In this document: piece after piece, positions 1 through 64,000 of the stretch | How the letters are laid out: the number at the start of each line of letters is the position of its first letter | Position numbering within the stretch: position 1 is the first letter of the stretch | Source of the DNA: Planctomycetota bacterium | Lineage (GTDB): Bacteria > Planctomycetota > MHYJ01 > JACPRB01 | Direction of reading: 5' to 3' | DNA length: 64,000 nucleotides | Assembly: GCA_035644495.1 (NCBI GenBank) | Contig: DASQOM010000064.1 | Coordinates: 15,085-79,084 of the forward strand | Made by a program: the position numbers and the translations under genes | The notes under the pieces: generated by a model | Database searches by the model: none | What the model was told of the DNA's origin: nothing | Seen by the model: the letters and a program-made list of their open reading frames with translations, nothing else

Positions 1-1067
1 AGCTGGGCGAGGCGGCCCGCCAGCATCTGATACCCGAGCGTCCCCTTCACGAAGAGCTTGCCGGGCGTCGGGCGCCAGGTGTTCACGAGAATGGGGATCA
101 TCAGGATGTCGCTGGACATCTTCCCCGAGATCGGGATGAACGCCCCGCGTGAGAGCTCCTGCGAGAGGGTATCGGCGATCTCGACCTCCGTGGGCATCGG
201 AACGGACTGGTTGGCCGTCTTGAAGAACGGCCGCGTCGGCATCCCCGCGAAGCCGCCCGACCTGGGGCCCGAGGCATCGAGGGCGTGTCCGTGCTGGACG
301 ATGCTCCGCGCGGTCGCGGCCGCCGCGATCCATACGCCCCGCCCCCAGAGGAAGCTCTCGGGCTTGGCGGGATCGAGCGCCTCGGCATGACCGCCCTTGT
401 CCGCCGTATAGGGCGGACGCTGCACCCAGCGGTTCACCGTCATCGCCGTCCAGCGGGCCCCATCCGATTTCTGGAACGCCACCCAGGCGCCGTGCGCCCC
501 GTCGTGCAGCCGCAGCGGGATGTCCTGCAGCTTCGGCAGCAGCTTAAGCTCCTTGAGGCCGAAGAAGCCGGGCGACGCGGCCGCGAGCATCGGCGCCTGT
601 GCGACCTTGCAGAGGTCGGCGACCTGCGAGAGCGTCGAGAGATCGGCGCCCTGGTGCGAGAAGTCGTAGTCGAGGATGACGAGGCCGAGCGGCGGATTCC
701 GCAGCTCCTTCATCTCAGGATCGAAGACGGCCTCCTTGAACCTCGCGACCAGGTCCTTTTGCGTCGCGGAGACGACGTCGACCTGGATGCCCGGCCCCAC
801 GTGGCCCATCAGGAATTTCAGGCCGCGGAACGCCGACTCGACGCGCTGGAACGCGGGATGGTGCAGCGCCGCGTCGGGCGACGCGCCGAGCGCCGCCGGC
901 TCGAAGGCCTTCTCGGTGGAGAACTCCATCTTCGCGCCGTTGACGTCGGCCGCGGGCTTCAGGGCCGCGAGGATCGCATCGCCGTCGGCCGACGGGACGC
1001 GGACGGGGTCCTTCGAGGCGAGTCCGAGATCGGCGACGACGACGAATCTCCATCCCATCGGATTCAT
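1..1067 (-). CDS. Fused TssB-TssC-like sheath paralog (5' part; gene continues beyond window start)
   Basis: Hand translation of the minus strand from ATG at 1065-1067 (AGGAGA-like RBS upstream) gives an uninterrupted 355-codon frame to position 1. N-terminus RFVVVADLGL...VPSADGDAILAALKP...MEFSTEKAFEPAAL parallels TssB (LKFLVMGDFTG...VDKDNFNDVMRGM...LKFSTLKDMEPEAV). Then HHPAFQRVESAFRGLKFLM matches the TssC signature FQKLESAWRGLKLMV of the canonical tssC at 15416. Colinear similarity continues (VDVVSATQKDLVARFKEA vs VNIVNVSKEDLLTDFEDS; APMLAAASPGFFGLKELKLL vs CPFISSAAPKMFGLDSIQKL). It is absent from the ORF track because its stop lies off-window. Confidence 0.6.
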   Translation of the reverse strand, partial: MNPMGWRFVVVADLGLASKDPVRVPSADGDAILAALKPAADVNGAKMEFSTEKAFEPAALGASPDAALHHPAFQRVESAFRGLKFLMGHVGPGIQVDVVSATQKDLVARFKEAVFDPEMKELRNPPLGLVILDYDFSHQGADLSTLSQVADLCKVAQAPMLAAASPGFFGLKELKLLPKLQDIPLRLHDGAHGAWVAFQKSDGARWTAMTVNRWVQRPPYTADKGGHAEALDPAKPESFLWGRGVWIAAAATARSIVQHGHALDASGPRSGGFAGMPTRPFFKTANQSVPMPTEVEIADTLSQELSRGAFIPISGKMSSDILMIPILVNTWRPTPGKLFVKGTLGYQMLAGRLAQ

Positions 1068-1083
1068 GCGCGGTCTCCTGTCG

Positions 1084-2805
1084 TCAATGAAGCGAGATCG
1101 GGACGTCGAAGGCGAGATCGGGCAGGCCCCGCAGCACGCCGCCCTGGGGCTTGACGCGGACGCTGACCGCGGGGCGGCCGTCGGAGACCGGGGCGGCGGA
1201 CGCCGTATAGACGGATCCGGACTCGGTCATGCCCATCAGCTGCAGCGCGGCCGCGATCGTGCGGGCGATGTCGCCGATGCCGTGGGTCATGTCGAGGTGG
1301 GCGAGCAGCGAATCCATCGCGGCGGCGATGTGCGAGGCGAAGAACGCGTAGCGCAGCGTCGTCGTCGGCTCGTCCTTGGCCGCCCGGTAGACGGTCGCGG
1401 TGCCCGCGGCGAAGGGCCGGTCGTTCCCGCGGCGGCAGGCGATGGGCAGGAGGCCGGCCTCGCCCAGGGCATTCGCGGCGGCCTCGGTCAGATCGCTTTC
1501 GAGCGGGGTCGTCTCCCCATCCCCCGGGCGCAGCGGCAGCGCCTCCAGCGCGGCGGCCGCGTCGCGCCCCGCGAAGTCCGAGCCCCAGCCGGTCTTGGCG
1601 AAGCTCGACGCGACGAAGCCGCCGAGCAGCCAGCCGGCGCGCCCCCAGGGGAGCGGCGGCTCCGCGACGGCGAGCTCCTCGAAGGCGAGGTCCCGGGTGG
1701 ACTCGCCCCCGGCGCCATACGGATTCCGGTAGAGGAAACGGTTGGCCGCCAGCGAGAGCCAGCGCGATGCCGGCGCCGAGCGGAGTCGGAGCCATTCGCC
1801 CTGCGACGCGTCGCCCATCCCGGCGGCGAGCTCGCGCAGCGCCACCTCCAGGCCGGCCGACCCGATCAGCGGGAGCGAGCGGGCGGCGGCGTCCTCGGCG
1901 AGCTTCAGCAGCTCCGCCTCGGAGCCGTCGAACGTGAAGTCGAGCAGCAGGCAGGACGTCTTGCCCTGGCTGCGGAGATCGTCGGCGAGCGGAAAGGCCG
2001 CGTCCCGGACCGCCTTGAGGAGGTTCTTGCGGGAGGCGGCGACGACGTGCAGGCGGCAGCCCGCGCGGAAGTCGACGGAGCGGACGAGGAGACGCAGCCC
2101 GCGCCAGGCGGACTCGAGCTCCTGGAATCGCGGATCATGCAGCACCGCGCGGAGCATCGGGGCGACCGCCGTCTCCGCCTGCGCGGCCACCGCTCTCAAC
2201 GCCGCGGGGACGGGCTTCGCGGCCCCGCCGCCGCCGAGGACGGCGTCGATCAGCCTCGCCGTCGTCTTCTCCACCTGCTCGGGCGAGGGTTCGTCGGACG
2301 GCGCGCTCGCGTCCGCGTCCACGAGGTCGAAGATGCTGCCGGTCGGGACGGGGCCCGCGGGCTTCGGGGCCGTCGGCGTCGCGGTCGGAGCCTTGGCGGT
2401 TGTCGAGAGCGCGGTCTCCAGGGCCTTCGCCAGCTGGGGATAGGCGCCGAGCTTTCCGAGCGATTGTTTGACGGAGTCGAGCGATCCGCCGCCCGCGGCC
2501 AGGTCGAGGACCTGCTTCTTGAAGTCGATCAGGTTCGCGAGGGCGGGGACGCGAGTGGCGAGACGGTCGGGGCGGAAGTCCTTGAACTCCTGGAAGGTGA
2601 GGACGGCCCGGGCCCCGCCGACGGGGACGTCGATGGACGGGCCGAGGGACCGCAGCAGCTCGTCGAGCGAGTCCTTGTCGACGGCGCGAGGTCGCGGGGC
2701 TCCGTCGGACCCGGGGAGCAGGTCGGAGATCACGATCAGGTTGAAAGAGGGATCGTTCTGTTCCATAAGCGGCATCTCTCCGACGCGGGACGGACCCCAC
2801 TCCAC
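1084..2805 (-). CDS. Fused TssB-TssC-like sheath paralog (573 aa)
   Basis: ORF 1084..2805. Residues 20-100 (FNLIVISDLLPGS...VDKDSLDELLRSL...LTFQEFKDFRPDRLATRVPAL) align with TssB at 14871. Residue ~228 has the TssC motif FQELESAWRGLRLLV. The C-terminal body is colinear with TssC (LYRNPYG~RLPYS; WLLGGFVASSFAKTGWG~LWGSSAFTFATKIADSF; LRYAFFASHIAAAMDSLLAHL~YRLGTQLPYLFIVNRLAHYIKVL; RPAVSVRVKPQGG~GWYKVDMRVRPHFKYMG). The start codon is uncertain: GTG at 2805 or ATG at 2775 (MPLMEQ). Confidence 0.65.
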   Translation of the reverse strand: MEWGPSRVGEMPLMEQNDPSFNLIVISDLLPGSDGAPRPRAVDKDSLDELLRSLGPSIDVPVGGARAVLTFQEFKDFRPDRLATRVPALANLIDFKKQVLDLAAGGGSLDSVKQSLGKLGAYPQLAKALETALSTTAKAPTATPTAPKPAGPVPTGSIFDLVDADASAPSDEPSPEQVEKTTARLIDAVLGGGGAAKPVPAALRAVAAQAETAVAPMLRAVLHDPRFQELESAWRGLRLLVRSVDFRAGCRLHVVAASRKNLLKAVRDAAFPLADDLRSQGKTSCLLLDFTFDGSEAELLKLAEDAAARSLPLIGSAGLEVALRELAAGMGDASQGEWLRLRSAPASRWLSLAANRFLYRNPYGAGGESTRDLAFEELAVAEPPLPWGRAGWLLGGFVASSFAKTGWGSDFAGRDAAAALEALPLRPGDGETTPLESDLTEAAANALGEAGLLPIACRRGNDRPFAAGTATVYRAAKDEPTTTLRYAFFASHIAAAMDSLLAHLDMTHGIGDIARTIAAALQLMGMTESGSVYTASAAPVSDGRPAVSVRVKPQGGVLRGLPDLAFDVPISLH

Positions 2806-2923
2806 CCTCAGGAGGAGGCGAAGTCAAGCAAAACGAAGGCGGGGCGCTTCCAAACCGCTATCTCCGAGGAGGATCGATTGACACCGGAAGGGCGGCAGAG
2901 GTAAGATTGCTGCCCGGCCGAAC

Positions 2924-5077
2924 ATGAATCAGGGAAAACCCCCCGGAGATTCTATCGACATCCCCCTGCTGGGCTCCTCGGCGGGAGGAAATCTTCGATT
3001 TGAATTGGCTCTCGCGGCGAAGGACGATTCCCTCGAGAGCCGGGACGACCCATTTGTTCCGCTGAACGACTCCAACCGCTTCACCCGCGTGCTCCTGGGC
3101 CGCGTGGCCTCCGGGGACGACCACACGCTGCATCCCGTCGCGGTGAAGATCCAGCGCAGCGTCTACCGCACCGCCGCCTCCGGCGCGGCGAAGGAGACGC
3201 TGAACAATCCGCTGGTCGAGGACATGTGGCGGCGGGAGCGGGAAAACCTGATCCACTGCGCGGGCAACGAGGTCGTGCCGCTGGTCGATCTGGGCGAGCA
3301 GCTGTTCCGGAACCCTCCGGTGACGTTCTGCAAGAAGATCCGCGCGTACTTCCATCCGCTCTGCCCCCGCTGCCGCGGGCCGCTGCGCGACTGCCGCGAC
3401 GACGCGCTCCTGCTGGACCTCAACCTGCCGGAGTATTCCCGCTCCCTGGTGCGGTACCTGTATTGCGCCGCCTGCGCGGCGAAGCCCGGCCGCAAGACGT
3501 TCTACACCACCGCGAGCCCCGCGGAGGACAAGCAGAAGGGGGACGTGGAGATCCGCCGCCGCGGCGAGCTCTACCGCGACTTCGGCGCGATCGTGAACGG
3601 GCTGTCCGCCGAAGAGCAGGCCCGGCTGTCCATCGCCTTCCCCTGCGCGGCGTGCCTGCACCGCGTGGAGTGCTATCCCGCGGAAGGCGCGAGCGGCAAG
3701 CCGATCCCCGCGGAGTCCCGGCTCGTGCCCGTGTCGTACTATGACTTCCATCTCCTTCCGCTGGAAGTGATGGAGCTCCATTATGACGAGATGAGCGACC
3801 TCCTCGGGGGCGCCTCCTGGCAGGTCCTGCGCGACCGGATCCGGAAGACGGCCGCCCCCGGCCGCGACCTCGTGCTGTCGGCGGTCGACGAGGTCTTCAC
3901 CTCCCCGGTGCAGTGGATCTATCGCGGCGACACGACGGGCCGCTTCGCGCTGGAGGTGCTCCACCTCAAGCTCAGCCTCTTCAGCCAGCTCAGCCGCGGC
4001 CTCCGCGCCTATCATGCGCGCTGCCGCGAGCCGCACCTCGACGTCAGCCCGAGCCAGGTGATGGTCGACATCGTCCCGGGCAGCACGAATCTTCCCGCCC
4101 GCTGGAATTTCCGCGTGCGGCTGATCGGCGTGGCGGGACCGCACCGCTTCGCGACCGAGGGAGCCCCCGAGGGGGCGCTGCCCCCGCTGCTCGTGCCGGC
4201 GCCCGACGCGGACAAGATCTTCATCTCCCCCTTCATCCGGAAGGCCGAGTTCGGCCGGGAGGAGCAGCTCCGCGTCACGATCCGGTCGATCCGCTCCGAA
4301 GGCGGCCACCTCAGGCTCGAGGGCAGCGCGTCCTCGGAACGGTCGCGGCTGGAAAACGTCCAGCCCGGCGACGTGATCCGGATGGCCTCCGCCTCCGCGG
4401 GCGGCCCGCTGGAGGGGGTCACGATCTGGGGCACCATCGCGGGCCCGGAGGAGCGCGGCATCCGCTTCACCGCGACGCTGGACGCCGCTTCGGGGCTCGA
4501 TCCGTCGAAGAAGCCCGGGGATTTCGACGCGGGCGTCGCCTTCTTCCCGAGGTTCCAGGTCCCCTGCGACCTGTTCGGGCTGGGGATGCTCTTCTTCCGG
4601 ACGCTGGTGGTCAACGACGGGACCGATCTGCTGGCGGTGGACGACGCCGTCCACCGCGTGCTCAAGAAGCTCACGCTCTGGCTCGAGGGGAAGAAGTCCC
4701 CCGCGGCCGCGCGCGTGGCCGGCGAGCTCATGCCGATCGTGGAACGCGAGAAAGAGGTGTTCGCCTCACCCTCGGTCCTGTACCTGCAGGAGGACCGGGA
4801 GGAGCGGGTGCGCGCGCTGCCGGCGAAGCTCTGGTCGGACATCCTCCTCTTCGGCTTCAAGCTCGTCACCTCGGTGCCGGGCTTCAGCTTCGCCACGGGC
4901 CATGCCGACTTCCGCGCCGAGAAGCCGGAGTCGCTCCTGGACCAGGTGATGACCGAGCTGGCGACGCTGGAGGACCGCGTCCGCATCGAGCTGTTCTCGA
5001 AAACCGAGCGGGACCGCGAGATCTTCGAGATCTGCAGCGAGCTTCTGGACCAGCTGCCGGGGCCGGGACGGGTCTGA
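2924..5077 (+). CDS. Hypothetical T6SS-associated protein (717 aa) with Cys-pair zinc-ribbon-like motifs; first gene of the T6SS operon
   Basis: Long ORF 4 nt upstream of fha, same strand, so it is very likely co-transcribed with it. It contains CPRC...(26 aa)...CAAC and CAAC...C motifs. There is a weak kinase-like stretch LLGRVASGDDHTLHPVAVKIQ but no HRD or DFG motif. I recognise no family. Confidence 0.5.
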   Translation: MNQGKPPGDSIDIPLLGSSAGGNLRFELALAAKDDSLESRDDPFVPLNDSNRFTRVLLGRVASGDDHTLHPVAVKIQRSVYRTAASGAAKETLNNPLVEDMWRRERENLIHCAGNEVVPLVDLGEQLFRNPPVTFCKKIRAYFHPLCPRCRGPLRDCRDDALLLDLNLPEYSRSLVRYLYCAACAAKPGRKTFYTTASPAEDKQKGDVEIRRRGELYRDFGAIVNGLSAEEQARLSIAFPCAACLHRVECYPAEGASGKPIPAESRLVPVSYYDFHLLPLEVMELHYDEMSDLLGGASWQVLRDRIRKTAAPGRDLVLSAVDEVFTSPVQWIYRGDTTGRFALEVLHLKLSLFSQLSRGLRAYHARCREPHLDVSPSQVMVDIVPGSTNLPARWNFRVRLIGVAGPHRFATEGAPEGALPPLLVPAPDADKIFISPFIRKAEFGREEQLRVTIRSIRSEGGHLRLEGSASSERSRLENVQPGDVIRMASASAGGPLEGVTIWGTIAGPEERGIRFTATLDAASGLDPSKKPGDFDAGVAFFPRFQVPCDLFGLGMLFFRTLVVNDGTDLLAVDDAVHRVLKKLTLWLEGKKSPAAARVAGELMPIVEREKEVFASPSVLYLQEDREERVRALPAKLWSDILLFGFKLVTSVPGFSFATGHADFRAEKPESLLDQVMTELATLEDRVRIELFSKTERDREIFEICSELLDQLPGPGRV

Positions 5078-5080
5078 CGC

Positions 5081-6367
5081 ATGACCTCCTATAAATTCGT
5101 CGTGAGCCTGACGACCTCGAAGGAACTGGCGCCGTCGGAGCACGTCCTGAGCAAGGACAAGATCATGATCGGCCGCTCGGCCGAGAACGACATTCCCCTT
5201 CCCGACAACGAGAAGCGGGTTTCGAGCAAGCACGCCCGCGTGGAGCGCGAGGGGACGAGCCTCCAGATCACCGACCTGGGCAGCACCAACGGGACCTTTG
5301 TCAACGGCCGGAAGATCGACGCCAATTCCGCGGTGGAGCTGAAGGACGGGGACAAGCTGTCGATCGGCCTGTACTCCCTCCTCGTGACGGCCGAGGAGGA
5401 GGATTCGGGCGACCGGACGATGGTCCTGGTCGATCCGTCGCGCCAGCTCGCGCAGCTGGTGGACGAACTGCCGGTCATCTACGCCCGGCATTCGGCCGCC
5501 CCGGAGGAGCAGCGACGCAGGATGCTCCGCGGGATGATCCAGTCGATGGTCAACTCCGTGGGTCCGGACAACGCCCGTTCCATCCTGATGCAGCTCCGCT
5601 CGCGGTTCCGTCCGGCGGACGGCGGCGTCGTGCCGGAGCGGACGACGGCGATCCGCCGCAAGGAGGCGGAGGTCAAGGCGCAGGAATCGTTCTCCTCGGC
5701 GGGGATGCGGGTGATGGGCGACCTCTCGGCGCAGTTCGTGGGCGAGGGGAAGCTCGAGACGACGGAACAGGCGGATCTCTTCGGGAAGCTGCTCGCCAAC
5801 GTGCTGGAGCTCACGTTCGACTGGATCTCGAAGAGTCTGCGGGGCCGCAAGGAGTTCGAGGAGCAGTTCAGCGCGGACCTCTCGATGATCTTCTCGAAAG
5901 AAAAGAACCCGCTCAAGGGGGGCGGCGGCCCCGGGGACATGGGGCGGTATCTCCTGGACTGGCGGGTGGCCCGGGACCCGAAGGGCATCCGGGACGCGCT
6001 GGACAACGCGTTCAAGGACCTGACCATGCACCAGCTGGGGCTGCTGGCCGGCGTCCAGGAGTCCCTCTCGGCGGTGCTGAAGCGTCTGGACCCGAAGGTC
6101 GTCGAGCAGGAAGGCAAGGAGATGGGCAAGGGCGGCTTCCTGGCGAGCTCGGAGAAGAAGGCCTGGAAGCGCTACTCGGAGGTCTTCCACGAGATCTTCG
6201 CCGAGAACAGCAAGCTGTTCAACGAGCTGATCTATCCGAACGTCCGGAAGGGGTATCTCGCGCTGCACGACAACGACGCCAAGGCGGGCGCGGAGAAGAA
6301 GGGGGACTCGACGAAAAAGGGGCCTGCCGCCCCGCCGTCCATCACGCAGAGAAATCCGGCTCAATAA
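5081..6367 (+). CDS. fha: FHA-domain protein (TagH/Fha-like T6SS regulator)
   Basis: N-terminal FHA signature: IMIGRSAENDIPLPDNEKRVSSKHARVEREGTSLQITDLGSTNGTFVNGRKI. Position between the novel protein and tssJ. Confidence 0.8.
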   Translation: MTSYKFVVSLTTSKELAPSEHVLSKDKIMIGRSAENDIPLPDNEKRVSSKHARVEREGTSLQITDLGSTNGTFVNGRKIDANSAVELKDGDKLSIGLYSLLVTAEEEDSGDRTMVLVDPSRQLAQLVDELPVIYARHSAAPEEQRRRMLRGMIQSMVNSVGPDNARSILMQLRSRFRPADGGVVPERTTAIRRKEAEVKAQESFSSAGMRVMGDLSAQFVGEGKLETTEQADLFGKLLANVLELTFDWISKSLRGRKEFEEQFSADLSMIFSKEKNPLKGGGGPGDMGRYLLDWRVARDPKGIRDALDNAFKDLTMHQLGLLAGVQESLSAVLKRLDPKVVEQEGKEMGKGGFLASSEKKAWKRYSEVFHEIFAENSKLFNELIYPNVRKGYLALHDNDAKAGAEKKGDSTKKGPAAPPSITQRNPAQ

Positions 6368-6381
6368 AGGGAGGAAAAGAG

Positions 6382-6825
6382 ATGAGAAAGACCGCCATGC
6401 TGGGAGCGGCGCTGACGTTGCTCAGCGCCTGCGGGGGAGGACCGACCTGGATGTACCTCCGCGGCGTCAAGCCCATGAACGAGAACGAGCGGAAGGAATC
6501 GAATGCCGTCGACGTCCGCATCTACCAGTTGAAGGACGACTCGCGCTTCAACCAGGCGACCGTCGACAAGCTGTGGACGGACGAGAAGGGCGCGCTGGCC
6601 GACGACCTGATCGCGATGAAGACGATCACGATCCAGCCCGGCGTCGCCGACGACAAGGCGACCGAGATCAACCTGGGCGACCTGCCCGACAGCGTGCGCT
6701 TCATCGGCGTGCTCGGCCTCTTTCCGAAGGAGGACGACAAGGGGCCCCGGAAGCTGGCGATCGCGAAGGCGAATTCGGGCGGCATCCTCCGGCTGACGGG
6801 CTACCACATCCTGGCGGAAAAATAG
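6382..6825 (+). CDS. tssJ: T6SS outer-membrane lipoprotein TssJ
   Basis: 147 aa with signal peptide and lipobox (MRKTAMLGAALTLLSAC). Size and position immediately upstream of tssK/tssL/tssM are typical of TssJ. GGGAGG RBS. Confidence 0.75.
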   Translation: MRKTAMLGAALTLLSACGGGPTWMYLRGVKPMNENERKESNAVDVRIYQLKDDSRFNQATVDKLWTDEKGALADDLIAMKTITIQPGVADDKATEINLGDLPDSVRFIGVLGLFPKEDDKGPRKLAIAKANSGGILRLTGYHILAEK

Positions 6826-6850
6826 TCCCGGACTCTATCAGGAGCCTTCC

Positions 6851-8200
6851 GTGGAATACGCGCAGAAAGTCCTGTGGAGCGAGGGGATGTTCCTCACCCC
6901 GCACCACTTCCAGCAGGCCGACCGATACATGGAGAGTCTGATCTCCCGGCGGCTCTCGGCGCTCCGGCCCCTCGGGTGGGGGGTCTGCCGGATCCAGATC
7001 AACACCGACGCGCTGGCCAACGGCGAGATGGTGCTGTCGAAATGCTCGGCGATCCTGCCCGACGGGATGGCGGTGGACACGCCGGATCTGGACCCGCTTC
7101 CGCCGGCGCGGCCCATCGAGGCGGCGTTCGACGCGAAGCGCAATTCCCTCGGGGTCTACCTGGCCTCCCCCCTGGCCCGGGCCGGCGGGGTGGCGTTCAG
7201 CGCGGAGGGCGCGGCCGACGGCCGGCCCACGCGGTACCACCGGCGCTCGCTGACGGCGTCGGACGAGAACAGCGGCGGCAGCGAGCGGGAGATCATCCTC
7301 GCGTCGAAGACGCTGCGGATCCTGTTCGACGGCGAGCCGCCCGACGATTACGCCACCCTGAAGATTGCGGAGCTGTCGCGGAGCGCGTCCGGAAAGTTCG
7401 CGCTGAACGAGTCGTACGTCCCGCCCTGCCTGCTGCTCTCCTCGTCGCCGCAGCTGGTGGCATACGTGCGGCGAATCCTCGAGATGATCTCGGCGAAGAG
7501 CAGCGATCTCTCGTCGACGCGGCGCCAGCGCTCGGCGGGCCTGGTGGAGTTCACGATGTCGGAAGCCGCGAACTTCTGGTTCCTGCACACGGTCAACGCG
7601 ACGATCCCGGTGCTGATGCACCTGCACAACCAGGGGGACGTGCATCCGGAGGAGGTCTTCCTGGTCCTCGCCCGCCTCGCAGGCGAGCTGTTCACGTTCT
7701 CGGGCGAGGGGCATCCGAAGGACCTTCCCGCCTACAGTCACGACGCGGTCGGCGCGTCGTTCTCGGCGATGGAAAAGAAGATCTCCGACCTCATGGGGAC
7801 GATCATCCCGACCAAGTGCGCGCCGATCCCGCTGGAGAAGCTGCGCGACTCGCTCTTCAAGGGCCAGCTGCGGGACGACCGTCTGCTCGACGGGCAGTTC
7901 TACCTGGCGGTGAGCGCCGAAGTGCCCGAGGAGAAGATCATCAAGGAAGTGCCGCTCAAGGCGAAGGTGAGCTCCAGCGACCGCGTGGACCAGCTGATCG
8001 CGGCCGCGCTCAAAGGGCTCCTCCTCCGCCATCTGCCGACGCCGCCGTCCGAGATTCCGGTCCAGCCCGGCCGGCAGTATTTCCAGGTGGACAAGTCCGG
8101 CGAGCACTGGGAGGCGGTGAAGAAGTCCCGCTCGATCTCGTTCTACATCCCGCCCGAGTTCAAGAACCTGAAACTCGAACTGATGGGAGTGAAGGAATAA
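6851..8200 (+). CDS. tssK: T6SS baseplate subunit TssK
   Basis: N-terminus VLWSEGMFLTPHHFQQADRY is the classic TssK start. 449 aa. Confidence 0.9.
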   Translation: MEYAQKVLWSEGMFLTPHHFQQADRYMESLISRRLSALRPLGWGVCRIQINTDALANGEMVLSKCSAILPDGMAVDTPDLDPLPPARPIEAAFDAKRNSLGVYLASPLARAGGVAFSAEGAADGRPTRYHRRSLTASDENSGGSEREIILASKTLRILFDGEPPDDYATLKIAELSRSASGKFALNESYVPPCLLLSSSPQLVAYVRRILEMISAKSSDLSSTRRQRSAGLVEFTMSEAANFWFLHTVNATIPVLMHLHNQGDVHPEEVFLVLARLAGELFTFSGEGHPKDLPAYSHDAVGASFSAMEKKISDLMGTIIPTKCAPIPLEKLRDSLFKGQLRDDRLLDGQFYLAVSAEVPEEKIIKEVPLKAKVSSSDRVDQLIAAALKGLLLRHLPTPPSEIPVQPGRQYFQVDKSGEHWEAVKKSRSISFYIPPEFKNLKLELMGVKE

Positions 8201-8203
8201 CGC

Positions 8204-8884
8204 ATGGCTGAATCAACGCCGACGGCCGCACCGCCGGCCCTGGCCGATCTCTGCGGCGACCTGCTGGCCTTCCAGCTCCAGCTGAAACGCTCGAGCGACC
8301 CGGGCGACGCCGAGGTCCTCCGCCAGAAGATCGACGAGCAGTTCCGCGCGCTGGAGACCAGGGCGCGGCAGGCCGACGTCCCGCAGGAGGACGTGCAGCA
8401 GGCCAAGTACGCGATCGCCGCATTCATCGACGAGATGATCCTGACGTCGTCGTGGGGGCTCAAGGATTCGTGGGCGGACAAGCCGCTCCAACTGGCCTAC
8501 TTCAACGACTTCGCCGCGGGCGAGGAGTTCTACAACAAGATCGACGCCCTCCGGGGCGCCAAGCGCAACAACGTGCTCGAGGTGTACTACCTCTGCCTGG
8601 CCCTGGGATTCCGGGGGAAATACGTGGACCTTCAGGGGATGGAGAAGAAGAAGGTCCTCATGGACACCATGCTGCGCGAGATCCGGGGGGCGGTGCCGGC
8701 CGTGCCGGCGGCCACGGGATTGTCGTCGTCCTGGCAGCCGCCGGACGCCCTGCCCGGCATCGTGAAGAATTTCCCGGCCTGGTTCGTGGCGGCGGCCTGC
8801 GGCCTGTTCATCATCCTGTTGTTCATCCTGCTGTCCACGCTGCTCGGGTCGTCGGCGGAAAACCTGGTCAAGTCCCTGAACTGA
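8204..8884 (+). CDS. tssL: T6SS membrane subunit TssL (DotU family)
   Basis: DotU-like N-domain (AKYAIAAFIDEMILTSSWG...WADKPLQLAYFND) plus a C-terminal TM helix. 226 aa. Confidence 0.85.
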   Translation: MAESTPTAAPPALADLCGDLLAFQLQLKRSSDPGDAEVLRQKIDEQFRALETRARQADVPQEDVQQAKYAIAAFIDEMILTSSWGLKDSWADKPLQLAYFNDFAAGEEFYNKIDALRGAKRNNVLEVYYLCLALGFRGKYVDLQGMEKKKVLMDTMLREIRGAVPAVPAATGLSSSWQPPDALPGIVKNFPAWFVAAACGLFIILLFILLSTLLGSSAENLVKSLN

Positions 8885-8900
8885 GGAAAAGGCGGAGAGC

Positions 8901-11900
8901 ATGAAGATCCTGGCGGCGATCGCAAAGGGAGGAACCACCCTTCTCCTCCTGCTCATCATCATCCTGCTCCTGATCTGGTTCGGGGGCGAGCAGTTCCATC
9001 TCGACAAGAAGATCCGCGTCATCGCGATCAGCGCGGTCCTGGCCATCGCGATCATCCTGGTCGTGATCCAGAAGTTGATGGCGGTCCGCAGCGCGCTGCT
9101 CATCGAGCAGAAGCTGAAGGCGCAGGCGCAGGAGCAGGTCGCCAGCGCCCGGCCCGACCAGCGCGCCGACGTCCAGGCCGTTCAGACCCAGCTCGACGAA
9201 GCCATCCAGGCCCTGAAGACGTCCCGCCTGGGCAAGGGCGCGCTCTACAAGCTGCCCTGGTACATGATCATCGGGCCGCCCGGCTCGGGCAAATCCACCG
9301 CGCTGCAGGAGTCCGGCCTGAACTTCCCCTATACCAGCCAGGGCAAGAAGGGGCTGCGCGGCGTCGGCGGCACCCGAAACTGCGACTGGTGGTTCACCGA
9401 CGAGGGCATCCTGCTCGACACCGCCGGCCGCTACACCACCGAGATCGACGACCGCGACGAATGGATCGGGTTCCTCAACCTGCTCAAGCAGGCGCGCAAG
9501 CACAAGCCGATCAACGGCGCCATGGTCGCTGTCAGCGTCTCCGACCTCCTCGGCTCGACCGAGGAGCAGCTCGAAGCGCACGCGAAGAACATCCGCGGCC
9601 GCGTCGACGAGCTGACGTCGACGCTCGAGATCGTGTTCCCGGTATACCTCCTGTTCACCAAGTGCGACCTGCTCCAGGGCTTCGTGGAGTTCTTCGAGGA
9701 CTTCTCGAAGAACGACCGCGCCCAGGTCTGGGGCTGCACCCTGCCCTACGCGCCTTCCGCCGGGAAGCCGTACCGGGAGATCTTCGAGGAGGAGACCGGA
9801 AAGCTGTTCAAGAACCTCTCGTCCCAGCGACTTTCGTCGCTGGCGACGGAGCGGCCGCCCCTGAAGAAGCAGAACATCTTCCTCTTTCCGCTGCAGTTCC
9901 AGGCGGGCATCAAGAAGATGGCGGACTTCGTCGAGGCTCTGTTCAAACCCAATCCCTTCCAGGAGACCTCGTACTTCCGCGGCTTCTATTTCACCAGCGG
10001 CACCCAGGAAGGGACGCCCATCGACCAGGTGATCAAGTCCATGAGCGCCGCCTTCGGCCTCAAAGAGGACGCCGCCCCCGCCCCGGCCGCGGTCGACAAG
10101 AAGAGCTACTTCATCAACCATCTGTTCACGAAGATCATCTTCCCGGACCAGACGCTGGCGCGGACGTCGGCGAAGGTGCTGAAGCGGCAGAAGATCGTGC
10201 ATTTCGGCACCCTCGCCCTTTCGGCGGTGGGGACGGTCCTGGTCACGATCATCCTGATCACCGCCTTCTTCGGGAACCGGAGCCTCATCAACTCCACCGA
10301 GGCGGCCGTGGCCAAGATGAAGGAAAGCGAGAAGCTGCCGCCCGCTGCAAGCCTGGAGGCGCTGGACGGCCTGCGCCACGAGATCGAGGCGCTGGACGAC
10401 TTCGACCGCAACGGCGCCCCGATCGCCCGGCGCTGGGGACTCTATCGCGGCAACGTCATCAATCCCCATGTCCGGAGCTATTACTTCGCCTCCCTCAAAC
10501 GGATCTTCCTCGTGCCCTGCGGGGACCGGATCCGGAAGGAGCTGGACGAGATCTTCCGGAAGGAGGCGCGGACGCCGGAGGACAACGAGCGGCTGGACGA
10601 CCTGCAGCGCGTCTACCAGATGCTCGCCGGAGAGCTGCCCGCCGAGAAGGAGCGCGATCTGCTCGAGAACATCCTGTCCAAGGAAGGCCGCTGGCTGAGC
10701 GGCGTGGGCGGCCAGCCGTCGCCGCTCGCGGACCGACAGCTCAAGCTCTTCCTCACCCAGCTCGACCGCAAGGACGAGTGGCGGATCCCCGTGGACAAGA
10801 TGATCATCAACCGGATCAACACCGAGCTGCGCCAGGGCCTCTGGGTGCTGCAGAGCTTCCGGGAGATCATCGACGCCGGCAAGAGCTCCTTCCCCAAGGT
10901 CACGGGCGAGCGCTTCGTCAGCGGCCGGGGCAAGGACCTGCTCAAGTTCAACTACTCGTTCCCCGGGCTCTTCACCCAGGAGGGCTGGAACGACTATATG
11001 AAGTCGGCCCTCAAATCCAAGGCGGAGTCCCTCGCGCGGCGCTACAAGGAGCTACAGATCGAAAAGGACCCCGTCAAGCTGGAAGCCGAGCTCCGCGAGC
11101 TCTACGTCCGGAAGTACGGGTCGGAGTGGGACGAGTTCCTGAAGGGGATCGAGGTGCTCCCCTTCCAGAACATGGAGGATTGCGACACCAAGACGAAGAC
11201 CCTGACGGACGACCAGTCCCCCTTCATCGCGCTGTTCAAGGGCGTCTGGGAGGCCCAGAACCTCCGGGTGTCCGACACGGACGTGCCCGTCATCGTCGAT
11301 CTGAAGCCGCTGACCGAGGCGCGGACGGCGTTGATCGACCTGCAGGTGCTCGTGGGCGACTTCATCGCGACGACGCAGCCGGGCAATCGCGTGGCCGGCT
11401 CGATGAAGGAGGGCAAGCTGCAGCCATTCCTGGACGGCTTCAAGAAGGCGAACCGGGGGCTGACGACGGCGGTGAACACCGCCCCGGCGCTCAACCGGCC
11501 CCGGATGCAGGAGATTCTGTACCAGGTCATCGACAAGACCCGGGCCTCCCTCGCTCTCGAGGCTCAGAAGGAGGCCGACGAGATGTGGGCGAACACCGTC
11601 GCGAAGCTCTATAAGGAATCCATCGTCGGCCGCTACCCCTTCGATGAGACCTCCGCGTCGGCGGTGTCGATCGCGGCGATCACGCTCCTTTTCAATCCGC
11701 AGACCGGCGTGTTCTGGAACAAAGTCAACGATCTGCGGATCCTCAACGGCCTCAACCTGGAGAGCAAGCCGCTGGTGGCCTTCTCCCGCGACTTCAATTC
11801 GTCGGTGAAGAAGGCGGAGTCCTTCCGCCAGGGCCTGTTCCGGAAAGACGGGGACCGCATCAACGTGCCGTTCAAGGTCACGCTCAAGCAGCGCGAAGGC

Positions 11901-12266
11901 GTCACCCACCTCAAGTTCACGGTCGGCAAGAAGGAGTTCAACCACAACGACCGGCCCGACAACCGCGGCGATCTGGTCTGGGAGGGCGAAGCGGGAGCCA
12001 GCCTGCAGATCCGGGTGGCCGGGGTGGACCGCTGGCACCCGAAGGAGTTCAAGGACGACTGGGGCCTGCTGCGCCTCATCGCGTCGGGGAGTCCCCAGCC
12101 GTCGGGCGACAAGAGCTTCGCCTGCTCGTGGGATTTCAAGATCACGCGGCTCGGGACGGATCAGGTCTTCGTCGGAGACGTGCTCCTCGAGGGCGACGAC
12201 CGCGTGAACCCGTTCCAGAAGGATTTCTTCTCAAAGTTCAGCGTCCCCGACAAGGTGGGTCCCTGA
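8901..12266 (+). CDS. tssM: T6SS membrane subunit TssM (IcmF family)
   Basis: 1121 aa. N-terminal TM helices and a Walker A motif (GPPGSGKST). IcmF-like length and context. Confidence 0.9.
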   Translation: MKILAAIAKGGTTLLLLLIIILLLIWFGGEQFHLDKKIRVIAISAVLAIAIILVVIQKLMAVRSALLIEQKLKAQAQEQVASARPDQRADVQAVQTQLDEAIQALKTSRLGKGALYKLPWYMIIGPPGSGKSTALQESGLNFPYTSQGKKGLRGVGGTRNCDWWFTDEGILLDTAGRYTTEIDDRDEWIGFLNLLKQARKHKPINGAMVAVSVSDLLGSTEEQLEAHAKNIRGRVDELTSTLEIVFPVYLLFTKCDLLQGFVEFFEDFSKNDRAQVWGCTLPYAPSAGKPYREIFEEETGKLFKNLSSQRLSSLATERPPLKKQNIFLFPLQFQAGIKKMADFVEALFKPNPFQETSYFRGFYFTSGTQEGTPIDQVIKSMSAAFGLKEDAAPAPAAVDKKSYFINHLFTKIIFPDQTLARTSAKVLKRQKIVHFGTLALSAVGTVLVTIILITAFFGNRSLINSTEAAVAKMKESEKLPPAASLEALDGLRHEIEALDDFDRNGAPIARRWGLYRGNVINPHVRSYYFASLKRIFLVPCGDRIRKELDEIFRKEARTPEDNERLDDLQRVYQMLAGELPAEKERDLLENILSKEGRWLSGVGGQPSPLADRQLKLFLTQLDRKDEWRIPVDKMIINRINTELRQGLWVLQSFREIIDAGKSSFPKVTGERFVSGRGKDLLKFNYSFPGLFTQEGWNDYMKSALKSKAESLARRYKELQIEKDPVKLEAELRELYVRKYGSEWDEFLKGIEVLPFQNMEDCDTKTKTLTDDQSPFIALFKGVWEAQNLRVSDTDVPVIVDLKPLTEARTALIDLQVLVGDFIATTQPGNRVAGSMKEGKLQPFLDGFKKANRGLTTAVNTAPALNRPRMQEILYQVIDKTRASLALEAQKEADEMWANTVAKLYKESIVGRYPFDETSASAVSIAAITLLFNPQTGVFWNKVNDLRILNGLNLESKPLVAFSRDFNSSVKKAESFRQGLFRKDGDRINVPFKVTLKQREGVTHLKFTVGKKEFNHNDRPDNRGDLVWEGEAGASLQIRVAGVDRWHPKEFKDDWGLLRLIASGSPQPSGDKSFACSWDFKITRLGTDQVFVGDVLLEGDDRVNPFQKDFFSKFSVPDKVGP

Positions 12267-13192
12267 TGCGACTCTCCGCCGGATGTTTCGGGAAGCTGCC
12301 GATCCACGGCGACTTCATCCGCCACAACGTCGGTCCCGAGGTGGACCGTCTGGACGAGTGGCTCCAGGCCGGGATCGTCTCCTCCCGCACGGCCATGGGG
12401 ACGGCCTGGGACGGGTCGTTCGACGCCACCCCGCCGCAGCGCTTCCTCTACCAGGTTGCCGGGGGGCGCGTGGTGGCGGGGGTGGTCGCAGCGTCGATCG
12501 ACAAGCCGGGCCGGCGCTACCCGTTCCTGATCTTCACGATCCTGGATCCGAAATCACTGGGGGGCGAGGTCACGTCGCTCCCCGCCCAGCTGAGCTCGTT
12601 CTTCCACCGGGCGGAGCAGGAGGCCCTGACGGGGTGGCAGGGGCAGGAGTTGAAGAGCTATCTCACGAGGATCGATGCGCTGGCCCTGCCGGCGGATTTC
12701 GAGGATGCGAAACAGTCGCTGATCAAATTCGTCGCGGGCCAGACCGTGCAGGCCTTCTGGAACACCCTGTTCGGTTCGGACCAGGATCCCCGCAAGTACA
12801 TGCTGATCCACAACCTCGTGGAGACTCTGAAGGGCGGGGCGGTGCCGAAATACGCGCTGCGCTTCCCGCAGGTCTCGGCCGACGCGGAGGTGGCGTTCTG
12901 GGAGGAGCTGTGCCGGAAGCTGGCCCGCCGGCCCGGGCTGCCCACGCTGTCGCTCTGGGGCAGCGGGAGGGAGGCCGGGCATCCGGGGCTGTCGATGGTC
13001 TTCGACGACCTGAAGGCGACCTACTTCTCGGCGCTGTGGTGGCCCGAAAAGAAGAACAACCTGATGTTCCCCCTGGCCGAGGAGACCGCCGGGACGGATA
13101 CGCGGCTGTCGGCGGCCAAGAGCAAGTATGCTGCATTGCTGGACGACGGGAACATGCGGCTGTCGAATTTGATGGTCCGGCTTGGATCCTGA
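12266..13192 (+). CDS. tagF: T6SS-associated protein TagF
   Basis: Start MRLSAGCFGKLPIHGDFIRHN matches the TagF (DUF2094) N-terminal motif. ATGA overlap with the tssM stop. Confidence 0.8.
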   Translation: MRLSAGCFGKLPIHGDFIRHNVGPEVDRLDEWLQAGIVSSRTAMGTAWDGSFDATPPQRFLYQVAGGRVVAGVVAASIDKPGRRYPFLIFTILDPKSLGGEVTSLPAQLSSFFHRAEQEALTGWQGQELKSYLTRIDALALPADFEDAKQSLIKFVAGQTVQAFWNTLFGSDQDPRKYMLIHNLVETLKGGAVPKYALRFPQVSADAEVAFWEELCRKLARRPGLPTLSLWGSGREAGHPGLSMVFDDLKATYFSALWWPEKKNNLMFPLAEETAGTDTRLSAAKSKYAALLDDGNMRLSNLMVRLGS

Positions 13193-13296
13193 GCGGGTGC
13201 GGGTAAAATCAGTTGCCTTGGAATAATGGCGGGATTATCTTCAGGGCTGCCTTGGTCCCGGTCCCGCCGCAGTGAACACTGAGGGAGGAGTCGACT

Positions 13297-14829
13297 TTGC
13301 CTGATGCCGCCACTCTCGCCGTTCTGGGGACAGCCCCGATTCCGGGGGCGATTCCCGCCGGCGCGTCGGCCCGTTATGAGCCGGAATTCGAGCGTCTCTC
13401 CGCCGAGATCGCCAAGCTGGAATCGCCCGAGGGCCGAAACTCCCTGAAGTGGAACGACGTCATCGATTTCTGCTCCACGATTCTGAAATCCAAGTCCAAG
13501 GATCTCCTGGTCGCCTCCTATCTGACCATGGGGCTCTACCAGAAGAACAGCTATAGCGGACTCGCCACGGGGCTCACCATTGTCCGGGACATCCAGAAGA
13601 CCTTCTGGGACGGACTGTTCCCGGAGGCCACCCGGCTGCGGGCCCGCGCGGCGGCCCTGCAGTGGATGTCCGAGCGCATCAGCCCGGTCATCGCGGAAAA
13701 GTCCTCGGCATCGAAGTCCAGCAAGGACGTCCTGACGTCCTGCGTGGCGCTGCTCGACGAACTGGGGCAGATCGCCGGCGAGAAATACGGAGAGACTCCC
13801 CCCGACTTCGGCGAGCTCGCGCGGGCCGTCCGCGGCAAACTCGATTCCATCCCCGAGGACAAGCCCGTCGAGGAGGGCAAGTCCGAATCCTCCTCCCCGA
13901 CTTCCTCCGGCGGCGGCGCCCCGGTTGCCGCCGACGTCAGCACGCCCGAGGCGGCTCGGGCGGCGATCCCGATGCTTGCGGAGCAGCGGGTAAAGGTGGC
14001 CCTCGTGCTCCGGGCGGCGACGCCGACGGACCCTCTCCCCTATCGCATGGTGAGGACGGCGCTCTGGGAGGACATCGTCGAGCTTCCGCCCGCGACGGAA
14101 GGGGTGATCCCGGTGCCGGGCGGGGATGCAACGTTCGCCACCCAGGCGGACGAACTGCTCAACAAGGGCGACTATCCGACGCTGCTGACCGAGGCCGAGT
14201 CGCGGATGGGAGCCAACCCCGTCTGGCTGGACCTCAACCTCTACGTCTTCCGGGCGATGGAAGGCCTGGGGCGCCCGTATCTGAATGCGCGCAAGGTGGT
14301 GGCCGATGAGACGGCGGCCTTCGCGCGCCGCCTTCCCGGGCTGCTCGAGGTGAAATTCCAGGGCAACATCCCGGTGGCGTCCGAAGCGACGCGAATGTGG
14401 CTGCTGCACGAGGTGTCGGCGGGGACGGGAGGCGGGTCCGGCGGGAAGACGTCGGCGCTGGATACGGCGCTGACGGAGGCGCGGAAGCTGATCGCGCGGA
14501 AGCAGTTCGCCGAGGCGACGGGGCTGGTGCTCAAGGAGCTGGACAAGTCGGCCCATCGACGCGACCGCTTCCTCTGCCGGCTGGGCCTCGCGAAGCTCTG
14601 CCTCGAGGGCGGCCGGATCGAGCTGGCCCTGCCGCAGCTGCTGGCCCTGGACGAGGAGGCCCGCAAGTTCGCGCTGGACGAGTGGGAGCCGATGCTCTCC
14701 GCGGACCTGGTGCGGGAGCTGTGGAAGTACTATAAGGGGTCGGCGACCCCGGAGAAGGGCGACGCGTTCTATTCGCGGCTGTGTCAGCTGGATCCCGGGA
14801 CGGCCTTGGCGGCCAACGGGCTCAAGTAA
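13297..14829 (+). CDS. tssA: T6SS protein TssA (ImpA N-terminal domain)
   Basis: ImpA_N-like N-terminus (ARYEPEFERLSAEIAKLESPEG...WNDVIDFCSTILKSKSKDLLVASYL). 510 aa. TTG start. Confidence 0.85.
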   Translation: MPDAATLAVLGTAPIPGAIPAGASARYEPEFERLSAEIAKLESPEGRNSLKWNDVIDFCSTILKSKSKDLLVASYLTMGLYQKNSYSGLATGLTIVRDIQKTFWDGLFPEATRLRARAAALQWMSERISPVIAEKSSASKSSKDVLTSCVALLDELGQIAGEKYGETPPDFGELARAVRGKLDSIPEDKPVEEGKSESSSPTSSGGGAPVAADVSTPEAARAAIPMLAEQRVKVALVLRAATPTDPLPYRMVRTALWEDIVELPPATEGVIPVPGGDATFATQADELLNKGDYPTLLTEAESRMGANPVWLDLNLYVFRAMEGLGRPYLNARKVVADETAAFARRLPGLLEVKFQGNIPVASEATRMWLLHEVSAGTGGGSGGKTSALDTALTEARKLIARKQFAEATGLVLKELDKSAHRRDRFLCRLGLAKLCLEGGRIELALPQLLALDEEARKFALDEWEPMLSADLVRELWKYYKGSATPEKGDAFYSRLCQLDPGTALAANGLK

Positions 14830-14870
14830 AATAGAGAGTCTGATTTTATTTCCCCGTCAGGAGGAAGGTC

Positions 14871-15374
14871 ATGGCGAAGGAAGGATCGGTAGCGCCCAGG
14901 GAACGGGTCAACATCGTGTACAAGCCCGCCACGGGTGACGCGAAGGAGGAGAAGGAACTGCCCCTGAAGTTCCTCGTGATGGGCGACTTCACGGGCCGTC
15001 CGGACGACCGGACGCTGGAAGACCGGAAGCCCGTCAACGTCGACAAGGACAACTTCAACGACGTCATGCGGGGCATGAACCTCAGCGCCACGTACTCGGT
15101 GGCTGACAAGCTTTCCGGCAAGGAGGGGTCGGAGATCCCGGTCAACCTCAAGTTCTCGACCCTGAAGGACATGGAGCCCGAGGCCGTCGCGCGCCAGGTG
15201 CCCGAACTCAACAAGCTGTTGGAGCTTCGCGAGGCGCTGACGGCGCTGAAGGGGCCCCTGGGCAACCTGCCGGAGTTCCGAAAGAAGATCCAGTCGCTGG
15301 TGTCCGATCCCGCCGCCAAGGAGAAGCTCCTGAAGGAGCTCGGCGGCGGCGCTGCGCCGGAAGAGAAGAAGTAG
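14871..15374 (+). CDS. tssB: T6SS sheath small subunit TssB (VipA)
   Basis: 167 aa. LKFLVMGDFTGRPDD...PVNVDKDNFNDVMRGM...VNLKFSTLKDMEPEAVARQVPEL. Confidence 0.9.
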   Translation: MAKEGSVAPRERVNIVYKPATGDAKEEKELPLKFLVMGDFTGRPDDRTLEDRKPVNVDKDNFNDVMRGMNLSATYSVADKLSGKEGSEIPVNLKFSTLKDMEPEAVARQVPELNKLLELREALTALKGPLGNLPEFRKKIQSLVSDPAAKEKLLKELGGGAAPEEKK

Positions 15375-15415
15375 GGTGATCGAGTACTTCCTGAAGACAT
15401 AAGGAGAACCATTCC

Positions 15416-16903
15416 ATGCCAGACGAGGCAGCCAAAAGCGCCGGACAACCCGCCGCGGCCGACGCCGCCGCGGGCTCCCTGCTCGACGAGATCATGGTCC
15501 AGACGAAACTCAAGCCCAACGACGAGGGCTATGAGGTCGCGAAAAAGGGCGTGCAGGCCTTCATTGCGCAGCTGCTGGCACCGGCCGGTGCCAACCAGAA
15601 GGCGGACAAGAAAGTCGTCGACAGCATGATTACGGAGATCGACGAAAAGCTTTCCCGCCAGCTCGACGAAGTGATGCATGCCGCGTCCTTCCAGAAGCTG
15701 GAGTCCGCGTGGCGCGGCCTGAAGCTGATGGTCGACCGGACGGATTTCCGCGAAAACTGCAAGGTCAACATCGTCAACGTGTCGAAGGAAGACCTGCTGA
15801 CCGATTTCGAGGATTCGCCCGAAATCGTGAAGTCGGGTCTTTACAAGACCGTGTACACGGGTGAATACGGCCAGTTCGGCGGCGAGCCCTACGGGGCGAT
15901 GATCGCCAACTACGAATTCGCTGCCGGCGCCCAGGACATCGCCCTGCTGGCGAAGGTCGCCAGCGTGGCCACCATGGCCCACTGCCCGTTCATCTCCTCG
16001 GCAGCCCCGAAGATGTTCGGCCTGGACAGCATCCAGAAGCTGCCGAACCTCAAGGACTTGAAGTCGGTCTTCGAGGGGCCGCAGTACGCAAAGTGGCAGT
16101 CCTTCCGGGAGTCGGAGGACGCCCGCAGCGTGGGTCTGACCGTGCCGCGCTTCCTGCTGCGGCTTCCCTACAGCTCGACCACGATCCCGGTCAAGGCCTT
16201 CAATTACGAGGAAGGTGTCCGGGGCAAGCACGACGCCTATCTGTGGGGCTCGAGCGCGTTCACTTTCGCCACGAAGATTGCCGACAGCTTCGCGAAATAC
16301 CGCCAGTGCGCGAATATCATCGGACCGACCTCCGGCGGCGCGGTGGAAGACCTGCCCCTGCACCAGTTCGAGTCGATGGGTGAGATCGAAACCAAGATTC
16401 CAACGGAAATCCTGATTTCGGAGCGCCGGGAGTACGAACTGTCCGAGGAAGGATTCATCGCCCTGTCGATGCGAAAGGGAAGCGACAACGCCGCGTTTTT
16501 CTCCGCGAATTCCTGCCAGAAGCCCAAGCGGTTCGGGAACACGAAGGAAGGCAAGGACGCGGAACTCAATTACCGGCTGGGCACCCAGCTTCCTTACCTC
16601 TTCATTGTCAACAGGTTGGCTCATTACATCAAAGTGCTTCAGCGCGAGCAGATCGGCTCCTGGAAGGAGAAGGGCGACCTTCACCGCGAGCTGAACGCCT
16701 GGATCAGCCAGTATGTGGTGAACATGGACAATCCTAGCCCCACCGTGCGCAGCCGCTGTCCCCTGAGGGCGGCGGAAATCATCGTGGAGGACGTCCCGGG
16801 CGAGGCGGGCTGGTACAAGGTGGATATGCGGGTTCGCCCCCACTTCAAGTATATGGGAGCATTTTTCACGCTCTCCCTGGTGGGCAAGCTGGACAAGAAG
16901 TAA
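15416..16903 (+). CDS. tssC: T6SS sheath large subunit TssC (VipB)
   Basis: 495 aa. FQKLESAWRGLKLMVDRTDF; GEYGQFGGEPYGAMIANYEF. Confidence 0.95.
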   Translation: MPDEAAKSAGQPAAADAAAGSLLDEIMVQTKLKPNDEGYEVAKKGVQAFIAQLLAPAGANQKADKKVVDSMITEIDEKLSRQLDEVMHAASFQKLESAWRGLKLMVDRTDFRENCKVNIVNVSKEDLLTDFEDSPEIVKSGLYKTVYTGEYGQFGGEPYGAMIANYEFAAGAQDIALLAKVASVATMAHCPFISSAAPKMFGLDSIQKLPNLKDLKSVFEGPQYAKWQSFRESEDARSVGLTVPRFLLRLPYSSTTIPVKAFNYEEGVRGKHDAYLWGSSAFTFATKIADSFAKYRQCANIIGPTSGGAVEDLPLHQFESMGEIETKIPTEILISERREYELSEEGFIALSMRKGSDNAAFFSANSCQKPKRFGNTKEGKDAELNYRLGTQLPYLFIVNRLAHYIKVLQREQIGSWKEKGDLHRELNAWISQYVVNMDNPSPTVRSRCPLRAAEIIVEDVPGEAGWYKVDMRVRPHFKYMGAFFTLSLVGKLDKK

Positions 16904-16999
16904 CGCCTTCTCCGAGTTGGTCGTCTAATCATAACTTTGGCACCCGGTCGCGGTGGCCGGGGGGATGGAAAAGTGAAACCTTAGTGGGAGCATACAGCT

Positions 17000-17494
17000 A
17001 TGCCTATGGGAGCGACGGGAGCCGGTTCGACCAAGCTGTTCATGAAGATCGCGGGCATCAAGGGCGAGTCGTCCTACACCAAGTGGAAGGACAAGGACTG
17101 CTCGGACATTGACAGTTTCACGATGTCGGCCGGCGCGACCTGGGACTTCACCTCCGGCAAGTCCACCTCAGGATCGGTCGGTTTCTCCGGCGTGACGGTG
17201 AGCCGTTCGCTGGTGGGAGCGTCCCCGGTCCTGTTCATCGGCACGCTCAAGGAGCAGAAGACCGCCAAGGTCGAGGTCTTCCTCGGCAATGAGACCGGCG
17301 GCGACCCCCTTCTCACGATCGAGCTCAGCGGCGAGGTCCGGCTGACGTCCGACGGGATCGCGGGTTCGACGGGCGGCGACGTGATGGAATCCATCACGTT
17401 CACGGCGCCCAAGGTTCTCGTGAAGCGCGGCGACATCTCGAGCGACATCAACTTCCAGGACATCGCCGGCAAGAACGACGACCTCTCCATGTAA
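17000..17494 (+). CDS. hcp: Hcp (TssD) tube protein
   Basis: 164 aa. KLFMKIAGIKGESSYTKWKDK... is the Hcp N-terminal motif. GGGAG RBS 9 nt upstream. Confidence 0.85.
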   Translation: MPMGATGAGSTKLFMKIAGIKGESSYTKWKDKDCSDIDSFTMSAGATWDFTSGKSTSGSVGFSGVTVSRSLVGASPVLFIGTLKEQKTAKVEVFLGNETGGDPLLTIELSGEVRLTSDGIAGSTGGDVMESITFTAPKVLVKRGDISSDINFQDIAGKNDDLSM

Positions 17495-17557
17495 TGATCG
17501 ATGCCGGTACCCCCGCCCCGGCGCGCGGTCCGGGGCGGGGGCCGGCTTCTCTTCGCA

Positions 17558-17971
17558 ATGGCACCGGAAAAAAGTCTCCTGGATCGACTGTCCAGCCCGA
17601 AGGGCGCCGTCCGCAGCGCGGTGGAGAATACCGCCGAGCTGCAGCGGTCGGTGCTGCTCAACCTGCAGCACCTCTTCAACACCCGGGTCGGACACGCCGG
17701 CGCCCAGATGGATCTGGGCGTGCCCTGTCCGAGCGACATCACCTCCGCATCGCCGAACGCCGTCGGCATCATGCTGCGCACCCTCCAGGACTGCATCCGG
17801 AAGTATGAGCCGCGCCTGAAGGACGTGGAGATCTCGCATGTCGTCGGCGACGACGACGTGCTGACCCTCCGGTTCCAGATCACGGCCCGGGTGGCAACGT
17901 CGAAAGACGGCGTGTCGATCAGCTTCGACACGGTCGTCGATCCTTCGGGCCATGTCCGACTTCATCGCTGA
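17558..17971 (+). CDS. tssE: T6SS baseplate subunit TssE (gp25-like)
   Basis: SLLDRLSS...SVLLNLQHLFNTRVGHAGAQMDLGVP. I chose the internal ATG at 17558 (137 aa); the ORF track start is 17501. Confidence 0.8.
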   Translation: MAPEKSLLDRLSSPKGAVRSAVENTAELQRSVLLNLQHLFNTRVGHAGAQMDLGVPCPSDITSASPNAVGIMLRTLQDCIRKYEPRLKDVEISHVVGDDDVLTLRFQITARVATSKDGVSISFDTVVDPSGHVRLHR

Positions 17972-17982
17972 GCGGGCTTCCC

Positions 17983-19722
17983 GTGTATAACAAATACTAC
18001 CAGGATGAGCTGGCGTACCTGCGCGAGCTGGGCCTGGAGTTTGCCAGGGCCTACCCGGAGGCCGCGCACTTCGTCGGGGAGTCCAGCACCGATCCGGACG
18101 TGGAACGGCTCATGGAGGGCTTCGCCTTCCTGACCGCCCGAATCCGCCAGAAACTCGACGACGAGCTGCCCGAGCTCACCCATTCGCTGATTGAGATGTT
18201 CTGGCCGCATTATCTCCGGCCGGTCCCCTCCATGACGGTCGTCCAGTTCGAAGCCCTTCCCCAGGCCGCGAAGGAAGCCCGCGCCATCGCCCGGGGGGCC
18301 GAGCTGCAGTCGACTCCCGTGGACGGCACCGCCTGCCGCTTCCGGACGATCTATGACGTCGCCCTGCAGCCGCTGACGATCGACTCGATTCTGTTGAAAA
18401 CCGACGCGCCCCATTCGTTCCGCGTCCGTCTCCGCCTGGCCGACGGGGTGAACCTGAAGAAGCTCGGCCTCAAGCAGATCCGGTTCCACCTGGCAGGCGA
18501 TGCCGCCACCAGCCGCGCGCTCTACCTCTGCCTCGTCCGCTTCGCGCGCAAGATCACCGTTCAGCCCGCCTCCGGAGGGACGATCGTGACCCTCCCGGGC
18601 GCCTCGGTCCGCCCGGTGGGATTCGATGCCTCCGATCCCCTCCTGCCCTTCCAGTCGAGCTCGTTCAACGGATTCCGGCTCCTCCAGGAATACTTCTGCT
18701 TCCCGCAGAAGTTCATGTTCCTCGACGTCAACGGCCTCGAAGGCGTCGCGGCCCTCGGCGACGCCACCTCGTTCGACCTGACGTTCGAGCTGTCGCGCCT
18801 GCCCGAGTCGATGCCCCCGGTCAACCCGTCGCACCTCCTGCTGCACTGCTCGCCCGCGATCAACCTGTTCAACCACGAGGCGGACCCGATCCGCCTCGAT
18901 CACGAGCGGGTGGAGTACCGGGTGCGGCCCGCGGGTGGAAAACCTGACCACTACGAAGTCCATACCATCAGCAAGGTGGTCGGCCTGGCACAGGGCGCCG
19001 CCAAGCCCCTGGAATACCGGCCGTTCCTCCGCTTCGCTCGGGGCCCCGGCGACAACGTCCGGTTCTACCGCCACCGGCTCCATCCGTCGGTCACCGGCGA
19101 CGCCGCGGAGGTCTTCCTGAGCCCCATGCCTCCCGAGGGAGGCCAGGACGCGTATGCCGTGGAAACGCTGTCTCTCGACCTGATGTGCAGCAACCGGCAG
19201 CTCCCGACGAAGCTGAAGGCCGGCGACATCTCGGCCTCCACGTCGACGTCGCCCAACTTCGCCCGCTTCAAGAACATCCTCAAGCCCACGGCCTCGATCC
19301 CCCCGTCGCTGACCGGGGATCTGCACTGGAAGCTGCTGTCGCACATGGCGCTGAACTATCTCACGCTGATCGACGTGGACGCGCTTCGGCGCATCGTGGG
19401 CCTCTATCACTTCCGGGCGCGGGTGGACCGGCAGGCCGAGTCGGCGCTGAAGCTGCTCCTCGACGGCATCAAGCGGGTGTCCTCGGCGCCGTCGACGCGG
19501 CTGCTTCAGGGCTCGCCGGTCCGGGGGGTCGCCGTGGAACTGGACCTGGACGAGGACAATTTCGGCGGCGAGGGGGAGGCGTACCTGTTCGGCACGCTGC
19601 TGAACGAATTCTTCGCGGAGTACGTCACGCTGAACGCGTTCTGCCGGCTGACGGTCAAGGGACTCAAGTACGGGGAGATCCACCAGTGGTCGACGCGAGT
19701 CGGGGAACGGATCACCCTCTAA
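17983..19722 (+). CDS. tssF: T6SS baseplate subunit TssF
   Basis: GTG start. YNKYYQDELAYLRELGLEFARAYPE is the typical TssF N-terminus. 579 aa. Confidence 0.9.
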   Translation: MYNKYYQDELAYLRELGLEFARAYPEAAHFVGESSTDPDVERLMEGFAFLTARIRQKLDDELPELTHSLIEMFWPHYLRPVPSMTVVQFEALPQAAKEARAIARGAELQSTPVDGTACRFRTIYDVALQPLTIDSILLKTDAPHSFRVRLRLADGVNLKKLGLKQIRFHLAGDAATSRALYLCLVRFARKITVQPASGGTIVTLPGASVRPVGFDASDPLLPFQSSSFNGFRLLQEYFCFPQKFMFLDVNGLEGVAALGDATSFDLTFELSRLPESMPPVNPSHLLLHCSPAINLFNHEADPIRLDHERVEYRVRPAGGKPDHYEVHTISKVVGLAQGAAKPLEYRPFLRFARGPGDNVRFYRHRLHPSVTGDAAEVFLSPMPPEGGQDAYAVETLSLDLMCSNRQLPTKLKAGDISASTSTSPNFARFKNILKPTASIPPSLTGDLHWKLLSHMALNYLTLIDVDALRRIVGLYHFRARVDRQAESALKLLLDGIKRVSSAPSTRLLQGSPVRGVAVELDLDEDNFGGEGEAYLFGTLLNEFFAEYVTLNAFCRLTVKGLKYGEIHQWSTRVGERITL

Positions 19723-20717
19723 TCCGGAAGCTCCGGACCCAGGGGCCCCAGTTCTCCTTCTTCCAGGCGATGCGCGTGCTGAGGCGCCTCCTGCCCGAGG
19801 CCGCCCCGGTCGGGCATCAAGGCCCCGTCGCAAAGGAAAGCGTCCGCCTGCGCTCGAATCTCTCCTTCGCGTTCGCCACCTCGGACATCACGGAGATCCG
19901 GGACCTTCCGGCCTCCGACGGCATCCCCCGATTCGAGATCACCGCGGCCTTCCTCGGCCTCTACGGCACGGATTCGCCGCTCCCCACGTACTTCACGGAA
20001 CGGCTGCTGCACGACCAGGACGAGGACAGCGTCCAGCGCGAATTCCTCGACCTCTTCCAGCACCGCATCCTCTCGCTCTTCTACCGGGCGTGGGAGAAGT
20101 ACCGCTACGACGCCCAGTTCCGGGACGACGGCTCCGACTTCCTGTCGCGGCGCCTCCTCTCGCTGCTCTGCCTCGACCCCGGCTCGCTGCCGAAGGATCA
20201 CCGGGTGCCCGCGGTGCGGCTGCTCGGATTCGCCGGACTGCTGACCCAGGTCCCGCATTCGGCGGACACGCTGAGGGGCGTGCTGGCGGATTATTTCGAG
20301 GAGATGCCGGTCCACATCGAGCAGTGCGTGGGCCGCTGGCTCCCGATTCCGGAGGACCAGCGCAACCGGCTGGGAGCGATGAATTCGAGGCTCGGGCAGG
20401 ATACCAGCCTGGGGGACCGGGTTTTCGACCGCAGCTGCACCTTCCGGGTGGGTTTCGGGCCGCTGGGTCTGGACGACTTCATGTCGCTCCTGCCCTGCGG
20501 CGACCGGATGCCCGAGGCGAGGGAGCTCGTGGACCTGGTCAACGGCGACGGACTGGACTATGAAATCGAACTCCAGCTGAACGAGGAGGAAATTCCTCCG
20601 CTGCAGCTTTCGGGGCCGACCGCGCGTCTGGGGTGGTCGAGCTGGCTCGGGAAGCGGCCGGGCGCGGAATCCCGCGTCCGATTTTTGGTGAAAGGATGGC
20701 TCCATGGTCGAAGTTAA
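19686..20717 (+). CDS. tssG: T6SS baseplate subunit TssG
   Basis: Conserved N-terminal motif PQFSFFQAMRVLRRL. There is no ATG upstream of the motif, so I propose the GTG at 19686, which overlaps tssF by 37 nt. The first in-frame ATG, at 19770, lies inside the motif. Confidence 0.75.
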   Translation: MVDASRGTDHPLIRKLRTQGPQFSFFQAMRVLRRLLPEAAPVGHQGPVAKESVRLRSNLSFAFATSDITEIRDLPASDGIPRFEITAAFLGLYGTDSPLPTYFTERLLHDQDEDSVQREFLDLFQHRILSLFYRAWEKYRYDAQFRDDGSDFLSRRLLSLLCLDPGSLPKDHRVPAVRLLGFAGLLTQVPHSADTLRGVLADYFEEMPVHIEQCVGRWLPIPEDQRNRLGAMNSRLGQDTSLGDRVFDRSCTFRVGFGPLGLDDFMSLLPCGDRMPEARELVDLVNGDGLDYEIELQLNEEEIPPLQLSGPTARLGWSSWLGKRPGAESRVRFLVKGWLHGRS

Positions 20718-23352
20718 CCTGAAATCCCTGGTCGCCCGGTTGAACCGGTTCTGCACGCGGTCCCTCGAGGCCGCCGCCGGCCTCTGCGTCTCCAGGACCA
20801 ACTACGAGGTTTCGCCGGAGCACCTGCTCCACGCGATGATCGACGATCCTTCGGCCGACCTCCAGACGATCTTCAAGCATTTCGGCATCGAGGCCGGCCG
20901 CGTCCAGAAGGGGCTCATCCAGGTGATCGAGGGCTTCAAGTCGGGCAACCCCGGCCGGCCCACGTTCTCCCCCCTGCTTGTCGAGTGGTTCCAGCAGGCC
21001 TGGCTGGTGGGATCCCTGGACTTCGGCCTGGCCGAAATCCGCTCCGGCATCCTCCTGCAGGCCCTGATGGCCAACCCCACCCGCTTCGGCGCCGACGAGT
21101 GGATGCCGCTTCTCGAGGGCATCAATCGCAGCGACCTCAAGGCGAAATACGCGACCATCATCTCCGCGTCGAGCGAGCGGTCGAACTTCATGGGCTCGGG
21201 CACGGCGTCCCCGTCGGGTTCCTCCCCCGCGGGCGGAGGAAGCCCGGCCGGCGGCGGCGACTCCGCCCTCGCCAAGTATGCGAACAACTTCACCAAGCAG
21301 GCGCGCGAGAACAAGATCGACCCGGTCTTCGGCCGCGACCGCGAAATCCGCCAGATGATCGACATCCTGGCCCGGCGCCGGAAGAACAACCCCATCTGCG
21401 TGGGCGAACCCGGCGTCGGCAAGACGGCCGTCGTGGAAGGCCTGGCCCTGAAAATCATCGAGGGCGACGTTCCCGACGCGCTCAAGAACGTGGAGCTGAT
21501 GGGCCTGGACATGGGCCTCCTGCAGGCCGGCGCCAGCGTCAAGGGCGAGTTCGAGAACCGGCTGAAGGGCGTGATCGAGGAGGTCAAGTCCTCGCCGAAG
21601 CCCATCATCATGTTCATCGACGAGGCCCATACGCTGATCGGCGCGGGCGGACAGGCGGGCGGCGGCGACGCGGCCAACCTGCTCAAGCCGGCCCTCGCGC
21701 GAGGGGAGCTGCGGACCATCGCGGCCACGACCTGGAGCGAGTACAAGAAGTACTTCGAGAAGGACGCCGCGCTCGCACGCCGCTTCCAGCTCGTCAAGCT
21801 CGACGAGCCGGACGAGGAGACCACGATCACCATGCTGCGCGGCCTCCGGGACCGCTACGAGAAGGCGCACGACGTCGTCATCCGCGACGATTCGCTCCAG
21901 GCCGCCGCGCAGCTGGGCAGCCGCTATATCGCGGGCCGGCAGCACCCGGACAAGGGCGTCGACCTCATGGACACCAGCGCGGCCCGGGTCAAGATCGCCC
22001 TCACCACCAAGCCGCCGGAACTGCAGGACCTCGAGCGCCGGATCCAGACGCTGGAGCGCGAGCAGTCGGCCCTGAAACGCGACAAGGCCGGCGGCGCGAA
22101 GGAGCTGGACGAGCGGCTGAACGAAGTGGCCGCGGAAATCGCTTCCACGAAGGTGAAGGTCGGACAGATCACGGAGCGCTGGCAGAAGGAGAAGGCTGCC
22201 GTCGACAAGGTGCTCGACATCCGGAAGAAAATGGACGGGCCGGACGGCAAGAAGGACGCCGAGAAACTCGCCAAGGACCTGGAGGGGGCCCAGGCGGCGC
22301 TGAAGGAGATCCAGGGCAAGGACCCGATCATCTTCGCCGATGTCACCCCCGAAGTGGTCGCGCGCGTCGTGGCCGACTGGACGGGCATCCCGATCGGCAA
22401 GATGGTCCAGGACCAGGCGGCGGCCCTACTCTCGTTCGAAGACAGCCTGCGCAAGCGGATCAAGGGTCAGGATCACGTGAGCTCCATGGTCGGCAAGGGC
22501 ATCCGCGCGGCGAAGGCGGGGCTGAAGAACCCGAAGACGCCGATGGGCGTCTTCCTGTTCGTCGGGCCCTCCGGCGTCGGCAAGACGGAGACGGCGCTCG
22601 GCGTGGCGGACCTGCTGTTCGGCGGCGAACGCTTCCTGACGGTCATCAACATGTCCGAGTTCCAGGAGAAGCACACGGTGTCGCGCCTGATCGGTTCGCC
22701 CCCCGGCTACGTGGGCTACGGCGAGGGCGGCGTGCTCACCGAGGCGGTGCGGCAGAAGCCGTACTCCGTCGTGCTTCTGGACGAATGCGAAAAGGCCGAC
22801 CCGGAGGTGCTCAACCTCTTCTACCAGGTGTTCGACAAGGGCATGCTTTCGGACGGCGAAGGCCGCGAGGTGGACTTCAAGGATACGATCCTCTTCCTGA
22901 CCAGCAACCTCGCGACGGACCTGATCATGCAGAGCGCGGCCGACGGCACGAAGCCGGCCATGGACGACCTGGTGGCGCTGATCCGGCCCGCGCTCTCCAA
23001 GCATTTCAAGCCCGCGCTCCTGGCGCGCATGACGATCATCCCCTTCTATCCCATCGGGCCCGACGCCCTGAAGGAGATCGCCCGTCTCAAGCTGGGCCAG
23101 CTCGAGAAGCGGCTCAAGGAGAACCACCGGATGGCGATGGACATCGATCCCAAGGTGATCGACGCGATTGCCGAGCGCTGCACCGAGGTGGAAACGGGCG
23201 CCCGCAACGTGGACCACATCATCAGCGGAACCCTGCTGCCGAAGATCTCGAGCGAGATCCTCCAGCAGATGTCGACAGGGTCGATGCCGGACAAGATCAC
23301 GGTGACCCTGGACGACAAGGGGGAGTTTGCGTTCACGTTCTCTCGAAAGTAG
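20704..23352 (+). CDS. clpV: ClpV (TssH) AAA+ ATPase
   Basis: 882 aa. Clp N-domain and two AAA+ modules (GEPGVGKTAVVEGLA; GPSGVGKTETALGVAD). Confidence 0.95.
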   Translation: MVEVNLKSLVARLNRFCTRSLEAAAGLCVSRTNYEVSPEHLLHAMIDDPSADLQTIFKHFGIEAGRVQKGLIQVIEGFKSGNPGRPTFSPLLVEWFQQAWLVGSLDFGLAEIRSGILLQALMANPTRFGADEWMPLLEGINRSDLKAKYATIISASSERSNFMGSGTASPSGSSPAGGGSPAGGGDSALAKYANNFTKQARENKIDPVFGRDREIRQMIDILARRRKNNPICVGEPGVGKTAVVEGLALKIIEGDVPDALKNVELMGLDMGLLQAGASVKGEFENRLKGVIEEVKSSPKPIIMFIDEAHTLIGAGGQAGGGDAANLLKPALARGELRTIAATTWSEYKKYFEKDAALARRFQLVKLDEPDEETTITMLRGLRDRYEKAHDVVIRDDSLQAAAQLGSRYIAGRQHPDKGVDLMDTSAARVKIALTTKPPELQDLERRIQTLEREQSALKRDKAGGAKELDERLNEVAAEIASTKVKVGQITERWQKEKAAVDKVLDIRKKMDGPDGKKDAEKLAKDLEGAQAALKEIQGKDPIIFADVTPEVVARVVADWTGIPIGKMVQDQAAALLSFEDSLRKRIKGQDHVSSMVGKGIRAAKAGLKNPKTPMGVFLFVGPSGVGKTETALGVADLLFGGERFLTVINMSEFQEKHTVSRLIGSPPGYVGYGEGGVLTEAVRQKPYSVVLLDECEKADPEVLNLFYQVFDKGMLSDGEGREVDFKDTILFLTSNLATDLIMQSAADGTKPAMDDLVALIRPALSKHFKPALLARMTIIPFYPIGPDALKEIARLKLGQLEKRLKENHRMAMDIDPKVIDAIAERCTEVETGARNVDHIISGTLLPKISSEILQQMSTGSMPDKITVTLDDKGEFAFTFSRK

Positions 23353-23361
23353 GAGACCCCC

Positions 23362-25938
23362 ATGGCACCTGAGAACAAGGCGATCGAATTCGAGTCCAAG
23401 GCCCCGAAGGCCCCCGAGCTGCTCGTGGAGACGCTGACGGGGCGCGAGGAGATTTCGAGGCCGTTCGAGTTCACGGTCGACCTCCTCTCTCGGGACAAGA
23501 GCGCCAAGCTGGAAGAGTTCGTGCGGAACCCCGCGAGCGTCTCGATCAAAGTCCCCATCTCGGGATCGGACGGGAAGCGCCGCATGAAAACGGCGAAGAT
23601 CCACGGCGTGCTGTCGACCTTCGAGCAGCTCGACCAGCTGCACGACTGGACGCGGTACCGCGCCGTCCTCGTCCCCAAGCTGTGGAGGCTGTCCCTGTCG
23701 GTCCAGACCCGGCTCTTCCTGGAGAAGAACGTCCAGGAGATCGTCACCGAGGTCCTCGAGGCGCAGGTCGGGGGCGGCGGCCAGCGGCTCACGAGCGACG
23801 ACTTCGAGTTCCGACTGAAGGGCAGCCCCACGGTCCGAAAGTACGTCGTCCAGTACCAGGAGACCGACTTGGACTTCGTCCACCGCATGCTGGAGTACTG
23901 GGGCATCTACTACTTCTTCGAGCACAAGGAAGACGGCAGCAAGGTCATCTTCGCGAACGACCCCTCCAAGTACCCCGAAATCGCGGAGAAGCCCAAGCTC
24001 CCCTATCGTCCGAACACCGAGGGTCGCAGCCGCGCCGCCGGCGCCGCCGACGCGGAGTCGATGACGGAGGAGGCGGTGATCTCGTTCGTGGCGAAACAGA
24101 ACGGCGTCTCCGCCCAAGTGACCCTGCAGGACTACTACGACGGGACGCCGACCGCGAACATGAAGGTGAGCCAGACCGTCGAAGAGGGCGACGAGGGCGA
24201 GGTGTACCGTTTCGGCGAGCACTACCTGGACGAGGGGGAAGGCGGCCAGATCGCCGAGATCCGTGCCCAGGAAATCCAGTGCCGGCAGAGGATCTTCGAC
24301 ATCCGGACCGACTGCCGGAGCATGCGCGCCGGCATCAAGTTTCCCATGGTCAAGCACTACCGCGACAGCTTCAACAGCGACTACCTGGCGGTCGTGGTCC
24401 GGCACAAGGCCAAGCAGGAGCTGAGCGGAAACGGCGATCCCACCGGGAAGCTGGAGTACGAGAACACGGTCACGGCGATCCCCGCCGCATTCAGTTTCCG
24501 GCCCGAACGGCGGATCCCCTGGCCCCGGATCTCCGGCGTCTTCAACGCGAAGGTGGACTCCGGCGGGCGGTATGCCGAGATCGACGATCAGGGCCGCTAC
24601 AAGCTGAAGTTCCCGATGGACCTGGAGGACCGCGGCGAGGGCAAGGGCTCGCCCGACATCCGCCTCGGAGAGCCGTACGCGGGCCCCGACTACGGGGACC
24701 ACCAGCCGCTGCACAAGGACTGCGAGGTTCTCGTCTCGCACGAGAACGGCGACCCCGACCGTCCGGTCATCGTCGCCGCCGTGCCGAACCCGGACAATGC
24801 GTCCCCGGTGAAGAACTCCAACCAGACGCAGTCCATCATCCGCACCGCGGCCAACAACCAGCTGGTGATGGAGGACGAGGAGGGCGAGGAGTGGATTCAT
24901 CTGTCCACGCCCAACGGGACGACCTTCATCGACATGGGGGCCGACCACAACCACATCACCCATGCTCACGCGGGCATCGTCGCCGGCACCGAGGGCGGCA
25001 TCTCGCTCAATGCGGGAAAGTCCGTCCATATCTCGGCCGGGACCCCGACCGGCGACGGCGGCGTTGAGCAGGGCGCGGCGCTCATGAACAAGATCCAGTC
25101 GTACACGGCGGCGGCGGTCACGGCGCTGTCCGTGGCCTCGGCGGCGGCAGGCGAGCGGGTCGCGACGGGCCACTCGAACTGGGCGGGCCTGGCGGCGGAC
25201 CTGGCGGGAGCCGCGGCGGGCTTCGCCGGCATGGCCCTCAACACGAACTGCTATATGAGCTCCCCCACGAAGGTGGCGGTGCTGGGCGGGGGCGAGGTCA
25301 TGATGGCGGCGGGTGCGGCCCTCGACTGCGTGGCGGCCGGGCAGGCGACCTTCGCCAGCCTGGTGTCCACGCTCGTCGGCTGTGTGAATACGCTCTCGCT
25401 GATCTCGGGACGCCACGCTGAGCTGATCTCGATCGCCGGCAACGTCACCATCGAGGCCAAGAAGGTCGGCAACGTGAAGGTCGAGGCGAAGAAGAACGTC
25501 GTCGTCGAGGCGAAGACCGAGGACATCAAGATGGAGGCCAAGCGGGACTTCCATCTCAAGACGGAAGAGGGCAAGGGCGTCATGGAGTTCCACAAGGACC
25601 TGACGATCGAGTCCAAGGAAGACAAGAAGATCATCCTGAAGGCGGGAGAGAGCTCGATCACCATGGAGGACAGCCAGATCGTCATCCGCGCCAAGAAGAT
25701 CCAGCTGCAGTCCCAGGACGACAAGAACACGGTCACGCTCGTGAACGGCGGCGACGCGACCTACGATCTCGAATTCAAGACCAAGGGCGCCATCACGATG
25801 GATGCGGAGGACAACATCGAGGTCTACACGGACAAGCTCTATTCCGTCATGGCGGAGGATACGGTCGAGTTCAAGTGCAAGAAGCTGGACGAGAAGGCGT
25901 GCGACGCGATCGAGCGCGCGAATTCGAAGGAAGGCTAA
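23362..25938 (+). CDS. vgrG: VgrG (TssI) spike protein with extended C-terminal beta-helical repeats
   Basis: 858 aa. LVETLTGREEISRPFEFTVDLLS is the VgrG N-terminus. The C-terminal ~200 aa are repetitive (VEAKKNVVVEAK...). Confidence 0.9.
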   Translation: MAPENKAIEFESKAPKAPELLVETLTGREEISRPFEFTVDLLSRDKSAKLEEFVRNPASVSIKVPISGSDGKRRMKTAKIHGVLSTFEQLDQLHDWTRYRAVLVPKLWRLSLSVQTRLFLEKNVQEIVTEVLEAQVGGGGQRLTSDDFEFRLKGSPTVRKYVVQYQETDLDFVHRMLEYWGIYYFFEHKEDGSKVIFANDPSKYPEIAEKPKLPYRPNTEGRSRAAGAADAESMTEEAVISFVAKQNGVSAQVTLQDYYDGTPTANMKVSQTVEEGDEGEVYRFGEHYLDEGEGGQIAEIRAQEIQCRQRIFDIRTDCRSMRAGIKFPMVKHYRDSFNSDYLAVVVRHKAKQELSGNGDPTGKLEYENTVTAIPAAFSFRPERRIPWPRISGVFNAKVDSGGRYAEIDDQGRYKLKFPMDLEDRGEGKGSPDIRLGEPYAGPDYGDHQPLHKDCEVLVSHENGDPDRPVIVAAVPNPDNASPVKNSNQTQSIIRTAANNQLVMEDEEGEEWIHLSTPNGTTFIDMGADHNHITHAHAGIVAGTEGGISLNAGKSVHISAGTPTGDGGVEQGAALMNKIQSYTAAAVTALSVASAAAGERVATGHSNWAGLAADLAGAAAGFAGMALNTNCYMSSPTKVAVLGGGEVMMAAGAALDCVAAGQATFASLVSTLVGCVNTLSLISGRHAELISIAGNVTIEAKKVGNVKVEAKKNVVVEAKTEDIKMEAKRDFHLKTEEGKGVMEFHKDLTIESKEDKKIILKAGESSITMEDSQIVIRAKKIQLQSQDDKNTVTLVNGGDATYDLEFKTKGAITMDAEDNIEVYTDKLYSVMAEDTVEFKCKKLDEKACDAIERANSKEG

Positions 25939-25944
25939 GAAGCC

Positions 25945-27981
25945 GTGATTCTCCGGAACGAATCATCCTTCAAGGCAGGCTGGGTGGAATGGCAGATCCG
26001 CCCTCCGAAACCCTCCGTCACGTTCGTGGTGAAGGGCACCTTCGACCTCAAGCACGGAGCGACGGCGACGCTGTCGGCCGAGCCGGCGGATGTTTCCGGA
26101 GACCTGTTCCTCCAGGACGACCTGAAAAAGGCGCTGGTGTACTCCTCCGACCTGGCGCCGTTCAAACCCATGGCGGACGTCTTCGTCTCCGGATGCGCCT
26201 ATGTCCCCGGGAAAGGGACGACGGACGTCCTGCGGGTGTCGTTCCAGGCGGGGCGGGTCTCCAAGTCCCTGGCCGTCATCGGCGACCGGCTCTGGCGCAA
26301 GGGTTTCCTCGGCAGCACGATGACCCCGATCATTCCTTTCCGCAGGATGGACCTCACGTACGACCGGAGCTACGGAGGGGAGGGCTACGCGTGGAATCCG
26401 CTCGGCCGCGGATACGCCGAGGAAGCGGGACCGGACGGCAAACCGGCGCTGCGGCTTCCGAATCTCGAGGACCCCGCGAAGCTCATCAGCAGTCCGTCCG
26501 ATACGCCGGAGCCTGCGGGATTCGGCCCCTTTCCGCTGACCTGGCCGCAGCGGATGTCGAAGTCGGGGACCTATAAGGGCAACTGGCTCAAGGAACGATT
26601 CCCCTGGTTCCCGGACGATTTCAACTGGGGCTTCTTCAATGCCGCACCCCCGGACCAGCAGGCCGCGTACTTCCGCGGGGACGAAAAGCTGCGGTTTGAG
26701 AACCTGCACCGCGATCGACCGATCTTCGAGTCGGCGCTTCCCGGATACCGGGTGCGCTGCTTCTACGCCGAGGTCACCGTCGCCGTCGTCCGGATGGTCG
26801 AAGTCCCGATGGTGCTCGACACCGTCTATGCCGACCTGGAACGCGAAAAGCTGATCCTCGTCTGGCGCGGCGACACGGACCTCGAGCGGCCGAAACTGGC
26901 GCCGGACGACACGATGTTCGTGGTGGCCGACAAGCTGACCGATCCCCCGACGCCGATCGCGGCCATCGAGAAGAGGTTGCGTGCTCTCGTTCCCGGTGCG
27001 CAGCCCGAGCTCCCGCCGCCCGTTCCGGAGCCGTCGCCCCTGCCCGCGGTCGCGGCGCCGTCCGGCCCGCCACGGGAGGAACTTGCCCGGCAGATCTCGG
27101 GCGGCGCCGGGATGACGAACGCGGACCTGACGGGTGCGGATCTCTCGGGGTTCGATCTGTCGGGTCAGGACCTGTCGGGGTGCATCCTGGCGGGAGCGAA
27201 CCTCCGGAAAGCCAATCTTGCGGGCACCAAGCTCGTCGGCGCCGTCCTCGCCGAAGCCGATTTGTCCAGGGCCTCGCTCAAGGGGGCCGACCTGTCGAAA
27301 GCCGATTTCAGCGGCGCGCGCCTGGCCGGAGCCGATCTCTCCGGCGCCAGGCTCGATGGGGCGGTGTTCGAGGAAGCGATGCTGCCGGCCGCGACGCTGA
27401 CCGGGGCGCAGGGCAAGGGAGTCCTGTTCACGGGCGCGAGGCTCCGGCGGGCCGTTCTGAAACAGGCGGTCCTTCCCGGCGCCGTCTTCGCGGACGCCGT
27501 GCTGAACGAAGCCGATCTGTCCGGCGCGATCCTGGCGGGAGCAACGTTTGAAGGCGCGTACGCGAACCCCGTGAAGTTCAACGGGGCCGACCTGACCGCC
27601 GTCAAGGCGTCGGGAGCAAACTTCCGCGCGTCGTCATTCCGGAAGATCGTCGCGCCGAAATCCGTCTGGCAGGGGGCCCGGCTCTACGCGGCGGACTTCT
27701 CCGAGGCCGATCTTTCCGAGGCGGAGTTCAGCGCCGCGTACCTCGAGGAAGCCCGGTTCAACATGGCGACGCTCCGCCGCGCCAAGCTCATGGAAGCGGT
27801 GATGCGCCACGCCGAGCTCATCCGCTGCGACCTGTTCGCGGCGGGCCTCTCAAAGGCGGACCTCACCGGCGCCAATTTCAGCGAATCGAATCTGTTCAAG
27901 GCGGACCTGCTGAAGTCGCCCCGCGAAGGGGCGAAGTTCCAGAACGCCAACGTCCAGAGAACCTGGTTGGTCTTCAAGTGA
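25945..27981 (+). CDS. DUF2169-like domain fused to pentapeptide-repeat domain (VgrG-proximal adaptor-like protein)
   Basis: 678 aa. N-terminal ~350 aa globular domain; I assign it to DUF2169 from memory of its architecture and its position after vgrG. C-terminal ~320 aa are canonical A(D/N)LxG pentapeptide repeats (ADLSGFDLSGQDLSGCILAGANLRKANLAG...). Confidence 0.65.
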   Translation: MILRNESSFKAGWVEWQIRPPKPSVTFVVKGTFDLKHGATATLSAEPADVSGDLFLQDDLKKALVYSSDLAPFKPMADVFVSGCAYVPGKGTTDVLRVSFQAGRVSKSLAVIGDRLWRKGFLGSTMTPIIPFRRMDLTYDRSYGGEGYAWNPLGRGYAEEAGPDGKPALRLPNLEDPAKLISSPSDTPEPAGFGPFPLTWPQRMSKSGTYKGNWLKERFPWFPDDFNWGFFNAAPPDQQAAYFRGDEKLRFENLHRDRPIFESALPGYRVRCFYAEVTVAVVRMVEVPMVLDTVYADLEREKLILVWRGDTDLERPKLAPDDTMFVVADKLTDPPTPIAAIEKRLRALVPGAQPELPPPVPEPSPLPAVAAPSGPPREELARQISGGAGMTNADLTGADLSGFDLSGQDLSGCILAGANLRKANLAGTKLVGAVLAEADLSRASLKGADLSKADFSGARLAGADLSGARLDGAVFEEAMLPAATLTGAQGKGVLFTGARLRRAVLKQAVLPGAVFADAVLNEADLSGAILAGATFEGAYANPVKFNGADLTAVKASGANFRASSFRKIVAPKSVWQGARLYAADFSEADLSEAEFSAAYLEEARFNMATLRRAKLMEAVMRHAELIRCDLFAAGLSKADLTGANFSESNLFKADLLKSPREGAKFQNANVQRTWLVFK

Positions 27982-28565
27982 AGGAGCAGCCCATGGCCCA
28001 CCCCATCGTCGATCACGAGCTGAGCAGCACGGGCGGGGCCCGCGTGGGGATCCGTCCGACGCCGGCCGGCGAGATCCTGGAGACCCGGGACTCCCGCGGC
28101 CAGCTCGTCTTCGAATTCAACGCCGCCTCGGGCCGCGCCGTCCTGCACTTCGGCGGCAGCGGCTTGAGACTCCAGGCGGTCGACGGGCGGGTCGAGATCG
28201 TCTCCGAGTCGACCATCGCCATCCGCTCGGAGGGCGGCATCGAGCTGGAGGGGGCCAGGGGGGTGCGGCTGGCCTGCGGGCCCCATGCCGCGACGGTGAC
28301 CCCGGAAGGAATCGACGTCGACGCGGCGGCAGCCCGCGTCCGCGTGGACGACGCCCGGGTGTCCTGCGGCAAGCTCGAGCAGAAGGTGGACCGCGTCCTG
28401 CTCTGGGCCAAGGACGTCTATCACCGGATCGAAGGGCTGTTGCACACGCGCGCGGGGAGGGTGCGGACGGAGGCCGAGCGTGATCACCTGGTGCAGGCGG
28501 AGCGGGCGCGGCTGCAGGCTGAAGGCGACGTCCATGTCCAGGGCCGTACGGTCAACCTAGGGTGA
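27978..28565 (+). CDS. DUF3540-like T6SS accessory protein (weak assignment)
   Basis: 195 aa, overlapping the previous stop. Size and position (DUF2169 - pentapeptide - ~200 aa protein - PAAR) match the recurring DUF2169/DUF3540 neighbourhood. I recognise no motif. Confidence 0.45.
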   Translation: MKEQPMAHPIVDHELSSTGGARVGIRPTPAGEILETRDSRGQLVFEFNAASGRAVLHFGGSGLRLQAVDGRVEIVSESTIAIRSEGGIELEGARGVRLACGPHAATVTPEGIDVDAAAARVRVDDARVSCGKLEQKVDRVLLWAKDVYHRIEGLLHTRAGRVRTEAERDHLVQAERARLQAEGDVHVQGRTVNLG

Positions 28566-28569
28566 TGCC

Positions 28570-29565
28570 ATGTTTCCTGTAGCCACCAACGGGGGCGGCC
28601 AGTTCATGGCCTTCCCCGACGTCTGCAAGACGCCGACCCCGGCGGGACCGGTCCCGCTTCCCTATCCCAATATGGGCCAGGGATCCGACGGAGAGGGGTC
28701 GAAGAAGGTGAAGATCGACAACAAGGAAACCCTGCGCAAGGGGGACAGCGTCCGCATGACGGCCGGCGACGAGGCGGGCTCGGTGGGCGGCGTCGTCTCG
28801 AGCAAGATCAAGGGGAAGGTCGACATCGTCATGGGCTGGCCTTCGGTGAAGGCGGAGGGCAAGGAGGTCGCCCATCTGCTGGCCTCGTCCGACCACAACG
28901 GGTCCAGCCCGGGCAATACTGCGGTGCTGGGCAAGTACATCGCGCCCGGTCAGACCAAAGTAAAGGTCATGAAAGTCAAGGGGGTCCGGCGCCGGGTTCA
29001 CAAGAAGGTGAGGAAGTATCATCCCTCGCGCGATGCTTCCGGGCAGGATCCGGCGTTCTCCCCGACGCCCCAGATGAAGAAGGACGCCAAAACGGCGGCG
29101 AAATCCACCGACGCCACAAAGAAGAAGAAGGCCAGCGAGGATCTCGGCGACGGCGGGGCCCAGAACGCGGGCGAGGAGATGGCGAAGCGGGACTATCAGG
29201 GGCTGGCCAAGCCTCCTCAGAGTCCCACCGCCGACAATCCCATATCCTTCGGCGGCCGGAGCACGACGGACGTGGTCACGTTCTGCAAGGACGGGACCAT
29301 CCTGATCTTCGAGGCGAAGGGCGGCGCATCGCCGCTCGGCACCGCCATGGCCGGCACCAAGCGCATGCAGCAGGGGACGCCCAAGTATCTCGACGAGATC
29401 CTCGATCGCATGGAGAAGGCGGGCGGCGACAAGAAGGCGGTTGCGGACAAGATCAAGGCACAGATGCAGGCGGACCCGAGCAAGGTGCGGTACTGCGAGG
29501 CCCGCACCGAATACGACGCCAATGGCGATCCGGCCGACACGGTGATCAAAGAGTTCGACCCGTAG
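28570..29565 (+). CDS. PAAR-like (DUF4150) T6SS effector with C-terminal PD-(D/E)xK nuclease-like domain
   Basis: N-terminus FMAFPDVCKTPTPAGPVPLPYPN is the DUF4150/PAAR-like signature. It is followed by a Lys-rich linker (KKKKASEDLGDGG). The C-terminal domain has TTDVVTFCKDGTILIFEAKGG, a D-x10-E-x-K restriction-endonuclease-fold motif. Confidence 0.7.
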   Translation: MFPVATNGGGQFMAFPDVCKTPTPAGPVPLPYPNMGQGSDGEGSKKVKIDNKETLRKGDSVRMTAGDEAGSVGGVVSSKIKGKVDIVMGWPSVKAEGKEVAHLLASSDHNGSSPGNTAVLGKYIAPGQTKVKVMKVKGVRRRVHKKVRKYHPSRDASGQDPAFSPTPQMKKDAKTAAKSTDATKKKKASEDLGDGGAQNAGEEMAKRDYQGLAKPPQSPTADNPISFGGRSTTDVVTFCKDGTILIFEAKGGASPLGTAMAGTKRMQQGTPKYLDEILDRMEKAGGDKKAVADKIKAQMQADPSKVRYCEARTEYDANGDPADTVIKEFDP

Positions 29566-29581
29566 GGAGAGAGAGGACGCC

Positions 29582-30355
29582 ATGCCCAGGACACTCGGAC
29601 ACAAGTTCAAGCCGGACAGGTTCCAGGATACCTACGATTTCTGGACCCGTCAGCAGGGGGTGCTGTATCCCGGCCGCGCCGAAGCCCGGAAGAAGCAGAA
29701 CGTCAAGCTGTTCTGGGGCATCTTCGAAAACGGACTGAAGCTGTTCCGGATCGGCTACCTGCTGGACGAGCCGTTTCCCTCGCTGATCAAGAAGGCCCGC
29801 GAGGCCCTGCCGGAACTGATTCCGGCGATGGAGCTGGGATATGCGTTCGAGCCCGACAAGATCCAGGATGCGCTGTGCCTGGCGCTGACCGTCCGTCTTC
29901 CCAAGATGATCGACTGGTTGGCCGATCTGCCCCGCGACGCCTATACGGATCCCAGCGTCGAGGTCAGCGGGATCGCCTTTCTCATCACGGAGGCGATCCA
30001 GGCCGGCGCGAAGGGGAACCGGAAGGCGTTTGACGCGGCCGTGAAGAAACTCCGGCCGGCGATGGCTCCCAAGAAGCTCCTGGTGAGCCCGCGCCAGGAG
30101 ACCGCCATCTACGCTCCGATCGTGGACCTTCTGGAAGCCGTCTCCGCGGGCGACCCGGCGCAATTCGAGAAGGCCTGGAAGGCCAAGGGCGACGCGTGGA
30201 AGAAGACCTACTCGAGAGCGAGCGAGGCCGGGAACTTCGACGGGATCCTCGACATCACCGCGCTTGGCATTGCCCGTATCGCCGAAGGGTTCGGCATGAA
30301 GATTCCGGCCACCCATCCCTATGCGCCGCTCGATATTCTCGGAGCCGCCAAGTGA
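29582..30355 (+). CDS. Hypothetical protein; candidate immunity protein for the upstream effector
   Basis: 257-aa ORF 16 nt downstream of the effector. No recognisable domain. Position typical of a cognate immunity gene. Confidence 0.4.
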   Translation: MPRTLGHKFKPDRFQDTYDFWTRQQGVLYPGRAEARKKQNVKLFWGIFENGLKLFRIGYLLDEPFPSLIKKAREALPELIPAMELGYAFEPDKIQDALCLALTVRLPKMIDWLADLPRDAYTDPSVEVSGIAFLITEAIQAGAKGNRKAFDAAVKKLRPAMAPKKLLVSPRQETAIYAPIVDLLEAVSAGDPAQFEKAWKAKGDAWKKTYSRASEAGNFDGILDITALGIARIAEGFGMKIPATHPYAPLDILGAAK

Positions 30356-30948
30356 GCTCGAGTCTCCGCTTCTTCTCGGTAAGCTGGAAGGAACTCTCCG
30401 GCGCCATCGGCAGCCACCATCAGGGGCTGTATCGGAAGCTCCTGAAGATCGCGGAACCGATCTTCGAGGAGGTCTACGAGGCGTCGAGTTTCCGGGGAGG
30501 TCCTGACCTCGCCGAAGGCATCGACCGCTGGATCCAGGGGGAGGTCGTGGAAGAAGGACAGACCGGGGTCCGGGTCCAGTCGCTCGGCGACGCGCTCGGC
30601 TTCCTCTCGCTGATCCAGTATTTCGGAAAGGAAGTGGGGAGCCTCGAGCATACCTCTTCATCGTTCGACCAATTCGAGAGATTCCTGCTGGGTCCGGCGA
30701 CGACGGCGCTCCGGCCGCCGGTCCCCCTGACGCAGCTCCGGTCGCGTCCGATCCTGGGGGTGGAGAGCGGCCAGGACGCGCTCTGGGGAGGGCTCAGCCG
30801 GGAAGAGCTGTCGGCGCTTGCGTCGCCGCTTTCGGGTGATCCGCCCCAACCCCCCGACCAAGACGACGCCCTCTGGATGGTGCCGCTCTGGGATTCGCTC
30901 GGCTCCGCCCTCGATCTCGGCAAGGACCTGATAACGATTTACGCCTGA
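30352..30948 (+). CDS. Hypothetical protein (second candidate immunity/accessory gene)
   Basis: GTG start overlapping the upstream stop (GTGA), with no ATG available. 198 aa. Protein-like composition. Confidence 0.35.
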   Translation: MSSSLRFFSVSWKELSGAIGSHHQGLYRKLLKIAEPIFEEVYEASSFRGGPDLAEGIDRWIQGEVVEEGQTGVRVQSLGDALGFLSLIQYFGKEVGSLEHTSSSFDQFERFLLGPATTALRPPVPLTQLRSRPILGVESGQDALWGGLSREELSALASPLSGDPPQPPDQDDALWMVPLWDSLGSALDLGKDLITIYA

Positions 30949-31029
30949 CGCAGCCCGTTCTTTGTGGCTGCAACCGGGGTCCGACGCTAAGATGAGCCCG
31001 CTCGAGACTGGGAAGGTGGGAATGTCGCG

Positions 31030-32949
31030 ATGATCCTCAAGACCCGGGAGTCCGTCCTGGAGCGGGTCCGCGGCGGACTCCCCTTCAAGGACGTCATCGT
31101 CCTGGACGCCGATCTCTCCAAGGCCGACCTCCGGAAAGCCAACTTCAGCGAGGGACACTTCCAGAACGTGCTGTTCGAGGGCACCGACCTGACCGGCGCG
31201 CTCTTCGTTTCCGCGGACCTCCTCAACGTCGCCCTCCGCGGGGCCAATCTCACGGGCGCGGATCTGACGGGCGTCCAGCTGACGGGAACCGATATTTCCG
31301 GAACCACCTTGACCCGCGCCAGCCTCGGAAACCTCGACCTGGCCGGCGTCCTCCTCGGCAGCAAGAATCTCTCCCAGACCCAGTGGGCCTCCTCCAACCT
31401 GCGCAGCGCCGACCTCTCCGGATCCGACCTGACCGGCGCCCAGTTCCGCGGCACCTCGCTTCGCGCCGCGCGGCTCGTCGGCGTGAAGTTCGGGGGCGCC
31501 ACGATCACCAACGCCGACTTCACGGGCGCCGACCTTTCCGACGCCGTCCTCGACCGGTCAACGTTCAGCCAGGTGGACTTCACGAGCGCCAACGCCCCGG
31601 GCGCGACCTGGGCCGGGTCGGTCCTGGACCAGGTGAATTTCCAGGGGGCCGATCTGCACGGAGCCAGATCTTTCCCCAAGGCGCCGAAGGACTGCGTGTT
31701 CAATCGCGTCGACCTGTCCGAGTCCGACCTCTCGGGCTTCGACGCCCCGAAGGTCCGGATGCGGGGCGCGAACCTGACGAGCTGCAACCTGGAGGGGAGC
31801 AAGCTTGCGGGTGCGGATCTCGTCGAGTCCCGCATGATCGGCGCCGGGCTGACGGGGGCGGACCTGTCGGGCGCGGACCTCAGCCGCGCCGTGCTCGAGG
31901 GCGTCCGCCTGAAGAAGGCGAATCTGAAGGGTGCCACGCTGATGAAGGTCCGTCTCAACCGGGCGATCCTCGAGGACGCCGTGCTCGACGAGGCCAAGCT
32001 CTATGAGACGGACCTCCGCGAGGCGAACGTTCCCTCGATCCCCGGCGGACTCCTCGGCGGGGCAAATATGGCCGGCCTCGATCTGGCCGGCCGCGATTTT
32101 TCCGGCGCCGACCTGTCCAAGGTGGATCTCCGGGGGGCGCGGCTGACCAAGTCGAACCTGTCCGGCACCGACCTGACCGAGGCCATCCTCGCCGGCGCGG
32201 TCCTGGACGGCGCGGACCTCCAGCAGGCGATGCTGTCCGGCGTCGACCTGACCCGTGTCAAGCTGGCCGGCGCGAACCTGCTCGGCGCGCAGATCGAGCG
32301 CTGCAAGCTCGACGACGCCGACCTGAGCGGCTGCAAGCTCGAGGGCGCGGACCTCAAGGGGCTCGACCTCAAACGCACGAAGTTCAAGGGCGCCGCCCTG
32401 GTGAAATGCGCGATGGCCGGGTCCGATCTCACCGGCGCCGACCTGTCGGGCTGCGATCTCACCGATGCCGACTTCACCGGCGCGAAGCTGGGCGGGGCGA
32501 ACCTGAGCCATGCCAGCCTCAAGGGATGCACCTTCGAAGCGGCCGACCTGATGCAGGCCCGCTTTGAGGAGGCCAGCGGCGTCTCCACGTTCTTCGGGCA
32601 GGCGAAGCTGTCCAAGTCGAATTTCGTCCGCGCCAGGCTCAAGTCGGCCTGCTTCCAGGGCGCCCAGCTGGACGGGGCGGATTTCTCCGGGGTGGCCATG
32701 GCGGAAGGCTGGTTCGTCGAGGCCGATGTCCGCTCGGCGAGGTTTCTCAACGCCCAGCTGACCTTCGCCGACTTTTCCCACGCCAAGATCCAGCAGGCCG
32801 ACTTTTCGGGCGCGGACCTCTCCGGCGCCAATCTGCACGCGACCCTGGAGTCCGAAGCCCGGTTCCAGGGAGCCAACCTGAAACAGGTCCGGCATACGGA
32901 CCCTGAGCTACTGGATGCCGAGTTATGGAAACCACTGAAGCCAAAGTAG
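31030..32949 (+). CDS. Pentapeptide-repeat protein (639 aa)
   Basis: Almost the entire protein is tandem A(D/N)LxG pentapeptide repeats (GADLTGVQLTGTDISG...GADLSGANLHA). Confidence 0.85.
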   Translation: MILKTRESVLERVRGGLPFKDVIVLDADLSKADLRKANFSEGHFQNVLFEGTDLTGALFVSADLLNVALRGANLTGADLTGVQLTGTDISGTTLTRASLGNLDLAGVLLGSKNLSQTQWASSNLRSADLSGSDLTGAQFRGTSLRAARLVGVKFGGATITNADFTGADLSDAVLDRSTFSQVDFTSANAPGATWAGSVLDQVNFQGADLHGARSFPKAPKDCVFNRVDLSESDLSGFDAPKVRMRGANLTSCNLEGSKLAGADLVESRMIGAGLTGADLSGADLSRAVLEGVRLKKANLKGATLMKVRLNRAILEDAVLDEAKLYETDLREANVPSIPGGLLGGANMAGLDLAGRDFSGADLSKVDLRGARLTKSNLSGTDLTEAILAGAVLDGADLQQAMLSGVDLTRVKLAGANLLGAQIERCKLDDADLSGCKLEGADLKGLDLKRTKFKGAALVKCAMAGSDLTGADLSGCDLTDADFTGAKLGGANLSHASLKGCTFEAADLMQARFEEASGVSTFFGQAKLSKSNFVRARLKSACFQGAQLDGADFSGVAMAEGWFVEADVRSARFLNAQLTFADFSHAKIQQADFSGADLSGANLHATLESEARFQGANLKQVRHTDPELLDAELWKPLKPK

Positions 32950-33015
32950 TTAAGATTGGGCAAAGACCGGACTGTTGTAACCCGTGGGGCCGTCGGGTCG
33001 TCTTATTGTAGTTCC

Positions 33016-33046
33016 TTGACAGCCCCGAGCGAAGCCGTGAATAATG
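33016..33046 (+). promoter_or_regulatory. Sigma70-type promoter (TTGACA-N17-TGaATAAT) upstream of the metallopeptidase gene
   Basis: A perfect -35 TTGACA at 33016-33021, a 17-18 bp spacer, and an extended -10-like GTGAATAAT, in an AT-rich patch of an otherwise ~70% GC sequence. Confidence 0.35.
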
Positions 33047-33155
33047 AAAACCTCCGGGCCACGAGGAAGGGAAAATCCTGCTGTAGGATGAATAATATAG
33101 GCCGGCCGGGGCTGGGGCCCCGAGACACCGGTCGAGAGATTGAGGAGGCCGCGAC

Positions 33156-33719
33156 ATGTTCAAAGTGAAGGGCGAAGGTCTGTCACCCGCCGAAACGACG
33201 GCGATCACCAACATCTGCTCGAGAGTCGCGGCGGCTGCCGCGCAGGCGGCCAACATGAAGGCCGGGAATCGAGGGAAGTGGTTCGGCACCATGGCCAACT
33301 CGGACGTTCTGCTCGGCAATCTGCGGACGATGGACAAGTACCTCAACAAGCAGTGCACGCAGCTCACGTTCGTCCGAAAGGCCACCGGGCAGATCATCGA
33401 CTCCGTGAACGCCGAGGATTCCGATTACGGCCAGGTGCTGCCGAACGTCTTCTCGACGACGGTGGGATTCAAGCAGACCACGAAGCACGTCAGCTCCGGC
33501 CTGCGGATCTTCGCGATGAACGAGCTGATCCGGGCGATCGCGACGAACGACATCAAGGAGCAGCTCAACTACGTCTATCACGAGGTCAGCCACAAGGTGC
33601 TGGACACCATGGATTATAAGTACGGGAAGCCGAAGTGCAAGGCCCTCGCCATCAACAACCCCGGCCGCGCGGTGAAGAACGCCGACAACTACGGGTACTT
33701 CATCTGCGAGGTGGCGTAG
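33156..33719 (+). CDS. Small zinc metallopeptidase, M35/aspzincin-like (HEVSH + TMDYKYG)
   Basis: 187 aa. HEVSHKVLDTMDYKYG matches HExxH followed closely by the GTxDxxYG aspzincin motif. No signal peptide. Own promoter. Confidence 0.5.
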   Translation: MFKVKGEGLSPAETTAITNICSRVAAAAAQAANMKAGNRGKWFGTMANSDVLLGNLRTMDKYLNKQCTQLTFVRKATGQIIDSVNAEDSDYGQVLPNVFSTTVGFKQTTKHVSSGLRIFAMNELIRAIATNDIKEQLNYVYHEVSHKVLDTMDYKYGKPKCKALAINNPGRAVKNADNYGYFICEVA

Positions 33720-33736
33720 TTCCGGCCTGACCGGAT

Positions 33737-36685
33737 TCAGGGCCCTGGCTGACGGAGTTTTCCACGGACCGAGTCGGCCAGGGCCTTGAAGGCCGCCTCC
33801 CCCGCCTTCTGCTGCTCGAGAACCACGACGAAGGGACCCCGTCTCAGGATTCTGAAGTGGGCGGGATTCCGGCCCTGCTTTTTGCGCGTCTCTTCGAGCA
33901 GCGTCCCCCAGGCCGTCGCCATCGTCTCTTCCTTCAGCTCGTAGACGTCGATCTTCGTCTCGCTCGGATCGACCATCGCCTCCCACCAGCCCTTGACCTC
34001 CGACGAGGTCGAGCGGCCCAGGCGGGGATTCGGGCTGAGCACGGGCGCGCGGTCGAGGTAAAGCGAGCCCTTGGGAAGATCCGCGGTACGGAGCGCAAAG
34101 TCCTCCACGGAGGGAGGCCCGAGGCGCATCTTCCTGCGGAGCACCGGCTCCAGGGCCTCGAGCACCGGCCAGGCGCTCTCCGGCCCGCTCACCCACGCGA
34201 GCACCGTGTCCTTGATGAGGACGATGTCGCCGGGGTGCGAGGGCTGCTCCCGCCGCAGCTTCTCCACCAGGCCGTAGTCGAAGGTCTGCTGGAACTTGCA
34301 GGCGAGCGACACGTCCTTCCCCTTGATCGTGCAGGCGTAGTTCCTCCGGTCGATCGCCTCGTCGACGATCTCAAATCCGGCGGGCAGGTCCGACGGCTGG
34401 AGCCTCGCGGACATCAGCTGGAGCGGCCGCGGATGGTTGCGGTCCCAGCCGAACTTCTCGCGGACAAAATTCTCGATCGCGTCGAGGGATTCGTCGTCGG
34501 GAGCCTCCACGCCCCAGCACAGGCCGTGGCCGTCCGTCCCCGCTCCGCGCTTCGACAGCGCGTCATTGAACGCGCTGCGGTGCGTGCTGTCCGCGGGCTG
34601 GAAGATCACGATCGACCCGTGCGGCTTGAGGACGGCCCGCCAGGCGCGCCGGACCTCCGACGCCTGCACGCCCTTGATGGGGATCTGTTTGAGGATGGCG
34701 CGGACGTCGGTCTCCACGGAGTCGAAGCGGTATCCGTCGGGAAGCTCCGCTTCCACGGGGACGACGCTGTCGAAGGTGTAGTCGTCCGTGCCCATGCAGA
34801 TCCGGAGTTTTCCGGCCACCTTCTCGTACGCGCCGATCTGGCGGCCGCGGAGCGCCATCGCCAGGATCGTCCGGCCCGCCACGCAGGACTCCGTCCGCGT
34901 CGCGTCCTTGCGGATGGCCTGGAGGATGGAGGCCTCCTCGGTCTTCGCGCGCGCGGCCGTGTCGTAGAGGGCCGCCACGACGACGATGCCCCCCTTCTGA
35001 TCCGCGTGGTACATCGACTGCTCCGAACCCGCGACCAGCCCCGTCTTCGACAGGACGGAAGGGTTGAGCGATTCGATCATCCAGTCCTCGGGGAGCTCGC
35101 CCTTCTCCACCGTCAGGCTGTCCAGCGGCACGTCGGGCACCAGGGCGGGAAGCCCCAGTTTCTTCTGGAGCATCTCGACGAGCTGCGCGAACGCGTAGCG
35201 GTTCTGCGGGTGGATGGCCCAGGCCAGGACCAGCAGCGGGCCCTTCCGGTGCGTCCACTTGTGCTTCAGCGGCTCGAGCCCGAGGAACGTCTTCTCGATG
35301 CGCTCCGCCGCGGGCGTCTCGATCGCGGCGAAGGCGACCGACCAGCGCCACCAGGCGGCCACGTACCCCTGCTTGATCTCCGAGCGGTCGATGTTCTGAA
35401 GCCCGACGCCGTCGAGATTCTTGATCAGGATGTCGATGTCGGCCGGATCCTTGACCGGCATGGGGTTGCGCGGGAACTCGGTGCCGGTCTGCTGGTAAAC
35501 AAAGCCGCCCGGCCGCTCCTCGGGGGAGAAGTAGAGCTTCGTGAGGTCCACCGCTTCCACGGGAGCGTCGACCTTGACCACCGCCGGCGGCGTCGGGGGC
35601 ACGATCGCGGGGGGCGTCGCCGCCGGAGGGCTCTTGAGGAGGGCGACGCCCGCGAGGAGGACGGCCGCCGCGGTGACCACGCCCATGGCGATCATCGGGC
35701 GATTGGCGCTCTTCTTCGCAGGCTTGGGGGTGATCACCGTGGGCATATAAGACTCGGCCGAAGTCCCCACGGTGGTCGCCTTCGTCACGGCGTCCTTGAT
35801 GTCGCCGGCGTTCTGATATCGCCGGTCGGGCGACTTTTCCAGCGCTTTGAGGACGACTTCGTCGAGGCGGACGTCGATCTTGACCATCTTGGAGGGCATC
35901 TCGAAGCGGCCGATGGGCAGCTCGCCGGTCAGCATCTCGTAGAGGACGACGCCGATGGCATAGATGTCGGCGCGGTGGTCGACGGACTTCGGGTTCTCGA
36001 CCTGCTCCGGCGCCATATAGTGCGGGGTGCCCATGACCATGTTGGTCATGGTCAGGTTGACCGGGGCGTCGGCGCCGACGAGCTTGGCCAGACCGAAGTC
36101 GGCGATCTTCACGCGGCCGCGCTTGTCGAGGAGGATGTTCTCCGGCTTGATGTCGCGATGGACGACGCCTTCGCCGTGGGCATATTCGAGGGCGTCGCAG
36201 ATCTGCGGGACGATCTTCAGCCCCTGCTCCGGGGTGAGCTTCCGGTCGCGGAGGATCTGGCGGAGGTTGGTGCCGTCGATGAACTCCATCGCGAAGAAGA
36301 AGAAGCCGCCCTCGGCGCCGAAGTCGTAGACGGCGACGATGTTGGGGTGGCTGAGGGAGCCGAGCGCCTTGGCCTCGCGGATGAAGCGGTTCTGGAAATC
36401 GGGGTCGAGGGCCAGCTTCAGGGGGAGGATCTTGAGGGCGACCATGCGGTCGAGCGCGGGCTGGCGCGCCTTATAGACGACGCCCATGCCGCCCCTGCCC
36501 AGCAGTTCGAGGATCTCCAGCCCGTGGAACGACTGGCCGGTCTTGAGAGGCAGATCTTCAGGCGGGGCGGTGGGTTCCGTCGACTTCTGCGCGAACCCCG
36601 CCATGCACTTGGAGCAGAGGTCCCCGGAAAAGAGGCTGCCGCAGGTGGAGCATTTTTTCATGGTATTCATATCCCCACCCTGCAT
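33737..36685 (-). CDS. Membrane Ser/Thr protein kinase with N-terminal Cys4 zinc ribbon and large extracytoplasmic C-terminal domain
   Basis: 982 aa. [16 protein letters not shown]; kinase motifs [38 protein letters not shown] helix near residue 330, then ~620 aa of unknown C-terminal domain. Confidence 0.9.
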
Positions 36686-36752
36686 AGAAGCCTCTTTTCT
36701 CCGTGGTTACATCGACGTGATGATATTCCTGCGCCGCAGGATTGTCATCAGT

Positions 36753-37442
36753 TCAGGCCAGTGCCGCAAACAGTTCCTGGAGTTCCTCGTCCACTTCGGC
36801 TTTCCGCTCCACCGTCCGGGCGACCTCCTCCTTCAGGAGGTCCCGGTAGCGGCGCCGGGAGCGGTGGATGATGACCTTGACGTTGGATTCCGACAGCCCC
36901 AGCCGGACGGCCACCTCCTTCAGGGTGCCCGGCTGGCCGGCCGTGATGTATTCGCGGAGGGCGTCGAAACGGGGGCCCATCTCGTCCTTGAGCACCGTCA
37001 GCGCCTGGTTGATGAGCCCCACGGCCCATTCCCGCCGGTATGTCTGCTCGGGGCTGGCCTCCCCGGCCCGGGTCAGCATCTCCTCGGCGCCTTCGAAGTC
37101 CAGGCTCAGGGGTTTTACCCCGCGCTTCAGCGCCTTGCGGCGGTCGTATTCGTTCGACAGATAGTGCTCCAGGCAGGCGAGCAGGAAGCTGCGGAACTTG
37201 CCTTTGGTCTTGGTCACCCGGGCCAGGGAGTCGCGCTCGATGAAGTCGCCGAAGAAGCCCTGCGTCAGGTCCTTGGCGTCCTCGACGTCATGCCCCTTCC
37301 GGCGGATGTAGTAGTAGCACGGCTTCCAGTACCGTTCCACCAGCGCGCCGAGTTCCTTCTTGTCCCGCGCCTTCAGGATGATGGTCCAGGCAGTCTGACC
37401 GAAGGTCCGGTCCCCGCCTCCCATCGTGGTTTCGCGTCCCAT
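36753..37442 (-). CDS. ECF-type sigma-70 family factor (STK-associated)
   Basis: 229 aa. A sigma-2-like region and a C-terminal sigma-4-like HTH (LKEVAVRLGLSESNVKVIIHRSRRRYRDLL). Immediately upstream of and co-directional with the kinase gene. Confidence 0.75.
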   Translation of the reverse strand: MGRETTMGGGDRTFGQTAWTIILKARDKKELGALVERYWKPCYYYIRRKGHDVEDAKDLTQGFFGDFIERDSLARVTKTKGKFRSFLLACLEHYLSNEYDRRKALKRGVKPLSLDFEGAEEMLTRAGEASPEQTYRREWAVGLINQALTVLKDEMGPRFDALREYITAGQPGTLKEVAVRLGLSESNVKVIIHRSRRRYRDLLKEEVARTVERKAEVDEELQELFAALA

Positions 37443-37630
37443 GCGTTGTCGTCCAGCGACCGTCCCCAGGGGTCAATCCGGGATAAAACAGACGGTCTGT
37501 TTTATTCCGGGTGGGACAGGGTGTCCCGTGGATCCCGCAGTTCTGAATACTATAGTATTGGCTTCCCTTTTGCTTGACAACACTTCGCGGGCTGATGCAT
37601 ATGTAGCCTCATCTGGGGGAGAATCTAGCC

Positions 37631-38746
37631 TTGAAAACACGTACGATTCTGTCATGGGGGGGCGTTTTTGCCTTCCTTCTGCTGCTGGCCGGCTCCGCCC
37701 TGGCCCAGGACCAGGACCATCCCGGCATCTGGTTGCCCTTTTCCGCATCCTCCTATGCGGACGAGATCGACGGGCTGTACCGCCTGATCTTCTGGCTCAC
37801 GACCGGGATGTTCTTCCTGACCGAGGGTCTGCTGCTGATCTTCTGCGTCATCTATCGGCGCCGTCCGGGCCATCGTCCGACGTATACCCACGGCAACAAC
37901 ACGGCGGAAATCGCCTGGACCATCATCCCCGCCCTCATGCTCCTGGGCATCGCGATCGTGCAGATCCCCACCTGGAACAAGATCAAGAAGGATTTCCCGG
38001 CGGCGAACGCGACCGACGTCACGGTCATCGACTTCCTGGGCGAGCAGTACAAGTGGAACGTCCGCTACCCCGGAGCGAAGGAGAAGTACAAGGGCGACTC
38101 CGAGTACACCAACCTCTCCAACGTCCACATGCCCTTCGGCAACACGGCCCTTTTCAACCTGCGCTCGAAAGACGTGATCCACAGCATCTTCATCCCCCAT
38201 ATGCGGGTGAAGCAGGACGCGGTCCCGGGACTGCGCCAGAAGGCCTGGTTCAAGCCCAACCGCTTCTTTCTGGTGGACCTGAAGAAGCCCCTCGAGTCCG
38301 ACGGACGCCACTACTACGAGATGGTGCGCAACGAGTGGGTCAAGAAGGAATACAAGACCCAGCCGCGGGAGTTCGTCAATCTCGACCCCAACAATCCCAA
38401 CAATCCCAACAAGGACTTCATCACCGGCGGCAAGTACTTCGACAAGCGGATCGCCGTCCTGGGCCACTATGAAAAGAACGGCATCTACGAGGTCGCCGTC
38501 ATCAACGGGGTCGCCAAGAAGGTGAAGGTGCTCTATCACGGCGGAGTGACGGACGGCCAGATGGCCGACTGCGACTATGCCCTGGGCATCTTCGAGATCG
38601 CCTGCGCCGAGCTCTGCGGGATGGGCCACTACACGATGCGCGCCTTCCTGTACGTCGAACCGGCCGCGTCCTTCGACTCCTGGCTCAAGTCGGAAGTCGA
38701 GGACGCCAGCGAGCCGCCCGTGGCCTGGAAGTTCTGGAGAAGCTGA
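37631..38746 (+). CDS. coxB: Cytochrome c oxidase subunit II
   Basis: Signal peptide, two TM helices, and the CuA site CAELCGMGHYTM. No CxxCH, so it is aa3-type. Confidence 0.9.
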   Translation: MKTRTILSWGGVFAFLLLLAGSALAQDQDHPGIWLPFSASSYADEIDGLYRLIFWLTTGMFFLTEGLLLIFCVIYRRRPGHRPTYTHGNNTAEIAWTIIPALMLLGIAIVQIPTWNKIKKDFPAANATDVTVIDFLGEQYKWNVRYPGAKEKYKGDSEYTNLSNVHMPFGNTALFNLRSKDVIHSIFIPHMRVKQDAVPGLRQKAWFKPNRFFLVDLKKPLESDGRHYYEMVRNEWVKKEYKTQPREFVNLDPNNPNNPNKDFITGGKYFDKRIAVLGHYEKNGIYEVAVINGVAKKVKVLYHGGVTDGQMADCDYALGIFEIACAELCGMGHYTMRAFLYVEPAASFDSWLKSEVEDASEPPVAWKFWRS

Positions 38747-38754
38747 GAGACACT

Positions 38755-40587
38755 ATGAGCGACGCACACGATTCCGGTCACGGTCACGAGGAGATGGGCT
38801 TCTTCCGAAAGTACCTGTGGTCCACCAACCACAAGACGATCGGCAAGCAGTTCCTGATCACCAGCCTGGTGTTCCTCTTCGTCGCAGGCTTCCTCGCCCT
38901 CTCGCTGCGCTGGCAGCTGGCCTTCCCCGGCAAGCCCCTGCCGATCGTCGGCAAGTACGTGTTCTCGACGGCCGCGGAGCGCCAGATCGCGGAGGAGAAG
39001 GGCCCCGACTCACCCCAGGCGCATGTGCTGGGCTCGGTCAAGCCGGAGCAATTCACCGGCCTGACGTCCGTCCACGGCCTGCTGATGATCTTCTTCGTCA
39101 TCATCCCGATCCTGGTCGGCGCGTTCGGGAACTTCCTGATCCCGCTGCATGTGGGAACGCACGACATGGCCTTCCCGGTCCTGAACGCCGCGAGCTACTG
39201 GGTCTTCTGGCTGGCCTGCATCATCGCCCTCGGGGGCCTGCTGACCCCGGATCCGACGACCGGGGCGTTCAATCCGGCCGCGGCCGGCTGGACGATGTAC
39301 GCGCCGCTGTCGGCCGTCCCCTGGAGCTCGCCGGGCAACTCGACGGGCATGACCTGCGTCCTGACGGCCGCCATCCTGGTCGGCTTCTCGTCGATCATGG
39401 GCGCCGTCAACTACCTGACCACGATCCTGAAGATGCGCGCTCCCGGCCTGACGATGTGGCGTCTGCCGCTCACGACCTGGGCGCAGTTCATCACCGCGGT
39501 CCTGCAGCTCCTGGCGACCCCGGTGCTCGCCGGCGCGCTGATCATGCTGACCTGCGACCGCCTGCTCGGAACGAGCTTCTTCGTGCCCGGCAACCTGGAC
39601 GTGTCCGGCAAGGCGGTCGAGCACTCGGGCGGCTCGGTGCTCATGTGGCAGCACATCTTCTGGTTCTACTCCCACCCCGCCGTGTACATCCTCGTGCTCC
39701 CCGCGATGGGCATCGCGAGCGACTTGCTCGCGGTCGGCGCCCGCAAGCCGATCTTCGGCTATAAGGCGATGGTGTTCTCGATCGCCGGCATCGCCGGCCT
39801 GGGCTTCATCGTCTGGGCCCACCACATGTTCATCTCGGGCATGAAGCCCGGCCTCGGCACGGCGTTCATGATCTCGACGATGATGATCGCGCTCCCCAGC
39901 TCGATCAAGGTCTTCAACTGGCTGGGCACGCTGTGGAAGGGCTCGATCCGCTTCGACGTCCCCACCCTCAATGCGCTCTCGTTCGTGTCGATGTTCATCA
40001 TCGGCGGCCTGTCGGGCATCTTCATGGCCGCGACGCCGGTCGACATCTTCATCCACGACACGTACTACATCGTCGCGCACTTCCACTACGTCGTGTTCGG
40101 CGGCTCGCTCTTCTCGGTCTTCGGCGGCATCTTCTTCTGGTACCCGAAGATGTTCGGCCGGATGATGAACCACACGCTGGGCAAGATCCACTGGTTCCTG
40201 ACGTTCGTGTTCTTCAACGCGACGTTCTTCCCGATGCACATCATCGGGGCCGGCGGCCACATGCGGCGCATCGCAACGCTGATGGAGTACGAGTGGCTCA
40301 AGCCGTTCCAGGGCTGGAACCGCATGATCACGATCAGCGCCTTCTGCCTGGGCTTCTCGCAGTTCATCTTCCTCTTCAACTTCTTCTGGTCGATGGTCAA
40401 GGGCCGCAAGGCCGAGGCCAACCCCTGGCAGTCCAACACGCTGGAGTGGACGGTCCCGTCCCCGGCGCCCGAGCACAACTATACGCCGGTCCCCACGGTG
40501 CACCACGGCCCCTATGAGTACGGCGTGTCCGCCGACAAGGACTGGCAGGCGCAGACGGAGTCGGGCGGCACCGCCCCCGCGCACTAA
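38755..40587 (+). CDS. coxA: Cytochrome c oxidase subunit I
   Basis: 610 aa. WFYSHPAVYILVLP and the His ligands of a heme-copper oxidase. Confidence 0.95.
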   Translation: MSDAHDSGHGHEEMGFFRKYLWSTNHKTIGKQFLITSLVFLFVAGFLALSLRWQLAFPGKPLPIVGKYVFSTAAERQIAEEKGPDSPQAHVLGSVKPEQFTGLTSVHGLLMIFFVIIPILVGAFGNFLIPLHVGTHDMAFPVLNAASYWVFWLACIIALGGLLTPDPTTGAFNPAAAGWTMYAPLSAVPWSSPGNSTGMTCVLTAAILVGFSSIMGAVNYLTTILKMRAPGLTMWRLPLTTWAQFITAVLQLLATPVLAGALIMLTCDRLLGTSFFVPGNLDVSGKAVEHSGGSVLMWQHIFWFYSHPAVYILVLPAMGIASDLLAVGARKPIFGYKAMVFSIAGIAGLGFIVWAHHMFISGMKPGLGTAFMISTMMIALPSSIKVFNWLGTLWKGSIRFDVPTLNALSFVSMFIIGGLSGIFMAATPVDIFIHDTYYIVAHFHYVVFGGSLFSVFGGIFFWYPKMFGRMMNHTLGKIHWFLTFVFFNATFFPMHIIGAGGHMRRIATLMEYEWLKPFQGWNRMITISAFCLGFSQFIFLFNFFWSMVKGRKAEANPWQSNTLEWTVPSPAPEHNYTPVPTVHHGPYEYGVSADKDWQAQTESGGTAPAH

Positions 40588-40595
40588 GAGCGACC

Positions 40596-41462
40596 GTGAG
40601 TGAGTTGAACGTCAATAACGGGATCCGGCGCTTCGCCGCGCTGACGGCGGCGGTGACGCTCGTCCTCATTCTGGCCGGCGGCTTCGTGACGACGACCCGC
40701 ACCGGCGACACGATCCCCACCTGGCCCAAATCGTGGGGCCAGTTCGAGGGCGGCTGGTGGGTGGAATGGTCGCACCGCGCCGTCGCGGGCACCGTCGCCC
40801 TCCTCGTCGCCGGTCTCGCGATCACCCTGCACCTGAGGGAACCGCGCGCCTGGGTGCGGCGGATCGGGTGGATCGCCCTGGGCGCGGTCCTCGTGCAGGC
40901 GCTCATCGGCGGACTCCGCATCTATGTCCCCAAGGCGGCGGTCGCCATCGTCCACGCCTGTTTCGGCCAGCTGGTCTTCTGCTGCATGGTCGCCATCGCG
41001 CTCTTCGTGTCCGAGGCGTGGCGGAAGACGCCGCTCGATGCGGCCGCGTCCGGCGCGCGCCGTCTGGGCGTGATGGCCACCGTCTTCGCGTTCCTGCAAC
41101 TCGTGGCCGGCGCGGTGACCCGCCACACGGGCGCCGGACTGGTCGTGCACCTGGTCGGTGCCGGTCTCGTCCTGCTCCACGTCACCCTGCTCGCCTCGCG
41201 CCTGATGCTGACCCCGCTCCGTCGCGGCGCCCATCTCCTGACCGGGATTCTGGGCGTCCAGCTGCTGCTCGGGTTTGCGGCCTGGGCGATCACGGCCGGG
41301 GGCTTCGTCCGCAGCCATGAGTCGCCGCTCGTCTCGATCGTGACCATCAGCAGCCATGTCGCCGTCGGCGCCTCGCTGCTGGCGGCGTCGCTCGGCCTGA
41401 CCCTGATGTGTCACCGCGGCGCGGTCTCCGCGCCCGTCGCGGTGGGGGCGGCGAACGCATGA
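40596..41462 (+). CDS. ctaA: Heme A synthase (COX15/CtaA family)
   Basis: 288 aa polytopic membrane protein with conserved His residues, between coxA and ctaB. Confidence 0.75.
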   Translation: MSELNVNNGIRRFAALTAAVTLVLILAGGFVTTTRTGDTIPTWPKSWGQFEGGWWVEWSHRAVAGTVALLVAGLAITLHLREPRAWVRRIGWIALGAVLVQALIGGLRIYVPKAAVAIVHACFGQLVFCCMVAIALFVSEAWRKTPLDAAASGARRLGVMATVFAFLQLVAGAVTRHTGAGLVVHLVGAGLVLLHVTLLASRLMLTPLRRGAHLLTGILGVQLLLGFAAWAITAGGFVRSHESPLVSIVTISSHVAVGASLLAASLGLTLMCHRGAVSAPVAVGAANA

Positions 41463-42367
41463 ACCCCACGACGCTCGAGGCCGTCCACCAGGTTCCCGTC
41501 GTCCGGGCGGCGGCGACGCCGACCCGCCTGGCCGACTTCATGACGCTGACGAAGCCCGGGATCACGGTGATGGTGACGATCACGGCCGCGGTGGGCTACT
41601 ACGTCGCCTCGCACGGGTCCTTCGACTGGAAGATCTTCCTCCATATGGTCGGGGGGACGCTGCTCAGCTCCGCGGGGGCGGCGGCGTTCAACATGCTCAT
41701 GGAGCGGAAGCTGGACGCCCTGATGGACCGCACCAAGGCGCGGCCGCTGGCGGCCGGGCGCATGGCGCCGGTGGAGGCGGCCGTTTTCGGCGGCGTCCTC
41801 TGCGTCGCGGGCCTGTCGTGGCTGGCCCTGAAGGTGAACCTGCTGACCGCGGCCTTGTCGGCGGCGACGATGTTCAGCTATCTCGCCCTGTATACGCCGC
41901 TCAAGACGAAGAGCTCGGTGTGCACGCTGGTGGGGGCCATCCCCGGGGCGCTGCCGCCGGTCATGGGCTGGGCCGCCTCCCGCGGCTCGGTGGACGTGGG
42001 CGCGGGGGTGCTCTTCCTGATCCTGTTCTTCTGGCAGCTTCCGCACTTCCTCGCCCTGGCGTGGATGTATCGCGAGGACTATGCGCGCGGCGGATTCCCG
42101 ATGCTGCCCGTCGAGGAGCCCACGGGGGCGAGCACGGGCCGCCAGGTCGTGCTGCAGACGCTGGCCCTGGTCGTCGTCAGCCTCCTGCCCTTCGGATTCC
42201 AGATGGCCGGCGAAGGATATCTCATCGCGGCGCTGGTGCTGGGAACGGCGTTCCTTGGCTTCGGCGTCGCGTTCGCCGCCGAGCGTTCGAGGGACCGGGC
42301 GTCCCGGCTCTTCCTGGCATCGATCACGTACCTGCCGCTCCTTCTGGGAGCGCTGGCTCTTCTATAA
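41459..42367 (+). CDS. ctaB: Protoheme IX farnesyltransferase (heme O synthase)
   Basis: UbiA-family motifs (LMDRTKARPLAAG; FFWQLPHFLALAW). ATGA overlap with ctaA. Confidence 0.9.
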   Translation: MNPTTLEAVHQVPVVRAAATPTRLADFMTLTKPGITVMVTITAAVGYYVASHGSFDWKIFLHMVGGTLLSSAGAAAFNMLMERKLDALMDRTKARPLAAGRMAPVEAAVFGGVLCVAGLSWLALKVNLLTAALSAATMFSYLALYTPLKTKSSVCTLVGAIPGALPPVMGWAASRGSVDVGAGVLFLILFFWQLPHFLALAWMYREDYARGGFPMLPVEEPTGASTGRQVVLQTLALVVVSLLPFGFQMAGEGYLIAALVLGTAFLGFGVAFAAERSRDRASRLFLASITYLPLLLGALALL

Positions 42368-42376
42368 GAGGGTTTC

Positions 42377-42982
42377 ATGGAACAAGCTGCGGCGGCGGCC
42401 CACGGCCACGGGGAAGACGACCACGTCGCGTCCTTCGAACGGGCGCGGCTGGCGATGTGGCTCTTCCTCGCGTCCGAGATCATGATGTTCGGCGCCTTCA
42501 TCGCCGCCTACGTGGTGCTCTGGATGTCCGCGCCGGGCGGCGAAGGCACCGCGTTCGACAAGCATCACCTCAGCTGGAAGATCGCCTGCTTCAACACCGC
42601 GGTGCTGATCCTCAGCTCGTTCACGATGGTGAAGTCGGTCCAGGCCATCGCCCAGGGCAAGCGCGGAAAGTGCGAAGACTACATGATCGCCACCGCCGCC
42701 CTCGGCGCCCTCTTCCTCTGCGTCAAGATGTACGAGTACTCTCTCAAGTTCGCCGACGGCCTCGGGCCGGACACGAACGTCTTCTACGGCTGCTACTTCC
42801 TGATGACCGGCTTCCACGGGATCCACGTGCTGATCGGCGTCATCCTTCTGATCTGGTGCGCGTTCTACGTGAAGCGCATGGACGAACACCATTACGCCCC
42901 CGTTGAAAACCTCGCGCTGTACTGGCACTTCGTCGACCTGGTCTGGATCTTCCTGTTCCCCATCGTTTACCTGCTCCACTGA
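42377..42982 (+). CDS. coxC: Cytochrome c oxidase subunit III
   Basis: 201 aa. WLFLASEIMMFGAFIAAY; FHGIHVLIGVILL. Confidence 0.9.
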   Translation: MEQAAAAAHGHGEDDHVASFERARLAMWLFLASEIMMFGAFIAAYVVLWMSAPGGEGTAFDKHHLSWKIACFNTAVLILSSFTMVKSVQAIAQGKRGKCEDYMIATAALGALFLCVKMYEYSLKFADGLGPDTNVFYGCYFLMTGFHGIHVLIGVILLIWCAFYVKRMDEHHYAPVENLALYWHFVDLVWIFLFPIVYLLH

Positions 42983-42993
42983 GGGAGGGCGAT

Positions 42994-43356
42994 ATGTCTT
43001 CTGAAGACCATAGCAAGACGTACGTCAATGTCCTGGCCGCCCTCGCCGTGGGCACGGTGCTCACCGTCGGTGCCTCGCTCGTCCACTTCGGGCACTGGGG
43101 CAACATCGCGGTCGGCCTCCTCATCGCGACGATCAAGGCGTCCCTCGTCGTGATGTTCTTCATGCACCTGAAGTACGAGCAGCGCTGGTGGGCCGGGATC
43201 GTCCTGTTCCCCGTCCTGCTCGTGTTCATCATCATCGGCTCCAACCTGCCGGACACCGGCCTCAACGGGAAGAATCGCGACGGGGACATCCTCTCGGAGC
43301 CGCTGCCGGTGATTCCGCATGCCGGACATGCAGGCCCCGCGCCGGCCCATCACTGA
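42994..43356 (+). CDS. Cytochrome c oxidase subunit IV (prokaryotic CoxD/CtaF-like)
   Basis: 120 aa. Three TM helices. Operon position after subunit III. Confidence 0.7.
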   Translation: MSSEDHSKTYVNVLAALAVGTVLTVGASLVHFGHWGNIAVGLLIATIKASLVVMFFMHLKYEQRWWAGIVLFPVLLVFIIIGSNLPDTGLNGKNRDGDILSEPLPVIPHAGHAGPAPAHH

Positions 43357-44253
43357 TTGAGCGTCGAGGTCGACGGCCTGACTCACCGCTACGGCGAGCG
43401 TGTCGCGCTTGACGGCGTCTCGTTCTCGGTCAAATCCGGAGAAGTCTTCGGCCTCCTCGGCCCCAACGGCGGCGGCAAGACCACGCTTTTCAAGATCCTC
43501 TCGACCGCGCTGACGCCGACCGCCGGCAGGGCCCGGATCTCGGGGGTCGACGTCTCCGAAGCCGGGGTCCGCCGGAAGATCGGGGTCGTCTTCCAGGCCC
43601 CCAGTCTCGACCAGAAGCTCAGTGTCGCCGAGAACCTCCTGCACCACGGCCATCTGTATGGTCTTTCGGGGTCGGGACTGCAGGCGAGGATCGGCGAGGA
43701 GTTGAGCCGATTCCACCTCGCGGACCGGGCGAAGGACCGCGTCGAGAAGCTGTCCGGCGGCCTGCAGCGGAGGGTCGAGCTGGCCAAATCGCTGCTCCAC
43801 AAGCCGGAGGTGCTGCTGCTCGACGAGCCGTCGACGGGGCTGGATCCCGGCGCGCGCCGGGATTTGTGGGACGCGCTGCGGGGCCTCCGGGGGGTGACGG
43901 TGCTCCTGACGACCCACCTGCTGGAGGAGGCGGAGCGCTGCGACCGGCTGGCCATCCTCCATAAGGGGAAGCTGGCGGCGCTGGGCGAACCCCTGGCGCT
44001 GCGCTCAGAGATCGGCGGCGACGTCGTCACGATCCGGGTCCGGGACGCCGAGGGGCTGGCCGCGTCGATCCGGGAGAAATTCGGAGAGACCGCCCAGGTC
44101 GTCCAGGGCGTGCTGCGGATCTCGAAGGACAGGGGCTACGAGTTCGTCTCGAGGCTGCTCGAGGCCTTCCCGACCCTGATCGAGTCGATCACGGTCGCCA
44201 AGCCCTCGCTGGAAGACGTCTTCCTCTCGAAGACCCGGGAGTTCTGGTCATGA
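43357..44253 (+). CDS. ABC transporter ATP-binding protein
   Basis: TTG start. Walker A GPNGGGKTT, signature LSGGLQRR, Walker B LLLDEPSTGLD. Confidence 0.85.
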   Translation: MSVEVDGLTHRYGERVALDGVSFSVKSGEVFGLLGPNGGGKTTLFKILSTALTPTAGRARISGVDVSEAGVRRKIGVVFQAPSLDQKLSVAENLLHHGHLYGLSGSGLQARIGEELSRFHLADRAKDRVEKLSGGLQRRVELAKSLLHKPEVLLLDEPSTGLDPGARRDLWDALRGLRGVTVLLTTHLLEEAERCDRLAILHKGKLAALGEPLALRSEIGGDVVTIRVRDAEGLAASIREKFGETAQVVQGVLRISKDRGYEFVSRLLEAFPTLIESITVAKPSLEDVFLSKTREFWS

Positions 44254-44290
44254 GCTCCACAAACAGGACGGTCTTGTTTGTGGGAGGCGG

Positions 44291-45004
44291 ATGGCGATGA
44301 TGCTCGCGGCCTATACCCTGTGCCGGCGGGACCTGGTGCGCTTCTTCCGGCAGCGGAGCAGGGTCATCGGCGTCCTGGCGACGCCGCTGATCTTCTGGGG
44401 CCTGATCGGCTCCGGCTTCAACTATATGCAGTACCTGTACCCCGGGACGCTGGTCCAGATCCTCCTCTTCACGTCGATCTTCTCCACGATCTCGATCATC
44501 CAGGATCGCCAGCAGGGATTCCTGCAGGGAGTGCTCGTCGCGCCGGTGTCGCGGTCGGCGATCGTCCTGGGCAAGGTGCTGGGCGGGACGGCGATCGCGC
44601 TCACCCAGGGGGCGCTCTTCCTCCTCCTGGCGCCCCTGGTCGGCATCCGGCCCGCGCCCTGGGGCTGGGCCGCCGCGCTGGGGGTCATGAGCCTGGTCGG
44701 CTTCGGCCTGACGGCGCTCGGGGTGCTGCTGGCGTGGCGGTTCGACTCGGTCCAGGGCTTCCATTCGATCATGAACCTCCTGCTCCTGCCGATGTGGCTG
44801 CTCTCGGGCGCGGTCTTCCCGCCCGAGAAGGCGATCCCCTGGGTCCGCATCGTGATGGTGGGCAATCCCCTGACCTACGGCGTGGGCGCCCTTCGCCGGG
44901 TGCTGACGGGCGAGGGCATGGACCTCGGCCTGGGCATCGGCGTGTCGGCGGCCTTTGCGGCGTTCATGTTTGTCCTGGCCGTCCTTTTCGCCCGCCGCCG
45001 CTGA
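44291..45004 (+). CDS. ABC-2 family transporter permease
   Basis: 237 aa. Six predicted TM helices. Downstream of the ABC ATPase. Confidence 0.7.
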   Translation: MAMMLAAYTLCRRDLVRFFRQRSRVIGVLATPLIFWGLIGSGFNYMQYLYPGTLVQILLFTSIFSTISIIQDRQQGFLQGVLVAPVSRSAIVLGKVLGGTAIALTQGALFLLLAPLVGIRPAPWGWAAALGVMSLVGFGLTALGVLLAWRFDSVQGFHSIMNLLLLPMWLLSGAVFPPEKAIPWVRIVMVGNPLTYGVGALRRVLTGEGMDLGLGIGVSAAFAAFMFVLAVLFARRR

Positions 45005-45053
45005 TCCGGAATTGTCGCGCGTCCGACATCCGGAGTGTAGACTAAGCGTATTC

Positions 45054-45443
45054 ATGGCGCAGATCCTCGCCGTCGACGACGACCCGCGCATCCGGAAGTT
45101 CGTCGCCGCCACGCTCAAAGCCGCGGGCCACGACGTCACCGCCGTCGGCGACGCGGAATCGGCGCTCGCCCAGCTGCTCATGTCCCGCCCCGACCTCTTC
45201 CTGCTCGACATCAACCTCCCCGGCATGCACGGCCTCGCGCTCGCGGAGAAGCTGCAGTCGCAGCGCGGGACCTGGTCGATTCCGGTCGTGATCCTCTCCG
45301 TGCGGACGGATCCGCGCGACAAGGTCGCCGCCTTCGCCTCGGGCGCCGTCACCTACCTCGAGAAGCCGTTCAAAAAGAAGGACCTGGTCGACGCCGTCCG
45401 CTCCGCCCTCGAATATGCCGCCCGGCGTCCCCGGCGGAACTAG
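45054..45443 (+). CDS. Single-domain response regulator (CheY-like receiver)
   Basis: ILAVDDDPRIRKFV...LFLLDINLPGMHG...YLEKPF. 129 aa. Internal ATG chosen (ORF track start is 44955). Confidence 0.85.
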   Translation: MAQILAVDDDPRIRKFVAATLKAAGHDVTAVGDAESALAQLLMSRPDLFLLDINLPGMHGLALAEKLQSQRGTWSIPVVILSVRTDPRDKVAAFASGAVTYLEKPFKKKDLVDAVRSALEYAARRPRRN

Positions 45444-45477
45444 TTCCGCCGTATCATAGGGAGATCCGGAGAACCCC

Positions 45478-46455
45478 ATGACGAAGAAAGCCTCCCGCCT
45501 CTGTCCCGAATGCGGCGAGACCGTCGGCCGCCGCGGCTTCCTGCGGATGGCGGGCGCCGGCGCCGCGGCCATCGCCCTGGCGGGGTCGCCCCTGGGGTGG
45601 GCGCAGGAGCCCAACCGGACGGCGGAGGGAATGATCAAGGAGCTCTACGCCGGCCTGGACGCCGATCAGAAGAAGGCCGTGATGCTGCCGATGGACGCCC
45701 CGGAGCGGCTGAAGCTGTACAACGCGGCGATGGGGAAGAAGATCGGCGAGGTGTATACGAAGTCCCAGCAGGAGTTGGTGGGCCGGATCCTGAAGGCGCT
45801 CTCCTCCGGTGAGGAGGGCTGGGCGCAGATCAGCCGCGGCGGCACCTGGGACGCGTCGAAGGCCTTCGAGAACTGCGGGGCCAATCTGTTCGGGGATCCG
45901 GCCGGGAAGTTCACGTGGGTGTTCAGCGGCCATCACCTGACGATCCGCTGCGACGGGAACTCGGAAGAGGGCGCGGCCTTCGGCGGCCCCCTGTATTACG
46001 GGCACAGCCCGAACGGTTATAGCGAGCGCAACCTGTTCAACTACCAGACGAAAAGCGCGATGGCGGTCTATGAGTCCCTGGACAAGCTCGACCGTCAGCA
46101 GGCGCTCGCCTTCGAAGACCCCGCGGAAGGCCTCCCCTCCCTCAAGTTCCGCTGCACCTGCGATTCCACCCCCGGCATCCCCTACAGCAACCTCAGCAAG
46201 GAGTCCAAGGGGCTCGTCGAAAAGGTCATGCGGGACCTCCTCTCCCCCTACCGGAAGGGCGACGTCGACGAGGTGATGGAGGTGGTGAAGAAGACGGGCG
46301 GCATGGAGGCCATGCACCTGATGTTCTTCGCCGAGAAGGACGCGAAGGCGAGCCAGCCCTGGTCCTTCTGGCGCCTCGAGGGCCCGGGCTTCATCTGGAA
46401 CTTCCGGGTGCTGCCGCACGTGCACACCTACGTCAACATCTCGTCGAAGGTCTGA
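45478..46455 (+). CDS. Tat-signal protein, DUF3500-like
   Basis: Twin-arginine signal RRGFLRMAGAGAAAIALAG. Family assignment is from memory of the HHLTI/WRLEGP motifs and is moderate. Confidence 0.5.
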   Translation: MTKKASRLCPECGETVGRRGFLRMAGAGAAAIALAGSPLGWAQEPNRTAEGMIKELYAGLDADQKKAVMLPMDAPERLKLYNAAMGKKIGEVYTKSQQELVGRILKALSSGEEGWAQISRGGTWDASKAFENCGANLFGDPAGKFTWVFSGHHLTIRCDGNSEEGAAFGGPLYYGHSPNGYSERNLFNYQTKSAMAVYESLDKLDRQQALAFEDPAEGLPSLKFRCTCDSTPGIPYSNLSKESKGLVEKVMRDLLSPYRKGDVDEVMEVVKKTGGMEAMHLMFFAEKDAKASQPWSFWRLEGPGFIWNFRVLPHVHTYVNISSKV

Positions 46456-46518
46456 CCGCGCCGTCGCGGCTCCTCGACTCTCCGTCCGGATTCTACCGTG
46501 GAGCTCTGCCGCCCGGAG

Positions 46519-47475
46519 CTAAAGGGACGGAGAGCGCTGAGGCGCTTCCGCCGGCGGGATGGGGACCCAGCGCCGGGCGCCGCAGGCGAACATGGCGCAT
46601 TCGCGCGTGTAGTCCCAGCAGCCCTGATGGTGAGGGGTGCGGCAACTGATGCACAGGACCACCTCCGACTCCAGCGCAGACTGACAGACCGGGCAACGCC
46701 CGCCTGTTCCGACGCCCACCGAGAGGATGGAGTAGCCCCCCTGACGGGCGGCCTCCCGCAGGGCGCCGACGAAGATCTCCGCGGCGGAGAGCAGGCTCTC
46801 CAGATCCTCCCGTCGCACCAGCATGCGAGGGATGCGGATGCGGAGATCGCCCAGCGTCAGAATCACGCGGCAGAATTCCCCCGCAGGGACCTTCAGGAGG
46901 GCGTCGGCGACGCGGTCCCGCCGTTCTCCCGAGAACAGATCGCCGATCAGGGTGATCGGCTCGGAGCGGGCGAGAAATTGGGCATCGAATCTCGCATGTC
47001 CCGTCGGGATCGTGCGGCCGCCGATGAGCCGGCCGCCCCGGCTGAGGTTGGGCAGGATCCGGAGCGTGCCTGGCGCGCCTTCGTCGATCTTGAAGGACGC
47101 CTGAGTCGTTGGGCCTTCCAGGGACCAGGCCATCGCCACGGCGCCGGCGTTCCGGGACCCGCGCCAGCGGATCGAAGCGAAGTCCGGACCGGGCTCCGCG
47201 GGGCTTCCCAACAGGCGGGTGAGTTTCACCGCGAGCTGCCGGATGGCGCGCCTGCGCCATAGACCCGCGACCACCCGGTCCAGCCCCGCCAGGGCCATCC
47301 CGACAAAGATGAGGAACGACCCCATCAGAATTCCGACGGTCTGCGCAAATCCGATCTGCCTCGAGACGGCGACCGGTGCGATGACGAGAAAAAGCCCGCA
47401 GAGGATCAGGAAGCCGCCGACCGTCCAGCCCATTCTCCGGAAAGCGCGGTCAATCGGCGACAGGGAGCTGCGCAC
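46519..47475 (-). CDS. Membrane protein with C-terminal Cys-rich zinc-ribbon-like domain
   Basis: Two N-terminal TM helices. C-terminus CPVCQ...CISCRTPHHQGCWDYTRECAMFACG. Confidence 0.5.
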   Translation of the reverse strand: MRSSLSPIDRAFRRMGWTVGGFLILCGLFLVIAPVAVSRQIGFAQTVGILMGSFLIFVGMALAGLDRVVAGLWRRRAIRQLAVKLTRLLGSPAEPGPDFASIRWRGSRNAGAVAMAWSLEGPTTQASFKIDEGAPGTLRILPNLSRGGRLIGGRTIPTGHARFDAQFLARSEPITLIGDLFSGERRDRVADALLKVPAGEFCRVILTLGDLRIRIPRMLVRREDLESLLSAAEIFVGALREAARQGGYSILSVGVGTGGRCPVCQSALESEVVLCISCRTPHHQGCWDYTRECAMFACGARRWVPIPPAEAPQRSPSL

Positions 47476-47622
47476 GCAACTTATTCTATCCTTCTTCGTG
47501 CCGCCGGGAAGTATCTCCCGACTGCCCGTGCCCTCCGGAATTCGGCCGCCCGCTCATTTTTCCTGCCGACTTTTCTGCCCCAATCCCCACTCCCCGGGTG
47601 GAAGGACCGCGACGGCGCAGGT

Positions 47623-47651
47623 CGTAACGTCACGTTACGAAACGTAACGTG
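47623..47651. promoter_or_regulatory. Array of three CGTAACG(T) half-sites (inverted + direct) in divergent promoter region
   Basis: cGTAACGTcACGTTACGaaaCGTAACGTG. There are 7-bp inverted-repeat arms with a 1-nt spacer, overlapped by 9-bp inverted-repeat arms with an aaa spacer. Confidence 0.3.
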
Positions 47652-47749
47652 GACAGCAGCGCCTGAATAGGTCACATCGCAGAACCCGCTGCGGAGAAGC
47701 GAGTTGTGATTTCGGGCCTTGTGGCACGAGGCTTGCTCCGTCCCGGAGG

Positions 47750-64000: not shown

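Follow-up and report, generated by a model that had tools for sequence, protein, structure and literature searches.

The window analysed here, a 64,000-nucleotide stretch of DNA from a Planctomycetota bacterium, begins with two neighbouring minus-strand genes, hereafter A and B, and continues with a T6SS cluster on the other strand (Table 1). The gap from the stop codon of A to gene B is 16 nt, and the two genes are therefore probably co-transcribed. Pfam scans confirmed tssA, E, F, G, J, K, L, M, hcp, clpV and vgrG, so that the pair does stand in tandem and divergent from a complete T6SS, as proposed in the first-pass annotation, and the separate canonical tssB and tssC that had been placed in the same cluster were recovered as well. 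The cluster opens with a gene for an unknown 717-aa protein followed by fha, tssJ, K, L, M, a 307-aa gene and tssA, and proceeds through tssB, C, hcp, tssE, F, G, clpV and vgrG to DUF2169-pentapeptide, DUF3540, PAAR-like toxin and Imm49 genes. The 717-aa protein gave no significant Pfam match in a scan up to E 1 (best E 0.023, below the cut-off) and no match among PDB sequences; putative kinase-like motifs were read in it, and a Ser/Thr kinase gene is present within the window. There is one set only of hcp, tssE, F, G, K and vgrG, and a search of the rest of the window for a second tail-like system found none. Public annotation calls both A and B 'contractile sheath large subunit'.

Table 1. 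Genes and segments at the locus, with positions counted from the first letter of the window
Feature	Position	Strand	Description and evidence
Gene B	1..1067	(-)	Compact single-chain fusion; window carries first 355 of 436 aa, C-terminal 81 aa outside
TssB remnant of B, residues 3-61	885..1061	(-)	Equivalent to TssB 29-107; fused directly to TssC signature helix (HHPAFQRVESAFRGL)
GGAGA ribosome-binding site of B	1074..1078	(-)	6 nt upstream of ATG; sequence read
Gene A	1084..2766	(-)	560-aa single-chain TssB-TssC fusion; stop codon 1084-1086
C-terminal tail of A, residues 542-560	1087..1143	(-)	Last beta strand; predicted equivalent of TssC C-terminal donor linker; one of the best-conserved parts of A
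Motif P-x-G-x-x-F-D-L-V-D of A, residues 139-151	2314..2352	(-)	Aligns with N-terminal GSLLDEIM of canonical TssC (hhalign register)
Pro/Ala-rich linker of A, residues 122-138	2353..2403	(-)	Disordered, poorly conserved; joins TssB-like and TssC-like parts
TssB-like segment of A, residues 5-122	2401..2754	(-)	Equivalent to canonical TssB 29-159; beta2, beta3, C-terminal helices
GGAGAG ribosome-binding site of A	2776..2781	(-)	9 nt upstream of ATG 2766; sequence read
T6SS cluster, divergent from A/B	2924..30355	(+)	Pfam scans
307-aa gene at tagF position	12283..13206	(+)	No Pfam match here; positional counterparts in L072, L074 carry TagF_N
Canonical tssB	14871..15374	(+)	Pfam VipA 194 bits, full length; beta1 arm retained (APRERVNIVYKP)
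Canonical tssC	15416..16903	(+)	Pfam VipB 430 bits and VipB_2 146 bits; N-terminal GSLLDEIM motif

The claim that both genes encode single-chain TssB-TssC fusions held up against Pfam, hhalign, PDB profile and model evidence. The longest open reading frame of A spans 1084..2805 and reaches a GTG at 2805; the likely start is the ATG at 2766, and the resulting 560-aa protein is 100% identical to the public record HZE96173.1 (P0001). A matches both sheath profiles of Pfam, VipA PF05591 with 33.3 bits (cut-off 24; residues 39-131 of the longest frame against profile positions 52-152 of 155) and VipB PF05943 with 103.7 bits (cut-off 27), and gives no match to VipB_2 (PF18945). In profile-profile comparison with hhalign, its TssB-like segment aligned to canonical TssB with a probability of 98.8% (E 1.4e-16), helices at residues 74-121 of the model falling in the region aligned to TssB 108-159. 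The A-family profile matches both TssC-type and VipA/HsiB1/IglA-type chains of solved sheaths, and the VipA/HsiB1 chains align to it from their residue ~31-41 onward. Residues 138-464 form a TssC-like body equivalent to TssC 15-372. The C-terminal ~95 residues did not align to canonical TssC in hhalign, and their TssC-type identity is predicted solely from secondary structure in the AlphaFold model (pLDDT 81), where strands at 520-526, 533-540 and 551-556 would correspond to beta11-13 of a sheath subunit by comparison with PMC5807055. The tail that includes the last strand has a conservation of 0.80, against a protein average of 0.70. Foldseek with this model returned TssC chains and, as a match of its own, the TssB chain 5urw_1A. 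The linker between the two parts has a column conservation of 0.46, against the same average, and pLDDT is below 50 over residues 123-161. The short motif that follows the linker reaches 0.77, with flanks at 0.46-0.48, and P141, G143 and V149 are invariant in 30 family members.

Gene B continues beyond the left edge of the window, and its full 436-aa protein is on public record as HZE96172.1 (P0077). In the 355-aa window part Pfam detected VipB only (137.8 bits, cut-off 27), with neither VipA nor PF18945. No match was obtained to the TssB profile of NCBIfam, and the TssB likeness of B comes from profile-profile comparison only, in which residues 3-61 aligned to TssB (probability 86.6%, E 4.5e-6) and to the N-terminus of A (96.3%, E 1.6e-9). 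Residues 58-430 are equivalent to TssC 77-487 of 495 (E 2e-47 against canonical TssC). Domain 3 is thus wholly absent, TssB 108-167 and TssC 1-76 being gone, and the ClpV-binding region at the TssC N-terminus is absent as well. This agrees with the difference in architecture originally described, A keeping a linker region, whereas in B the TssC signature follows almost immediately after the TssB-like part. The model of B is very confident (pLDDT 92, pTM 0.92) and matches VipB at a TM of 0.72. Two other explanations were ruled out: the N-terminal segments are not the normal TssC N-terminus (hhalign probability 0.05-0.4%), and the intact public protein shows that B is neither a fragment nor a pseudogene.

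The models of A and B share an N-terminal strand-strand-helix-strand-strand pattern and each end in three terminal strands. In solved sheaths, beta2 and beta3 make up domain 2 jointly with TssC (PMC5807055, PMC5813253, PMC5797969). The last three C-terminal strands supply both the acceptor hairpin of the handshake and one donor strand, the C-terminal one. The beta1 linker serves as the other donor strand, and these two donor arms, N and C, complete with the hairpin the four-stranded handshake of contractile sheaths (PMC5807055, PMC5813253). The C-terminal donor arm and the acceptor hairpin are probably present in both A and B, and the N-terminal donor arm is absent from both. Their alignments begin at TssB column 29, and just 5-7 residues precede beta2, which leaves no room for a beta1 arm, as ribosome-binding sites and homologue alignments both fix where the proteins start; in A this arm corresponds to TssB 1-28. 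The frame upstream of B was checked for arm-like sequence and none was found. That the first ~28 TssB residues are missing in both copies is a point absent from the first-pass annotation. A and B are each a complete single-chain equivalent of the TssB-TssC heterodimer core. With canonical TssB/TssC (VipA/VipB, HsiB1/HsiC1, IglA/IglB) they have in common the fold and the order of elements, namely beta2/beta3 interlaced with the TssC core, the signature helix, the C-terminal helices and the three terminal strands, and in structural comparison both match TssC chains best (TM 0.67-0.73), with A matching a TssB chain in addition. The domain-3 helices are likewise found in A, along with a motif located where canonical TssC has its N-terminal motif. 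In contrast to the canonical proteins, A and B are single polypeptides without the beta1 linker, additional to the canonical pair, and B is without domain 3; the solved T6SS sheaths are all built of two chains with interlocking termini.

Single-chain TssB-TssC fusions form a large and widespread family and are not rare. TssB and TssC parts occur in one chain in 128 of the best 150 representatives at 50% identity, and databases already tag such proteins with both Pfam domains. Literature searches for natural TssB-TssC fusions returned no paper, and we could not find a description of accessory single-chain sheath genes of this kind. The initial view of the arrangement as undescribed stands for the literature, with a qualification as to its frequency. 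Phylogeny was examined with a neighbour-joining tree (numpy distances, 200 bootstraps) of ~25%-identical sequences, an analysis prone to long-branch artefacts. All fusions split from canonical TssC in 191/200 bootstraps and A was nested among arm-less fusion members of ~600 aa in 189/200, but A and B appeared as neighbours in only 123/200, so that the suggestion of a duplicated fusion has no more than moderate support from the tree. Mean identity of A and B to canonical TssC is ~23-24% over core columns, and their close relatives are about 27-29% identical to the TssC of the window. The pair might have originated by duplication of tssBC, gene fusion and loss of the beta1 arm, followed by a second duplication and deletion of domain 3 in B.

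Could A and B be decaying duplicates without function? Segments of the canonical subunits have been lost in both, and their scores fall far under the NCBIfam equivalog cut-offs, with 103.1 bits for A and 135.1 bits for the partial B sequence against 271.5 for TssC (TIGR03355), and 31.3 bits for A against 97.25 for TssB (TIGR03358). However, matching protein clusters at 90% identity number 76 for A and 109 for B, mostly full length and with intact reading frames in most of them, down to ~40% identity. Native codon bias (GC3 of 0.92-0.93, equal to the neighbouring T6SS genes), good ribosome-binding sites, very confident fold predictions and segment-specific conservation also speak against decay, and we consider it highly improbable.

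A pair of one long, A-like and one short, B-like gene lies at the edge of a T6SS cluster in three related contigs (L072, L074 and L079), always adjoining a cluster that opens with an unknown ~710-720-aa gene and fha. In L079, a kinase gene is found directly upstream of the A-like gene. Matching sizes of the carrying contigs indicate that homologues of A and B co-occur. Since B crosses the left window edge, further genes might lie beyond it, and the pair had at first been thought possibly to belong to a second contractile injection system upstream. Yet the genes past the B-like gene are unrelated and differ among the three contigs (DUF7133/TetR/PQQ; PIG-L/transglutaminase; DUF6263/kinase). Together with the constant position beside the opening of the cluster, this effectively excludes a second upstream system. 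In the clearest loci, fusions accompany canonical tssBC and do not replace them: fused genes lie beside canonical tssBC in L004 and L066, and beside canonical tssC in L082, where a partial gene upstream is probably tssB. A fused protein as the sole sheath is ruled out by these canonical genes in the three loci and in the present window; in L075 to L077, L080 and L081 it may be the only one. Some fused relatives are orphan genes distant from any T6SS cluster, and the wider family may therefore not have one single role. A scan of genome contigs with the fused query recovered mostly canonical tssB-tssC pairs and no close relatives, because such a query matches both genes at ~25% identity.

It has been proposed that the pair forms a second specialised sheath, which under different conditions could share the baseplate, tube and membrane complex of the main sheath. 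A and B are each a full protomer equivalent, no separate tssB or tssC was present within ~10 kb either side of the fused relatives in L075 and L077, and several sheath paralogs per T6SS cluster exist elsewhere, as shown by second TssC genes in L024, L048, L050 and L064 and by Agrobacterium, whose TssC40 and TssC41 are not redundant (PMC3702570). TssC40 beside TssC41 resembles our case as an extra sheath paralog with an undefined role in a cluster with a working TssB-TssC pair (PMC3702570). Unlike A and B, these second paralogs are TssC-only and have no TssB part; those of the L048/L064 type stood apart from A and B in the tree. The missing N-terminal linker weakens this reading, since in the T6SS and pyocin sheaths solved so far it is one of the two strands that connect subunits, and its exact length is needed for contraction in V. 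cholerae, where lengthening it by two or more residues abolished contraction (PMC5797969). A tube of A and B would be six unlinked protofilaments, and B, without the ClpV-recognition region, could not be recycled. Given also that the remaining T6SS components are present once, an alternative sheath seems quite improbable.

Our preferred reading, which we put forward tentatively, assigns A and B to the adjacent T6SS as accessory protomers of its sheath; they would be neither a second machine nor the main sheath. Their accessory status is made probable by the canonical tssB and tssC in the same cluster and by the edge position of the pair in the three related contigs. As single-chain fusions that lack the arm linking one sheath subunit to the next, they are likely to be specialised accessory pieces of the sheath. 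A and B may co-assemble with canonical TssBC via the C-terminal linker and acceptor sheet, and would take a terminal position as one or two rings at the baseplate-proximal or distal end. Such rings would give the sheath a defined end without sideways mechanical coupling, so that contraction would not be passed laterally. Donor and acceptor logic alone does not tell which end is occupied. Two points go against a terminal role: it is not obvious how a subunit with an intact acceptor sheet would terminate the sheath, and TssE would be offered only six of twelve linkers if the first ring had no N-linkers.

ClpV may distinguish the two proteins. V. cholerae ClpV binds the N-terminal helix of TssC (PMC5807055, PMC5813253, PMC5797969), and A might be recognised and removed by ClpV, B not. 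The last hydrophobic position differs between GSIFDLVD of A and the aligned GSLLDEIM of canonical TssC, which makes the predicted ClpV binding of A uncertain. This motif also bears on another explanation, in which A and B would act in soluble form as regulators or decoys and not as structural parts of the sheath, mimics of TssBC that cannot be cross-linked laterally and bind growing sheath ends, TssA or ClpV. They could thereby limit sheath length, hold a reserve of subunits or recruit ClpV via the motif of A. The beta1 linker missing in both proteins is consistent with such a role, as is the strongly conserved short motif of A, which stands in a disordered, otherwise unconserved linker, as partner-binding peptides typically do, and aligns with the N-terminal motif of TssC; post-translational regulators are moreover found in these clusters (FHA here, TagF_N in L072 and L074, kinases in the window and in L079). 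Nevertheless, both proteins retain the sheath core in full and, at the C-terminus, a conserved donor tail, beyond the needs of a decoy peptide, and B has neither motif nor domain 3 and is conserved like A. We regard regulators or decoys as unlikely, with the reservation that they overlap the capping version of accessory protomers, from which the sequence by itself does not distinguish them.

Some known systems offer parallels to accessory protomers. With domain 3 cleanly excised, B resembles the R-type pyocin sheath subunit, a single chain of domains 1 and 2 only that is not recycled (PMC5807055). That subunit has both N- and C-terminal arms, whereas B has the C-terminal one only and is clearly TssC-derived by sequence. 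A further parallel would be with extracellular contractile injection systems (eCIS) and their position-specific sheath paralogs, multiple single-chain proteins being encoded per locus (Afp2/3/4, Pvc2/3/4); in the cryo-EM structures of AFP and PVC, some of these are restricted to baseplate-proximal layers. Foldseek lists for A and B include sheath chains from the AFP, PVC and Streptomyces CIS baseplate maps. However, these belong to another sheath family, with 8-13% identity and a TM of about 0.3-0.6, and eCIS are not recycled by ClpV, so that the comparison is one of analogy, not membership. To our knowledge, no T6SS uses position-specific sheath paralogs, and textbook models treat the TssBC sheath as a homotypic polymer. 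A broader proposal, which is possible but rather doubtful, is that T6SS sheaths of Planctomycetota and other phyla with fused genes are heterotypic, their first or last ring or rings consisting of linker-less single-chain protomers that set where contraction starts or stops and where ClpV engages, a ring of B being domain-3-free and invisible to ClpV and a ring of A being ClpV-addressable.

To conclude, the existence of conserved and widespread single-chain versions means that the fold does not require TssB and TssC to be separate chains, and that evolution has made trimmed protomers repeatedly, an architecture which the annotation 'contractile sheath large subunit' hides in A and B. The linker-less A and the domain-3-less B can be viewed as naturally occurring deletions of the two elements believed to control how contraction is coupled and how ClpV recycles the sheath. 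They would open to direct test the questions of what defines a sheath end, what sets sheath length and what initiates contraction and disassembly. T6SS sheaths may thus carry specialised end subunits, like those of extracellular injection systems.

Both tandem minus-strand genes at the left end of the window, A and B, encode single-chain TssB-TssC fusions. Pfam places VipA on A (33.3 bits against a cut-off of 24; positions 52-152 of the 155-position profile) ahead of VipB (103.7 bits), and NCBIfam finds the TssB and TssC parts, both well under the equivalog cut-offs. When 30 A-family proteins were compared as a profile with 60 canonical TssB sequences, A 5-122 corresponded to TssB 29-159 (probability 98.8%, E 1.4e-16), and the canonical TssC N-terminus gave no profile-profile match. 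For every T6SS sheath solved in the PDB, that profile matches chains of both types; its alignment to VipA and HsiB1 begins at their residue ~31-41. Moreover, the AlphaFold model of A (pLDDT 81, pTM 0.79) aligns to TssC chains (E 1.6e-16) and, separately, to the Myxococcus TssB chain. On B, Pfam reports VipB only; profile-profile comparison relates B 3-61 to TssB 29-107 (86.6%, E 4.5e-6) and to the N-terminus of A (96.3%, E 1.6e-9), with no match to the TssC N-terminus (0.05%). The model of B (pLDDT 92, pTM 0.92) shares with that of A a strand-strand-helix-strand-strand start. The first-pass annotation had read both genes as fusions, which is confirmed; its reservation that the N-terminal segments might simply be the normal TssC N-terminus is set aside for both.

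The starts of A and B are secure, given their ribosome-binding sites, the start position common to all homologues of each, and the fact that the open reading frame preceding B is merely the out-of-frame 3' end of A. B begins 16 nt past the stop of A, GC3 of both is 0.92-0.93 and their codon bias matches that of neighbouring genes. The sequence of A is that of P0001 (HZE96173.1), encoded in a metagenome-assembled genome of Planctomycetota, and the full B is P0077 (HZE96172.1), a 436-aa protein 100% identical over the window portion. Thus, B is neither a fragment nor a pseudogene, as had been considered, and it is very improbable that A and B are decaying duplicates. In databases, both are named 'contractile sheath large subunit'. 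A sigma-70-like promoter match lies between A and the neighbouring 717-aa gene; no comparable match was found for an A-B transcript.

Features of the window and of related loci (L numbers)
Feature	Position	Strand	Remarks
Gene A, ORF	1084..2805	minus	likely start ATG 2766, GGAGAG 9 nt upstream; 560 aa
Gene B	start 1067	minus	off-window after 355 codons; GGAGA 6 nt upstream
Sigma-70-like promoter match	2878-2907	+	TTGACA, 18-nt spacer, TAAGAT; 10/12 positions; towards main operon
717-aa protein	2924-5077	+	first gene of T6SS operon
T6SS cluster, first part	from 2924	+	unknown 717-aa protein, fha, tssJ, K, L, M
T6SS cluster, middle		+	307-aa gene at tagF position, tssA, tssB, tssC, hcp, tssE, F, G, clpV
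T6SS cluster, end		+	vgrG, DUF2169-pentapeptide, DUF3540, PAAR-like toxin, Imm49
Canonical tssB	14871..15374	+	separate gene
Canonical tssC	15416..16903	+	separate gene
clpV	20704..23352		
Effector module	25945-33719	+	includes DUF2169-pentapeptide, DUF3540
PAAR-like toxin	28570-29565	+	
Imm49	29582-30355	+	
Second pentapeptide-repeat protein	31030-32949	+	639 aa
Aspzincin_M35 metallopeptidase-like protein	33156-33719	+	small
Ser/Thr protein kinase	33737-36685	minus	982 aa; just beyond effector region
Sigma-70 family (ECF-like) protein	36753-37442	minus	just beyond effector region
760-aa ORF	49339-51621	minus	chaperonin Cpn60/TCP-1 match begins only at residue 211
L078 sheath-like genes	6194-11347		441-aa short, arm-less 583-aa long, 447-aa short, in a row
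L082 fused gene	8466-10346		626 aa; otherwise canonical cluster
L004 fused gene	19456-21231		591 aa; otherwise canonical cluster
L066 fused gene	14093-16075		660 aa; otherwise canonical cluster
L003, L007, L060 fusions	5456-7078; 7720-9342; 4570-6171		another kind, 533-540 aa; Acidobacteriota, Flavobacteriales MAGs
L080, L081 orphan fused genes	10001-15656; 5467-11054		~620-aa fused gene, then ~1200-aa subtilase

A and B are paralogs and stand divergent from a complete T6SS cluster with its own separate tssB and tssC, as the first-pass annotation described. The pair of a long (A-like) and a short (B-like) fused gene is a conserved module, present in the related contigs L072, L074 and L079. The proteins encoded by the pair in L072 and L074 (contigs of 465 kb and 103 kb) have 561-563 aa and 436 aa; the pair is divergent from a gene of ~722 aa that has no Pfam hit and precedes fha, tssJ, K, L, M and a TagF_N gene. 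Beyond the pair, the genes of these two contigs are unrelated and differ from each other, which argues against a second contractile system beyond B, and no second tail-like system occurs in the remaining 30 kb of the window. It is thus scarcely credible that A and B belong to another system upstream, and the earlier interpretation is partly supported: fusion, paralogy and divergent arrangement hold, and the second system fails. In the forest-soil contig L078, three sheath-like genes lie upstream of vgrG and DUF2169, with no canonical tssB seen within the locus covered.

The 717-aa protein gave no significant Pfam hit or PDB sequence match, and counterparts of 709-722 aa occupy the corresponding position in L072, L074 and L079. 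By eye, it contains a Cys-x2-Cys zinc-ribbon-like stretch and the kinase-like motifs VAVK and HLDVSPSQV, on which basis it may be a pseudokinase partnering the FHA protein. In L079, the ~709-aa gene is separated from the pair by a Ser/Thr kinase gene, which lies immediately upstream of the A-like gene; together with the kinase and sigma-70 protein of the window, this hints at threonine-phosphorylation control of the T6SS. Elsewhere in the window, the 760-aa chaperonin-like ORF has either a true start further downstream or an unusual N-terminal extension.

An exhaustive search with A returned 3126 relatives at E <= 0.001. Among the 150 top-ranking representatives at 50% identity, 128 unite TssB-like and TssC-like parts in one chain (median 612 aa). 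About one third of these fused representatives start right at beta2, as A does; others carry at least 25 residues at the N-terminus, which in some include a strand resembling the arm (G-IRISSDPE or ITVTFG, for example). P0294, a 2151-aa protein, resembles the fused sheath proteins over residues 1044-1420; it could be a larger fusion of several domains or an artefact of assembly. In a neighbour-joining tree (361 shared core columns, 200 bootstraps), all of these single-chain forms, B included, are apart from canonical TssC (191/200). A falls within the ~600-aa forms that lack the arm (189/200); members of the B family form a single clade (200/200), and support for A and B as neighbours is moderate (123/200). 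L003, L060, L004 and L065 form a second, independent fused group (194/200). The L003 and L060 proteins stop at about TssC 370 and therefore have no C-terminal domain. The L003, L007 and L060 fusions keep an arm-like N-terminal strand and have lost the whole C-terminal handshake domain; this is the reverse of the trimming in A and B and would, in principle, make them the better terminator.

Fused genes whose surroundings are informative occur alongside canonical sheath genes. L004 and L066 carry canonical tssBC and a fused gene. In L082, a partial first gene, probably tssB, is followed by tssC, hcp, tssE, F, G, clpV, the fused gene, vgrG, DUF2169, an unknown gene, DUF3540 and a PAAR-like gene, an effector module that agrees with that of the window. 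The fused gene directly follows clpV in L004 also. The remaining ones are orphans or in scattered loci; beside those of L080 and L081, the subtilases are Peptidase_S8 proteins with BACON and FlgD_ig domains, and no other T6SS gene is near.

Full-length profile comparison places A 138-464 on TssC 15-372 and B 58-430 on TssC 77-487. A consists of TssB(29-159) and TssC(15 onward), joined by a Pro/Ala linker that is disordered and not conserved; its C-terminal ~95 residues have diverged, the model still giving two helices and three strands, and its C-terminal tail is among its best-conserved segments. Within the linker, a P-x-G-x-x-F-D-L-V-D motif shows little or no variation within the A family (conservation 0.77 vs 0.46-0.48 in the flanks) and lines up in the profile alignment with GSLLDEIM of the canonical TssC N-terminus (A PVPTGSIFDLVDA, TssC GSLLDEIMVQ). 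B consists of TssB(29-107) and TssC(77 to end). Under the domain definitions of Salih et al. (PMC5807055), what it lacks is precisely domain 3, made up of the TssB C-terminal helix and the TssC N-terminal helices; A keeps it. Domain 3, the outer domain bearing the ClpV target, is also missing in R-type pyocin sheaths (PMC5807055), which B resembles in this respect. Neither A nor B has the first ~28 TssB residues, the beta1 strand and linker that form one of two donor arms in the sheath handshake (PMC5807055), whereas the window's own TssB retains this arm (APRERVNIVYKP).

In fold, A and B are like TssB-TssC protomers; by the NCBIfam cut-offs they are not TssB/TssC equivalogs, and the N-terminal arm that they lack is a defining feature of the sheath protomer. 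AFP and PVC particles have position-specific sheath paralogs, which might be the nearest functional analogy. An additional sheath paralog in a T6SS cluster has its closest published precedent in Agrobacterium, where TssC40, described as no more than a TssC homolog, accompanies TssC41 (PMC3702570); the second-TssC genes found in related loci have no TssB part. Our literature searches turned up no account of a natural TssB-TssC fusion, consistent with the earlier view of its novelty.

Each sheath protomer gives a TssB N-terminal and a TssC C-terminal strand and takes two on the TssC hairpin (PMC5807055). A and B probably retain the acceptor and the C-terminal donor; the second link should be beyond their reach, since the N-terminal donor is missing. 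They could attach to canonical subunits and be attached by them, and alone they would not form a laterally cross-linked contractile tube. That they build an alternative full sheath is accordingly quite doubtful; a role as soluble regulator or decoy is somewhat less so, but still unlikely. Both linkers are directed to the ring nearer the baseplate, with TssE proposed as acceptor for the first ring, and the distal end could consist of differently arranged sheath subunits (PMC5813253). Contraction in V. cholerae requires the exact N-terminal linker length (PMC5797969). With acceptor and C-terminal donor probably kept and the second link lost, the best explanation, which we put forward tentatively, is that A and B might be accessory protomers located at one end of the sheath, as an adaptor near the baseplate or as a distal cap; ClpV would be able to address A but not B.

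Follow-up and report, generated by a model that had tools for sequence, protein, structure and literature searches.

The ATG-started open reading frame (ORF) that encodes the 717-aa protein of interest is a genuine gene, with a coding-type composition (GC3 of 0.92, compared with 0.66 for the window overall, i.e. the whole 64,000-nt stretch analysed) and at least 70 known close full-length homologues. It leads a co-directional operon, continuing with fha-tssJKLM-tagF, and is transcribed divergently from its upstream neighbour (Table 1). The original prediction had placed it first in the tss operon, and this was borne out, since the 742-aa plus-strand ORF lying upstream (676-2904, GC3 0.76) was rejected as a shadow ORF and the actual upstream gene lies on the minus strand (GC3 0.93). 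The spacing to fha, given there as 4 nt, had to be corrected to 3 nt, with the TGA ending at 5077 and the ATG of fha starting at 5081. In the NCBI model of the identical protein, translation starts from residue 28, an internal TTG; the ATG at 2924 has the better support, since homologues conserve residues 1-27. A sigma-70-like promoter candidate in the divergent spacer matches the consensus at 10 of 12 positions and is the sole such site between 2600 and 5300 (0.1 expected in shuffled sequences), a call based on consensus matching only in a phylum whose promoters are poorly known.

The adjacent fha/tagH gene is identified by its profile matches (PF00498, 9e-20; PF20232, 4e-23; TIGR03354, 9e-37), and the phospho-threonine (pThr)-binding residues of its product, as read from the sequence, are intact (G31-R32, S48/S49, H51 and N70). 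No PpkA was found inside the operon, and no PP2C phosphatase of the PppA/TagG type was detected in a Pfam scan of 37 window ORFs, which left aside small ORFs and the 42.4-45.5 kb region. The T6SS cluster has, at its far end, a gene for a bona fide Hanks-type Ser/Thr kinase of 982 aa, which could, conjecturally, supply phospho-threonine to Fha. True kinases are also found near family members in the loci L009, L011 and L013 and in the P0059 locus.

Table 1. Features of the 717-aa gene and of its neighbours (positions in the window; residues of the encoded protein in brackets).
Feature	Coordinates	Strand	Description
Divergent neighbour	1084..2805	-	573-aa single polypeptide with VipA-like (39-131) and VipB-like (323-470) regions (Pfam)
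Promoter candidate	2878..2907	+	Sigma-70-like, TTGACA-18-TAAGAT, located in the divergent spacer of 118 nt, 17 nt before the ATG
717-aa gene	2924..5077	+	Cytoplasmic kinase-fold T6SS accessory protein (predicted pseudokinase)
Kinase N-lobe equivalent	2993..3352	+	(~24-143) G-loop-like RVLLGRVASG; beta3 VAVKIQ with K75
N-lobe alphaC helix			(95-111) W102 and E105; from the secondary-structure order of the model
Cys-rich insert domain	3353..3928	+	(~144-335)
AlphaE to DFG slot	3941..4132	+	AlphaE; degenerate catalytic loop PHLDVSPSQVMV (371-381); beta7/beta8; DFG slot I-G-V (401-403)
Activation-segment region	4133..4558	+	APE-like ISP (434-436), then six-stranded beta-barrel insert (strands 445-541)
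AlphaF and C-lobe remainder	4559..5074	+	AlphaF helix PCDLFGLGMLFFR with D549; helical remainder of the C-lobe
fha/tagH	5081..6367	+	428 aa; FHA domain and T6SS_FHA_C
Rest of conserved module	6382..13192	+	tssJ 6382-6825; tssK 6851-8200; tssL 8204-8884; tssM 8901-12266; tagF ORF 12128-13192 (start uncertain)
Hanks-type Ser/Thr kinase	33737..36685	-	982 aa; Pkinase 2.8e-54

Kinase ancestry and domain architecture

The 717-aa protein has no Pfam or NCBIfam match at E<=0.01, which agrees at this level with the predicted lack of similarity to known Tss/Tag proteins, and no housekeeping family was matched. For the Pkinase profile PF00069 (gathering threshold 31.7 bits), the target gave no match at E<=0.01 and its best relative reached 26.1 bits. 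The AF2 model has a pLDDT of 86.8 and a pTM of 0.87; whole-chain Foldseek searches against the PDB returned nothing at E<=1e-3, the weak kinase matches being SRPK1/2, Sky1p, Haspin and JAK (TM 0.56).

Profile comparisons nevertheless demonstrate, at the level of sequence, that the family derives from Hanks-type Ser/Thr kinases. The strongest signal comes from a subfamily with intact motifs, which retains HLDLKPEN and IDLA/G: its profile, searched against the PDB, retrieved kinases in all of the top 60 positions (best E 1.5e-4), sub-threshold Pfam Pkinase matches occur in six of its 12 members, and hhalign against local true kinases gave 95.3% (E 2.3e-8). The same comparison gave 69.3% for the 136-member family and 53.2% for the target clade, which alone is only moderate. 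Register with true kinases is kept from alphaE through the HxD loop and the DFG slot to the APE-like motif and the alphaF Asp; in the catalytic-loop segment, solved and local kinases align through their HRDLKPEN and DFG, and D549, aligning with the DxWxxG of subdomain IX, is the sole invariant column (136/136 members). In the N-lobe, the correspondence with a true kinase (VAVKIQ with VALKIL, W.RE with F.RE) has low probability; K75 is kept in 82 of the 136 members and W102 in 119. The degenerate kinase-like stretch LLGR...VAVKIQ noted in the original prediction is present (residues 57-77), and the kinase-derived portion extends beyond it: the whole protein is predicted, from profiles and model together, to be a remodelled protein-kinase fold.

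The accompanying claim that HRD and DFG motifs are lacking holds in part. An HRD equivalent, HLD (371-373), is present in PHLDVSPSQVMV, while the loop Lys, the Asn and the DFG Asp are lost. Of the K/D/N/D tetrad, the target keeps K75 and D373 and carries Q378 and G402 at the other two positions, with S375 in place of the loop Lys; the alphaC Glu (E105) is retained, and the close clade conserves K75, E105 and D373. Like the target, most members of the family are devoid of essential catalytic residues, and the tetrad is complete in only 10 of 136, five of which carry the canonical HLDLKPEN. Across the family, the HRD-Asp column contains N, D, G and A in roughly equal parts. Because Q378 and G402 replace catalytic residues, the protein is predicted to be a pseudokinase, and in this organism most likely is one.

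Two large inserts interrupt the kinase core. The first, rich in Cys and approximately 190 residues long, contains the two Cys-pair clusters previously noticed, which are present and conserved: CPRC (147-150) with CAAC (181-184), and CAAC (241-244) with C250 and possibly C136. The zinc-ribbon-type CPxC...CxxC cluster (C147, C150, C181, C184) occurs in approximately 55 of the 136 members and the second, CxxCx5C (C241, C244, C250), in approximately 90, whereas C157, which opens the family signature of the insert (C157-RDD..L...GLP.Y..S..RYL), is found in 129. The target clade keeps seven to eight Cys of the two clusters without exception, and the domain is probably zinc-binding. When isolated, residues 112-335 fold with a pLDDT of 86.2, and Foldseek found no PDB fold match for the insert (best E 2.3), with faint resemblances to rubredoxin, MCM and NrdR (E>4). 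A subfamily with Trp in place of Lys (W-for-K) is devoid of both clusters and still resides in T6SS clusters, so the Cys sites are inessential to the core role of the family.

The second insert is a beta-barrel which, compared with true kinases, is a pure insertion between APE and alphaF. Approximately 100 of its residues matched FAD-binding-type barrels of siderophore-interacting proteins in Foldseek (probability 1.0), with an E of 8e-3 that falls below the significance cut. A PilZ-like reading, suggested by eye from RxxxR (450-454), was dropped, having no Pfam or Foldseek support. No transmembrane segment was predicted in the 717-aa protein, the 19-residue Kyte-Doolittle maximum being 1.47.

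Distribution in T6SS clusters and association with Fha

Profile searches sized the family at 1,456 clusters at 50% identity, and all its named members belong to Planctomycetota. When the 136-sequence alignment was used in a word-indexed database search, no proteins beyond the 70 already known came back, leaving the taxonomic breadth unchanged, and a contig scan with a narrower alignment yielded six loci only. The context is exclusively T6SS: all 13 distinct loci examined are T6SS clusters. The family gene stands directly before fha, or is fused to it, in eight of these 13, and among the top 150 representatives at 50% identity, 15 are fused to full-length TagH/Fha. In orthologous clusters the family gene is present and heads the fha-tssJKLM-tagF operon, its order relative to fha and tagF being conserved. 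This conserved position, together with the repeated Fha fusions, supports the original suggestion of an uncharacterised T6SS-linked regulator in the slot of PpkA, PppA or TagR. The family is absent from both a review on T6SS accessory genes (2026) and one on bacterial pseudokinases (2025). Being often fused to Fha/TagH and always located in T6SS clusters, it is therefore probably an undescribed accessory factor working with Fha.

Remote branches (L013, L014, L015 and L005) have no adjacent FHA gene, and for this reason Fha cannot be the sole partner across the family. Unannotated genes following the family member in L013 and L015 were considered as cryptic TagH and rejected (0.2-0.5%), while a 227-aa neighbour in L003 gave a marginal match to TagH (59.8%, E 8.8e-5). 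Likewise, a C-terminal extension of approximately 300 aa in the intact-motif members was compared with the TagH C-domain, a relationship that is either rejected or undetectable (hhalign 8.7%). The fused VipA-VipB-like neighbour recurs beside family members in L005, L006/L008 and L009.

Proposed role and comparison with known systems

The reading we lean towards, with moderate confidence, is that of a soluble, cytoplasmic and kinase-derived protein that serves TagH/Fha as a dedicated T6SS accessory factor; in this organism it is most likely a pseudokinase acting as adaptor or scaffold. Presumably without catalysis and probably binding zinc, the protein would bind TagH/Fha either directly or through phospho-threonine written by a separate true kinase; the support for this association is genomic, consisting of adjacency and recurrent gene fusion. 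The two inserts would lend new surfaces, the Cys-rich domain in the N-lobe/hinge region and the beta-barrel between the APE-like motif and alphaF. In a regulatory or assembly role, such an adaptor might, acting against TagF, help control how Fha is recruited to the TssJ/K/L/M assembly, and it would fill the slot held by the membrane kinase PpkA in proteobacterial clusters. A search of the flexible loops of the target for a conserved Thr that could act as an FHA ligand found none, the Thr of the LTNP common among homologues being Asn in the target. A bolder proposal, which we put forward as tentative and rather doubtful, is that the PpkA/PppA switch was replaced throughout Planctomycetota by a soluble pseudokinase that gates TagH-dependent assembly through a novel zinc/Cys-rich fold and a barrel, providing a docking platform that is phosphorylation-free or kinase-written, with minority lineages keeping the ancestral, active enzyme. 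If so, a kinase-to-pseudokinase transition inside a secretion machine would be traceable within one family.

The main competitor of an adaptor role, though unlikely, is an active atypical Ser/Thr kinase, a soluble equivalent of PpkA that phosphorylates Fha, TssL or itself by a non-canonical metal arrangement. CASK and some other kinases are active without the DFG Asp, and since K75, E105 and D373 are kept, residual or atypical catalysis is possible. The relatives with a full catalytic set indicate an ancestral catalytic function that probably persists in some lineages, the functional-looking pThr pocket of Fha implies that some kinase acts in the pathway, and the operon has no PpkA. The target has, however, lost three residues that coordinate ATP and metal or orient the substrate (K375 to S, N378 to Q, D402 to G), the mixed HRD-Asp column is unlike that of a conserved enzyme, a barrel is inserted right after the activation segment, and nearby true Hanks kinases could supply the phosphorylation. 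Somewhat less plausible still is a signal sensor, in which zinc binding by the Cys-rich insert, or its response to redox or metal status, would switch the protein between T6SS-permitting and T6SS-blocking states, with the kinase scaffold as a mere conformational relay. The invariance of the Cys in the target clade, their wide conservation and the confident prediction of an autonomous domain with no known structural relative would suit it, but CPxC...CxxC clusters are mostly structural zinc sites, and the W-for-K subfamily remains in T6SS loci without either cluster.

An improbable alternative regards the protein as a structural subunit within a T6SS variant specific to planctomycetes, working for example with the extra fused TssB-TssC-like protein, so that adjacency to Fha would reflect co-assembly unrelated to threonine phosphorylation. 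Family members do adjoin the fused VipA-VipB-like gene in the window and in the loci listed above, and occur in clusters with no adjacent fha; nonetheless, that sheath-like neighbour is missing from most loci, and the TagH fusions in 15 independent clusters, with the conserved gene order, tie the family to Fha and TagF. Finally, it is very improbable that the protein is a secreted effector, or a housekeeping protein unrelated to the cluster it adjoins: kinase-fold effectors occur in other secretion systems, but nothing specific favours this reading, and no immunity-like partner accompanies the gene, which sits at the regulatory/membrane-complex end, away from vgrG/PAAR, always occurs in T6SS clusters and in many lineages forms a TagH fusion.

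To our knowledge, the T6SSs of Planctomycetota are essentially unstudied. How TagH/Fha is controlled in T6SS clusters devoid of PpkA is an acknowledged open point (PMC13584744), and the present family is a concrete candidate for this control, being abundant, keeping a conserved position and, in many lineages, occurring as TagH fusions. One of its domains, predicted with confidence, has no structural relative. Because active-looking and degenerate members coexist, the family offers a natural system for studying kinase-to-scaffold evolution. A profile model is merited, so that these genes are no longer labelled 'hypothetical protein'.

Among known systems, PpkA/TagE is the Hanks-type Ser/Thr kinase of the T6SS threonine-phosphorylation pathway (PMC13584744). 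The 717-aa protein shares with it (in Pseudomonas H1, Agrobacterium and Serratia) protein-kinase superfamily ancestry, the regulatory slot in the T6SS cluster, the tie to Fha/TagH and the presence of TagF. It differs in having no Pfam Pkinase match, in the loss of the catalytic Lys, Asn and DFG Asp, in the absence of a transmembrane segment, a periplasmic domain, a VWA or any other Pfam domain, in its two large inserts, in a cluster where PppA was not found (37 window ORFs scanned) and in named members restricted to Planctomycetota. Among solved structures, SRPK/Sky1p-type kinases gave the best sequence and Foldseek matches for the target-clade profile, with alphaE and the catalytic loop aligned and big inserts tolerated in the kinase core; the scores are insignificant (E ~1 by sequence, 0.05-0.1 by Foldseek) and denote fold resemblance only, and SRPKs themselves are active kinases of eukaryotes whose spacer is placed differently.

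Closer functional parallels come from pseudokinases paired with FHA proteins, to which the family would add a third secretion- or envelope-related case. In type VIIb secretion, the YukC pseudokinase binds the FHA domains of YukB (bioRxiv 10.1101/2020.05.09.085852), and the YukC-YukB/EssC interaction is phospho-independent (PMC12599244). EssB/YukC similarly places a degraded kinase fold with an FHA-domain partner in a secretion machine; it is, however, a membrane protein with a pseudokinase domain of ~210 residues and FHA partners without pThr-binding residues, whereas the 717-aa protein is soluble, carries Cys-rich and barrel inserts and neighbours an Fha that keeps its pThr pocket. No sequence relationship to EssB/YukC beyond the superfamily was detected. 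In mycobacteria, the MviN (MurJ) pseudokinase recruits FhaA once phosphorylated by PknB (PMC12599244), which matches a model where a neighbouring true kinase supplies the phosphate, although MviN is membrane-anchored, actinobacterial and devoted to cell-wall synthesis. By analogy with YukC-YukB(FHA) and MviN-FhaA, the best reading of the 717-aa protein is that of a putative cytoplasmic pseudokinase adaptor of TagH.

Kinase ancestry and catalytic residues of the family

Beyond the degenerate kinase-like stretch pointed out in the original prediction, kinase likeness extends along the whole target, the 717-aa protein, in whose alignment the landmarks follow the canonical kinase order: RVLLGRVASG, resembling a G-loop; VAVKIQ, with the beta3 Lys; W..RE, with the alphaC Glu; PHLDVSPSQVMV, the catalytic loop, preceded by a long helix; RLIGVAG in the DFG slot; the APE-like ISP; and PCDLFGLGML in subdomain IX. 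The alphaF Asp of this last element (D549) is the sole invariant column across 136 diverse family members. No Pfam or NCBIfam model matched the target at E<=0.01.

Profiles were compared with the PDB and, using hhalign, with true kinases. The target-clade profile matched only SRPK/Sky1 kinases in the PDB (E about 1), the alignment falling exactly on alphaE and the catalytic loop. In the divergent members P0095, P0114, P0123, P0131 and P0162, PHLDLKPENIMV is unmistakable and IDLA[SAC] comes after it. The intact-motif subfamily profile retrieved protein kinases only (twitchin, MLCK, DAPK, CLK, SRPK and ULK3; best E 1.5e-4), with sub-threshold Pfam Pkinase matches in 6 of its 12 members. This profile aligned with the window's own true kinase (89.6%, E 1.9e-6) and with four local true kinases (95.3%, E 2.3e-8), to which the 136-member profile (69.3%, E 4.3e-5) and the target-clade profile (53.2%, E 1.3e-4) also aligned. 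In the last alignment the register holds from alphaE, the HxD loop and beta7/8 across the DFG slot and the APE-like motif to alphaF, segment 444-545 being a pure insertion; the N-lobe is also in register, at low probability (VAVKIQ/VALKIL, W.RE/F.RE).

The AF2 model of the target (pLDDT 86.8, pTM 0.87) shows an order of elements fitting a kinase core with two inserts. No match reached E<=1e-3 in a whole-chain Foldseek search of the PDB; weak matches recurred to insert-bearing kinases (SRPK1/2, Sky1p, Haspin and JAK, TM 0.56) and, over ~100 residues, to six-stranded FAD-binding-type barrels. The family as a whole is placed with high confidence within the Hanks-type kinase superfamily, as one of its divergent branches, and the target with good confidence, partly transitively.

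The first insert (~190 residues) lies between the N-lobe strands and alphaE. Both Cys clusters anticipated earlier are real: CPxC...CxxC (C147, C150, C181, C184) is kept in ~55/136 members and CxxCx5C (C241, C244, C250, perhaps with C136) in ~90/136. The signature C157-RDD..L...GLP.Y..S..RYL is near-universal, with C157 in 129/136. Modelled in isolation, residues 112-335 adopt a confident fold (pLDDT 86.2) without a structural relative in the PDB (best E 2.3). The second insert, between the APE-like motif and alphaF, is a beta-barrel (~445-541). No hydrophobic segment of the target reaches TM strength.

Residue counts over the 136 members were K82/W30/R9 for the beta3 Lys column (K75 in the target), N36/D30/G29/A23 for the HRD Asp (D373), mostly S for the loop Lys (S375), N50/S37/H20/R14 for the loop Asn (Q378) and D75/G33 for the DFG Asp (G402). 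The four essential residues occur together in only 10/136 members, and 67 keep one or none; this co-occurrence pattern is the signature of a family composed mostly of pseudokinases, with a few members possibly active. The target, which keeps K75, E105 and D373, is predicted from its sequence to be inactive, with some chance of atypical catalysis; of the HRD and DFG motifs first described as missing, the DFG Asp is indeed replaced, while the catalytic-loop Asp is retained.

The catalytic loop of P0123, P0114, P0131 and P0162 is canonical throughout (HLDLKPEN, IDLAS), and these proteins have an additional C-terminal ~300 aa, in which neither FHA nor TagH-C was detectable. The P0123 locus, L014, is a T6SS cluster without a fha gene nearby.

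Gene, T6SS cluster and family context

Starting with ATG, the target gene has a GC3 of 0.92, similar to the adjoining tss genes (window GC 66%). NCBI annotates the identical protein (P0001) at 690 aa, starting from an internal TTG, codon 28 of the open frame; since residues 1-27 are conserved across homologs, the ATG is supported as the start. The spacing to fha is 3 nt rather than the 4 nt initially reported. Because the real upstream gene lies on the minus strand (GC3 0.93), the target is the first gene of a divergent unit, and the 118-nt divergent spacer holds the sole sigma-70-like match across 2600-5300 (chance expectation 0.1). A plus-strand frame opposite the upstream gene was rejected as a shadow ORF (GC3 0.76, no family match), of a kind typical of high-GC DNA; an annotation might mistake it for the first gene of the operon.

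Features of the window and of related loci (coordinates are those of the window unless a locus is named)
Feature	Position	Strand	Remarks
Edge-cut ORF	~1-1100	-	runs off window start
Shadow ORF	676-2904	+	742 aa
Fused VipA-VipB-like gene	1084-2805	-	573 aa
Sigma-70-like site	2878-2907	+	TTGACA-18-TAAGAT
Target	2924-5077	+	717 aa
Segment absent from P0001 model	2924-3004	+	residues 1-27
fha/tagH	from 5081		
tagF, as listed	12128-13192	+	
tssB	14871-15374		canonical copy
tssC	15416-16903		canonical copy
Effector region	23362-33719	+	
Ser/Thr kinase	33737-36685	-	982 aa
ECF-type sigma factor	36753-37442	-	
Cpn60/TCP-1 ORF	49339-51621	-	760 aa; outside T6SS cluster
ParB_N + HD-domain protein	55697-57616	+	outside T6SS cluster
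Pkinase + FGE-sulfatase protein	L013 4057-9219	-	1,720 aa
Pkinase + FGE-sulfatase protein	P0059 locus		990 aa; gene list only
P0123	L014 10001-13213		

The target is followed by fha/tagH, tssJ, tssK, tssL, tssM and tagF, and further 3' by tssA, tssB, tssC, hcp, tssE, tssF, a 371-codon open frame standing where tssG would be expected, and clpV; vgrG and a DUF2169/DUF3540/PAAR-like toxin/Imm49 module come next. The effector region encodes VgrG, a fusion of DUF2169 with pentapeptide repeats, DUF3540, a 331-aa Tox-PAAR-like protein with an Imm49 immunity gene, and a small protein with an Aspzincin_M35 peptidase domain. A further product of the region, 639 aa long, consists almost wholly of pentapeptide repeats (19 stretches). 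As listed, tagF shares 139 nt with the end of tssM and its TagF_N match begins at residue 52, so its true start probably lies further downstream. In the Cpn60/TCP-1 ORF, the match begins only at residue 211; either the protein may have an N-terminal extension or the ORF may have been called too long.

A word-indexed search yielded 70 relatives, annotated as "hypothetical" or, when fusions, as "FHA domain-containing", all those named being Planctomycetota MAGs. Exhaustive profile search expanded the family to 1,456 50%-identity cluster representatives at E<=1e-3 (905 at E<=1e-30). All named members are Planctomycetota (Planctomycetaceae, Planctomycetales, Phycisphaerae or Phycisphaerales), a restriction that is provisional because they are a minority among metagenomic sequences without organism name. 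Gene neighbourhood bears out the proposed T6SS linkage: a T6SS cluster was present at 13/13 distinct loci (the window, 11 further loci left once duplicates were removed, and one available as a gene list only). In 8 of the 13, the family gene is immediately 5' of fha or forms one gene with it; tssJ/K/L/M come next and, in most cases, tagF. Fusions with an essentially full-length TagH (FHA + T6SS_FHA_C) account for 15 of the best 150 representatives and share <50% identity with one another. In remote branches (<=26% identity) the adjoining gene lacks an FHA domain; that of L003 (227 aa) shows marginal likeness to TagH beyond its FHA domain, and those of the other remote branches show none. At L001, a sigma-70 r2/r4 gene directly follows tagF.

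The minus-strand upstream gene combines VipA-like (39-131) and VipB-like (323-470) Pfam matches in one polypeptide, which resembles an "extra sheath" protein formed by fusion of TssB with TssC; the canonical tssB and tssC are present as well. The fused gene adjoins a family member in the window and at L006/L008, L009 and L005. The edge-cut ORF beyond it is probably the counterpart of the 432-aa VipB-like gene of L006.

Fha, neighbouring kinases and the proposed role

In the window's Fha, the canonical residues for pThr binding (G31-R32, S48/S49, H51, N70) are intact, and a phospho-threonine ligand is therefore expected somewhere in the pathway. Neither PpkA nor a PP2C phosphatase is encoded in the operon; a Pfam scan covering 37 ORFs of the window gave no PP2C. 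The far end of the T6SS cluster encodes a bona fide Ser/Thr kinase (Pkinase 2.8e-54) beside an ECF-type sigma factor, a pair reminiscent of PknS/EcfK, which activates the Xanthomonas citri T6SS (PMC13584744). True kinases also stand beside family members at L009, L011, L013 and the P0059 locus; at the last two they are Pkinase + FGE-sulfatase proteins, directly and divergently upstream of members with 26% and 45% identity to the target, respectively, and may represent a recurrent true-kinase partner.

We lean, at somewhat better than an even chance, towards the target being a cytoplasmic pseudokinase adaptor. It would bind TagH/Fha and help control the engagement of Fha with the TssJKLM/TssK assembly, in opposition to TagF; it may also act as a phospho-docking platform for a separate kinase. 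An atypical active kinase would accord with the retention of K75, E105 and D373, but S375, Q378 and G402 speak against it and make it unlikely. It is improbable that the Cys clusters make the target primarily a Cys/zinc-based sensor, and a role confined to structure, as a subunit tied to the extra sheath-like protein, is a slender prospect. That the target is an effector or an unrelated protein is scarcely credible.

Comparison with known systems

The target shares superfamily and slot with PpkA/TagE, and differs in its Pfam score relative to threshold, catalytic residues, phosphatase partner and membrane topology, PpkA having a TM segment and the target none. The adaptor reading has precedents: the YukC pseudokinase binds the YukB FHA domains in T7SSb without phosphorylation (bioRxiv 10.1101/2020.05.09.085852), and the MviN pseudokinase recruits FhaA once phosphorylated by PknB (PMC12599244). 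Both follow the same logic, a pseudokinase with an FHA protein, in a different architecture. A 2026 review cataloguing T6SS accessory genes has no pseudokinase, zinc or Planctomycetota entry (PMC13584744), a 2025 review of bacterial pseudokinase families includes no T6SS or Planctomycetota family (PMC12599244), and full-text literature searches found no description of the family. The target is thus classed as new in architecture and known in kind: its domain architecture and one insert without a known fold in the PDB are new, and kinase-fold regulators paired with Fha in T6SS are already known.

What the first reader, a model, noticed from the sequence alone, without database searches (positions are those of the whole stretch)
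28570..29565. PAAR-like (DUF4150) effector with Lys-rich linker and a C-terminal PD-(D/E)xK nuclease-like toxin domain
The N-terminus has the FPDVCxTP...PxPYPN signature of DUF4150 PAAR-like spike proteins. After a Lys-rich linker, the last ~110 aa contain TTDVV-TFCKDGTILIF-EAK-GG. This is an Asp, a hydrophobic beta-strand, then E-x-K with the spacing of the restriction-endonuclease fold. That suggests a DNase-type antibacterial toxin delivered on the VgrG tip. I cannot place the C-terminal domain in a named toxin family, so it may be undescribed.
Basis: partly seen in the sequence, partly recalled or inferred. Interest (0 to 1): 0.7.

Follow-up and report, generated by a model that had tools for sequence, protein, structure and literature searches.

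The report
T6SS spike toxin with REase-fold nuclease
This gene encodes a type VI secretion spike-tip protein whose C-terminal domain is a restriction-endonuclease-fold nuclease toxin of a family predicted in 2012 (most likely Tox-REase-6); its Imm49 antidote gene lies next to it, so it is a fairly ordinary new member of a known kind of bacterial weapon.

Summary
The ORF at 28570..29565 (+, 331 aa) is real. Residues 12-112 match Pfam Tox-PAAR-like/DUF4150 (E 2.4e-27) and carry a PLPY ("PIPY") motif. A Lys/Arg-rich linker follows, then a ~145-aa C-terminal domain (residues 188-331).

An exhaustive HMMER search found about 113 homologues of this domain. Most sit at the C-terminal end of Rhs, PT-HINT, PAAR-like and other carrier proteins. 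E248, Q268, G269 and Y273 are invariant, and D234 and K250 nearly so.

The claim that the domain is undescribed is not. The next gene (29582..30355) is Pfam Imm49, and so is the downstream gene at 33 of 49 related loci in several phyla. Zhang et al. 2012 pair Imm49 with Tox-REase-1 and Tox-REase-6, and the E, D, ExK, Q, Y signature fits Tox-REase-6. That family has no Pfam model, which explains the empty scans.

The gene lies in a T6SS cluster after VgrG, DUF2169-pentapeptide and DUF3540 genes, which is a Class III Tvp loading system.

Verdict: new member of a known kind. Minor points of interest are a toxin-bearing PAAR-like protein in a Class III system, a conserved third gene after Imm49, and a family without valid biochemical data.

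The parts
23362..25938 (+). VgrG spike protein (858 aa), the carrier for the PAAR-like effector
   Evidence: Pfam Phage_GPD E 1.9e-72, DUF2345, Phage_base_V. It follows ClpV, TssF, TssE, Hcp, TssC, TssB, TssA and TssM.
25945..27981 (+). DUF2169 domain fused to pentapeptide repeats (TvpAB-like chaperone of the PAAR-like domain)
   Evidence: Pfam DUF2169 E 1e-86 and Pentapeptide E 1.5e-58. Role taken from PMC11883445 and PMC13373197.
27978..28565 (+). DUF3540 protein (TvpC-like, pre-complex VgrG mimic)
   Evidence: Pfam DUF3540 E 7.5e-13 and a weak DUF2345 hit. DUF3540 defines Class III TvpC in PMC13373197.
28570..29565 (+). The effector gene (331 aa plus stop): PAAR-like domain, basic linker, nuclease toxin domain
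   Evidence: It is 43% identical over its full length to metagenomic protein P0009, which sits in the same gene order.
28603..28905 (+). Tox-PAAR-like / DUF4150 ('PIPY') domain, residues 12-112; the PLPY motif is at 28654-28665
   Evidence: PF13665 at 95.6 bits against a cut-off of 31; canonical PAAR_motif only 13.7 bits against 27. Motif positions.
28945..29130 (+). Lys/Arg-rich linker, residues 126-187
   Evidence: Composition. Similarly basic linkers are seen in the PAAR-linked homologues P0005, P0007 and P0009.
29131..29562 (+). C-terminal PD-(D/E)xK toxin domain, residues 188-331 (Tox-REase-6-like). Key codons: E190 29137-29139, D234 29269-29271, E248 29311-29313, K250 29317-29319, Q268 29371-29373, Y273 29386-29388
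29582..30355 (+). Imm49-family immunity protein (257 aa)
   Evidence: PF15575 E 1.5e-13, 51.3 bits against a cut-off of 30.1. Imm49 follows the toxin domain at 33 of 49 related loci.
30352..30948 (+). Conserved 198-aa ORF translationally coupled to the Imm49 gene (its GTG start overlaps the Imm49 stop); function unknown
   Evidence: 45% identical (E 5e-59) to the 201-aa gene that follows Imm49 in L056/L057. A gene of the same size and position is on the contig of P0121. Only a weak DUF7691 hit.
31030..32949 (+). Stand-alone pentapeptide-repeat protein (639 aa, TvpB-like)
   Evidence: Pfam Pentapeptide E 2e-123. In L056 the equivalent 500-aa pentapeptide protein lies between the DUF2169 and DUF3540 genes.

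Best explanation
The gene encodes a specialised type VI secretion effector. Its N-terminal DUF4150 (PAAR-like, 'PIPY') domain caps the VgrG trimer encoded three genes upstream. The neighbouring DUF2169-pentapeptide, DUF3540 and pentapeptide proteins (a Class III Tvp accessory set) help load it. A basic, probably flexible linker tethers a ~145-aa C-terminal PD-(D/E)xK phosphodiesterase domain of the polymorphic-toxin family that Zhang et al. 2012 called Tox-REase-6. After T6SS firing the domain reaches the cytoplasm of a rival bacterium and cleaves nucleic acid, most likely DNA. Catalysis would use a metal site formed by D234, E248 and K250 with help from E190, D194, Q268 and Y273. The producer is protected by the Imm49 protein encoded 16 nt downstream, which binds and blocks the toxin. 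What is shown here: the domain identities, the fold prediction, residue conservation, the polymorphic-toxin distribution, the recurrent Imm49 linkage and the conserved gene order. What is inferred: nuclease activity, the substrate, toxicity, neutralisation and the loading mechanism.
Confidence: 0.82

Rival explanations
1. The architecture and delivery are the same, but the C-terminal domain is an RNase (targeting tRNA, rRNA or mRNA), or cleaves both RNA and DNA, rather than being a DNase.
Against: The full acidic/Lys triad (D234, E248, K250) plus the alpha1 acidic residues is typical of metal-dependent DNA phosphodiesterases. The splicing endonucleases do not use this triad. The best structural matches are DNA enzymes (Holliday junction resolvases, exonucleases, restriction enzymes). 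The characterised PD-(D/E)xK T6SS toxins PoNe, RhsB-CT and TseV are DNases.
Confidence: 0.12
2. The domain belongs to a family other than Tox-REase-6. It could be a divergent Tox-REase-1/PoNe, or one of the Aave_0499 or IdrD clades of the 'Plu1493-like' group, or a still unnamed sister family that merely shares Imm49.
Against: The extra invariant Tyr (Y273) is what distinguishes the published Tox-REase-6 signature from that of Tox-REase-1. About 90% of PoNe genes are followed by DUF1911, but 0 of 49 loci here are. Vibrio Rhs-toxin-Imm49(-Imm49) loci carrying this domain match the architecture that the author of the Tox-REase nomenclature labelled Tox-REase-6. The Pfam VRR_NUC model touches only 1 of 54 members, at E 0.11.
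Confidence: 0.15
3. The C-terminal domain is a catalytically dead or non-toxic structural appendage, for example a filler of the baseplate cavity, and the downstream genes are not immunity genes.
For: PMC13373197 proposes that Class III Tvp systems work with small PAAR proteins and that accessory proteins fill the baseplate cavity. R259 is lost in this subclade.
Against: All candidate catalytic residues are retained. The same domain ends Rhs and PT-HINT polymorphic toxins. A tightly linked Imm49 gene is kept at this locus and in its relatives, which is the hallmark of an active toxin.
Confidence: 0.04

Closest known systems
Tox-REase-6 toxin domain with Imm49 immunity (Zhang, de Souza, Anantharaman, Iyer, Aravind 2012, Biol Direct 7:18)
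   Same: Restriction-endonuclease fold. Conserved E, D, ExK, Q, Y. Located at the C-terminus of polymorphic toxins, including Rhs and T6SS-linked proteins. Imm49 is encoded directly downstream. The phyletic spread is broad (Actinobacteria, Proteobacteria, Bacteroidetes).
   Different: Membership could not be checked against a reference sequence or profile. This copy is fused to a DUF4150 PAAR-like domain rather than Rhs. The PAAR-linked subclade lacks the otherwise common Arg of the LGxR motif. Here the family also reaches Myxococcota and Planctomycetota, and in Actinobacteria it pairs with DUF6301.
Tse7 (PA0099) of P. aeruginosa and Tde2 of A. tumefaciens: DUF4150 PAAR-like effectors with C-terminal DNase domains, loaded with DUF2169 chaperones
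   Same: Same modular logic: vgrG, a DUF2169 gene, a DUF4150-toxin gene, then the immunity gene. The toxin is a nuclease carried on the spike tip.
   Different: Their toxin domains have unrelated folds. By my recollection these are Tox-GHH2 for Tse7 and Ntox15 for Tde2; the eLife text read links Tox-GHH2 to PA0099 and Tse7 and Ntox15 to the Tde effectors. They use Class II and Class I Tvp systems; this locus has the Class III set (DUF2169-pentapeptide, pentapeptide, DUF3540).
TseV1-4 of Salmonella bongori (PAAR-like plus VRR-Nuc) and the 'Plu1493-like' PD-(D/E)xK effectors PoNe, IdrD-CT and RhsB/Aave_0499
   Same: PAAR-like N-terminus (TseV) and a PD-(D/E)xK nuclease toxin with the D...(D/E)xK core. 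All are T6SS-delivered antibacterial toxins.
   Different: No Pfam VRR_NUC match. The immunity protein is Imm49, not DUF3396 (TsiV) or DUF1911 (PoNi). The family-specific EAKGG...QGTxxY motif was not compared with those clades.
TseT / TseTBg (Tox-REase-5, PF15648)
   Same: A restriction-endonuclease-fold T6SS toxin with an 'EAK' catalytic motif. By my recollection TseTBg is PAAR-linked; this was not checked here.
   Different: No PF15648 match at E <= 10. The published Tox-REase-5 signature (Y, FDG, EAK, Y, Q, W) and its partner Imm52 differ from what is seen here.
Class III Tvp accessory system of Serratia marcescens Db10 (Monlezun, Earl, Coulthurst 2026)
   Same: A DUF2169-pentapeptide fusion (TvpAB), a separate pentapeptide protein (TvpB), a DUF3540 protein (TvpC), a DUF4150 PAAR protein and a long VgrG.
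   Different: In their representative strains the Class III PAAR protein is small and has no effector domain. Here it carries a nuclease toxin, and the TvpB-like gene lies downstream of the toxin-immunity module.

Membership tests
Tox-PAAR-like / DUF4150 ('PIPY') spike-tip domain | Match to Pfam PF13665 above the gathering score | tested here: met
   95.6 bits against a cut-off of 31, E 2.4e-27, residues 12-112.
Tox-PAAR-like / DUF4150 ('PIPY') spike-tip domain | A PIPY-type motif instead of PAAR motifs (Sachar et al. 2025) | tested here: met
   P-L-P-Y at residues 29-32. PAAR_motif PF05488 scores only 13.7 bits against a cut-off of 27. Motif definition from the abstract of PMC11883445.
Tox-PAAR-like / DUF4150 ('PIPY') spike-tip domain | Genetic linkage with vgrG and a DUF2169 gene | tested here: met
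   VgrG at 23362-25938 and DUF2169 at 25945-27981, directly upstream. The same order occurs in L056/L057; the contig of P0121 conserves the DUF2169-to-DUF7691-like part, but no VgrG family is recorded on it.
PD-(D/E)xK phosphodiesterase superfamily | alpha1-beta1-beta2-beta3-alpha2-beta4 core fold | tested here: met
PD-(D/E)xK phosphodiesterase superfamily | Conserved Asp at the start of beta2 and (D/E)-x-K in beta3 | tested here: met
   D234 precedes the strand at model positions 53-57. E248 and K250 lie in the strand at 62-69. Conservation is 50/54, 54/54 and 53/54.
PD-(D/E)xK phosphodiesterase superfamily | Metal-dependent nuclease activity | not testable with these tools
   Needs biochemistry.
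Tox-REase-6 (Zhang et al. 2012) | Published conserved-residue signature E, D, ExK, Q, Y | tested here: met
   E190 (40/54), D234, E248-x-K250, Q268 (54/54) and Y273 (54/54). Signature taken from Table 2 of PMC3482391.
Tox-REase-6 (Zhang et al. 2012) | Imm49 as the adjacent immunity protein | tested here: met
   Window gene 29582-30355 matches PF15575 at E 1.5e-13. Imm49 follows the domain at 33/49 related loci.
Tox-REase-6 (Zhang et al. 2012) | C-terminal module of polymorphic toxins (RHS and other carriers; T6SS among the delivery routes) | tested here: met
   Hits lie at protein C-termini. Carriers are RHS+DUF6531, PT-HINT, DUF4781 and PAAR-like. Vibrio Rhs-domain-Imm49(-Imm49) loci occur, as described for Tox-REase-6 in PMC6156420 (retracted paper, used only for nomenclature).
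Tox-REase-6 (Zhang et al. 2012) | Sequence or profile match to a reference member | not testable with these tools
   No Pfam or NCBIfam model exists. The reference alignment is a figure and is not held as text.
Tox-REase-1 / PoNe | Downstream PoNi immunity gene (DUF1911 with or without DUF1910), present for about 90% of PoNe genes | tested here: not met
   None of 49 downstream proteins hit DUF1911 or DUF1910; only Imm49 (33 loci plus the window) and DUF6301 (4) were found. PoNe statistics from PMC6688995.
Tox-REase-2/-3/-5/-7/-9 and VRR-Nuc (families with Pfam models) | Match to the Pfam model | tested here: not met
   No family at E <= 10 for the window domain. Across 54 members there are only scattered sub-threshold hits (NERD 2, Mrr_cat 1, Hjc 1, VRR_NUC 1).
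Class III Tvp accessory system (Monlezun et al. 2026) | A DUF2169 protein with a pentapeptide extension, a separate pentapeptide protein, and a DUF3540 TvpC | tested here: met
   Genes at 25945-27981, 31030-32949 and 27978-28565. Definitions.
Class III Tvp accessory system (Monlezun et al. 2026) | A small PAAR protein without an effector domain (a tendency noted in their strain set, not a formal criterion) | tested here: not met
   The PAAR-like protein is 331 aa and carries a toxin domain. The same holds in L056/L057 and the contig of P0121.

The most novel reading that the evidence does not exclude
The most novel reading has three parts. First, this locus and its metagenomic relatives are a distinct sub-type of Class III Tvp spike in which the PIPY/PAAR-like protein is itself a toxin. 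That goes against the suggestion that Class III systems serve small, effector-less PAAR proteins. Second, the toxin-Imm49 pair works as a three-gene module with the conserved, translationally coupled ~200-aa DUF7691-like protein, which could be a second immunity factor, a regulator or a loading factor. Third, the toxin family (EAKGG...QGTxxY) has no valid biochemistry and no structure, and may have an unusual substrate or mechanism.
Probability: 0.2. Interest if true: 0.45.

Novelty: new member of a known kind. Interest (0 to 1): 0.3.

Why it matters
This is a clean example of a T6SS spike-tip nuclease effector with its immunity gene and its full loading machinery at one locus. The toxin family was predicted in 2012 but has no Pfam model and no solved structure. 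The only functional test I found is in a retracted paper. The alignment, high-confidence model and catalytic-residue list produced here could seed a family model and guide mutagenesis. The locus also gives a natural test of the recent idea that Class III Tvp accessory complexes exist to serve small PAAR proteins, because here the PAAR-like protein carries a toxin. None of this changes current understanding. It fills in a known picture.

Tried and rejected
- Pfam and NCBIfam scans of the C-terminal domain, alone and across 54 homologues, gave no family.
- The word-indexed protein search found nothing with the single domain and only 4 proteins with the profile.
- phmmer and hmmsearch against PDB sequences found nothing significant. 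A Card1 nuclease-domain alignment over D...ExK had E 0.7.
- The single-sequence AF2 model was useless (pLDDT 43). The alignment-based model replaced it.
- Foldseek against PDB gave no hit at E <= 0.001. The afdb50 library was unavailable.
- The search for related loci with the 54-sequence alignment failed for lack of a conserved stretch and was repeated with 12 sequences.
- The exact-sequence look-up found no public contig with the window protein.
- Cluster look-ups of the closest relatives gave only metagenomic 'hypothetical protein' or 'DUF4150' names.
- tblastn against plasmids found two Pseudoalteromonas matches; the one with an annotated feature is an 'RHS repeat-associated core domain-containing protein', and the other has none.
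- I could not get a reference Tox-REase-6 sequence, because the supplements are not held.
- PoNe/Tox-REase-1 was rejected on immunity-gene linkage. The Tox-REase families with Pfam models and VRR-Nuc were rejected for lack of model matches.
- The 352-aa ORF on the minus strand (28552..29610) was dismissed as a GC-rich shadow ORF, on inference: the plus-strand product has domains and homologues.
- The organism was not identified. GC is about 0.63-0.70.

Full report
**Observation**

The ORF at 28570..29565 on the plus strand is uninterrupted and encodes 331 aa. Its ATG lies 4 nt after the stop of the preceding gene.

Residues 12-112 match Pfam PF13665 (Tox-PAAR-like, formerly DUF4150) at 95.6 bits against a gathering score of 31. 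The canonical PAAR_motif model scores only 13.7 bits against 27. Residues 29-32 read PLPY. That is the 'PIPY' motif which Sachar et al. 2025 use to define these non-canonical spike-tip domains (PMC11883445).

Residues 126-200 are 27% Lys+Arg. The quoted D...ExK string is residues 232-252, with D234, E248 and K250.

**What the C-terminal domain is**

Named-family scans fail. Pfam finds nothing at E <= 10 and NCBIfam nothing relevant. The word-indexed protein search finds nothing, and PDB sequences give nothing.

An exhaustive phmmer search of 1.84 billion cluster representatives gave 120 hits at E <= 1e-3.
- Seven are low-complexity artefacts with many short stretches.
- The other ~113 share E-x-K-G and Q-G-[TS] motifs.
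- In most of them the match ends within a few residues of the protein's C-terminus. The proteins range from 85 to about 2,900 aa.

That distribution is the signature of a polymorphic-toxin module.

In a 54-sequence alignment (A1), E248, Q268, G269 and Y273 are invariant. D234 is kept in 50/54, K250 in 53/54, G251 in 53/54, M281 in 51/54 and Y308 in 52/54. An N-terminal helix carries S189 (44/54), E190 (40/54), G193 (49/54) and an acidic residue at 194 (48/54).

**Fold**

- AlphaFold2 without an alignment gave a useless model (pLDDT 43).
- With A1 it gave pLDDT 95.6 and pTM 0.90.
- The model has a long helix, then strands. D234 sits just before one strand and E248/K250 lie inside the next. A family-specific hairpin follows, then two helices that begin at Q268/Y273, then two more strands. 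This is the alpha-beta-beta-beta-alpha-beta order of the PD-(D/E)xK core.

**Which family**

The gene 16 nt downstream (29582..30355) matches Pfam Imm49 (E 1.5e-13, above threshold).

A degenerate-pattern scan of one genome per species found 55 loci encoding the toxin domain. They come from Kordia, Chryseobacterium, Flavobacterium, Tenacibaculum, many Vibrio, Shewanella, Pseudoalteromonas, Inquilinus, Actinobacteria, Myxococcota, Planctomycetota and others.

I extracted the next ORF at 49 of these loci.
- 33 are Pfam Imm49.
- 4 are DUF6301, all in Actinobacteria.
- None is DUF1910 or DUF1911.

Carriers of the domain include RHS+DUF6531 proteins (Vibrio, Pseudoalteromonas), PT-HINT, DUF4781 and PAAR-like proteins.

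Zhang et al. 2012 list Imm49 as the immunity partner of exactly two toxin families (PMC3482391):
- Tox-REase-1, with signature E, D, ExK, Q. It is also partnered by Imm-PA2201, which is DUF1910/1911.
- Tox-REase-6, with signature E, D, ExK, Q, Y. Its only listed partner is Imm49.

Tox-REase-1 was later equated with PoNe (PMC9635880). About 90% of PoNe genes are followed by DUF1911 (PMC6688995). The invariant Tyr and the absence of DUF1911 partners therefore point to Tox-REase-6.

Vibrio diabolicus and V. rotiferianus carry Rhs-[this domain]-Imm49(-Imm49) loci. This is the arrangement that a paper co-authored by the originator of the nomenclature labels Tox-REase-6 with Imm49 in Vibrio Rhs loci (PMC6156420). 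That paper is retracted, so I use it for naming only.

I could not compare the domain with a reference Tox-REase-6 sequence, so this filing is strong but indirect. I also did not test whether the family coincides with the Aave_0499 or IdrD clades.

**Locus and delivery**

Upstream lie TssM, TssA, TssB, TssC, Hcp, TssE, TssF and ClpV. These are followed by:
- VgrG (23362-25938);
- a DUF2169-pentapeptide fusion (25945-27981);
- a DUF3540 protein (27978-28565).

A separate 639-aa pentapeptide protein lies at 31030-32949.

This is the Class III 'Tvp' accessory set defined in Serratia marcescens: TvpAB, TvpB, TvpC (DUF3540) and a DUF4150 PAAR protein (PMC13373197). DUF2169 proteins are chaperones required for DUF4150 domains to form a spike with VgrG (PMC11883445).

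The closest full-length relative, P0009, is 43% identical. It sits on two independent metagenome contigs with the order TssG, VgrG, DUF2169-PPR, PPR, DUF3540, PAAR-toxin, Imm49, 201-aa gene, 262-aa gene, TssK. A third contig conserves the DUF2169-to-201-aa part of this order. The module is therefore a conserved unit and not a chance juxtaposition.

**Mechanism (inferred)**

The PIPY domain caps VgrG with Tvp help. T6SS firing carries the tethered nuclease into a neighbouring cell. The D234/E248/K250 metal site, supported by E190/D194 on helix 1 and Q268/Y273 on helix 2, cleaves nucleic acid, most probably DNA. Imm49 protects the producer.

The main rival for substrate is RNA (about 0.12). The rival that the domain is inactive is unlikely (about 0.04). 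The rival that the family label should be different is about 0.15.

**Novelty**

PAAR-like effectors with C-terminal nucleases are well known (Tse7, Tde2, TseV1-4, TseTBg). The toxin family and its immunity partner were predicted in 2012. This is a new member of a known kind.

Three small points are less routine:
- The family has no Pfam model, no solved structure and no valid published biochemistry.
[quoted passage not shown] This locus and its relatives are Class III with a toxin-bearing PAAR-like protein.
- A ~200-aa gene (30352-30948) is translationally coupled to Imm49 and conserved at 45% identity in the relatives. Its only family hit is a weak DUF7691 match.

Interest is about 0.3.

Noticed in passing
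window 30352-30948 (+): A 198-aa ORF whose GTG start overlaps the Imm49 stop codon (AAGTGA). It is 45% identical (E 5e-59) to the 201-aa gene that follows Imm49 in L056/L057; a 201-aa gene occupies the same position on the contig of P0121 but was not compared by sequence. The only family hit is a weak DUF7691 match (E 0.06 in the window, 0.0013 in L056). It may be a third component of the toxin-immunity module.
   Followed up: partly
window 33156-33719 (+): A 187-aa ORF with an Aspzincin_M35 match (E 1e-12) and HEVSH and DTMDYKYG motifs. It lies in a stretch of lower GC (0.60-0.62, against 0.65-0.70 around it). It could be a second effector, a metallopeptidase, at the edge of the T6SS island.
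   Followed up: no
window 25945-27981, 27978-28565, 31030-32949: This is a Class III Tvp accessory gene set (DUF2169-pentapeptide, DUF3540, stand-alone pentapeptide protein). The stand-alone pentapeptide gene lies downstream of the toxin-immunity module here, but between the DUF2169 and DUF3540 genes in L056/L057. Class III is paired here with a toxin-bearing PAAR-like protein, unlike the representative strains in PMC13373197.
   Followed up: partly
window 29344-29346 (residue A259) and alignment A1: The family motif L-G-x-R has Arg in 40 of 54 members. It is Ala in the window protein and Ala or Val in three of its closest PAAR-linked relatives (P0001, P0005, P0009). The effect on activity is unknown.
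   Followed up: no
L038, L043, L046, L048 (Streptomyces, Nocardia, an Actinomycetota MAG, Microbacteriaceae): In Actinobacteria the same toxin domain is followed by a ~155-aa DUF6301 protein rather than Imm49 (E 4e-9 to 1.5e-25). This suggests DUF6301 is an alternative immunity family for this toxin.
   Followed up: partly
L022 (Vibrio diabolicus) 9-3776 and 3773-4231; L028 (V. rotiferianus) 170-5201 and 5307-6206: These are Vibrio Rhs loci carrying the same toxin domain. In V. diabolicus the domain is a separate 152-aa ORF that overlaps the end of the Rhs ORF, which could be a frameshift or an orphan cassette. In V. rotiferianus two tandem Imm49 genes follow the toxin. Both loci are followed by a SIR2-family gene.
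   Followed up: partly
window 8901-23352 (+): A T6SS core gene cluster lies directly upstream: TssM, TssA, TssB, TssC, Hcp, TssE, TssF and ClpV. The 307-aa ORF at 12283-13206 and the 445-aa ORF at 6874-8211 have no Pfam match.
   Followed up: partly
window 33737-36685 (-): A 982-aa ORF on the opposite strand has an N-terminal Cys-rich motif and a Ser/Thr protein kinase signature ([14 protein letters not shown]). I read this from the translation and did not scan it.
   Followed up: no

Follow-up and report, generated by a model that had tools for sequence, protein, structure and literature searches.

At the edge of a type VI secretion system (T6SS) cluster, a short open reading frame encodes a protein carrying the zinc-binding motifs of a metallopeptidase. 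What kind of enzyme is it, and is it cargo of the secretion system beside which it is encoded? The locus was analyzed within a 64-kb stretch of DNA, which is referred to as the window. The gene encodes a complete M35-family endopeptidase that is probably transcribed from its own promoter and would most likely serve as a T6SS cargo effector (probability about 0.5 for the whole reading), its activity, secretion route and target all being presumptive.

The gene and its strong ribosome-binding site are located as follows.

33143-33149, + strand: Shine-Dalgarno sequence GAGGAGG, ending 6 nt before the ATG
33156-33719, + strand: coding sequence of a 187-aa M35-family (aspzincin) zinc endopeptidase with neither signal peptide nor propeptide, assigned from the open reading frame, the PF14521 match and the fold match

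The reading frame is 564 nt long, and its coordinates and length are exactly those given in the first-pass annotation. An in-frame TGA at 33141-33143, 12 nt 5' of the ATG, makes an N-terminal extension of the protein impossible. GGAGG-type sites are found at the equivalent position in most homologues. The GC3 of the gene is 0.90, as in the surrounding genes (0.84-0.96), showing that this is a genuine, host-adapted coding sequence that is not compositionally foreign. The idea that the gene was acquired, raised in the first-pass annotation, thus receives no support from its composition, the codon composition being host-like. The protein has no phage relatives: it has no match in PHROGs, and a scan of IMG/VR yielded no relatives. 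A tblastn search of plasmids gave only three partial C-terminal matches, all to ordinary M35 genes, and the PADLOC defense models matched neither the M35 protein nor the products of the neighboring genes.

The assignment to M35 is secure. The protein scores 49.2 bits against PF14521 (Aspzincin_M35; gathering score 30, E 1e-12), with residues 120-183 aligned to positions 78-141 only of the profile. A search of NCBIfam with the 187-aa protein gave no match. A PDB sequence search found the Grifola frondosa peptidyl-Lys metalloendopeptidase GfMEP (1g12) with an E value of 2.5e-5 from the single sequence (phmmer) and 1e-8 from the family profile, and AsaP1 (2x3a) was also matched in both the sequence and the profile searches. 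The M35/aspzincin homology claimed earlier, for which a PF14521 search had been proposed, is therefore upheld by the profile score and by the sequence and fold matches to GfMEP and AsaP1. It is not new, since the NCBI entry for the exact protein, on a 131.7-kb contig, already reads "M35 family metallo-endopeptidase"; the assignment is right but automatic in public annotation.

The AlphaFold2 model, calculated from 25 family sequences, has a mean pLDDT of 85.7 and a pTM of 0.82, and only the loop formed by residues 98-112 is poorly predicted. When the model was compared with the PDB using Foldseek, the top structural match was AsaP1 (2x3c, E 5e-7), followed by GfMEP (1g12, E 2e-6, TM 0.72 normalized to GfMEP, about 22% identity), deuterolysin (1eb6, E 3e-4) and Candida Pra1 (9n47, E 4.5e-4); the next match, at E 0.3, is not meaningful. 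The alignments of the model to 2x3c, 1g12, 1eb6 and 9n47 extend over about 190-210 columns. In the predicted structure the whole of the 187 aa is one complete M35 catalytic domain. The protein was earlier called a "mini" metallopeptidase, a term that is inapt for a full catalytic domain that exceeds mature GfMEP (167 aa) and deuterolysin (177 aa) in length.

The protein belongs to a small clade. In a collection of 5.8 billion proteins, 26 clusters (at 90% identity) match the protein, all of them over the full length and with sizes of 181-226 aa; one, at 61% identity, is from a Gemmatimonadaceae metagenome-assembled genome. When 1.84 billion representatives were searched with the profile, 1655 matches were obtained at E<1e-3, most of which are canonical M35 proteins that share only the C-terminal motifs, and about 87 of the retrieved proteins match across the profile, including its clade-specific N-terminal half. 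In certain members of the clade the N-terminus is extended by a helical stretch of 100-150 aa, and the C-terminus ends in a "...KFGG" tail; no Pfam match was found to these N-terminal extensions.

The active-site motifs map to the following codons.

33579-33593, + strand: HEVSH, with H142 and H146 as two predicted zinc ligands and E143 as the catalytic base (H117, E118 and H121 of GfMEP)
33606-33626, + strand: TMDYKYG (residues 151-157), with D153 as the predicted third zinc ligand and Y156 (D130 and Y133 of GfMEP)
33681-33704, + strand: NADNYGYF (residues 176-183), the C-terminal M35 motif, with D177 corresponding to D154 of GfMEP and G180 replacing E157

The first-pass annotation had recognized HEVSH and the Asp-bearing TMDYKYG, and both motifs stand; the gap between them is four residues (KVLD), not three. 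The Asp-ligand motif reads DTMDYKYG, so that the first Gly of GTxDxxYG is replaced by Asp, and the second His is separated from the Asp ligand by 7 residues, compared with 9 in GfMEP. An N-terminal WFG motif also aligns with GfMEP. By analogy, zinc would be bound by H142, H146 and D153, while E143 would act as the general base with the assistance of Y156. None of these five residues varies among 25 close relatives, and all five are kept in 86 of the 87 wider relatives. The S1' pair of GfMEP consists of D154 and E157, which we take to be the acidic pocket residues of this Lys-specific enzyme. The first is kept as D177 and the second is lost (G180), and Lys specificity should therefore not be assumed. 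Among the 87 relatives, column 177 is Asp in 74 and Glu in 10, and column 180 is Gly in 65.

The structural match to Pra1 raises the question of whether the M35 fold serves here only to bind or scavenge zinc, in a secreted protein that is not toxic, resembling the fungal zincophores Pra1/AspF2 (PF13933) or the metal-acquisition proteins exported by T6SSs, which need no immunity partners. The M35-like fold is common to Pra1/AspF2 and the 187-aa protein (9n47, E 4.5e-4), there is a weak match of residues 153-186 to PF13933 (HRXXH; 13.5 bits compared with a cut-off of 27, E 0.058), and no immunity gene is present. However, Pra1/AspF2 have HRxxH and are not proteases, whereas the Glu of HExxH and Y156 are invariant in the clade, pointing to catalysis, and the Pra1 match is far weaker than those to true proteases. 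A scavenging function is accordingly very improbable.

All 25 close relatives have the two cysteines C67 and C161. In the 87 wider relatives both are present in 59, C161 alone in 17, C67 alone in 9 and neither in 2. An obligatory C67-C161 disulfide that would switch on activity outside the cytoplasm was considered and found to be unsupported, because the two cysteines do not co-vary in the 87 relatives.

Characterized M35 enzymes are pre-pro-proteins that act outside the cell, and in other members of the family the propeptide serves both as a chaperone and as an inhibitor. This pre-pro architecture, which is typical of M35 though it does not define the fold, is absent from the 187-aa protein. 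The N-terminus reads MFKVKGEGLSPAETT, and the maximum Kyte-Doolittle value within the first 40 aa is 1.06 (11-residue window). In the AlphaFold2 model, a beta-strand belonging to the fold is predicted with confidence at residues 3-7, and Met1 lies at the point where the N-termini of the family align, which is equivalent to where the mature enzyme begins. There is thus no Sec or Tat signal and no inhibitory propeptide. The lack of an export signal had been noted earlier and is borne out by the upstream stop codon, the low hydropathy and the position of residues 3-7 in a strand of the fold. The same holds for the clade: according to a crude hydropathy test, none of 87 members has a hydrophobic N-terminal window, compared with 15 of 45 longer canonical M35 proteins.

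Upstream of the gene there is a promoter-like sequence, and downstream of it an inverted repeat.

33016-33021, + strand: -35-like hexamer TTGACA, part of the sole 11/12 sigma-70-like match in the 64-kb window
33040-33045, + strand: -10-like hexamer AATAAT, 18 nt past the -35 hexamer, with TG directly 5' at 33038-39
33736-33790, no strand assigned: 18-nt inverted repeat just 3' of the stop codon, within the 3' end of the convergent kinase gene

Promoters were searched for on both strands throughout the window, and the expected numbers were obtained from first-order Markov simulations. The arrangement TTGACA-N18-AATAAT is the best sigma-70-like site of the entire window, matching 11 of 12 positions, where about 0.03 sites of at least 11/12 would be expected and one was observed. 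At the threshold of at least 10/12, five sites were observed against 0.3 expected, and all five are situated at or just 5' of gene starts. One of them, at 2878, precedes the first gene of the T6SS operon and another, at 36748 on the - strand, precedes the kinase gene. The host thus apparently uses such promoters, which makes the site at 33016 credible. The near-consensus site described in the first-pass annotation is therefore present, but its spacer is 18 nt long rather than 17, and the TG abuts AATAAT, so that there is no canonical extended -10 element. The AT-rich patch in which the site had been placed is seen as a dip in GC to 0.505 at 32900-33099 (window mean 0.66). Other intergenic regions of the window have similar dips, to 0.535-0.54.

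Transcription from this site would begin at about 33052, giving a 5' UTR of about 105 nt. The earlier description of the gene as leaderless consequently applies only to the protein, in the sense of a missing signal peptide, and not to its mRNA. A structured 5' UTR was rejected, as the fold z-score of 0.51 is not unusual, and Rfam gave only chance-level matches on the locus, including the 5' UTR. Independent expression of the M35 gene from its own predicted sigma-70-type promoter is supported in silico by the promoter scan. Some read-through from the T6SS operon may also occur, because no terminator was predicted in the interval 32949-33016. The promoter is not conserved; among the homologues, a comparable 11/12 site was found only at one locus (L003). 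The inverted repeat beyond the stop codon has no T-run and is possibly a transcript-end hairpin.

A complete T6SS cluster, encoded on the same strand, precedes the M35 gene and is separated from it by 206 nt.

2924-32949, + strand: T6SS cluster 5' of the M35 gene, identified by Pfam scans

Its genes occur in the order FHA, TssJ, TssK, TssL, TssM, TssA, TssB, TssC, Hcp, TssE, TssF, TssG, ClpV, VgrG, DUF2169-pentapeptide protein, DUF3540, a PAAR-like (DUF4150) toxin, Imm49 and a 639-aa pentapeptide-repeat protein, which ends at 32949. Within the cluster, Hcp is encoded at 17000-17494, VgrG at 23362-25938 and the PAAR-like toxin at 28570-29565. Additional sheath paralogues are encoded divergently at 3-2805. 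The Pfam scans thus agree with the earlier view that the gene is at the edge of the island, namely the distal end of the cluster. On the other side, a convergent Ser/Thr kinase gene ends 17 nt from the M35 stop codon. The kinase resembles PpkA in topology, having a single transmembrane stretch and a large domain at its C-terminus. Beyond it are the gene of an ECF-type sigma factor and a cytochrome oxidase operon.

No immunity gene lies beside the M35 gene, the 17 nt to the kinase gene leaving no room for one. No T6SS marker or adaptor (MIX, FIX, PAAR, DUF4123, DUF1795, DUF2345 etc.) was found in or beside the gene, PF14521 being the sole domain identified in the protein, and the DUF2169 and DUF3540 genes are grouped with the PAAR-like toxin and not with the M35 gene. 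Antibacterial effectors are expected to have an adjacent cognate immunity gene.

A cytoplasmic protease needs no immunity gene, and the enzyme could conceivably be a producer-side accessory (Tag-type) protease whose substrate is an effector, adaptor, structural component or regulator of the T6SS and which is not itself delivered, possibly working with the PpkA-like Ser/Thr kinase and the FHA protein. Both in the window and at one other locus (L042), the gene has a VgrG/PAAR module on one side and the gene of a membrane Ser/Thr kinase on the other, and the cluster encodes an FHA protein. On the other hand, most relatives have no T6SS genes nearby, and the kinase gene is convergent in the window but co-directional in L042. 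We know of no such accessory protease in T6SS biology. This role is considered improbable.

About 18 independent neighborhoods of relatives, many of them on short contigs, were compared. T6SS-edge contexts are found in 3 of them (the window, L010 and L042), and about 15 are without T6SS genes, again with the proviso that many contigs are short. In L010/L012/L022 the 65%-identical homologue is convergent with tssK (tblastn; PF05936, E 6e-67), whose product is 33% identical to the TssK of the window. In L042, a 640-kb contig, the relative P0179 is 30% identical and N-extended; its gene follows TssF-TssG-ClpV-VgrG-PAAR and two small ORFs, and is itself followed by a Ser/Thr kinase gene. The T6SS proteins of L042 are 26-51% identical to those of the window. 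The differing arrangements in the window, L010 and L042 indicate that the associations with T6SS arose independently. Taken at face value, 3 in about 18 would be a strong enrichment, far above a background roughly estimated as about 1% at most for any given gene, within the limits that short contigs set on the comparison.

The remaining contexts are of many kinds.

L001 (Gemmatimonadaceae): neighbors PadR/MacB and Mla/Lpt, no T6SS genes
L003: neighbors dnaE and a TIR-domain protein, no T6SS genes
L005: neighbor a sigma factor, no T6SS genes
L036: neighbors ABC transporters, no T6SS genes
L037: neighbor DAHP synthase, no T6SS genes
L041: neighbor an FG-GAP protein, no T6SS genes
L044: no T6SS genes
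L046, L047 and L049: conserved position, flanked by an S41 Ctp peptidase and a SurA/PpiD-like isomerase, no T6SS genes
Seven distant loci (proteobacterial and other): metabolic neighbors, no T6SS genes

Linkage of the clade to T6SS is plainly not obligatory. A conserved partner or immunity gene was looked for and rejected, because the neighbors differ in every lineage of loci compared.

These contexts would be accounted for by a stand-alone, horizontally mobile M35 peptidase that has nothing to do with T6SS, that acts inside the producer as a specific cytoplasmic protease or leaves the cell by lysis or in some other way, and that is adjacent to the cluster incidentally. The gene is monocistronic with its own predicted promoter, lacks an immunity gene and, in the approximately 15 of 18 independent contexts without T6SS genes, has no other shared partner. 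Mobility is suggested by the 55-78% protein identity seen among members from Planctomycetota, from Gemmatimonadaceae and from metagenome contigs that are unclassified. However, recurrence at the T6SS edge three times, in distant and differently arranged clusters, is unlikely to be due to chance, a propeptide-free, constitutively folded protease would be unusual in cytoplasmic housekeeping, and the protein does not match any defense-system or phage family. An enzyme unconnected with T6SS is the leading alternative, though less probable than a cargo effector.

The cargo-effector reading is favored because the T6SS-edge location recurs, because the protein has no export signal although the characterized M35 members act extracellularly, and because its small size suits Hcp loading and M35-type T6SS toxins have already been published. 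That a protein of this size is compatible with Hcp loading follows from general T6SS biology. The reading is weakened by the many T6SS-free contexts and by the lack of immunity and adaptor genes. The proposal made in the first-pass annotation that the protein is a T6SS cargo effector therefore holds in so far as a complete cluster is adjacent and two relatives are also at T6SS edges; it is opposed by the T6SS-free setting of most relatives and by the missing immunity gene. On this reading, the lack of a conserved immunity partner makes it probable that the producer does not contain the target, which could be a eukaryotic or other non-self protein. The proposed sequence of events starts with transcription of the gene, at the distal end of the T6SS cluster, from a sigma-70-type promoter of its own; the protein, lacking both an export signal and a propeptide, would fold in the cytoplasm, and the approximately 20.5-kDa enzyme would then be delivered as T6SS cargo. 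Extended to the relatives, this would mean that the bare, propeptide-free and immunity-free M35 clade consists of T6SS effectors directed against targets that the producers do not have, for example eukaryotic grazers or hosts. The clade would then have spread by horizontal transfer between Planctomycetota, Gemmatimonadota and bacteria of other environmental groups, a generalization that we advance only tentatively.

If the link to T6SS is true, the protein would be the smallest form so far of the recently recognized T6SS protease effectors of the M35 type, and its lack of an immunity partner would indicate a non-bacterial or otherwise non-self target; a 20-kDa single-domain enzyme would also provide an easy handle on the substrates that are cleaved. 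If it is false, this is an ordinary, already automatically annotated peptidase gene. A biochemical question is raised as well, namely how an aspzincin can fold in the cytoplasm, and do no damage there, when it has no propeptide. To our knowledge, T6SS function in Planctomycetota is essentially unexplored. If the effector clade is real, it would, as far as we know, supply the first proposed T6SS effector of this phylum, and an M35 enzyme that folds harmlessly in the cytoplasm without the usual propeptide.

Of the classical enzymes, GfMEP (1G12, MEROPS M35) shares with the 187-aa protein its whole-chain fold, HExxH, the Asp ligand, the Tyr of DxxYG, WFG and NADNxxYF, and the two are close in size when mature GfMEP (167 aa) is considered. 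GfMEP is synthesized with a signal peptide and a propeptide, and differs from the 187-aa protein in having these, in the longer His-Asp spacing (9 compared with 7) and in E157 in place of G180; the identity is about 22%. AsaP1 of Aeromonas salmonicida (2X3A/2X3C), a toxic extracellular bacterial M35 endopeptidase, has the same active-site motifs. It is made as a 343-aa precursor with a C-terminal catalytic domain (match at 285-336) and exported by a classical route, whereas here the catalytic domain stands alone.

Among the PDB matches, whether from the sequence-profile search or from Foldseek, there was no VgrG2b entry, so that the clade looks nearer to classical M35 than to VgrG2b. Our literature search found no paper linking the word "aspzincin" with type VI secretion and none on a bare, immunity-less M35 clade. 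M35-type T6SS toxins themselves have been described. The C-terminal domain of VgrG2b (Pseudomonas aeruginosa PA0262) is a T6SS toxin of the PF14521 type (PMC10673891). M35-PAR (AKO63_2955), a stand-alone effector of Escherichia coli PAR, is loaded through a DUF2345 adaptor and neutralized by an immunity protein (PMC10673891). T6EC12 of Methylocaldum szegediense is a PF14521 cargo effector with HELSH at 301-305 and D312, which has been proposed, on the basis of modeling, to ride in the lumen of Hcp (bioRxiv 10.64898/2026.09.28.754971, a September 2026 preprint). Each of the published M35 T6SS toxins has a feature that the 187-aa protein lacks, be it fusion to VgrG, dependence on a DUF2345 adaptor or an additional N-terminal domain (the HExxH being at 301). 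All of them also have an adjacent immunity protein, whereas the 187-aa protein is a bare catalytic domain without an immunity gene. T6EC12, compared here by its published description, has the same His-Asp spacing of 7 (H305 to D312) as the 187-aa protein. Like the 187-aa protein, VgrG2b, M35-PAR and T6EC12 all combine a PF14521-type HExxH...D site with the lack of a signal peptide and a location beside vgrG or other T6SS genes.

The M35 gene is preceded by an octamer, TGAATAAT, that occurs twice, at 33038-33045 and 33089-33096, 51 nt apart. The first copy overlaps the -10 element of the M35 gene, and the second lies in the predicted 5' untranslated region. The repeated octamer could be a second -10 element or a regulator site. 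Other features of this region and elsewhere in the window are:

33736-33790: inverted repeat of 18 nt, 89% complementary, with a 19-nt loop
2878, plus strand: sigma-70-like site, 10/12 match
52608, plus strand: sigma-70-like site, 10/12 match
55175, plus strand: sigma-70-like site, 10/12 match
36748, minus strand: sigma-70-like site, 10/12 match
33737-36685, minus strand: Ser/Thr kinase gene, convergent with the M35 gene

The inverted repeat, which lacks a T-run, is situated directly 3' of the stop codon of the M35 gene and falls inside the 3'-terminal part of the kinase gene. The number of sigma-70-like sites expected in the window at 10/12 or better is 0.3. All four of the further 10/12 sites coincide with a gene start or lie a short way upstream of one; the genes concerned include the kinase gene and the one that opens the T6SS operon.

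Two extra sheath-like genes are divergent from the main T6SS operon:

3-1226, minus strand: sheath-like gene
1084-2805, minus strand: sheath-like gene

One member of this pair is VipB-like and the other, 573 residues long, is a fused VipA+VipB-like protein. They are present in addition to the canonical TssB and TssC of the cluster. Further along, an Imm49 immunity protein comes after a PAAR-like (DUF4150) toxin (28570-30355 and 30196-31030); no gene is assigned to 30355-31030. Pfam gave no match for the C-terminal extension of the toxin, about 220 residues long, or for the 717- and 307-residue proteins of the T6SS cluster (2924-5077 and 12283-13206).

In the M35 protein itself, C67 and C161 are both invariant in the 25 close relatives; C161 is located 8 positions C-terminal to the zinc-binding Asp. 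In the wider clade they are present independently of each other. Five N-extended relatives (P0035, P0038, P0044, P0027 and P0030) share a C-terminal tail, ...KFGG or ...LFG. On three related metagenome contigs (L046, L047 and L049) N-extended relatives occupy one conserved slot, with a divergent C-terminal-processing peptidase of family S41 on one side and a prolyl isomerase resembling SurA/PpiD on the other. Many M35-like genes form tandem arrays in two loci of an uncultured Psychromonas MAG (OY821666.1), where tblastn matched the C-terminal motif region nine times in L018 and six times in L021, within about 10 kb each. In locus L003, a TIR_2-domain protein (6364-7287) is encoded immediately downstream of P0005, a 63%-identical homologue.

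The window Ser/Thr kinase may be a functional member of the T6SS locus, in which case the M35 gene would sit inside the cluster and not at its edge. An FHA protein is encoded by the T6SS cluster of the same window. In L042, too, a Ser/Thr kinase gene (11464-15486) directly follows the M35-like gene. The window kinase has a single transmembrane stretch besides its kinase domain, and its C-terminal domain spans about 630 residues; the topology resembles that of PpkA.
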